The notes below the pieces were generated by a model. That model was not told the DNA's origin. It worked only from the letters and a program-made list of their open reading frames with translations, and searched no databases. This document shows, piece after piece, positions 1-33,718 of a stretch of 33,718 nt of DNA (position 1 is the first letter of the stretch; every line of letters begins with the position of its first letter). Origin of the DNA: Candidatus Methanoxibalbensis ujae (GTDB lineage: Archaea > Halobacteriota > Syntropharchaeia > Alkanophagales > Methanospirareceae); the NCBI GenBank assembly GCA_026134085.1, contig JAOQIN010000018.1, forward strand, positions 1-33,718, read 5' to 3'. A program made the translations under genes and the position numbers.

Positions 1-313
1 GGAAGAAATCAAATAACTGGCTGAAGCAGCTGAAGCGTTTATGCAAGATATACGAGAAAATAGAGAGGAGGAGAGACGACTCACAAGCGCGGTTTTATAA
101 CTATGCATAGCGGTTGAAGCCTTGAAGCATGAAGAGGAATCACAATCTTTCATCTGAAATTTCAATCTTAGGGGAAATTCCTTCACTACCTGCAAGGCTG
201 AAAGAGCCGGTAAGACAGTTGTGAAGGTTTCTCCAAGAGGAACATCCGAAGGTCTATCTTGGGATGACCCGTTGCGAGATCACATATCTGCTCGTAGAAT
301 GAAAGAGGACTGA
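1..313 (+). pseudogene. tnpB: C-terminal part of a degraded IS200/IS605 TnpB (frameshifted, runs off the window start)
   Basis: Manual translation in shifting frames gives KKSNNWLKQLKRLCKIYEKIERRRDD, CIAVEAL (RuvC-II like) and CKAERAGKTVVKVSPRGTSEGLSWDDPLRDHISARRM (RuvC-III like), with stops or frameshifts between them. Confidence 0.75.
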
Positions 314-456
314 AGAAACAGGGGCCGGCCCTCTGAGCCTGTTGAGAGGAGACCTATACTCCATGTTCCCGCAGAGGCGGTGATCACGGGCAAGTCTCCT
401 CTGAGAAGCAGGAACCCAACTGGATGCCCCTCTCTGAAGTGAGGGGAGGAAGACAC
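314..456 (+). mobile_element. IS200/IS605 right end, putative omegaRNA scaffold region
   Basis: Stem gaggagac...gtctcctc and subterminal hairpin gcccctctc-tgaagt-gagggg, ending GAGGAAGACAC. Same layout as the right end at 30050-30081. Confidence 0.65.
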
Positions 457-622
457 AATCTGCTAAGGCTATGTCAACTACCTTATTGAATTCGCTACTA
501 AGTTTTGAATTAAATTTAATCGTATTTTTACTATCATTATCACCGACATTTATCCACTGATTGACTAAAACTACAGATGATAGTGCCACAATTACACAGG
601 AAACTATCAGGATCTTTTTCAT
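457..622 (-). pseudogene. 5' part of a secreted or membrane-anchored protein gene truncated by the IS605 element
   Basis: GAGGTG RBS, signal-peptide-like MKKILIVSCVIVALSSVVLV, AT-rich coding up to 457. The rest of ORF 254..622 is read-through into the IS end. Confidence 0.6.
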
Positions 623-712
623 TTCTGTCCCACCTCATTTCTTTTTTACCCATCATTATCTTTTTTATCCCTTAAATATTATTTCAAACTTTCCTTTTTG
701 GTCATATCTTTC

Positions 713-798
713 GCCTAACGTTCTGGAGATATGTGAAGTTTGTGGAGCAGAAGCGGAGCAAAATTGGGCGAGCGCAAGCGAGCCACCTCCTGTCAGGC
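713..798 (-). repeat. attC-like site 1 (integron cassette recombination site-like)
   Basis: Minus strand reads GCCTGAC-aggagg...aacttcacatatctccagaac-GTTAGGC (near-consensus R'', perfect GTTRRRY), just downstream of the MTase stop. Highly similar to 23122-23201. Confidence 0.6.
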
Positions 799-849
799 GT
801 GGGCGATAGACCCGAAGCAGAGTGGAAAGTTCGGCTCGGCGGCGCCATT

Positions 850-2241
850 TTACTTTCTTTTTTTAAGATTTTCTTCAATTTTATCACAAACATCCTTCAT
901 AATTTCGGAGGCTTCTTCTACATTTCCCCTTTTTCTTTCACTGATCATCTTAAGATACACTTCTTTGAACCATGGTAGCTTGCTAAGGTCAGGTAATGAA
1001 AGGGGTATTTCTTTTAATAGAGATATAGGGATAGTCACAGTTCCAACTCCTCTTGCCAATCTTTTTATCTCTTTCTGAATCGTAGGGGTCTGTAGCCAAA
1101 AAGCAAGGTAGAATGGCGATATTCTTTTATCCTTTACCCTCAAAATATATATCCAGTCATCGGCAATTCCCTTTTCATTTTCTGAGGTTACTACTGCCGT
1201 ACGCCCTATACATCCAACTCCAACTCTGACAAAAACCAAATCCCCTATCTCAACATGAGCATTTTTATAATCCATAGAGCTATCTGATTTAACAAACTTT
1301 TTGTCCTTTGAAAAATCAATCCCTAATGAAGTGACAACTTTTGCTGAAATGAAAGGTATGCCCTCCTTGAAAAATTTTCTCTCTTTGCCATATTTCGTTC
1401 TTCCCTGCTTTATTTCTATATCAAAGTCTTTTAACTTTGGAAGTCCCTCAAGGAGTGGATTTTTATCTAAATAAAACTCTGGATATAAAAACTCATTCGG
1501 ATAGGTGAGGATAGATTTTTTAAAATTCCCCGATCGTAGCTCTTCCAGATTTTTAACCGCTACAAAAAGAACTTTTTCACTTCTAACCTTTTCCTTTTTA
1601 CCTATTAAGATGCATGTCTTTGATGTCGTTTTTCCATTTCTAAATATACTTCTCGGCAGAGAAAATATGGCTATTATGGATAAATGCTCTTTAATATAAC
1701 TTCTAACATAACTTAACTGAATGTTAGAAAAAATTCCTTGAGGCAGTATTATACCTATCACTCCTCTGGGTCTGCATAATCTAATAAATTTTTCTAAGAA
1801 TAATATTTCTATAGCCTGAGATTTTCTTCCTTTGCCAAGTTCAAACTCATTTAAAATAGTAAGATCTTTTACTCTTCCATATTTAGAAGAAAAAGGGGGA
1901 TTACCGACTACGAGATCAAATATACCTTCAGGTTTTAACCCCAATCCATCATCTATGTGAATATATTTCTTTATATCACGAGGTAAAAAGTTTAAAATTG
2001 AGCCGTCTATATCCACACCATAGGGTTTAAATCCCTCGCTTTTTAAACTTCGCAGAAAAACGCCATCACCACATGCTGGATCACATGCAATTCCCTTCCT
2101 GTCTTTCAACTGTTTTGATGCAAAAGATACAATAAAATCAGCAACTTCTTGCGGTGTCCAGAATTGCCCATACACTTTTTCTTTTCTATTGAAATGCTGA
2201 ATAGCTTGGTTTGAAATCCAATTCATTTTCACTTCCTGCAT
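850..2241 (-). CDS. N6-adenine DNA methyltransferase with C-terminal target-recognition domain (probable cognate of the R.PabI-like enzyme)
   Basis: GQFWTP, DPACGDGVFL (motif I), VGNPPF (motif IV); HsdS/TRD-like C-terminal region. Start may be 2226. Confidence 0.9.
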   Translation of the reverse strand: MQEVKMNWISNQAIQHFNRKEKVYGQFWTPQEVADFIVSFASKQLKDRKGIACDPACGDGVFLRSLKSEGFKPYGVDIDGSILNFLPRDIKKYIHIDDGLGLKPEGIFDLVVGNPPFSSKYGRVKDLTILNEFELGKGRKSQAIEILFLEKFIRLCRPRGVIGIILPQGIFSNIQLSYVRSYIKEHLSIIAIFSLPRSIFRNGKTTSKTCILIGKKEKVRSEKVLFVAVKNLEELRSGNFKKSILTYPNEFLYPEFYLDKNPLLEGLPKLKDFDIEIKQGRTKYGKERKFFKEGIPFISAKVVTSLGIDFSKDKKFVKSDSSMDYKNAHVEIGDLVFVRVGVGCIGRTAVVTSENEKGIADDWIYILRVKDKRISPFYLAFWLQTPTIQKEIKRLARGVGTVTIPISLLKEIPLSLPDLSKLPWFKEVYLKMISERKRGNVEEASEIMKDVCDKIEENLKKRK

Positions 2242-2972
2242 TTTGACACCACCTGTTGCAAAATTGATTGTATATCGTTTCTATGCTGACAGGAAGCTAT
2301 GGCAAAAGCTTTAACAATATCAATAATAATTTCCTTGTTTTCGGAAGTTATCTCTAATATTCCAAACTCTCTTGGCCTTGCGGTTCTCCCCATTAACAAT
2401 TTCCCACCCCCATCTTTTAATTGATTTATATAGATGCAGAGGTAAACCATAGCCTGTAACCCCACAGCTCTTTGTTTATGCTTAAGGATAATCTCTACAA
2501 AATAACCTTTTTCTGCGTTATTTTTTATGAATAGCGGTGATTTTTCTATAAATTTTTGAAATCCTCCTTTTACCTCATATTTTGTCCCTTCTCTTAATAT
2601 TTCTTCATTTTCTTCCAGCGTATCCTCTTTTTTTATATCTTTAATGAAAGTTTCCATCTCTCGAATATCATTATTTGAAAGAATTCCGATTTTAATTCCT
2701 TCGCAAAGTAACTTTGTTAATTCAAAACCGACTTGCCCATTTAATTTAATATCCTCTACTTTTGATTCAACAGGTGGATTGTCTGTAGCATATGAAATTT
2801 GCCACTCTACATAATCAATTTCTTTAAAAACTTCTTTTCTTGTAGCTATTGGGATTCCATAATTTGATGTTTTCCCTCTTCTTTTTACACGTATCTTCCC
2901 TGTGGGATTAGTTAGAGGTAACTTTACTATTAGTTTGCCTTTCCCCACCTCTATTTTAGCTGGTATGTTCAT
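2229..2972 (-). CDS. R.PabI family (HALFPIPE) restriction DNA glycosylase
   Basis: LPLTNPTGKIRVK, YVEWQISY, LKHKQRAVGLQAMVY and AFAIASCQHRNDI match R.PabI as I recall it, including the catalytic Tyr/His/Asp positions. Confidence 0.88.
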   Translation of the reverse strand: MNIPAKIEVGKGKLIVKLPLTNPTGKIRVKRRGKTSNYGIPIATRKEVFKEIDYVEWQISYATDNPPVESKVEDIKLNGQVGFELTKLLCEGIKIGILSNNDIREMETFIKDIKKEDTLEENEEILREGTKYEVKGGFQKFIEKSPLFIKNNAEKGYFVEIILKHKQRAVGLQAMVYLCIYINQLKDGGGKLLMGRTARPREFGILEITSENKEIIIDIVKAFAIASCQHRNDIQSILQQVVSKCRK

Positions 2973-3715
2973 TTTCCTTCCCTTTCATTAAAAAATAACT
3001 TTCCCTGATAATATGTTTTATGGTTAACAAATTTGTTAACCCTTTTTTGTGCCAATTTCCAGTATGATTCTTCTATTTCAAAACCTATAAATTTTCTGTT
3101 TAATTGAATACACGCAACAGCAGTACTTCCACTTCCTATAAAAGGATCTAAAACAATATCATCCTCTCCTGTAAACATTTTCAAAATTTCCCTAAGGAAA
3201 TGTTTTGGTTTTGGAGTTGGATGATCCATATATCCTTCATCAGGCTCAACCATCTTCCCGGGGGTATCAACAAAAATATCTTTTCCCAAATGGGGAATTT
3301 TAGGATTGCCTTTTTTAAAAACGAAAGCGGACATATACTTTGTGTCCCCTATGGGAGATCTGACCATCCCCTCTGGACAGTAGAGAACAACCTGCCAGAA
3401 ATATTTGAATGGATTATTTTCAAATAGTTTTGGCAAAAACTTTGTACTGAAAAAGGTAATAAAGAAACTGTCATCTTTTAACACCCTGTAGCATTCAGGC
3501 AAGATTCTGTAAAATGTAGTTAAATCAGCATCGTTCTTTATCCCATCTTTACTAAGTCCATACGGGGGGTCAGTCAAAACAACATCTACAGAATTGTCAG
3601 GGATTAATTTGATAAGGTCTAATGCATCTCCCAAAATTATTTTGTTTATGAAATCTTCTGGAAATCTTAATTTTTTCTGTATTAATTCATTCATTATTTT
3701 ATTTGCTCGGCTCAT
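2969..3715 (-). CDS. Beta-class N4-C/N6-A DNA methyltransferase
   Basis: Motif order TDPPY ... HPTPKP ... DPFIGSGST. Start moved to 3715 (MSRANK) after GGAGAGAGTGA, because the longer ORF overlaps the attC-like site. Confidence 0.9.
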   Translation of the reverse strand: MSRANKIMNELIQKKLRFPEDFINKIILGDALDLIKLIPDNSVDVVLTDPPYGLSKDGIKNDADLTTFYRILPECYRVLKDDSFFITFFSTKFLPKLFENNPFKYFWQVVLYCPEGMVRSPIGDTKYMSAFVFKKGNPKIPHLGKDIFVDTPGKMVEPDEGYMDHPTPKPKHFLREILKMFTGEDDIVLDPFIGSGSTAVACIQLNRKFIGFEIEESYWKLAQKRVNKFVNHKTYYQGKLFFNEREGK

Positions 3716-3793
3716 GATCACTCTCTCCATAATACCATAATTTAATTGATTCCAGCCTTTTAAATCTATTGATGAGCCGCCGAGCCAAATTTC

Positions 3794-3853
3794 GGACAAC
3801 TGGCAGGTATGCGAAATTTGCAGGATATAGCAATCCACATCCTCCTGTTGATC
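3794..3853 (-). repeat. attC-like site 2 (short, degenerate)
   Basis: Minus strand GATCAAC-aggaggatgtggattgc...gcaaatttcgcatacctgcca-GTTGTCC forms an imperfect hairpin and shares the ACAGGAGG and (a)A(c/t)TTC(a/g)CATA boxes with the other two sites. Confidence 0.45.
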
Positions 3854-4555
3854 TCAAAGGTCGAGCCACGAAGTTGATGAGGGCGAAGTGGAGGCATCAT
3901 TTTCTACACTTTCTTTGGGGAATTCCATGGTTTATCTATTAATTAAATATGCAAAAGCGAATGCAAAAGCGCAAAACCACACTGGACAACCGCACCCGCT
4001 GCATAACAAGGGTTTGAGCAAAACTTGCGAAGCCGAATGCCATGAAGTCAGCCAATTTATAATATTGCTGGCTATTCTTTCCGGTCTTTCAGGCTTCATC
4101 CAACATCATATATGTCCAGCGGATGAATTGGATGCTCAAATACCAACAACACAGAATCTGCGTTCTCAAGCAAAAGATGTTGAGAGCATAACTGAAAAAA
4201 AATTTGGGAATCTCTCTTTATTTGCACATATTCAGTATCACTTTTGATTTCACCTCCCATTTCAATTTCACCTCCTATCGTAGCATGACAAAGTGAGAGA
4301 GGTGGCATCGACGATCGCCGTTATCGTATTGAAGACATACAATATCTTTCGCCTCTTCGAGTGACTCCTCAGGTAACCTCCTTATCGCCTTATTAGTATT
4401 TTCCAGTCATCTCGTATAATCGCTTGCAGCTAATGCTCGGGCGAGGAGTGGAATTGCCCGACCACGGCTACTTTTGCCAGCGTTATTATTGCTTTTATTG
4501 TATAATTTTTTTTATAAAAAAATAAAAAAAATAATATTTACTGTACTGCGCATGC

Positions 4556-5830
4556 TTACGCCACACCCTCAATTTCATCCACTATTTCTGTCGCTATATC
4601 CTCCAGCGGTGGCATTGACGACATTGCAGTAGTCTTTCCACACTTCGGGCAGTAAGACCAGCATGCGCAATCCGCATCTAATTCCTGACCTGTCTCCGGG
4701 TCCTGCAAGTCAACATACCATACAGCACTGAAAGGCGTTTCGCCCCATTCGCCTATGTGGAACGGCACTTCAAATGTCTTATTGAAGTTTGCTGGTAATG
4801 TCACTCTGTATATTTGTCTCCAATACCCAAACGTAGGAACGCCAAGGTACAATTTGAATATTACTGGATCGTCTGTTGGATTGGAGATATCCATGGTAAC
4901 CTTCATATTGTCGCAAGGACAGTATTTGAATTTGTCTGTGGAGATTGATACCGAGGGCTTTTCTTCTGCTAATAGCCACTCTACAATATTTGACAATAGT
5001 AGTTTTTCCTCATCTGTAAGTATCTCTGGATAGTAGCTGGGATGTAAAGGGGTCATATCTCCACAGAACACTGCTTTTCCTGATCCATACTCAACTGCAG
5101 CTAAGACAGGAGGATATGAAGTATAATAGGTTGAATTGGCGTCATCGTCTCCTTTTGCTATGATTTTAGATGGTAAATCCACATTTAAAGAGCAACCTGC
5201 ATAGTAACCGAAGCTTTCTACTCCTTCTGTTATTGGATGTGTCTCGAGAATATGAATAAGTGGCCAATAATAGGTCCCGTTTACATTATCTGTTGGATCA
5301 TAAACTGTGTCATCGTTGAATGTAACACCGAACTCTTGGGAGACTGAATTTGTTGTAGTATCTCTTCCGTATTCTCCAAAGACCCATATTCCTCCACCAT
5401 CTTCGACATAACTCACTATAGAATCGATTTCAGAACTCGTAAATTCGATTTCAGCATAAGGTATCAGAAATATATCATATCCTTCTAACCTGCTGCGGGT
5501 TATAGGTCCTGTGCTGAGTTGATCTACTATCCATCCCTGAGATACGAGATAATCTGTGAATCCGCTTACATTAAAAGTCTGACCATGAGTGCGATCAATT
5601 AACATTTTTCCCTGTGATAATATGGGTTCCGAAATTTTTTGATTTTGATTTTGATTTTGATCTTGATCTTGATTCATTGGAGGCAGCACTCCTTCTGTTG
5701 CGTCAGCATCATTATCGGCTTGCACACTTGCTGTAATTGCTCCAGCCATACCTATTAGCCCAGCCATACCTATTAGCAATACCGCGCAAACCGTCAACAC
5801 CACCGCTTTTCTTCTTTTTTTGCTTTTCAT
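4556..5830 (-). CDS. Secreted protein with a DUF4350/GldG-IFT52-like (class I glutamine amidotransferase-like) domain and an Ig-like C-terminal domain
   Basis: Basic N-terminus plus hydrophobic helix, QDQNQNQNQ linker, LIDRTHGQ, YVEDGGGIWVFGE, HPITEGV, YGSGKAVFCGD, LLSNIVEWL; GAGGTG RBS. Confidence 0.75.
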   Translation of the reverse strand: MKSKKRRKAVVLTVCAVLLIGMAGLIGMAGAITASVQADNDADATEGVLPPMNQDQDQNQNQNQKISEPILSQGKMLIDRTHGQTFNVSGFTDYLVSQGWIVDQLSTGPITRSRLEGYDIFLIPYAEIEFTSSEIDSIVSYVEDGGGIWVFGEYGRDTTTNSVSQEFGVTFNDDTVYDPTDNVNGTYYWPLIHILETHPITEGVESFGYYAGCSLNVDLPSKIIAKGDDDANSTYYTSYPPVLAAVEYGSGKAVFCGDMTPLHPSYYPEILTDEEKLLLSNIVEWLLAEEKPSVSISTDKFKYCPCDNMKVTMDISNPTDDPVIFKLYLGVPTFGYWRQIYRVTLPANFNKTFEVPFHIGEWGETPFSAVWYVDLQDPETGQELDADCACWSYCPKCGKTTAMSSMPPLEDIATEIVDEIEGVA

Positions 5831-6145
5831 TTTTCTTTTTCACCTCTTATTTAACTTTTTCACCTCCTATTTAACGGTGATTGTATGGCCTTTAAAAAGT
5901 TTTTGGTTTTCACGCGCATAGGTTACTCAGCAGCCTTTGCCTTATCTGATGTGTGTTCTGTGAGAAGGTAGTAATCTGTGAGAATGCAGTAAAGAAAGGA
6001 TGACGGGTAGCGAAGTCCACCCTGTGGATTCATATGATTCTTCACTGAATCTCCGAAACAACAGCCCATCCATCATATCCAAGTCCCTCGCCGCACATTC
6101 AGCATGCCCTTGTTGATTTCATTCTCTCCCTTTTCACATTTCACA

Positions 6146-8266
6146 TCAAATTCTGACATTGATCTGACGGAAGCGATGTGCTGGAGCCTTGAAACAGACA
6201 GAAACTATGCGTCTTGGAGGAAATGGAGTTATCATGATTTCTCTTAAAGGAATTCTTATATGTGTGGAAGAAGGTTCTATTCTCTTGAGCATTTTATCTC
6301 TGTACCAGACAGTGATGACACTTCCCTTGGGGCAACTGGACAATGTAATGTCGAGATAAGTCCCTCTCTTTACAGCCTGTATATCTATTGTGATAGGATT
6401 GGCTTTCCATAGCTCTATCGTTGGATCGCCTATGACGTGATAAATTTCAAAGTGGTCCTTGATACCTTCGTTGTCTCCACTATGTGCAACCGGCAGATAG
6501 GATTTTGCGTAATTGAGGATATCTCCCAAACGGTTGTATTTCACAGGATAGCTTGCTGTTGAACCCGGGAATGTGGGCAAAACACCAGCCCACACAGCAT
6601 CAAAAAGCGCCTTTATCAGGCTGTCGTTACGCCATGTCCCTGAAGCTCTGCTGGCCGCTATCAGTGACGGTGCTCCCCCTTTCATTCTCAATATCTTCTC
6701 CGCAAAGGATTCAGTGGGACCTGCCAAGTCAAATTTCCCTGTCAAACAGTTAATGCTGAAAAAAATCGTCGGATATTCACTGGTAATTGCGTCCAGGTGG
6801 CTTTTCTTAAAAGAAGGATGACTCCAACCATCTGGACCTCCGTGATCCCTGTGCCCGATGATCAACTGTCCCTCTGCAGTTGCGGAAATTAACATTCCTG
6901 TTGCGGTATCAGCATCCACTATGGAATCCCTGACTTCCTGCGGGACCGGAGTGCCATCGCGGTAGAACTGTGGATTGGGGTTATTGGAAACATATACTCT
7001 TTCAACATCAAACCCAAGCATGACCATACGCTCCCGAATATCCTCCAAAGTCTTTATGTATTTTCTGTCCGCTCTTCCATCCTGCGGATAATTATCCTGG
7101 AAATATGCAGCAAATGTCATCCTGCGATAGTATTCAGGGTCGCAAGGAGGATTCTTTTCATAGCGAATGATCTGATCTACCACATCCATTCCCTCTTCCA
7201 ATGTCCTGACAGGTATGCGACCTATTGAGAGCCAGGGCAACACCAAGTCAGCAGAGCTTGTTGCATCTCTTGGAGTTGAATAGTAATAATCCGTAATATT
7301 AGAACCAAACGGCCCACCAGATATTGTCTCAGATGCAATCATATCCACATCGCCAAATAAAAGGACATATCGCAAACGAGAAAGAAGGAATCCTCTTCTT
7401 CTGCGGATGTATGTTTTTATCTCGTTAACCGAATTACCAATTTCTGAAATGGAGACAGTTTCCGTAAGTAGACCACGCATATTTTTCCATTTTGCCAGTT
7501 TTTCTGCTGCATCCCTGAGAGTGTCGTGATATATGATCAGAAATTCCGGTCCTGAAGGGATGGGAGGAACAGGAGGACGTGGTTCAATTCCCAGCCTCTC
7601 CTCAATTCTTCTTCTCGGATTGAGAAAAAGATTTCCATATACCTCTCTGTCGAGTTCTGGATGAAAGGGATACCCGGCTGATCCTTTTTTTGCTGGCATT
7701 ACCTGGATATCAACCACAATGTTGCCATAGCCTATCAGTTTCCTTTTTGCGGGATTATACTGAAATGGTCTTACATGAATCAACAGCGCGTTATAACCAT
7801 CTATCTCAAAGGGCCCAGTGACCTCAACGACATCGCTCGGATAGAGCTCATCCCTGGAATAGAAATCTCTGTCATACTCAAAGGCATGTTCCTGCTCCGC
7901 ATTATCCGTCAATTTCTCCTGCGCGGGCAACACCAGCACATCATCAAACTGTATCGGTTCGCCTTTCTTCACTGTAAACTTAAAATCGCAGTTGAAGGGA
8001 ATCTGCACATATCTGCCAAACGAAGGCAGCAAAGGCTTACCGCTTTCGGACAAAAAACCTACTTTTGGGATATCAACCTGCTTGAAGGACACCCTTTCTC
8101 CTTCCACATCCTGACTGTCGTCCGAAAGGTAGAATCCCGGGAAGATATACGATATGAAAATACGTCCCTTTGACTCTTCCACCTTGACAATAGGTTCTTC
8201 GCCGTAAATCTCGGCATCAAATCCCTCCGGGAGCCCTGCCGGATTTAAGGATTTGAACTCTCTCAT
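6146..8266 (-). CDS. Peptidase C25 (gingipain-like) with N-terminal propeptide
   Basis: Propeptide GKPLLP...PFQYNP; YVLLFGD, IGRIPV, catalytic HRDHG and SINCLTG, YHVIGDP. Start at 8266 after AAGGAGGT; no obvious signal peptide. Confidence 0.88.
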   Translation of the reverse strand: MREFKSLNPAGLPEGFDAEIYGEEPIVKVEESKGRIFISYIFPGFYLSDDSQDVEGERVSFKQVDIPKVGFLSESGKPLLPSFGRYVQIPFNCDFKFTVKKGEPIQFDDVLVLPAQEKLTDNAEQEHAFEYDRDFYSRDELYPSDVVEVTGPFEIDGYNALLIHVRPFQYNPAKRKLIGYGNIVVDIQVMPAKKGSAGYPFHPELDREVYGNLFLNPRRRIEERLGIEPRPPVPPIPSGPEFLIIYHDTLRDAAEKLAKWKNMRGLLTETVSISEIGNSVNEIKTYIRRRRGFLLSRLRYVLLFGDVDMIASETISGGPFGSNITDYYYSTPRDATSSADLVLPWLSIGRIPVRTLEEGMDVVDQIIRYEKNPPCDPEYYRRMTFAAYFQDNYPQDGRADRKYIKTLEDIRERMVMLGFDVERVYVSNNPNPQFYRDGTPVPQEVRDSIVDADTATGMLISATAEGQLIIGHRDHGGPDGWSHPSFKKSHLDAITSEYPTIFFSINCLTGKFDLAGPTESFAEKILRMKGGAPSLIAASRASGTWRNDSLIKALFDAVWAGVLPTFPGSTASYPVKYNRLGDILNYAKSYLPVAHSGDNEGIKDHFEIYHVIGDPTIELWKANPITIDIQAVKRGTYLDITLSSCPKGSVITVWYRDKMLKRIEPSSTHIRIPLREIMITPFPPRRIVSVCFKAPAHRFRQINVRI

Positions 8267-8818
8267 TTTTCGACCTCCTTCACTTATCTTTCTCACCGGA
8301 TGCATTACTGCATGGCCTATATAAAAGTTTTTTTATTTATTGATATGGCATGTCCTCACCATCTCACCATGTTGAGCGAACATCCTGCATAACCTGTTCC
8401 AGCCTCTCCTACTCGAACCTCAACTCTTCTCCTCGAACCTCAAGATCTCTCACTTTTCCTTCCGGAGCAGTATAATCTGTCCAAAATCATCCGCCTCACA
8501 CATCCTGATCTCTCGTCTGGAGGTTCATCTTATCAGAGTATAGCATTTCCGTTGTGCTTCTTTCATATAAGCAAGCTATTACGAGTTTTCCTTCTTATTC
8601 TCCTCACCAAAAAAGCGTCCCTCCAGTAGTGGACGGCCGATTTGCAAACATTTGAGATTCTTCCGGGATGAGAGGAGATACATCGCCGCAACTTTTATTT
8701 CACTTTTTTAAATCAAATTCTTTCAGCAGTTTTTTTTATATCCGCCGTCACCGGCCGCCGTCACCGGATAGTCTCTCATTTGCTGTTTGATGCTTATTCG
8801 GACACGTCGGGAAAAACG

Positions 8819-8940
8819 ATGGAAACAGAGATAACAAAGACAATCAAGTGCAGCTCATTGACGAAGCGAAAGTTGGAACTGCCTAACAGTGAATACGAAG
8901 ACTTCCAACACTACTTGAAGACTGGCAGAGGTATTCTGCA
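8819..8940 (+). pseudogene. N-terminal remnant of a TnpB/Cas12f-like protein
   Basis: METEITKTIKCSSLTKRKLELPNSEYEDFQHYLKTG resembles the N-terminus of archaeal TnpB/Cas14-like proteins; the rest is missing. End coordinate approximate. Confidence 0.5.
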
Positions 8941-9128
8941 ACAATTCCTAATTTTGCGCAACTCAAAAGCAGTTGATACTTTTTCTGTTCTCTGTGCTAT
9001 GGTTATCACAGATAGAAAGATGTTTGAACATTACAATAGTCTGTGGGCTCAATAATGCAAAACCGTGGGCTCAATAACGCAAAACCAGCGAAATCATCGC
9101 CAGGTTCAGTTTTATTCTCCCTATATTC

Positions 9129-10772
9129 CTACTTTTCCCTCTTTGCTCTGATATCTTTGGCCTCTTCCCTTAACTTTTTAAAATATTCGGTCTCCGTTAT
9201 CTCAGAAACCGCTTTCTTCGTCTTCTCTCTGTCTATCTTAATCTCAAGCAACTTTACCTTCCGCTCCAAATTCTGGCTGTATTTCTTCAACCGCTCAATC
9301 TCAAGTTCTCTTATCTTTGTCTCTTTCTCCACGAGTTCATTCGTGTACCTCTTCAAGTCAGAAGCCATCTTATTGAATGAATTGGCAAGGTCTTCAAGCT
9401 CATCGCCTGTCTTTACTTTGATCCTATAGTCAAGGTTCCCGCCACCTATGATTTCGGCACCCTTTTTGAGTGCCACGATTGGCTTCGTTATCAGCCTTGA
9501 GAGCAAAACAGCAATCCCGAAGACCGCGAGAAGTATAACAATGAAAATGCCAATGAAGCTCTTCAGCATGTCATTTATTTGCCTGTTGATATGTTCGCCA
9601 GTATCCTGTGTGGCAGCGATTATTTTGCTCTTCGTGGTCAGTGCTGGTGCTATTATCTCCTCAACTGGCATCACTATACCCACGCTCCAATTTACACAGG
9701 TGATGGGTGCGTAAGCAATGTATTTCTCACCATCATCAAATCTGCATTTGGCGACACCCGTATTGCCTTCAATCATATCCTCCGCTATCTTCCTCAACTC
9801 CGGATTATCGCTTTGGAGCAGATTCTCCGCTTCAAAGGGTTCATCCCATCTTCTGTCCCCGGCTGATAATCCGGGACGGGCGATAACGTTGCCATTGTCA
9901 TCTATCAAAAAGGCATATCCAAGTTCGCCTACTTGTGTGTTTATGATTCTCCTATTGATTGTTTCCGTGCTCATATCGGCTCCAACCACGCCAATCAGTT
10001 TATTTCCTGAGTCATAGACAGGTCTTGAGCAGGTGACTATTAACCTGCCAGTATCGGCATCAACATATGGTCCCGACCAGCAAATGTCGCCGGTTTCTTT
10101 TGCTCTCTTATACCATCCGCGAACTCTGTGGTCAAAGGAAGGACTTATCCCGGAAGTCCATGGATACAACTGGAGTATGCCAGATTCTGTTCCAAAATAG
10201 ACCCATGCCAAATTTGGATCGTTGGCATAAACAGGTATGAAAATGTCGTCCATCTTATTGGTCAGGTTCAGCTCCTCTCTCACCGCATCTACTGCGACAT
10301 CTGCTGCCAGCACGTAGACAGAAGTCGCATACACGTCATCCGGTTTCTCCTCTTGAGAGTAAGAGTGCCGGTATCCGGGCGATGGAGGATTTTCCCAGAG
10401 AGCGGAGGCAAACTCTGCCATGACATTCACTTCCGCTTCAACCTTTTCGAATATCGTATTGCTGATGGCTGCCTGATCCTTTGCCAGACGAAGCAGATAT
10501 TCCTCCGACTGATTTTCCAACGCTTCAACGCTGTCATTCACCGCACTTTCTCCCAAATAGGTGCTGCTTTGTAGGGCATAATCGCCCACCTCTTTTATGT
10601 TGTTAAATGCAACATATCCCAACAAACCAAAAGAAATGATAAACAGTCCTGAGAATGCTATCAGGATTTTAGTCCTTATTTTGAATTTCGGCGTCATGAC
10701 ACGGTTTACACTGACACAGTTGTTTTGTTGAGCTGGCAACGGCACTGCTCGTTCCGTGTCGATCTGTGTCAA
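9129..10772 (-). CDS. Membrane sensor: TM-dCache-TM-HAMP plus short coiled-coil tail, no kinase, MCP or enzyme output
   Basis: Two TM helices, Cache motif FDHRVRGWYK...WSGPYVDADTG, HAMP ITKPIVALKKG...GDELEDLANSFNKM, tail IKIDREKTKKAVSEITETEYFKKLREEAK. Start could be 10697. Confidence 0.88.
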   Translation of the reverse strand: MTQIDTERAVPLPAQQNNCVSVNRVMTPKFKIRTKILIAFSGLFIISFGLLGYVAFNNIKEVGDYALQSSTYLGESAVNDSVEALENQSEEYLLRLAKDQAAISNTIFEKVEAEVNVMAEFASALWENPPSPGYRHSYSQEEKPDDVYATSVYVLAADVAVDAVREELNLTNKMDDIFIPVYANDPNLAWVYFGTESGILQLYPWTSGISPSFDHRVRGWYKRAKETGDICWSGPYVDADTGRLIVTCSRPVYDSGNKLIGVVGADMSTETINRRIINTQVGELGYAFLIDDNGNVIARPGLSAGDRRWDEPFEAENLLQSDNPELRKIAEDMIEGNTGVAKCRFDDGEKYIAYAPITCVNWSVGIVMPVEEIIAPALTTKSKIIAATQDTGEHINRQINDMLKSFIGIFIVILLAVFGIAVLLSRLITKPIVALKKGAEIIGGGNLDYRIKVKTGDELEDLANSFNKMASDLKRYTNELVEKETKIRELEIERLKKYSQNLERKVKLLEIKIDREKTKKAVSEITETEYFKKLREEAKDIRAKREK

Positions 10773-10798
10773 TAATTTATTTTCCCGCCTTTGTTTCT

Positions 10799-11203
10799 TT
10801 ACTGTCTTACCTTCCTCTCAAGTGCGCTCCAGATATTCAAAGGAACTTTCTTCGGCTTCTTCCTTGCAATAGCAACCTCGTATTTTCTTTCCCCTTTTTC
10901 CATCGTCTCGTTTATATATCCCCGCTCAACAAGACTCTCAGCTATACCTCTCACAGATTCTTCCTCCATTCCCAATTTCTCAGATAACTCCGCGGGACTG
11001 GCTCTCCCCATTTTTGTCAGTTCCAATACGATTCTCCGATGAGGTGGACGTAAATCAAGAAGCTCGGTCACCGCAATGCCTTTCTTTCCTCTCGCTTTCT
11101 CCACTTTCGCGTTCAACACCTCTTCTATTCTGTCCACTCGCTGCCGTATCCCTTTTATTTCCTCCAGCACAAACAAATACGTCTCTGTATCTCCCTCTTC
11201 CAT
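10799..11203 (-). CDS. Winged-helix (MarR/TrmB-like) protein
   Basis: ASPAELSEKLGM...LVERGYI wHTH, N-terminal coiled coil, C-terminal KKVPLNIWSAL. Start at 11203 after GAGGAGGAAAGG. Confidence 0.8.
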   Translation of the reverse strand: MEEGDTETYLFVLEEIKGIRQRVDRIEEVLNAKVEKARGKKGIAVTELLDLRPPHRRIVLELTKMGRASPAELSEKLGMEEESVRGIAESLVERGYINETMEKGERKYEVAIARKKPKKVPLNIWSALERKVRQ

Positions 11204-11217
11204 TCTTCCTTTCCTCC

Positions 11218-11430
11218 TCAATCTATTTCCGGCATCTCTATCGGAGATGGCTGTGGCTTGCATATCCCGCACCACAAAGCATTCGACACCGCTATCGCCT
11301 TTGGAACATCCTCATCGTGGTCATACACAGTTAACACAAACGGCATCTCTTTTGCATGCTCCTTGCATATTGCTCTTCCACAGAACTGGCAAACACCACT
11401 CGCATCCTTTTCACATGTCCAGCATTTCAT
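11218..11430 (-). CDS. DUF2180-like small zinc-finger protein
   Basis: MKCWTC...CQFCGRAICKEH...WCGIC; RBS GAGGAA. Confidence 0.8.
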   Translation of the reverse strand: MKCWTCEKDASGVCQFCGRAICKEHAKEMPFVLTVYDHDEDVPKAIAVSNALWCGICKPQPSPIEMPEID

Positions 11431-11475
11431 TTCCTCAATCTCCCTTTTATTTTTGTTTGCATGGCTTAAATCGCA

Positions 11476-11529
11476 TCAGAATTCAGAGCATAACTTCTCC
11501 ATCTTCTCCATCCCTTCCTTTGCTGTCAT
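11476..11529 (-). pseudogene. 17-codon ORF MTAKEGMEKMEKLCSEF, possible collapsed RiPP precursor
   Basis: Strong RBS AAGGAG-taaaa-ATG, internal direct repeat gatggagaa x2, resemblance to both ends of the 18752-18973 precursor. Confidence 0.3.
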
Positions 11530-11674
11530 TTTTACTCCTTCTTTATTATCAAACATCATACTATTGCATTTAAAACTTCCAATTGATTTTAAAAAACTTT
11601 CAATCGTTTTTAACAAACTTTCGGCAAACAGTGAACAGCTGCATTGACAATATTGTCATTATAGCGCCACATGA

Positions 11675-13462
11675 CTACCAAAAATAATCCCTTATTGCAC
11701 GCTGATCGATAGAACTGTTTTCAACTTTCTGTCGCATTTTCTCAAAAATCGATTTACACACATTGAAGTGCTTGTAATCCGAAGTTTTCGGGCTTTTTAT
11801 CTTTATAAGCATTAAGTCTCTGACAGTGAGCATGGTCATTGCCATGGAAACGCAACTTCTGTGATAATATTTAAGCAACAGGTTTTCAATTTCATCGGGT
11901 TTGTACTTTTTGCTAAGCAGAAACAGAGCATCGCGAAATGCAAACAGATGTTCCTGGCTCTCCCTTTTAACTTCGTAGCGATTGAAAAACGCATCCATTT
12001 TTTTATAGCTCTCCTCGTAGTTGCCCACTTTGTGATATAACAACGCAAGCAAGTATTCCGGAGGTATCAGATACTCTTCAGGTATCATTGAGTTGAATAT
12101 TGATTCTATCCACCCATACGGCTTTTCTTCCTCCGGAATTTCCGGGCATGCAAGAAAAGACTCAATGAATGTTATCAACTCAGATATTTCGGGAACCGTG
12201 CTAATGGCGAGATTATCGTAAATCTTCCGTAATTCTGTTGTCCTACAAAGTTTGATTTTCTTGAATGTGTCCGTGGTCTTCCATGGCAGATTATATTTTA
12301 CAGGAGAATACTTTGTGATGTAAACATAATAAGTTGGGAAATTTAAAAACGAGAGGTCCTTCACAAATATATTGGAACCGCTGGAAATAATGAGTTCCCT
12401 GAAGATTTTGAGGTCTTCCTCGTAGGATGATGAATCCTCAAAAGCGCTCCATGGTTTGAATTCATAGGTTGGTTTCCCATAAAAAATGCCCTCTGGTATC
12501 TCTCCTTTACCTCTACTGTATTGAGCAATATAATTAACGGTTCTTTTGATGTCCACTTCTGTGCACGGTTCTGCAAATGGGTCTTTTCCCAATCTCAGTT
12601 CTTTGCCCAGTTCAGAAATCTCATCTCCACTGAAGCCCTGATATAACTCGGTAAGAGCATGCTCCAGGGCATAATCAAAGACCGGATGTGAACCGAGCGA
12701 AAATTTATACCGCCCTGTAACCTTATTCACAGCTATTACTCCCACCACCGGGAAATCACGACCTAAGGAACAATCTTTTACTGTAATTGAGATGTCTTTA
12801 TCAGCTAAGGCTTCAATAATTTTGTAACTGTGTGAATTTTTTATGTATTCATCGGGAATGGTAGGAGGGATTACGTTCCCGGCATAGATCTGTTTCAACG
12901 CCTCCCTTTCCAGGATCTCACATATTCCCGCTACTATGGCTTCTGCCGGTGTATTGCCTGCGCACATGCCATTGCTCCCGGTAGTTAAAAGCATATTTGG
13001 ATGTGGTAAGAATACCACTGTGTCATTTTTAACATCGTAAAATTTATCCACATATATGGGACCAGAAGAATCTATTATCAACTCTTCGCATACTTGCCGA
13101 ATATCTGGTTCACATTTGTTATCATTAATTGAATAAAGCATATCTAAATTGTCAATTTCTATCATATCCGGAATTATGCGAAGAATATCCGTTTCGCTTA
13201 GTCCGATTTTTGAGTCAAAGATGATAAGATTTTGCATTCTCTCTATTAATTCCGCTAAAGCACCTGCAACCGCAAATTCCTTATTTGTTCCTATTCCATT
13301 TTGTGCCAGAGCTTTAATACCTTCCAATGAATAAGAGCAGGAAAATAGAATTCCGTCAACACTTTTCAACTCCTCCTGGCGAACTGTAATATCCATGTTT
13401 TTCAATATCTGCGTAATTCTTTTAATTGTATTTTCCGGTGTATCCGCCTTATATGTTCTCAT
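11675..13462 (-). CDS. ycaO: YcaO-family protein with long helical (TPR-like) C-terminal extension
   Basis: YKADTPENTI, ALAELIER, GSNGMCAGNTPAEAIVAGICEILER, ALEHALTELYQG; no C-terminal PxP motif. Confidence 0.9.
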   Translation of the reverse strand: MRTYKADTPENTIKRITQILKNMDITVRQEELKSVDGILFSCSYSLEGIKALAQNGIGTNKEFAVAGALAELIERMQNLIIFDSKIGLSETDILRIIPDMIEIDNLDMLYSINDNKCEPDIRQVCEELIIDSSGPIYVDKFYDVKNDTVVFLPHPNMLLTTGSNGMCAGNTPAEAIVAGICEILEREALKQIYAGNVIPPTIPDEYIKNSHSYKIIEALADKDISITVKDCSLGRDFPVVGVIAVNKVTGRYKFSLGSHPVFDYALEHALTELYQGFSGDEISELGKELRLGKDPFAEPCTEVDIKRTVNYIAQYSRGKGEIPEGIFYGKPTYEFKPWSAFEDSSSYEEDLKIFRELIISSGSNIFVKDLSFLNFPTYYVYITKYSPVKYNLPWKTTDTFKKIKLCRTTELRKIYDNLAISTVPEISELITFIESFLACPEIPEEEKPYGWIESIFNSMIPEEYLIPPEYLLALLYHKVGNYEESYKKMDAFFNRYEVKRESQEHLFAFRDALFLLSKKYKPDEIENLLLKYYHRSCVSMAMTMLTVRDLMLIKIKSPKTSDYKHFNVCKSIFEKMRQKVENSSIDQRAIRDYFW

Positions 13463-13959
13463 CTCATTGCGTTGAATTTATTTTATTTATATTATATGGC
13501 TCAGCTTCACTTCATTATCGCCACTTTCTTCTGGATCTCTGAAATCACCTCCGGCTCACCATCCCAAACAGCAGGTCCGGAGAGGTTGCGGAGAAGCTAA
13601 GTGCAGTTTTAATTCAAACTCAATATAACTCAATATAAGCAAACTGACACTGCCGCGCTGTACATTGAATTGCTCCACCAGACCCTATCAGTATTTCGCA
13701 CAGCCTGCTGTTCCTTCGAGCAGGAATGGGGAAGGAGCAGATCAATGGGGAAACAATGGGGATAGCCACAATCGGAGAAAAACCCGATGTCAGGAACGAG
13801 TATCCTGCGATGCCGACCTCTCGGAGCGTACAGAGAAGAGATGTCCTCAATCGACTCAATCGTAACCCTTATCATACCTTTATCCAAATAGAGGAGCGCG
13901 GGAGGGGAGTGAGGTTTTGACCTTCCATGTCTGAACCTCCTTCAACACCCAGAGAGATT

Positions 13960-14115
13960 CTTCTGGCTGAGATTCTGCGTGAGCTTGTTTGGATCACAGA
14001 TGCGCTCCCATACACTTCCCATCTTCAGGAGGACATAACCGAGAATGCAGACCATGATATGGACCCATGACCGTCCGTCATCATCAGGACAGGTTGATCT
14101 CTTCCGTTTCGACAT
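13960..14115 (-). pseudogene. Possible DDE transposase (IS4/IS1634-like) C-terminal remnant
   Basis: Minus-strand translation WVHIMVCILGYVLLK resembles the conserved 'H-(I/V)-x-x-C-x-L-(A/G)-Y-x-L' end of these transposases; boundaries approximate. Confidence 0.3.
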
Positions 14116-14261
14116 GGTGGATATTATGCTATCCTATCATAGGCGTGCAATTGGTAAATACGGAGAACTTCGTTTTCGTTGACTTATTCCATGAAGTTGG
14201 AGGAGTGGGGGTTATATAATCCATCATAGTTATCCATATGCGGAGGTGAAAAAGAGAGAAG

Positions 14262-16226
14262 ATGAAAAAGGAAATAGCATTGGTGATTTGTGTGGGAATA
14301 ATAACAGCAGCGGCGGCTTCTGCATTTACTGCCAAAGTGGGAATATCAAGCATAGCATCAGAACCATCGGATACAGAACCGATGGAAGAGACGGGAATAG
14401 AGAGACTTCAGCAGAGGATTTATGAGCAGGGCTATAATTATACGGTGGCTGAAAACTGGATTACCCATCTTTCACCGGAGGAAAGAGAGGCTCTCTGCGG
14501 CTACAAACCACTGAAAGCACCTGAAGAACCACCAGCCGAAAATGTCGGATTTTTTTCTCATATGCCTGAAACAAAAATAGAAGCCGAAATCGAATCACTG
14601 CCCTCTTCTTACGATGCGATGGCGCTTGGATATGTGACTCCTGTTAAGAACCAGCACGAGCCACACCGGTGTAGCAGCTGTTGGATCTTCGGGGCAGTAG
14701 CAAACTTTGAATCTGCTGTTGCAAAAAACGAATCCATTCTGTTTGATTTCTCTGAGCAGGAAGTTGGTGACTGCAATATCTGGTCTCGTGCTGGAGGGCA
14801 CAATTTCTGTGAGGAGGGGAATTCACTTATGAGCACAAACTACCTCACCAAATACGGCTCTGCAGATGAAACATGCGCTCCATACGCGGCGGAACCGCAA
14901 GCATGTCGAAATTGCACTGTACTCAGAAACGTGGATAACTGGAGGATAATCACAGGGTATAATGGCGAAAGCGAAGAAGCCATAGCCACAATAAAAAACG
15001 CCATACTTAATTATGGACCAGTAGCGACAACCATGTATGCGAGTGATCCGGGATTTCTGAATTACAGTGGTGGCGTCTATGAATACTGGGGGCCAGAACC
15101 TCCAAACCATCTCGTACTGATTATCGGCTGGAATGACACACTGAGACATTCACACGGAACCGGGGCATGGCTGATAAAGAACAGCTGGGGAACCTCATGG
15201 GGTGCTTCTGGACCATATCCTGGATGCGCCTGGGTGGCTTATGGCGCGGCAAACATAGGTGATTTCACAAACACGATTGCGAGCTACAAGAACCCGGGTG
15301 ACGAGATATTCTATCACGACGAATGCGGCTGGATGCTCTATGGCTTTGGTTATAACGCGACCACAGCTTACGGAGCAGTTCGTTTTATACCCGAGCAGGA
15401 CGCAATACTGACCGCAGTTGACTTCTGGGCAGTAGATGCAGGGATGACATACGAGATCAAAATATTTGATACATTGAACGACCTGGGAGATAACTACACT
15501 TTCAGCGACCCGCTCGGCACCACTCAAGGAACCACAAATGAACCGGGATATTATTCAATACCACTTGATACGCCGGTGCAACTGGAGAGAGGGGATGACT
15601 TCATCGTGCAGCTCAAATTAACGACTTCAGGAGCGGGTTATCAAATACCAATTGATTACTGTGGGGAGTCATGGCTGAACTGGTCGTCAATAGCTACATT
15701 CTCGGGGGAGAGCTACGTGAGTTGTGATGGATCACAATTTGAGAAACCATTTATCCCCGGTGTCGGTTATGTGGACATAGGAATAAGAGCGAGGGCAGAA
15801 GTTCCGCACCTCATCTGGGATACAGGGCAGCCAGAAAATCCATATCCAAGCATATCTGGCACACACTATGGAACAATAACACCAGATAGGACAATATACA
15901 ATGTGTCCAGACTCTACACATATCCATGCCCGGGAACAGGCGGGCATTCGGAATATGCCGCTTTCTACAATGCAACGACGGGGGAAGAGATAGCAAATGG
16001 CACCTGGAATGGTTATCAGGGAGCAGGCAATTACATAGAATTTAATGTGCCTTTCGATTTGCAGGCAAATGTTACATACAACTACATCATTCACACGGGT
16101 TCCTACCCACAAATTCATCACAAACCTGCGCTGCGGACGGCAAATGGATGGATAAACTGCACAAAGTTCATAGATGCAAATGGAAAGACATACACGGATT
16201 GGATACCGGCGATAAGATTGGAATAA
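14262..16226 (+). CDS. Secreted papain-family (C1A) cysteine protease with lectin-like domain and archaeal C-terminal domain
   Basis: Signal peptide, VKNQ...CSSCW, NHLVLIIGW, IKNSWG, C-terminal PYPSISGTHYGTI...WIPAIRLE; GGAGGTGA RBS. Confidence 0.92.
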   Translation: MKKEIALVICVGIITAAAASAFTAKVGISSIASEPSDTEPMEETGIERLQQRIYEQGYNYTVAENWITHLSPEEREALCGYKPLKAPEEPPAENVGFFSHMPETKIEAEIESLPSSYDAMALGYVTPVKNQHEPHRCSSCWIFGAVANFESAVAKNESILFDFSEQEVGDCNIWSRAGGHNFCEEGNSLMSTNYLTKYGSADETCAPYAAEPQACRNCTVLRNVDNWRIITGYNGESEEAIATIKNAILNYGPVATTMYASDPGFLNYSGGVYEYWGPEPPNHLVLIIGWNDTLRHSHGTGAWLIKNSWGTSWGASGPYPGCAWVAYGAANIGDFTNTIASYKNPGDEIFYHDECGWMLYGFGYNATTAYGAVRFIPEQDAILTAVDFWAVDAGMTYEIKIFDTLNDLGDNYTFSDPLGTTQGTTNEPGYYSIPLDTPVQLERGDDFIVQLKLTTSGAGYQIPIDYCGESWLNWSSIATFSGESYVSCDGSQFEKPFIPGVGYVDIGIRARAEVPHLIWDTGQPENPYPSISGTHYGTITPDRTIYNVSRLYTYPCPGTGGHSEYAAFYNATTGEEIANGTWNGYQGAGNYIEFNVPFDLQANVTYNYIIHTGSYPQIHHKPALRTANGWINCTKFIDANGKTYTDWIPAIRLE

Positions 16227-16367
16227 GATTGGAGAGCACACCCCGCTAAATATGCGCTTATCAACGCAAACTTATAGGCATATTTTCTCCCCGACTTCAC
16301 AATCTCCACAGGACCGCGAACTCTGATTGAAGAGCGGATCTTTGATCAACTGAGATATCTCTCTGTT

Positions 16368-16424
16368 TGGCATTGCCTGAAAAAGCTGGCATTGCCTGAA
16401 AAAGCTGGCATTGCCTGAAAAAGC
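16368..16424. repeat. Perfect 19-bp tandem repeat x3
   Basis: tggcattgcctgaaaaagc three times head-to-tail, no spacers. Confidence 0.95.
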
Positions 16425-16693
16425 GCAGCAGGACTGGCACAGGCATGAACATGAGAGATTGCATTTTGAGAAGGTGCTCGCATCGAGCAGATAGATGATT
16501 TATAAATCTCTGTGATAATCTGCCTGATAATCTGCCAAAAGTCCAGATTTATTTCAGCAGTAACAATCACATCTCCTCACAGGTTTACCGTTGGTCTACT
16601 GGAATTTGAAGCTCCTCACCACCTCCTGGTTTTGACTTCTTTATTTCTGCCCAAAAGCAGCGGAATTCGTGTGACATGACATTTTCATCCTCA

Positions 16694-17620
16694 TCACAAA
16701 ACCCTGAGTACTTTCTCCTTTTCCGACTTCCATCTGTTTGAAAGCTCTTCACAACATTGAATCAGGTGATCTGCATAGCCTATCAAGTATCGCCCTTTAA
16801 GACGAACACCACGATCTCGTGCCAGACGAGCATATTTCTTTGCCGTGTGCAGAACCGATTCCAGAGCATCAGTGAACAGAAAAGCCCTGAGGACGAAATC
16901 CTCAGGCGGCGGTGTGGAATCAGACCATCCAGCGCGGAGAATAACTTTGGTGAGCAAATATCCATAGTGTTGAGCTTGCAAGTCATCACGCCAGTCCTGC
17001 AACTGGTCTATCAAATCAAAGACGACCTGAGTGTAGTCAACGAACTGAGCGAGTGGCTCGACTGCTTCCTCATGTCCCGCTAAAAGAGCTACTGGTATCG
17101 CAGATAATTTGGACACGGCTGCTTTGCGAGCAATTAACAGGAGGTCCTCCTCGCGGTAGTCACGCAATTTGCCCCAGTGAGAGGATTCTTCCCATGAAAT
17201 GCTTTGCGTCCATTCTGTAATGTATTGCTCCAGATAGTTCCAGAAAGGAGAATCCGCGGGAAAGAGCTCCTGATACTGCCTCATCATCTCCGTAAACAGA
17301 ACAATGCCAAACGGCGAAAGTTTTTTCCAATCTCCGCTGCTTTCATCCATTATCCTGTCCTGAAGAAAGACGTAATATGATGCGAGGCATCCGGGCAGGG
17401 CAACAGAACGAATCACATCCCTGGGAAGATCATAAATATCCCCCACCCAAAAAGGAAGAACCACGGTGTAGGGACAGGGATGCCAGGGCAGGCGATGAAA
17501 AAATTCTTTCCCCAGATCACTGAGTGGCGAAGGAAGATTTTGTGCATATTCACGGAATTTTGCTCCCAGCCAGTCGCTGTCTTCCTTAAAATCTGAGTAG
17601 CCGATAAATTCAGCAACCAT
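16694..17620 (-). CDS. Class I isoprenoid-synthase-fold protein (putative peptide prenyltransferase)
   Basis: Degenerate aspartate-rich motifs LQDRIMDE and IDQLQDWRDD, IARKAA; helical character. Start at 17620 after GGGAGG, overlapping the end of the GGR gene. Confidence 0.75.
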   Translation of the reverse strand: MVAEFIGYSDFKEDSDWLGAKFREYAQNLPSPLSDLGKEFFHRLPWHPCPYTVVLPFWVGDIYDLPRDVIRSVALPGCLASYYVFLQDRIMDESSGDWKKLSPFGIVLFTEMMRQYQELFPADSPFWNYLEQYITEWTQSISWEESSHWGKLRDYREEDLLLIARKAAVSKLSAIPVALLAGHEEAVEPLAQFVDYTQVVFDLIDQLQDWRDDLQAQHYGYLLTKVILRAGWSDSTPPPEDFVLRAFLFTDALESVLHTAKKYARLARDRGVRLKGRYLIGYADHLIQCCEELSNRWKSEKEKVLRVL

Positions 17621-18659
17621 TTTGCCTCCCTCTAAGTAAATCAAAATAAACGCGTGGGAAGTGAGAATAAAAAGAAAGGAGTGTGCGGGAGCTGTTAAAC
17701 ATGGGCATTATCTCACTATCCACCGCATCCTGGTAGGGTTTTAGATCTATCTCTCCCTCTTTGAGACACTTCTCCACTACGGGTGCGGCAAGCTGAGCGC
17801 TTTTCATCGCATAATAAATCCCCTCTCCCCACATGGGGTCTGTTAGCCCTGCGCTGTCCCCCAGGAGAAGAATCCTTCCGCGCTGGATAGGCTCCTCGGG
17901 ATTGCGAGAGGGCAGTAGATGCGACTTAAATCTTTCTACGCTTGCGCTCTCCAGTCCAAGGGAAGATAAAAGCTTCATAACATACGGCTTTAACTCCCTT
18001 ACAAATTGCATATGAGTTCCGGCACCTACGGAAAGGTATTCTTTCCTTGGAAAGACCCAGCCATACCCCCCGGTCACCACACCGAAGTCAATTTTGATTG
18101 TCGAATCCAAATTTTCCTTATTTCGTGGAGCTTTAACATTTGCGGACATCGCAATCCTTGTCTCTACCCCTCTCATCAAGCCTGCGGATCTCGCGGTAAT
18201 TCCGTATGCGCCATCGGCTCCGATAATTATTGGTGCGGTAAAAGTATGATTTGCTGTGAAGATTTTCACCTCATTTGATAAAATTTCCAATTTCTTGACT
18301 TCTTCCCCATCAACAATGGAAGCTCCTGCCTCCTCTGCCTTCATCGCAAGAAAATAATCAAATCTATCCCGTCTTACGGTATAGCCCACTGGCGTCTGAC
18401 CATGCACGGTGAACTCTTCGCCGAGCTCAAAACTAAATGTGATATTATAAATGACCTGTTCCACCAGTGGGCTTATGTCAAAATTGATAATTTCAGTCGC
18501 CTTTGTTGACACCAGCCCGGCACAGGTTTTATCACGAGGAAGCTTCTCCTTATCAATAATCAGGACATCCAAACCTCTCTGCGCCAGCTCACAGCCTGCT
18601 GTTGCACCGGCAGGACCAGCTCCAATCACAATAACATCATACGAACTTCTGGTAGCCAT
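17610..18659 (-). CDS. Geranylgeranyl reductase family FAD-dependent oxidoreductase
   Basis: DVIVIGAGPAG, PRDKTCAG, RDRFDYFL, IGADG, GYGWVFP, GDSAGLTDPMWGEGIYYAMKS. Confidence 0.92.
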   Translation of the reverse strand: MATRSSYDVIVIGAGPAGATAGCELAQRGLDVLIIDKEKLPRDKTCAGLVSTKATEIINFDISPLVEQVIYNITFSFELGEEFTVHGQTPVGYTVRRDRFDYFLAMKAEEAGASIVDGEEVKKLEILSNEVKIFTANHTFTAPIIIGADGAYGITARSAGLMRGVETRIAMSANVKAPRNKENLDSTIKIDFGVVTGGYGWVFPRKEYLSVGAGTHMQFVRELKPYVMKLLSSLGLESASVERFKSHLLPSRNPEEPIQRGRILLLGDSAGLTDPMWGEGIYYAMKSAQLAAPVVEKCLKEGEIDLKPYQDAVDSEIMPMFNSSRTLLSFYSHFPRVYFDLLRGRQNGC

Positions 18660-18685
18660 TTTTCCTTTCCAAACACAAAAGTGGA

Positions 18686-18706
18686 GGGGGAAAAAATTAA
18701 CCCCCC
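18686..18706 (-). terminator. Possible stem-loop between the precursor and GGR genes
   Basis: ggggg-aaaaaattaa-ccccc inverted repeat; on the minus strand it is followed by pyrimidine/T-rich sequence. Confidence 0.35.
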
Positions 18707-18751
18707 AACTCCAGCTTCTACTATTTCGGGCTGCTCAGGATGCACGCTTTT

Positions 18752-18973
18752 TTATACTCCGTAGCGAGCCACGCATGTTTTACTCGCCACTTTCTCAACC
18801 ACTTCACTCATGCTCGCGGTATCTATCGATTTGAGCACTTCCGCCTGGTCGGGAGTCAGGTCAATACCCTCCTTCTTCGCAGCTGCCACGGGGTCTTCAA
18901 TGAACTCCTTTCTGAAAGCCTCGTCAGATAGCACCTTGCCCACAAGCCTGTTCAACTCCTCTTTTGTTGCCAT
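18752..18973 (-). CDS. RiPP precursor, NHLP clan (Os1348/Franean1_4349-like leader), putative core TCVARYGV
   Basis: Leader LVGKVLSDEAFRKEFIEDPVAAAKKEGIDLT matches the nitrile hydratase-like leader pattern; 73 aa; lies directly downstream of the rSAM/SPASM gene. Confidence 0.85.
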   Translation of the reverse strand: MATKEELNRLVGKVLSDEAFRKEFIEDPVAAAKKEGIDLTPDQAEVLKSIDTASMSEVVEKVASKTCVARYGV

Positions 18974-19003
18974 TTTTATCGTCAGTTTGTTACCATACTG
19001 CCG

Positions 19004-19063
19004 TATTTAAAATCTCCAACCGATTTTAAAAATTTTTAAATTTTTTTAAAAAATTTATTAATT
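19004..19063 (-). promoter_or_regulatory. Putative TATA box and AT-rich upstream element for the precursor gene
   Basis: Minus strand TTTAAATA about 30 nt upstream of the ATG, preceded by an almost pure A/T, partly palindromic tract; no SD sequence. Confidence 0.5.
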
Positions 19064-19082
19064 TCTCGCATCCTCGCACGGT

Positions 19083-20486
19083 TCACTTTTCCCGAGCAGC
19101 TCCTTTCCAGAAAGCATTGACTTCAGTCTGAGGAAGAAGCAGCAAAAAAACTCCCGGATTACGCCTACGCAGCTCAGCATAGAGCCAGATGGAAAGCTCG
19201 ATGATGTGCCTGTTGAGCTCGCACTCGAAGTGGTTGGGTTGCCAGGGGTCGCCGTTTGTCTCGATTGCCATCGAAATACAACCCCCTGCGCATAGATAAC
19301 GAGCCCAGCAATTCCGACAGGCAGGAATGCGGTCAACATCGCCCAGCCTTTCTCTCCAATAGCTCAGCTTCCGCCAGTCCACTCCCCTCCATACATCGCC
19401 AACTTCACAGCTTTCCCTCCCCGCCAAATCCGCACAGGGATACAGTTTACCGTCAGCCGACACACCCAGCATGTTTACAGCAGCACCGCAAAAATGTGAG
19501 CGCCGGTGCCCCGCGCAAAGCGTTAGCATATAGCGCAAAAAAGGACCTCTGGCGGAGATGTCATCTCGCAGAGCTTCTTCAAGAAATAACTGCGCTAACT
19601 GCGTATATGATCTCTTAAGGCGCTCGTAATCGCTGTCTGCGAGCCCGAATTCAGCTTCAACTCCTCCCGCGTGGTTCACTCTGACATAGCCAGCACCCCA
19701 CTGCCTCAGGTGTTTGAATGAAGCCACAAGATCAGGCGTCTGAGGGGTAAGAGTGGCCCGTAATTCCACCTTCTCTCCATAGTCTTCGAGCAGTTTGGGG
19801 AGCCAACGACTTATCACCCCGTAGGAGCCTCTGCCATCGGGGAATACTCTCATCCTGTCGTGCGTTTCCCTGTCGCCATCCAGGCTGATCTGGACTTCGA
19901 TCTGGTTCTCCTTGATGAAGGAGATAATATCGTCGTTGAATAGCGTACCGTTGGTGGCTATCAAGAACTTTGCCTTCTTCCGCTTGCGTTCTGCTTCAAC
20001 TTGAGCATATTCCACTGCTGATTTTATCGTTTTGAAGTTCAGTAACGGTTCGCCACCTGTGAAGATGAGGGAAATTGTCTCGCTCTCGCGTGACTCACGG
20101 AGGAGAAGATCAACAGCCGCTTCCGCAACCTCCGGCGACATTTTTCCTCGCTTTCCACCGGATGTATAGCCCTTTTCAAGAAAACAATATCTGCATCGCA
20201 GATTACAGTCCTGCGCGATGTTGAGCTCAAGGGTGTCAATTTCAGGTGAAACATCTTTTTTATCTCTTTTCACAGGTGGCGGTTGTTCCCGCCCGAGCAA
20301 CCCTTTTTCCTCCAAACTGCTGATTGTCTGAACGAACTGCCGGTTCAGTTTCATCATTGCTATTTCCCTGTCGGGCAGCGCAAGTATTTCCGCTTCAAGA
20401 GGTGAGAGGTTAAAGACGCGCATTCTACGAACATCAAGGGCATACCAGCCCCCACGATAAAAACAATGGACTTCCGCCTTAAGCAT
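19083..20486 (-). CDS. Radical SAM/SPASM peptide maturase (CteB/PapB/QhpD-like)
   Basis: CNLRCRYC, FTGGEPLL, ATNGTL, SLDG, SPASM CGAA...YPC...CRNCWARYLCAGGC...C; N-terminal RRE-sized extension. Start probably 20486, just after the upstream stop. Confidence 0.92.
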   Translation of the reverse strand: MLKAEVHCFYRGGWYALDVRRMRVFNLSPLEAEILALPDREIAMMKLNRQFVQTISSLEEKGLLGREQPPPVKRDKKDVSPEIDTLELNIAQDCNLRCRYCFLEKGYTSGGKRGKMSPEVAEAAVDLLLRESRESETISLIFTGGEPLLNFKTIKSAVEYAQVEAERKRKKAKFLIATNGTLFNDDIISFIKENQIEVQISLDGDRETHDRMRVFPDGRGSYGVISRWLPKLLEDYGEKVELRATLTPQTPDLVASFKHLRQWGAGYVRVNHAGGVEAEFGLADSDYERLKRSYTQLAQLFLEEALRDDISARGPFLRYMLTLCAGHRRSHFCGAAVNMLGVSADGKLYPCADLAGRESCEVGDVWRGVDWRKLSYWRERLGDVDRIPACRNCWARYLCAGGCISMAIETNGDPWQPNHFECELNRHIIELSIWLYAELRRRNPGVFLLLLPQTEVNAFWKGAAREK

Positions 20487-20493
20487 CCGATTC

Positions 20494-21882
20494 TCAGCAC
20501 TGCTTCCGCTTTCTGATTGCATTCCAGGCATCTCGCACCCCACTCCAGATTTTCACACTCATCGAACCCACAAGAGGTATCAATATTATCAAACCGATGA
20601 GTGTCAAAATTACTTTACCCATCCAGTTGCTCCACAATAAATTGAACATCATCTGAAAGTTGCTGTGCCATAGCTCCACCAGTAACAAAATAGCCACTAC
20701 TGCCCAGATTGCCGCCATAATACCGAATGCAGTGAATATTTTCTCCTCGCGGTTGAACTTCTCTCTTCTGCTCAACTTCTGCCACAGGGGACCTTTAATG
20801 AACTCAAACGATTTAGCTCGCAAGCCTGGAATTTCCAGATAATTCACCAGTATGTAATATCCATCCCATTCAAGGAGAGGGTTCATGTTCATCAAGACGT
20901 TAAGCATGCCCAGGAAAGCAGCCTGGAAAAGGAGGGGTGCCATCGCAGACGAAGGGAAGAGGGCAATTAGAACAGCACATACAGAACCGATAATTAATCC
21001 CGCATAGGGTCCCGCCCAGGAAACAGCGATTCGCTGCTTCCGCGTTCCCAACCACATATCCGTCGTGTCAACGAACATGCATGGATTTCCCCAGTAAAGC
21101 ATGATGCCTCCGCTGATTATCTTCCTGCCGTAAAATTTGACTGTGAGCCCATGACCGTGTTCGTGAATGAAAGTGATTACCATGTTCAGCAAAATCAGGG
21201 TGAGAATCCCCAGACCGTATGAACCCGCGGTTTGAAAGAGGGGATAGTCACCTCCAATGAATTCCCAGATGAAAAGGGGAACACCAACCACCGAGAGGAT
21301 AATGAAAAGTATCATGGCAGGAGGGGAGAAGAAAAGCCAGCCTCCGTGACGATAAATCCAATCGAAGTATCTGTCGGCATCAATGCTGATCTGAGCTTGG
21401 GATACTTTTTTCCACATGCGTACCAGTTGAGACCTGAAGCTCTTAGCACCAAAGCGATTCCAGATGAGCCCATAGAGATCAGGCGTCTTTTCCTCCAGGA
21501 ATCCGTTGCTTTTGAGCTGAGTCAACAGACTGCTCAACTGTTCAAACGGCGGTGAGCCATATTTGTTGAGGTAGGCTATGGCAAGGTCAGTGATCGAATG
21601 CCTCCCATCCATCAGGTTCCAGAGGAAGAACCCGCGGGGATCCAGTTGGAGATAGGTATCAGTTTTGGTGTTATGGAGAATGAACCTTTCCTCACCGCGG
21701 AATTGCTGCTTTGAGATTTCTACGGTGCTCACACCTTTCGGCTTGAACTTGGAGAAATCCAGTCTCTCGCGCAGTGTTGTCCAGAGGTCCTGAGCAGGTT
21801 GCTGTGCTTGCGCTTCCTTCGCTCTTTTCTCCAACTTTGCCCATAAACCCTGCTGCGTCTTTTCTCTCTCTTCCTCTGACAT
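20494..21882 (-). CDS. PqqD/RRE domain fused to M50 (site-2 protease) membrane metallopeptidase
   Basis: YLQLDPRGFFLWNLMDGRHSITDL (RRE), HEHGH, AGP, NMNPLLEWDGY, several TM helices. Start at 21882, one base after the MinD stop codon. Confidence 0.88.
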   Translation of the reverse strand: MSEEEREKTQQGLWAKLEKRAKEAQAQQPAQDLWTTLRERLDFSKFKPKGVSTVEISKQQFRGEERFILHNTKTDTYLQLDPRGFFLWNLMDGRHSITDLAIAYLNKYGSPPFEQLSSLLTQLKSNGFLEEKTPDLYGLIWNRFGAKSFRSQLVRMWKKVSQAQISIDADRYFDWIYRHGGWLFFSPPAMILFIILSVVGVPLFIWEFIGGDYPLFQTAGSYGLGILTLILLNMVITFIHEHGHGLTVKFYGRKIISGGIMLYWGNPCMFVDTTDMWLGTRKQRIAVSWAGPYAGLIIGSVCAVLIALFPSSAMAPLLFQAAFLGMLNVLMNMNPLLEWDGYYILVNYLEIPGLRAKSFEFIKGPLWQKLSRREKFNREEKIFTAFGIMAAIWAVVAILLLVELWHSNFQMMFNLLWSNWMGKVILTLIGLIILIPLVGSMSVKIWSGVRDAWNAIRKRKQC

Positions 21883-21883
21883 C

Positions 21884-22648
21884 TCAGACGTTGAGAATCC
21901 TCTCTGCAATTTCTTCGATTCCCTGTGAGAAGGGATGCTCGCGATGGTTGAGATAAAAGATTTCCTTACTTCCGATCTCAATCAAATCATCGGACTGCGG
22001 AAGAACGCCTGCAACGTCACATTTGTACACATTTTCTATATCGTGCTTCACCTTTTCAAAATCGTATGTCTGGAGCACTTTATTCATGACCAGAAACAGA
22101 TTTGGCACTTCCAAACGCCTGCAAACTTCTAATGTAACGCTTGTCCCCTGGTAGTCCTGATTGTCAGGTCTCAGAATGATCAGCGAGATATCAGCTATTG
22201 CGAGCGATAGCAGGGTCTCCTCTCCGATGCCCGGATGCGTGTCTATAAACAAAAAGTCCAGATTCAGCGCGCGGATTGCTTCTGTAAACCCGTCGTTCAG
22301 CAGCGAAACCTCATACCCCTCCTTTAATATCCTCGCTATCTCGCCCATCTTCATGCTTGAGGGAATAAGATACACTTTTCCCCCTGCCTCTTCAACGCCA
22401 GCCAGGTTCTTTGTGACGTCCTTCGCCGCCTCTTCTATCCCGCACTTTCCCCACAGGTAATCGTTTAACGTCTTTCCCATGCTCTCTGGCTCAAACCCAA
22501 ACAACACATGTATTCCAGGCGATTGAATATCTGTATCAACAATGCCCACGCGCTTGCCTTTGCAGGCGATGCACGTGGCTATGTTTGCTACTATATTTGA
22601 TTTTCCTGTTCCACCTCTAAAAGAATGTACTGCTACTATTTTTCCCAT
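21884..22648 (-). CDS. MinD/ParA-family ATPase
   Basis: HSFRGGTGKSN deviant Walker A, VDTDIQSPG, IDTHPG, LRPDNQDYQGT; RBS GAGGAGAGAG. Confidence 0.92.
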   Translation of the reverse strand: MGKIVAVHSFRGGTGKSNIVANIATCIACKGKRVGIVDTDIQSPGIHVLFGFEPESMGKTLNDYLWGKCGIEEAAKDVTKNLAGVEEAGGKVYLIPSSMKMGEIARILKEGYEVSLLNDGFTEAIRALNLDFLFIDTHPGIGEETLLSLAIADISLIILRPDNQDYQGTSVTLEVCRRLEVPNLFLVMNKVLQTYDFEKVKHDIENVYKCDVAGVLPQSDDLIEIGSKEIFYLNHREHPFSQGIEEIAERILNV

Positions 22649-22954
22649 TTTTACTCTCTCCTCAATTTTGAGATGTATTTTTTAAACTTTCCGTTGCTGC
22701 CAAGTTTTCTTGCGAAAGCGAGATGATACAGAAGGGGAGGCAGGAGGTATGTTTTCGGTTTCTTACAACTATATGAGTTGCTCATCTGCTATCTTCACTG
22801 TCATCTTATCTTTGCTGTGAAGTGTCGCGGGAAAGTATCGCAGGAAAGAAACTATAAAACAGCACGGAATCACCATAATAATCGCCATTGCACTTAAATG
22901 ACTGATCATACATCAACGGAAACAACCGCTTAAAAACGGCAAAATCCAAGATGA

Positions 22955-23061
22955 TGAATCAAAAGTTGAAAGATCGCATAAAGCAAGAAAAAAAAGACAA
23001 ACTATTGGAAGAAGCAAAAAGAAAAGTTTAGGAGACAATTGAAAATGAGATCAACAAATAG
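22955..23061 (+). pseudogene. C-terminal remnant of an R-M specificity subunit or TRD
   Basis: With one frameshift and one stop it reads ESKVERSHKARKK/DKLLEEAKRKV*ETIENEINK*, resembling HsdS/type IIG C-terminal helices. Confidence 0.45.
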
Positions 23062-23121
23062 TCAGCCCGCCCTTAAGTGCCCTCGCGACTCTCCGCCCCT
23101 TTGATCAGGGCTATCTCCCTC

Positions 23122-23201
23122 GTCTAACAGGAGGTGGCTCGCCTGCGCTCGCCAAAATTTGCTCTTGCGGGCGAACTTCACATATTCCCTGAACGATATA
23201 T
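23122..23201 (+). repeat. attC-like site 3 (R' core degenerate)
   Basis: GTCTAAC-aggaggtggctcgcctgcgctcgccaaaatttgctc...aacttcacatattccctgaac-GATATAT; near-identical to the reverse complement of 713-798. Confidence 0.6.
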
Positions 23202-24405
23202 CGGAGTGAGAGGCGTATAATATAAAGGTGCGAATCGAGGAATAAATTGTCATCATAGTTGCACTCATAAGTGTGTTTATCGCTATCTGAAACTGGAATG
23301 TGACTGTTTCGCTGTAATCATATCCCCGCTTCAACAGGCATCGCCGGCTCGTGTCTCATGCAGCAGATTGTTATTGAGAGGGTCAGTCACATCTTCTTTT
23401 TCAACATTGAATTGTCTGACGAGCTGAACGAGCACCTCACCCGCACATTCTGCATCAATCTCAATATCGCTGTTGACGGGCACCTCAATCATCCGAAGCG
23501 GTGAGCCATAGGCTTCCGCATACCGCTGACGAACGCTGAGAAGCTGCCCCGGCTCCTTCTGAATGTGAGCTGTCGCTGAGCAGCATTTCCGCCTTCGCAA
23601 CGCAAGCACCCTTCGCAAGCACATCACAGGCCACATCACAGGCTCTTCACGTGAGATATTTTGTCACTTGAGATAGCTGCCAGGGACTTCCACGAATGCA
23701 GAGCCATTCATCACTCGGAATTGCTCAATTGTTCTGCAGGCTCAACAATAACAATATGAAAAACCCCATTCCAGAGCCATTACTGGGAGCTTCTGAGCTT
23801 TCAGAAGTGTTGCCTACTATGCCCAATTATCTCGGAGAAGACATTGGAAGTCGCCAAGAGCTTGTTAATTCCATATCAACACTTACTTGAGGTTCAGTTT
23901 GATAAGAACAGTGATGTGCAGATAGAATTCTCATAGACAGGCTCAGCATCCCTTACAGGATTCTTGAGCAACTCTCGCTGATCCAACAGCCAATTCTGGA
24001 CTCTTCCATAGCAGAGATGCCCCAAACTCTCCATTCCCGGGCAAAGTGAACAACCTCCTGTCCGGATCCACGGCTGTCCAAACTTGTGCTGTTTCTTTTT
24101 ACCGGGTAAGACTTACTCACACGGTCTCTGGCACAAACAGCAAAGTTTGCAGATTAAACCTCTGGCTCGGGTAAACAAGGTGGTGCAGACGCTGATAAGC
24201 ATCTCTAAATGACTGTATAAATTTGCGGTCATCTTAAGCCTGCACTAAGCTTGCACACCACCGTCTTGGCAATCAAAATTCATATATATTTAATCTAAAT
24301 AAAGGGGAGGTGAGAAAAACCCGCCCCAACAGAAGGCCAGCGGTTTATCAAAGATTCTATATTCTATTAAATAAAACAATAATAAAAATATGAGAAGGTG
24401 ATGAT

Positions 24406-24933
24406 ATGTTTCTCAGGGAGTGGCGGATAACGGAGATTCTTCCCTGTATAGTGAATCCCGAGTGGAAAAGAATAAAGACAGAGATTTCAGATGACATCGG
24501 TGAGGTTCTTCCTTATCTCAACGCAATAATAAGGGATGCTGTTTATAACCCCAATGGAAAGAGCCTGACTTTCAGATTTAAAGGAATGCTTGTCACTCTC
24601 TTTCCACGAGCTATAAATTTGGCTCAGGTTCCCACACTTGAAGAAGGAGAGTCCGCTTTGAACGAGCTCAGAGACCTGATTAACAATACCTGGGAGAGGA
24701 GGGATGAGATAACTCCTGTTTATGAGAAGAGGACATTAAGAGCGAAGGACATCCTTGATCTTCTCCCAAAGACGAACTGCGGAGAATGCGGTCTTCCGAA
24801 CTGTTTCGCCTTCGCCATGGCCATGGTGAGAGGACAGAGAAAGCTCTCAGACTGCCCCCCTCTTCACGGACAGCAGTACAGGGAGAACATGGAAGCTCTA
24901 AGGGAGCTCCTCAAAACAGTGGGAATAGAATGA
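24406..24933 (+). CDS. Fe-S-binding protein (COG4871-like) with C-terminal FeS domain
   Basis: VLPYLNA, LPKTNCGECGLPNCFAFA...CPPL; RBS AAGGTGA. Confidence 0.85.
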   Translation: MFLREWRITEILPCIVNPEWKRIKTEISDDIGEVLPYLNAIIRDAVYNPNGKSLTFRFKGMLVTLFPRAINLAQVPTLEEGESALNELRDLINNTWERRDEITPVYEKRTLRAKDILDLLPKTNCGECGLPNCFAFAMAMVRGQRKLSDCPPLHGQQYRENMEALRELLKTVGIE

Positions 24934-25737
24934 TTTATGTAGCTTTGTCCTGCGACCTCCATTGCGTTTTGCGGTGCGCTTAAACGACTGTCTCATTCAG
25001 CATGACATTCCCTTGCCTTTGCGGACGCCCTCAACATACAGGCAGCTCATCTTCCGTTTTTCTTTTCATTTTCAAATTTGGGAAGCAAATATCGCTCAAC
25101 AACATCACATTCAGAGGATAATTTCCATTTCAGGAGCAGGGGAGGATGGTTGGACGGAAGTTGTTCCCTGTGCCTTGAGCCTTGAGATGCCATGCAAAGA
25201 AATAGATGGCTGTGGTAAGCTGTGGTAAGTCTGATGAGGAACTGTAACAGTGATGGGAGAAGATCACATACGCGTCAGGCAAATGCATGAACTGTCTGCG
25301 ATGTGACTTTTATTTTTCATTCTTCGTATTTCCGATTCTCCCTGAAATTCGCCGTCCGCATTCTCAACGCTCCACATTGCTCCACATTCACCGCTCTTCG
25401 TTTTAGTTCGAGGGGAAGGATAAAAACCAAACACATGACAAAACACATGACCACAGCAGCACAGAGCGGATCCGATACTGCTTATGTCGGCTGCCTATCA
25501 GCAGCTCAGTTGTCAACCAAGCGCTTGCAGCTTTGTTATCAACAGCCTGTCAGCCGGCTCATAGAAGCGGTGCAATACGACAGTGCGAGAGGCGTGATTG
25601 TGACGAGGTCTCTGGCGGCTGTCAGATGTGAGATTCGGAAATGGGATAATTGATAACAATTAAATGACGACATATTTAACAAATTATTAAATACGAAATC
25701 TCAACTGTGCTCAACTGTGCATCTGAGGTGAGAGGGC

Positions 25738-26865
25738 ATGGGCAACGAGACAGCCTCAATAAGAAAGGAGATGGAGCGGTTGAGCGATGAATACAAGCGG
25801 TTTGTAGGTCGCAAAATCTCGTTTATAGTTGCATCAGTTCTCCTCATTTTCATAACGGCGGGAGTGTCTGTGACTCTTGGTCCTTACGATATTTCATTTA
25901 TTGATGCATACTCCATAATATTTCAGGGAATGCATGATATCATATTTCGTTTTCACAATATTTACGCATTTATTCAGTTTCTTGATGAAAATTACATGGT
26001 GAAGGAGTGGGTTATATGGCAGCAGAGGCTTCCGCCTATTGTGATGGGTGTAATTGCGGGCATATCGCTCGGGATCGCGGGTGCTGAGATGCAGGGAATA
26101 TTGAGAAATCCTCTTGCATCGCCTTACACGCTCGGCATATCATCTGCTGCGGTTTTCGGCGCTGCACTTGCAATAATTATAAATTTGAGCATCGTCCGTG
26201 CTGCTGATGAGCGTTTTCTGATTGTTGTGAATGCATTTTTCTTCGCAATATTATCTTCATCGCTCATATATGGAATTTCAAAAATGAAAAACGCAACTCC
26301 CGAGACAATGATACTTGCCGGTATCGCAATAACCTATCTTTTCATGGCGCTCACTCAACTTCTGAAATATTTTGCACCTGCTGAGGAGGTGAAAGAGACT
26401 GTTGTGTGGTCTTTCGGCGCTTTGAGTGCGAATTGGAGTGAGATTCTCATATCATTTGTTATTGTTCTTCCTTGTGTTCCTGTACTCATGCTGAAAGTCT
26501 GGGATCTGAATGTGATGAGTGCGGGAGATGAGGTGGCGAAGAGCCTTGGTGTTGATGTTGAACGCACGAGACAGTTATGTTTCTTTCTTTCATCATTCCT
26601 CACAGCCGGCACCGTCTGCTTTACAGGTCCTATAAGCTTCATAGGGCTCGTCTCACCGCATATATGCCGCATGGTGATAGGTGCTGACAACAGATTCCTC
26701 GTTCCTGCATCGGGACTCTTCGGTGCAGCATTGCTCATCGCCGCAGATACTGTTGCGAAAATAGTGATATCCCCTGTCATAATTCCGGTGGGTATAATAA
26801 CAGCATTCATGGGTGTTCCGCTTTTCCTCTACCTCATACTCAGGAGAAGCAGGGAGTATTGGTGA
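25738..26865 (+). CDS. FecCD/BtuC-family ABC transporter permease
   Basis: RLPPIV, QGILRNPLASPYTLGISSAA, GDEVAKSLGV, GPISFIGLVSPH, GVPLFLYL. Confidence 0.95.
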   Translation: MGNETASIRKEMERLSDEYKRFVGRKISFIVASVLLIFITAGVSVTLGPYDISFIDAYSIIFQGMHDIIFRFHNIYAFIQFLDENYMVKEWVIWQQRLPPIVMGVIAGISLGIAGAEMQGILRNPLASPYTLGISSAAVFGAALAIIINLSIVRAADERFLIVVNAFFFAILSSSLIYGISKMKNATPETMILAGIAITYLFMALTQLLKYFAPAEEVKETVVWSFGALSANWSEILISFVIVLPCVPVLMLKVWDLNVMSAGDEVAKSLGVDVERTRQLCFFLSSFLTAGTVCFTGPISFIGLVSPHICRMVIGADNRFLVPASGLFGAALLIAADTVAKIVISPVIIPVGIITAFMGVPLFLYLILRRSREYW

Positions 26866-26913
26866 TGGTGAGATGATGCGGACATCGCTGATGCGGGACG
26901 GGAGGGATCTGAA

Positions 26914-27705
26914 ATGGTGAAGCTGCGGATAAAAGATGTTGAATTCAGCTACGGAAGCAATCCAGTGCTTGAAGGCGTGAGCTTTGATGTAAATGATGGA
27001 GAAATCCTCGGAATCATCGGACCGAACGGAGCGGGAAAATCAACACTTCTGAGGTGTATGAACAGAATTTTAAAGGTGAGAAAAGGCGTTATTATGATAG
27101 ATGGCAGGAATATATCAGATTTCAGCAGAATTGAATTGGCGAGGATAATGGGATATGTTCCTCAAAGCACACATCAGATATTTCCCAATACTGTTTTTGA
27201 TACTATATTAATGGGGAGAAGACCTCATTTGGGATGGAAATGTGGCGAAATTGACATAAAAAAGGTGCTTGAGACCATAGAAATGCTGAATATTGTTGAT
27301 CTTGCCATGCGAGACATCACAGAGCTCAGCGGAGGTCAGCAGCAGAAGGTTTTCATCGCGAGAGCTCTCGCTCAGGAGCCTGAAGTTCTAATTCTGGACG
27401 AGCCAACTTCAAATCTTGACATAAAACATCAGCTTGAAGTTATGAACATAATAAGTAAGATAGTGAAGGAGCGCGGTATAACAGCTGTTATGGCAGTTCA
27501 CGATCTCAATCTCGCATCAAGATATGTTGATCGCATCATAATGATGCATGCAGGCAAGATTTTTGCCGTCGGAAATCCTTCGGATGTGCTGACTGAGGAA
27601 AACATAAGAAAGGTATACGGTGTTGAAGCGATTGTCGGCGAGCATGATGGCAGACCTTTCATACTGCCCATCCGCCCAGCCGATACGGGAACTCATGATT
27701 CCTGA
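26914..27705 (+). CDS. FecE/BtuD-family ABC transporter ATP-binding protein
   Basis: GPNGAGKST, LSGGQQQ, ILDEPT, VHDLN. Confidence 0.95.
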   Translation: MVKLRIKDVEFSYGSNPVLEGVSFDVNDGEILGIIGPNGAGKSTLLRCMNRILKVRKGVIMIDGRNISDFSRIELARIMGYVPQSTHQIFPNTVFDTILMGRRPHLGWKCGEIDIKKVLETIEMLNIVDLAMRDITELSGGQQQKVFIARALAQEPEVLILDEPTSNLDIKHQLEVMNIISKIVKERGITAVMAVHDLNLASRYVDRIIMMHAGKIFAVGNPSDVLTEENIRKVYGVEAIVGEHDGRPFILPIRPADTGTHDS

Positions 27706-27768
27706 TTTCGCCTGGATATGTGTTTGTGTTTAAGTTTTGTGTTTAATTCGTGTTTAGATGAGAAGGAG

Positions 27769-28767
27769 ATGATTTTCATAGGTGTGGACCACGGCACCAC
27801 GGGTATCAGATTTGCGTGTATATCCGAAGGAGCGAGGGAGGCAGTTTATGAGCTCTCACGCGAAGATGCTGCGGGAATGAGCACACATGAAATCATGAAT
27901 GCGATAGAGAAAGGGCTGAACATATCATTTGATGATGTGGGACTGGTGGCACTCACATACTCAATGGGCGACGGCATCTCTCATGTAACAGATATACGCT
28001 CCGTTCCTATGAGAGGGCTTCGTGAGGAAGAAACCGCGGCAGGAAAGCGGGTGGGAGGCGGCACTCGTGTGTTTGATGCTTTCAGGTCATCGGATATGCC
28101 TGTTGTCCTCATTCCTGGAATTCATGCTGATTTGGAATGTGTTGACTGGCGAATGCGGTTCCTGTCACACGGTGCAAGCCCCGATAAAGTGTGCGTCGCA
28201 TATCACATATTCAAAAGAGGATACAGGAATTTCGTGTTCGCTGACATAAGCTCAAACACAGTCTCAGTTGCTGTTGCGGAAGGCAGGATAAAAGGTGCCA
28301 TTGACGCATGCATATTTGCTCCTGGACTCATACACGGACCACTTGACCTTCAGCTGCTGCGAGATGTTGAGAGAGGCAGGATGAGCGCAAACGAGGCCTT
28401 CTCAAACGCAGGCGTCCTCCGCAAGTTCGGATTCAGGCGGGGAATTGAGAGAGACAAAGCCTTTGAGACAATTGCGTTGTTCGCTGCAATGGAAATATCA
28501 GCACTACTCGTCTTCCTTCGCTCACTGCAAACGCACTCCTCACCGCAAGCGGCGCATGTGTTTCTTACAGGCTCAGTCGGTGAGAGCGAATGGATGAGAA
28601 AACGCATAAGCGAGATACTGAAATCCGGATGGGATGAGTGCCGTGTGCACAAAGTCTCAAAGAACAGTGCCGCCATAGGTTGTGCGGAGATCGCAAGAGA
28701 TGTTTTCAACGGCGAGGTGAATATACTCGGAATCCCGGTATGCAGACAAATGCCTCGCAGATTTTGA
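27769..28767 (+). CDS. Methanogenesis marker 12 protein (UPF0285, ASKHA fold)
   Basis: FIGVDHGTTGIRF, YSMGDG, GGGTRVFD, DISSNTV, GAIDACIFAPGLIHGPLD; start after AAGGAG. Confidence 0.88.
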   Translation: MIFIGVDHGTTGIRFACISEGAREAVYELSREDAAGMSTHEIMNAIEKGLNISFDDVGLVALTYSMGDGISHVTDIRSVPMRGLREEETAAGKRVGGGTRVFDAFRSSDMPVVLIPGIHADLECVDWRMRFLSHGASPDKVCVAYHIFKRGYRNFVFADISSNTVSVAVAEGRIKGAIDACIFAPGLIHGPLDLQLLRDVERGRMSANEAFSNAGVLRKFGFRRGIERDKAFETIALFAAMEISALLVFLRSLQTHSSPQAAHVFLTGSVGESEWMRKRISEILKSGWDECRVHKVSKNSAAIGCAEIARDVFNGEVNILGIPVCRQMPRRF

Positions 28768-28788
28768 GTTTTATCTTCCCGTTGCTTG

Positions 28789-30081
28789 CAAGACCCCATG
28801 CGTAAGGGGATACGCAAAGGGAGGTGGGGGGTAGTTAAGTTTAAATTAGAAACTAATAAGCCTTAGGGATGTTCCCATGAGAAAGGAAGTTCAACTAACT
28901 GTGGTAGGAAAGGTTTTCAGACCGAACAGGAAGAAGGTTTTAGCCCTGAACTGTTTGGAAGAATATTTTAAGCTTGTGAAGTTGCATCTTAGCCTCAATT
29001 CAACATCAAAGACATTCTTGCACAGAAACACCTATGAAAAAGCAAAACAACTATTCAACCTGAACACAGCCCTAATTCAGACAGCAAGAGATAAAGCTGT
29101 AGAAATCCTAAAGAGCTTCAACGAAAAGAAGAAAGAAGGCAAGGTTAAGACTGAGAGACCAAAGCTAAAGAGAATTTCAATCCGCTTTGACAAGCGTTGC
29201 TTTTGCTAAAACAACAAATAAGCTAACTCCCTATTGGCTAACTCTAATAATCGTAAAGAGAGAGTAACTTTGCAGTTTTCGGTAAAAAACAGCAAAAGTG
29301 AAGAAACCTTACAAGGAAAGTGGCAGTTCTGCACTGTTGAAATGCTAAAGAGAAACGGGGAGTGGTATGCTCATTTTGTCCTTAGGAAAGAGGTTGAGCT
29401 AATCGATGAACCAGAAACTTGGTATAGATTTGGGTGAGCGGAATGTTGCTACTGCTGTTGCCATCTCCAAGCAAAATCCTAAACCAATGAAGGGTAAATT
29501 CTGGAGCGGAGCAAAGATAAGGGAAATTAGAGGAAAATATGCACACATCAGAAGGAATTTGCAGAGAAAGAAAAGATTGGACTTGGTTAAGCAGATTGGT
29601 CATAAGGAGAAAACAATAGTAAACCAACAACTGCACATAATAGCAAATGAAATCATAGCCTACGCTAAACAGTTCGAAAAACCAGTAATAGCTATGGAGA
29701 AGCTTGATGGAATTAGAGAGAACATGAACGGTTCAGCTAAGCTAAACAGAAGGTTACATACTTGGAGCTTTCAAAAATTACAGCAATACATTGAATACAA
29801 AGCTAATTTAGAGGGAATTCCCATAGTATATGTTAACCCAAAGAATACTTCAAAAAGATGTTATAGATGCAGGCATGTTGCCCAAGTCAATGGAAGAGAA
29901 TTTAGATGTCCAAAATGTGGTCTGGTCTACAATAGAGACTTGAATGCTACAATAAACATAGCCCATGCCTTAAAGAGAGGGGATGGGGGAGCTGTGAACC
30001 CCCTGAACTCCCAGATGAAGTCCTGATGCAAAGTCAGGATGGAACGGGAGAAGCCTCGTCCGTAAGGGCGGGGTAGTTCAC
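28789..30081 (+). mobile_element. Non-autonomous IS200/IS605 (IS1341-like) element, tnpB only
   Basis: Left end gacccc...cgtaagggg...ggggggtagttaag and right end gaagcctcgtccgtaagggcggggtagttcac around a tnpB; no tnpA. Left boundary approximate. Confidence 0.8.
28877..30026 (+). pseudogene. tnpB: Frameshifted TnpB (three fragments)
   Basis: ORFs 28877-29209, 29234-29437 and 29406-30026 are consecutive pieces; RuvC motifs GIDLGERN, IAMEKL, NRDLNATINI and zinc finger CYRC...CPKC. Confidence 0.9.
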
Positions 30082-30096
30082 TTGCTGCATTCGCGC

Positions 30097-31122
30097 TCAT
30101 GACAGCGCCCTTATCAGATTGATTATTGCTGTTAAGATGTCATCAATGGTTATGCCAGTTATGCCATCAACAGCATCCGTTGGATTTCTGTCTGTTGCGA
30201 TGTTTGGGTTTGTTGCGATGTTTGTGTTCATGTCTGAGGAAGGCGAATTGGATGCTGTTGTTGTGATGCATAGATTTTCTGTTTCGTGATTGTTCAAGCC
30301 GTTTTTGAATGTTGCTTTGAAGCATATCATTCCGGTGCCTTTTATATCCGTGTAAAAGTGTGCTTTTTCGGCCTTACCCGCGGGGATATCGCCTATATAA
30401 ACTGTTTTATTGTGATCCGCTATTTCAATGTTCTCCTCGCTGACAACCTCAACAAACACTGAGCTCACATCGCATATGCCTCTGTTCACAACTTCAACCT
30501 CTATGACCTCCGGCGAGATTTGCTTTGCAAGTATTCTAAGCGGATCACCGCAGACGACCACGGGAACCCAGTATCTGATGTCCCTGCCGCATCCTCTGTC
30601 ATCTGCACATTCCACTTTACCGATGAACTTGAGCATGTATATGCCCTCTCTCGCAGGAGCTTTTATCTTGAAGGCGAGCTCGGTCTCCTTACCGGGACCG
30701 ACAACTTCCGCCGCAGAATATCTGTTGTAAACTTTGAAATCTCTCTCAACTATGTATGCTTCGCTTATCAGCGCATTCATTGAGTATGTTGTTGTGGTTT
30801 CAATATCAAATTTGTAATCATTATGGCTTTCTTCAAGCATGTTTATCCTTTTATCCACAGGTGAATCCTGTGCGTTTTCAAGCGTTATCCTGAGCACTCC
30901 AACATCTCCCGTCATGAAAACCTCGGGATCGGTCTCATATCCGGTGACTGTGAGCGCTGGAACTGGGTCGGGAGCAGTATCACATTTTTCCAGCATGTCA
31001 TACACGCCCTCCGCCTCGCCTGCCGCTGTGCTCATTGTGCTGAGAACTGTGCTTGTTATGCTGATTATGCTGAGAACAATCAGAAATATAATACTCCTGC
31101 GAAACAGCTTACAAAACAACAT
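30097..31122 (-). CDS. Secreted CARDB/COG1361 S-layer-domain-like protein
   Basis: N-terminal hydrophobic helix, DPEVFMTGDVGVLRITLEN, EVVNRG, YIGDI, FKNGLNNH. Confidence 0.7.
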   Translation of the reverse strand: MLFCKLFRRSIIFLIVLSIISITSTVLSTMSTAAGEAEGVYDMLEKCDTAPDPVPALTVTGYETDPEVFMTGDVGVLRITLENAQDSPVDKRINMLEESHNDYKFDIETTTTYSMNALISEAYIVERDFKVYNRYSAAEVVGPGKETELAFKIKAPAREGIYMLKFIGKVECADDRGCGRDIRYWVPVVVCGDPLRILAKQISPEVIEVEVVNRGICDVSSVFVEVVSEENIEIADHNKTVYIGDIPAGKAEKAHFYTDIKGTGMICFKATFKNGLNNHETENLCITTTASNSPSSDMNTNIATNPNIATDRNPTDAVDGITGITIDDILTAIINLIRALS

Positions 31123-31420
31123 TTCGCATCACTTCACGATACACGATGCATTTATACAGCTTCTCCTGCCTCAGTCTATTGAGCTTCGATAAGTGAATGC
31201 CTCCTGTACCATCCTCCTTCATCGCTTTGTTTGCCACTTCAATCAAACGATTGTGGAGCAGTCCGCACTCAAGCTGTTCTTGCGGTTCGGCTTCTGTGGC
31301 TTTTGAGGGACAGATTCCGAACTTGCGGCTGAGCATTTGAGCTATCTGATCATTGAAACTATAAATAAACAGATCAAATTCACTGCTTCCACTCTTATGC
31401 AGAGACGATATATATTATGC

Positions 31421-32146
31421 ATGGATGTGCTGCGTGTGCATTTTCGCCTGAAGGAGACCTCGGTATGGATAACAGCGGAGGACGAAAGACATGTTGAAGC
31501 AGCCGAGGATGCGCTGATAGAGCATCGCAGGCATCTTGAGTCCTATGTCAAGCGGAATCCGTTTTTTCTCATCACGATTGAACGCTACACATATGATGAG
31601 CGTGAGTGGGATGAGATGCCCGATGTTGTGAGGAGGATGGTCTCCGCTGCGAACAAATTCAACATAGGACCCATGTCAGCAGTTGCAGGAGCGCTTGCTG
31701 AGCTCGCGGTTGAGCGTATGAGGGATGAAGGTGCATCATTCGCAATCGTTGATAACGGAGGAGATATTGCAATTCTCACAGATAGAGAGGTGCTTGTTGG
31801 CATTTATGCGGGTGATGACAACCCATTTTCAGGTAAAATTGCCATAAGAATAAGGTCTGGCGATAAAATCATAGGAGTGTGCACATCTTCTGCAACTGTA
31901 GGGCATTCAATCAGCTTCGGAAACGCAGATGCAGCAACTGTCATAAGTGATGGCGCCTCACTCGCAGATGCAGCCGCCACCGCACTGTGCAATGCGACAT
32001 CCGATGTTTCATCTGTCAGGCGCGCATTCAATGTCGTCAGAGGCATAGACGGCATTCGGGGCGCACTTGTGATAATCGGAGATGTGCTCGCGAAATGGGG
32101 AAATGTTGAAATCGTCAGGACAAACAACAGCGCTCCATTACAGTGA
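31421..32146 (+). CDS. UPF0280 family protein (ApbE superfamily)
   Basis: LKET, GPMSAVAG, VDNGGDI, GVCTSSATVGHSISFGNADAATV, ADAAATALCN; start set at MDVLRVHF. Confidence 0.9.
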   Translation: MDVLRVHFRLKETSVWITAEDERHVEAAEDALIEHRRHLESYVKRNPFFLITIERYTYDEREWDEMPDVVRRMVSAANKFNIGPMSAVAGALAELAVERMRDEGASFAIVDNGGDIAILTDREVLVGIYAGDDNPFSGKIAIRIRSGDKIIGVCTSSATVGHSISFGNADAATVISDGASLADAAATALCNATSDVSSVRRAFNVVRGIDGIRGALVIIGDVLAKWGNVEIVRTNNSAPLQ

Positions 32147-32150
32147 GATG

Positions 32151-32360
32151 TTAGAAATCCTCTGCGCAAACAGGATGTCCTTCTCGCAGAAAGTGCAGCC
32201 GCAGGTGAAAGGAATGCTCTCCGAAAAGTGGAATGGTATCCTCAGCTTCGCCCCTCTTCAAGACCGCTCTCACCCTGCTGAAATCAACGACCAAGTCAAG
32301 TCTCCTCTCCTTCTCCCTCTTCACCCTCTTCAGCTCCTCAACTAGCGGCTCTATATCCAT
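32151..32360 (-). pseudogene. Truncated virus/plasmid-type protein (DUF932-like N-terminus)
   Basis: LVEELKRVKREKERRLDLVVD...IPLFGEH resembles N-termini of DUF932-like proteins; short, and lies with other mobile remnants. Confidence 0.3.
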
Positions 32361-32466
32361 CTTTTTTGCTCACTCTCCTCCCTGAAGCCAGCCAATAAGC
32401 TCGCTTCAAGAAGGAATCAGCACTCAATAATCTCCAATCTCCTGCCAAAGAGCCATATCTGCTTCC

Positions 32467-32793
32467 TCACACACTTCGGTTATTTCCTTCAGCTTCCTTA
32501 TCTCCTCTTTCAGATGCTTTTTTCCGCTTTTCACCCTCAAAAAAAGATTTCTGAACTTTAAATGACAACAACATCAGGAGATTTTGAACCTGCTGACCTG
32601 AACACAATATAACCCCTCTTCCTAAGCTCGTGAACAGCTCTAATTTGATGTAGCCTTGTAATTCATACCTTTCCAAAATGTCTTTTAATCCCTCAATTCC
32701 CGGCATTCTTTTATCATCAAAGCCCCCTAATAACTGAAAATATGAAAAAGACCTCTCTTTACCTCTTTCAACAATTGAAATCGCCCTCATCAC
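32467..32793 (-). CDS. Hypothetical protein, likely of mobile-element origin
   Basis: 108-aa ORF co-oriented with the Rep remnant; purine-rich coding bias. Confidence 0.4.
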   Translation of the reverse strand: MMRAISIVERGKERSFSYFQLLGGFDDKRMPGIEGLKDILERYELQGYIKLELFTSLGRGVILCSGQQVQNLLMLLSFKVQKSFFEGEKRKKASERGDKEAEGNNRSV

Positions 32794-33022
32794 AGCCCTT
32801 TCCCCATACCTCTTGAGAAGCTCTGAAATCTATCTCTTCATCGCTTAAGAAATTCTCCTGAAATACTCACTGATAAAGAAAGAAATTTTCTTTCCTTCAT
32901 TTTTTTCTTTTTTTCATTGTTTTCTTTAGATTTTCTCCTTTCTTTCTCTGAAGGGACTTTCAAGCAATCATTTGTCATATTTCTTGTGAAACCTCTTTCG
33001 CATTTTTTGCTCGAGATTCGCC

Positions 33023-33358
33023 CTAATGTGAGAAATTCAGGTCCTTTCTCACGACTTTTGACATATCTTTTGCTTCAACATTCCACTCATTCGCATCGTT
33101 TATCCAGTAGATTTTCCTTTCACTGTCAAAATTTAAGATTTTTAAAGAGCAAATCTTCTCAATCTCTCGCTTCACATGCCTCCTGTCAATCCCTGCAACC
33201 TTGAAATCTTTCCTTTCAAGCAGAGCATAGTTTTTCTGGCATCCTGAAGAAAGCCTCAAAATCAGCAGAATTATCCTGATTTGCCTTTTCGCTAAATCCG
33301 ATGTGATCAATTTTTCAAGAATTCTGTTATCTACTTTTGTGAATCCCATCGTTTTCAT
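33023..33358 (-). pseudogene. Phage lambda O-like replication protein N-terminal domain (truncated)
   Basis: GFTKVDNRILEKL...LAKRQIRIILLILRLSSGCQK...YWIND..EW pattern of Phage_rep_O; downstream purine-rich sequence has stops. Confidence 0.6.
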
Positions 33359-33560
33359 ACGATTTTAATCGGTTAAATACGGTTGTCAGGAGAGTTCATT
33401 GTTGCCGAGAATGCATCCATAAAGGAGGGTTGTTTGTGATAGCTTTCAGCAAAATTTTTTAAATTGAACATTCTATTAATGAGGCAGATAGCTCGGCGAC
33501 ATCCCGAACAGATGAGCGCCGAATCACAGCAGTGTGAGAGAGGAGTATAAGGTGGTAGAA

Positions 33561-33718
33561 ATGGAATTAAAGATATTAAATTGGAGATGCATAGCAGATG
33601 AAAAAATAGAATTAAGCGAAAAAATCAATATATTCTTTGGAAAAAATTCCACAGGGAAATCCAGCGTCGCTTATGCGATTTATATGCTCGGTCGTTTGCA
33701 TGAAAAAGATCCAGAGAG
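33561..33718 (+). CDS. AAA/ABC-type ATPase, N-terminal part (runs off the window)
   Basis: MELKILNWRCIADEKIELSEKINIFFGKNSTGKSS (Walker A); RBS AAGGTGG. Confidence 0.8.
   Translation, partial: MELKILNWRCIADEKIELSEKINIFFGKNSTGKSSVAYAIYMLGRLHEKDPE

Follow-up and report, generated by a model that had tools for sequence, protein, structure and literature searches.

A compact gene cluster that most likely specifies a small, lipid-tagged and cross-linked peptide in a methane-cycling archaeon

A compact gene set in the window (the whole stretch of DNA analyzed, 33,718 nucleotides from Candidatus Methanoxibalbensis ujae) most likely directs the formation of a small, lipid-tagged, and cross-linked peptide in a methane-cycling archaeon. 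Sequence comparison points to a conserved core triad comprising an Os1348/NHLP-type precursor (D), a CteB/PapB-like radical SAM/SPASM maturase (C), and a PalQ-family prenyltransferase (F). On balance, we favor the reading in which the first of two gene blocks is a RiPP pathway built around D, C, and F, with the products of genes I, J, and K as its regulatory or sensing arm.

Gene Organization of the Locus

All ten minus-strand genes of the preliminary description were found at the same coordinates and are real; their family assignments hold, by profile matches or, for F, by a fold model. The three tight junctions reported for the first block were also recovered: A and B are separated by 1 nt and B and C by 7 nt (counted with the ATG start), and E and F overlap by 11 nt, with a GGAGG ahead of the F ATG. 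The ten genes do not, however, form the single co-oriented unit that had been described. A plus-strand gene passed over previously, G (14262-16226), lies between F and the YcaO gene H, flanked by non-coding spacers of ~470 and ~800 nt, and parts the first block from the second. G encodes a secreted protein of 654 aa that joins a papain-family peptidase (Peptidase_C1 126 bits) to a lectin-like domain (Lectin_like 92 bits), and is found in the window lineage only (L004-L008), not in L009-L011. The assignment to an MCR-type archaeon is borne out by mcrA on a separate contig of the same genome.

H (11675-13462, minus strand), a stand-alone YcaO (YcaO 126.8 bits) whose C terminus is greatly extended, had been proposed as one more maturase of the peptide, introducing a backbone thioamide or azoline, a role that we consider improbable. 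H does share the strand of the other minus-strand genes and sits between the blocks, is rare (outside the window, a single one of 60 family genomes has it), is always next to I-J-K within the window lineage (L005, L008, and G021, its only other occurrences), and has mini-ORFs with Cys immediately downstream. It is missing, however, from the three diverged loci that carry the full system (L009-L011), whereas G021 has it although neither B nor F was found there. Between H and the biosynthetic genes lie a gene on the opposite strand and long spacers, its top-scoring family is the E. coli-type YcaO (133 bits, far under the cut-off of 700), and no partner of the TfuA, E1-like, or dehydrogenase type accompanies it. 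H is probably a lineage-specific neighbor outside the system; neither G nor the YcaO is a conserved part.

Homologues of the first-block genes co-occur elsewhere. B, C, D, and F are found together in seven of nine related metagenome loci, the other two being a contig that begins inside E and a remnant; this synteny is weaker evidence than it appears because the related loci are kin. Among 400 other genomes of the phylum, a relative of F was detected in just one, that of a distant archaeon (G197), where it follows a precursor-like gene and a radical SAM gene whose product is 32% identical, with a 10-nt overlap. The core of the G197 precursor-like protein reads GCSYHLCG, compared with GCSYHLG in L010.

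Precursor, Maturase, Protease, and ATPase

The precursor D (18752-18973, minus strand, 73 aa) matches NF038399, "Os1348 family NHLP clan," at 75.5 bits (cut-off 40). It would comprise an Os1348/NHLP-type leader and a C-terminal core of ~7-11 residues (...EKVASKTCVARYGV), in which one invariant Cys precedes a tail that is hydrophobic or aromatic. Across the nine precursors compared, C67 is the sole invariant core residue, located 4-6 residues from the C terminus; every core has an aromatic residue C-terminal of this Cys, and only one contains Trp.

C (19083-20486, minus strand, ATG at 20486 in an ORF extending to 20543) is a radical SAM/SPASM peptide maturase with an RRE-like N-terminal region, a CxxxCxxC motif at 113-120, and nine more Cys toward the C terminus. 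The solved chain nearest to C is 5wgg (E 1.9e-59), and, by analogy with CteB, PapB, and QhpD, C would most likely form an intramolecular thioether ring from the invariant Cys. Its profile scores (PapB 277.5, nif11-rSAM 267.9, QhpD 266.9, and SCIFF 244.2 bits) are each under the respective cut-off; that C reaches the cut-off of none of the named maturase families counts against the favored reading.

B (20494-21882, minus strand, ATG at 21882, ORF to 21981) combines an RRE (PqqD) domain (28.6 bits, cut-off 23.4) with an HExxH intramembrane metalloprotease, having six hydrophobic segments and the motif HEHGH at residue 273. The Peptidase_M50 score is just 17 bits (under 27.2), and B fits best to NF041824, the daptide intramembrane metalloprotease (143 bits, under the cut-off of 300). 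B is likely the leader peptidase. Both C and B may bind the leader of D via their RRE domains, and B, as a polytopic membrane protease, would cut the leader at the membrane to release a small lipopeptide. The lack of an exporter gene in the cluster counts against the favored reading.

A (21884-22648, minus strand) is a MinD/ParA-like P-loop ATPase (Walker A FRGGTGKS; AAA_31 64 bits, ParA 63 bits), for which no close homologue was found in the 60 family genomes (best 31-34% identity). B and A travel with the triad: copies of B that are 61-99% identical occur in L004-L008, L010, and L011, and A is found in each related locus that extends that far (L004, L006, L007, and L009-L011). We count the MinD-like ATPase as part of the system.

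A PalQ-Family Prenyltransferase

F (16694-17620, minus strand, ATG at 17620, ORF to 17644; 316 aa) gave no match in Pfam/NCBIfam searches. Its AlphaFold model (pLDDT 84.8) has a trans-polyprenyl diphosphate synthase fold, with 44 PDB matches at E ≤ 0.001 (top TM 0.70-0.74), the prenyltransferase Ord1 also being among the PDB matches. F alone matched P0011 (E 3e-22, 28% identity), and all six residues named in the PalQ paper (K39, D89, D93, Q197, D200, D204) are present in P0011 and in Paenibacillus P0015. The DxxxD pairs of F, D96/D100 and D213/D217, are invariant in 11 of 11 sequences. The Trp-recognizing Gln of PalQ is replaced in the F clade, which has the motif D..DQ..D (12 of 165 alignment rows), D210 occupying its position in F. 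By homology and modeled fold, F appears to be a divergent PalQ-family peptide prenyltransferase of the trans-isoprenyl-synthase-like type.

A model of the F-D complex supports binding of the precursor by F, scoring 0.66 against 0.00 for the best control. Of 157 solved complexes, 116 attain that mark, compared with two of 215 mismatched pairs, counts that are only approximate here because our own alignments were used. Contact agreement between runs was at least 62%, and partner pLDDT at least 78. The predicted interface comprises D residues 58-68, including C67, and F residues 208-216 around SARM; residues 69-73 of D are not confidently placed. In the fold model, the C-terminal helices of F would bind the leader of D; F would prenylate the core, with an allylic diphosphate as the donor.

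These observations bear on whether the block is instead two unrelated units, i.e., a radical SAM RiPP (B, C, and D) beside lipid or terpenoid genes (E, F, and an IPP isomerase, IDI) acting on free isoprenoids, to which we give little credence. GGR and IDI are common lipid-pathway families, and eight of 21 scanned members of the F family are fused to squalene-hopene-cyclase-like domains, like terpene enzymes. Such fusions nevertheless fit the ChrPC-type peptide prenyltransferase-cyclases described in a review (PMC13290415), and four of the 21 are fused to radical SAM/SPASM domains; the radical SAM half of one (P0054) is 31% identical to C residues 13-458 (E 9e-74). The overlapping precursor-radical SAM-F triad of G197 also argues against separate units. 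The system is, moreover, absent from 60 relatives and so is not housekeeping lipid metabolism. The homology of F to PalQ-type enzymes, the fusions, the F-D model, and the linked IDI genes strengthen the earlier proposal that the genes of the first block form a single RiPP system involving isoprenoid chemistry.

As the likely acceptor of the prenyl group, we prefer an aromatic residue after the Cys, with the Cys thiol as the alternative. The latter is central to a CaaX-like scheme, which we regard as doubtful, in which F S-prenylates the invariant Cys, the membrane metalloprotease trims the peptide, and the radical SAM enzyme carries out a different reaction, such as forming a C-C link or one to the prenyl chain. 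It would accord with the Cys being the only invariant core residue so near the C terminus, with the replaced Gln of the F clade, with the modeled contact between the SARM region and the D segment that includes C67, and with the HExxH membrane protease, reminiscent of Ste24 in CaaX processing, a pathway outlined in PMC10853753. However, all nearest relatives of C use the Cys thiol for a thioether, an aromatic residue follows the Cys in each core, and the enzyme of G197 retains the Gln despite a core without Trp. Cys prenylation by a trans-IDS-like enzyme is, moreover, not known (PMC13290415).

Section 2.4 of the same review gives Trp as the acceptor of all characterized trans-IDS-like peptide prenyltransferases (PMC13290415), and PalQ rejects other nucleophiles (PMC10853753). 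This Trp-only precedent, set beside the single Trp-containing core and the Asp in place of Gln in F, weighs against the favored pathway; so does the presence of a single invariant Cys for two enzymes, C and F, that may both need one.

Prenyl-Chain Reduction and Supply

E (17610-18659, minus strand) is a GGR-family flavoenzyme with YGWVFP and GDSAG motifs (TIGR02032 234.6 bits, cut-off 158.8); its nearest solved chain is 3oz2, a digeranylgeranylglycerophospholipid reductase (E 2.4e-18). E is likely a prenyl-chain reductase and optional, and where present would saturate the double bond(s) of the prenyl group. Its 11-nt overlap with F speaks for an isoprenoid context. A type-1 IDI (141 bits, equivalog cut-off 127) lies 3' of F in L003 and L009-L011, and in the diverged loci would supply DMAPP. 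E is absent from four of the nine loci (L005-L008) and polymorphic within one metagenome (run X6), where an E-less contig occurs alongside an E-bearing one; the window has no IDI. Both points speak against the favored reading.

A Candidate Sensing Arm

I (11218-11430, minus strand, 70 aa) is a Cys/His Zn-ribbon with weak DUF2180/B-box-like similarity (DUF2180 19.4 bits, under 22.2). The ATG of J (10799-11203, minus strand, ATG at 11203), a winged-helix DNA-binding protein (HTH_24 22.5 bits, cut-off 21.9), lies 14 nt past the I stop. K (9129-10697, minus strand, ATG at 10697, ORF to 10772) is a membrane dCache_1-HAMP sensor with a terminal coiled coil and without an output domain. In relatives of K, the same type of sensor is fused to a PP2C phosphatase; in the tree, the output-less proteins form a single clade (90/96) separate from these. 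In L009-L011, A-K-I-J follow the biosynthetic genes, in an order different from that of the window, and the I copies adjoining K are 62% identical there and 90% in G021.

D and I-J-K also have a promoter-region element in common, a 60-nt direct repeat (75% identical) with one copy upstream of D (18994-19053, minus strand) and the other upstream of a mini-ORF and I-J-K (11557-11616, minus strand). Its degenerate 26-nt core occurs just twice in the 1.99-Mb genome; copy 1 is conserved upstream of D in L004, L005, L006, and L008, and a related element precedes the I gene in G021. Because the element is shared, it suggests an autoinduction-type loop like that of ComQXP or PalQXP. The repeat may instead be a duplicated-precursor relic rather than an operator: the mini-ORF (11476-11529, minus strand; 17 codons, MTAKEGMEKMEKLCSEF), behind AAGGAG, lies in a region whose DNA resembles the start of D for ~50 nt into the coding region, and looks to be the remnant of a precursor-gene duplication.

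K, I, and J are probably a regulatory or sensing arm, and the Cache link proposed in the preliminary description is strengthened by synteny across two gene arrangements, the joint output-less clade, and the common element. Three observations point the other way: the K and J genes of L005 and L008 are split over several reading frames and I is lost there; G021 (93% complete, 400 contigs) has H-I-J-K, although neither F nor B was found in it; and no sensor gene adjoins the G197 triad.

A possible alternative, which we hold to be the less likely, is that the same biosynthesis yields an antimicrobial or membrane-active lipopeptide and no signal, with the Cache, Zn-ribbon, and winged-helix proteins as an ordinary regulator or neighbors. 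Os1348 of Pseudomonas sp. Os17, the precursor that gives the family its name, is required for antibiotic activity (PMC7726476), and membrane-active peptides are more potent when prenylated (PMC13290415). B, C, D, and F remain intact in L005 and L008 despite the decay of the sensor genes, the G197 triad has no neighboring sensor, and the contig, with its R-M genes, TnpB-like gene, and phage-type Rep gene, has the look of a variable island. Conversely, the common promoter element ties D to I-J-K, the linkage of K-I-J to the cluster outlives a change of gene order, no immunity or export genes are present, and the closest characterized relatives, ComQXP and PalQXP, adjoin sensors (PMC10853753).

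Comparison with Known Systems

The closest known system is the characterized PalX/PalQ/PalP, in which an NHLP precursor and an isoprenoid-synthase-fold prenyltransferase occur with an adjoining sensor (PMC10853753). The novelty claimed in the preliminary description therefore does not extend to that combination; it stands for what the window cluster adds, namely the radical SAM enzyme, GGR, protease, and ATPase, IDI in the diverged loci, and an archaeal host, none of which had a precedent in the literature searched. C resembles the thioether-forming maturases CteB, PapB, and QhpD. The product of the system, which would be cyclic and isoprenylated, is most likely an archaeal relative of the prenylated pheromones known from Bacillus and Paenibacillus.

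Gene Content and Genomic Setting

The window is an entire 33.7-kb contig of a 1.99-Mb genome (89% complete) in which mcrA lies on a different contig. The ten genes named in the preliminary description are all present on the minus strand (9129–22648), and HMM scans upheld their family calls: a MinD/ParA-like ATPase (A), an RRE-HExxH protease (B), an rSAM/SPASM enzyme (C), the precursor (D), a GGR-family flavoenzyme (E), a prenyltransferase-like protein (F), a YcaO protein (H), a Zn-ribbon protein (I), a wHTH protein (J), and a dCache-HAMP sensor (K). That description overlooked, however, gene G on the plus strand (14262–16226), which encodes a secreted papain-family peptidase with a lectin-like domain (654 residues), has long spacers on both sides, and splits the co-oriented genes into two blocks. 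The tight junctions were confirmed, with gaps of 1 nt between A and B and of 7 nt between B and C, and with an 11-nt overlap of E and F, the ATG of F being preceded by GGAGG. The gap between I and J is 14 nt.

Metagenomes of hydrothermal vents and sediments contain near-identical DNA in at least 20 runs (13 studies), and the contig itself may stem from one of these; there is no RNA run among those listed. Because the contigs of four DNA runs, from four studies, each cover the region completely (30 of 30 bins), the cluster is no assembly artefact. The rest of the contig resembles a variable island (850–3838, 6146–8305, 29406–30026, and 33023–33358), containing two DNA methyltransferases, an R.Pab1-type restriction enzyme, a C25 (gingipain-family) peptidase, a TnpB/Cas12f-like fragment, and a phage replication-protein-O-like gene. 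Genes for tRNAs, which are island markers, were not found in the window. Two short tandem repeats were also observed. A 19-nt unit, TGGCATTGCCTGAAAAAGC, is present in three perfect copies (16368–16424) in the spacer that separates F from the gene for the papain-like peptidase, and its copy number varies between strains, as contigs of two metagenome runs (X4 and X6) skip 38 nt there. A 22-nt unit is present in two copies (95% identical; 9043–9086) directly downstream of the Cache-HAMP gene.

Relationship of F to Peptide Prenyltransferases

F (316 residues) has no family match in HMM scans, and of 2308 candidates from a word-index search only 11 were relatives. Their alignment served to build a confident AlphaFold model (pLDDT 84.8, pTM 0.86), in which F adopts the all-α isoprenoid-synthase fold; Foldseek comparison with the PDB gave 44 matches at E ≤ 0.001, with TM scores of 0.70–0.74 to geranylgeranyl (GGPP) and decaprenyl diphosphate synthases, and a TM score of 0.61 to the prenyltransferase Ord1. 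A profile search of 1.84 billion representatives returned 1538 relatives at E ≤ 0.001, 111 of them at E ≤ 1e-30. Among these relatives, P0011 and P0015, the latter a Paenibacillus protein named "class 1 isoprenoid biosynthesis enzyme" at NCBI, both carry K39, D89, D93, Q197, D200, and D204, i.e. all six of the residue numbers reported for PalQ, and were therefore used as PalQ proxies. F alone matches P0011 at E 3e-22 with 28% identity. Both metal-binding DxxxD pairs, the FARM and the SARM, are kept in F (D96/D100 and D213/D217) and are invariant in 11 of 11 sequences, and weak profile matches (E 0.11–1.8) align the SARM with the DDxxD of polyprenyl synthases. Together, the fold, the homology to P0011, the PalQ residues in P0011 and P0015, and the retained DxxxD pairs make F, as judged through these proxies, a probable though diverged PalQ-family peptide prenyltransferase.

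The Gln that lies three residues before the SARM in PalQ and is involved in Trp recognition is absent from F, where the position is instead occupied by D210. The resulting D..DQ..D pattern is found in 12 of 165 aligned family rows (the F clade and the relative P0013), most rows having Q..DD..D. Among the 21 family members that were scanned are domain fusions: four carry rSAM/SPASM, eight squalene-hopene-cyclase-like, and two methyltransferase domains. The rSAM half of one fusion protein (P0054) aligns with residues 13–458 of C (31% identity, E 9e-74). The pairing of F with an rSAM enzyme is independent of the window's lineage.

The Precursor and Its Predicted Complex with F

D (73 residues) scores 75.5 bits against NF038399, the "Os1348 family NHLP clan" model (cut-off 40). 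Alignment of nine precursors reveals a conserved leader and a core in which Cys67 is the sole invariant residue; in each core (e.g. SKTCVARYGV, SKGCVIRYGV, SKGCSYHLG, and SKGCVMQW) the Cys is followed by four to six mostly hydrophobic residues, at least one of them aromatic. A C-terminal Trp is present in only one of the nine, that of locus L011; the other eight cores have no Trp, and the window's core ends in RYGV. In the related locus L010, the last, core-encoding 47 nt of the precursor gene (5365–5411) are tandemly duplicated right after the stop codon (5420–5466), the second copy being 72% identical and broken by a stop.

Prediction of an F+D complex gave a score of 0.66 (0.66, 0.64, and 0.67 in three runs), and the best control scored 0.00; that mark was attained by 116 of 157 solved complexes and by 2 of 215 mismatched pairs, counts that apply only roughly here because the F+D prediction used its own alignments. 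The runs share at least 62% of contacts, with a partner pLDDT of at least 78. In the model, the leader of D lies on helices 248–258 and 293–316 of F, and core residues 58–68, including Cys67, contact F residues 208–216 around the SARM. We know of no solved complex of this kind. The model supports binding of D by F; prenyl transfer by F onto the peptide is putative, since a model of a complex is not activity.

Tailoring Genes

C has the features of ranthipeptide- and sactipeptide-type rSAM/SPASM enzymes, i.e. an RRE-like N-terminus, a CxxxCxxC motif (residues 113–120), and the full SPASM Cys set (nine further Cys residues), together with a Cys in the core of its presumed substrate. It shares these features with CteB/SCIFF, PapB (ranthipeptides), and QhpD, and its best HMM matches and nearest structure come from the thioether-forming group: the nearest solved chain is 5wgg (E 1.9e-59), which we take to be the thioether-forming CteB. 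In contrast to these enzymes, C falls below all family cut-offs (PapB, 277.5 versus 340; nif11-rSAM, 267.9 versus 518.7; QhpD, 266.9 versus 453; SCIFF, 244.2 versus 425), the D core has a single Cys rather than several, and C is coupled, and elsewhere fused, to a prenyltransferase.

The GAGPAG, YxWxFP-type, and GDSAG motifs are hallmarks of the GGR family. All three are present in E (the second as YGWVFP), which scores 234.6 bits against TIGR02032 (cut-off 158.8) and whose nearest solved chain, matching over its full length, is the archaeal digeranylgeranylglycerophospholipid reductase 3oz2 (E 2.4e-18). E is dispensable. It is absent from four related loci (L005–L008), and in run X6 a contig that skips 17613–18687 (depth 74.7), with 33 other nt in place of the GGR gene, occurs alongside an E-carrying contig (depth 158.9), in agreement with the E-less loci. 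A further gene of 172–174 residues in loci L009–L011 encodes a type-1 isopentenyl-diphosphate isomerase (IDI; 141 bits versus 127, and 129 versus 105.8, for the equivalog cut-offs), for which tblastn found no counterpart in the window.

B combines a PqqD/RRE domain with a polytopic HExxH protease that has six hydrophobic segments and HEHGH at residue 273. The daptide intramembrane metalloprotease (NF041824) is its top match, with 335 of the 379 profile positions aligned, and resembles B as an HExxH membrane protease within a RiPP cluster. Aminotransferase, decarboxylase, and methyltransferase are the defining enzymes of daptide clusters. Membership of that class was rejected: B reaches 143 bits against a cut-off of 300, and none of the three enzyme families was found in the 11 scanned proteins of the region.

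A, the MinD/ParA-like ATPase, has a close homologue in none of 60 family genomes and travels with the cluster, and it is therefore assigned to it. A role as an Mrp/ApbC-type Fe-S carrier was ruled out, as the CxxC (residues 26–29) is not conserved in the A proteins of L009–L011. Atlas look-alikes of A and I come mostly from Chloroflexota and Cyanobacteriota, which is a lead only.

Distribution and Core of the System

F was found in none of 60 relatives, and 400 further genomes from the phylum included a single carrier; the system has a sparse and patchy distribution. Eight metagenome loci and one single-cell-genome contig were obtained by scanning public contigs, and all window proteins were compared with them by tblastn. 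Locus L004 has the window's gene order. L005–L008 (85–90% identity) have B-C-D-F without E, and L009–L011 (60–70% identity) have, on a single strand, B-C-D-E-F, the IDI gene, and A-K-I-J, with neither YcaO nor the papain-like peptidase. One distant archaeon (G197) has a minimal triad of a 77-residue precursor-like protein, a 450-residue rSAM/SPASM protein (32% identical to C), and a 319-residue F-like protein, whose gene overlaps the rSAM gene by 10 nt; unrelated BREX-like genes follow. The core of its precursor ends in GCSYHLCG, versus GCSYHLG in L010. The loci, this triad, and the F-rSAM fusions identify precursor, rSAM enzyme, and F as the core of the system.

The YcaO protein H, which the preliminary description had included in the system, is not counted in it, because it is absent from L009–L011; HMM scans also found no partner gene for it. 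YcaO proteins of the H type occur in 1 of 60 family genomes and are tied to I-J-K in the window's lineage only.

In the single-cell contig of Candidatus Aerophobus profundus (L003, 3590–5603), a truncated MinD-like gene is joined to an F gene without the first 95 codons; a type-1 IDI gene comes next and is intact, and ordinary bacterial-looking genes adjoin them. Searches of that genome for B and for a precursor were negative. We treat this contig as a remnant, a transfer, or an amplification chimera, and not as proof of a bacterial host. By-eye reading of translations located transposase-like ORFs flanking the cluster or remnants of K (L011, 9419–9571; L010, 640–2057; L020, 2843–3892), which fits mobility of the system.

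Proposed Pathway

In the pathway that we propose, the leader of D would dock on C, F, and B. C would spend the invariant Cys on a thioether ring, and F would prenylate the core, preferably at an aromatic residue, with the Cys thiol as an alternative acceptor. E, where present, would saturate the prenyl chain and IDI, where present, would supply DMAPP, with B removing the leader at the membrane.

The Sensor Block and the Role of the Product

I is a Zn-ribbon protein of 70 residues, J a wHTH protein, and K a dCache-HAMP protein whose periplasmic dCache domain spans approximately residues 51–397 and which ends in a coiled coil without an output domain. In two family genomes, a PP2C phosphatase is fused to a K-like Cache-HAMP sensor (63–68% identical; L018 in genome G408 and L019 in G157). 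The gene following the fused sensor in G408 resembles an anti-sigma-factor kinase on recognised sequence features, without an HMM scan, as in a partner-switching module. The output-less K proteins from the window, from genomes G315 and G010, and from L009–L011 group together in a tree as one clade (90/96), separate from the PP2C forms. K, I, and J adjoin biosynthetic genes in two different gene orders.

A 60-nt direct repeat (75% identity), the longest in the 14 kb searched, lies upstream of both D (18994–19053) and I-J-K (11557–11616), and accounts for a joint that "goes back 7437" in three runs. In a 40-nt stretch that was compared, the first 29 nt of the repeat preceding D in L008 match the second copy of the window exactly. 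A degenerate 26-nt core of the repeat (19006–19031 and 11569–11594) occurs exactly twice in the genome, a reversed-pattern control not at all; because the pattern was derived from the same two copies, only its absence elsewhere is informative. In L010, the regions preceding D and K share a 13-nt match, which was at chance level and was dropped. The similarity between the two copies of the window reaches some 50 nt into coding sequence, ending in a 17-codon ORF, MTAKEGMEKMEKLCSEF, with a strong ribosome-binding site (11476–11529, minus strand). The second copy therefore resembles the remains of a precursor-gene duplicate, now driving I-J-K. Whichever its origin, the sensor block lies behind a precursor-type promoter. 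Between YcaO and gene I of genome G021 (L030) there is a nine-residue Cys-containing ORF, MEVCGKVFI, also with a strong ribosome-binding site; the mini-ORFs of the window and of G021 may be left over from a precursor duplication, or may encode small peptides of their own.

Synteny, the K tree, and the shared repeat support linkage of K to the cluster. Other observations speak against a strict link. In L005 and L008, the K and J genes are frameshifted and I is missing, yet B, C, D, and F are intact; G021 carries H-I-J-K, but its 400 contigs (93% complete) yielded no F and no B; and no sensor lies beside the triad of G197. The product may be either a signal or an antimicrobial lipopeptide. A role as a signal would be favoured by the promoter element common to the precursor gene and I-J-K and by analogy with PalQXP and ComQXP, and an antimicrobial role by the broken sensor genes of L005 and L008 and by the Os1348 precedent, as described in the available text of PMC7726476. 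A further reading joins all parts: an mcrA-bearing archaeon of hydrothermal sediment would make a peptide pheromone, F S-prenylating the invariant Cys in CaaX style, the dedicated GGR saturating the chain to an archaeal-lipid-like tail, the rSAM enzyme closing a ring, and the RRE-protease freeing the peptide at the membrane, where the Cache-HAMP and Zn-ribbon/wHTH proteins would sense it and act on the shared operator. We consider this full combination improbable. If it did hold, the PalQ family would gain in F its first archaeal representative and its first with an acceptor other than Trp, and the product would be an autoinducing cell-cell signal in methane-cycling consortia. More generally, if the Cache/Zn-ribbon/wHTH module senses or controls the product, it would make cell-cell signalling of uncultured methane-cycling archaea open to testing.

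Comparison with Known Systems

The closest characterised system is PalQ/PalX/PalP of Paenibacillus alvei, with an NHLP precursor, the PalQ prenyltransferase, and an adjacent sensor kinase (PMC10853753). The likeness to the window's cluster extends to the short C-terminal core of an NHLP-type precursor, a homodimeric, trans-isoprenyl-synthase-like prenyltransferase carrying two DxxxD pairs (F being homologous to PalQ-type proteins such as P0011), leader-assisted binding, which for F is predicted from the fold model, and an adjoining gene for a membrane sensor (PMC10853753). In contrast, PalQ prenylates C-terminal Trp only (PMC10853753), a residue lacking from eight of the nine cores here, and F has Asp in place of the Trp-recognising Gln. 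Instead of a histidine kinase, the sensor here is K, which consists of dCache and HAMP only and has no kinase domain. The system further differs in its archaeal host and in adding rSAM/SPASM, RRE-protease, GGR, IDI, and MinD-like ATPase proteins.

In the ComQ/ComX/ComP system of Bacillus, as described in PMC10853753 and in the available text of PMC13290415, an isoprenoid-synthase-fold enzyme likewise lipidates a ribosomal peptide, which is then cleaved and sensed by a membrane receptor encoded by a neighbouring gene. According to the same texts, however, ComQ targets an internal Trp, ComX has no NHLP leader, the system has neither an rSAM enzyme nor a prenyl reductase, and output is via a two-component kinase. 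ChrPC-type RiPPs (Hubrich et al., 2024), as summarised in the available text of PMC13290415, have a trans-IDS-like prenyltransferase domain fused to an enzyme that reworks the attached prenyl chain, which resembles the squalene-hopene-cyclase-like domains in 8 of the 21 scanned relatives of F; unlike in those RiPPs, tailoring here would fall to a GGR-family reductase, an rSAM/SPASM maturase is the partner by fusion or as a neighbour, and the predicted acceptor is not Trp. The Os1348 cluster OS3 of Pseudomonas sp. Os17 shares the precursor-leader family NF038399, but there the partners, in the available text of PMC7726476, are a gluzincin/HEXXH peptidase and a predicted dehydrogenase beside efflux genes.

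Peptide prenylation by isoprenoid-synthase-fold enzymes is known, in the available text of a 2026 review (PMC13290415), from just a few bacterial systems, and all characterised trans-IDS-like peptide prenyltransferases there act on Trp. The literature searched describes no prenyltransferase-rSAM pairing, RiPP prenyl reductase, or archaeal member, although the homologue lists and neighbourhood surveys of the PalQ supplement and of Hubrich et al. (2024) may include rSAM-linked or archaeal ones. Set beside these systems, the cluster would bring archaea and a non-Trp core into the peptide-prenyltransferase family, would link prenylation with radical-SAM cross-linking, a combination seen again elsewhere in the form of single fusion proteins, and would add prenyl-chain saturation by a dedicated GGR, with a family of roughly 1500 uncharacterised members around F as a ready target for genome mining.
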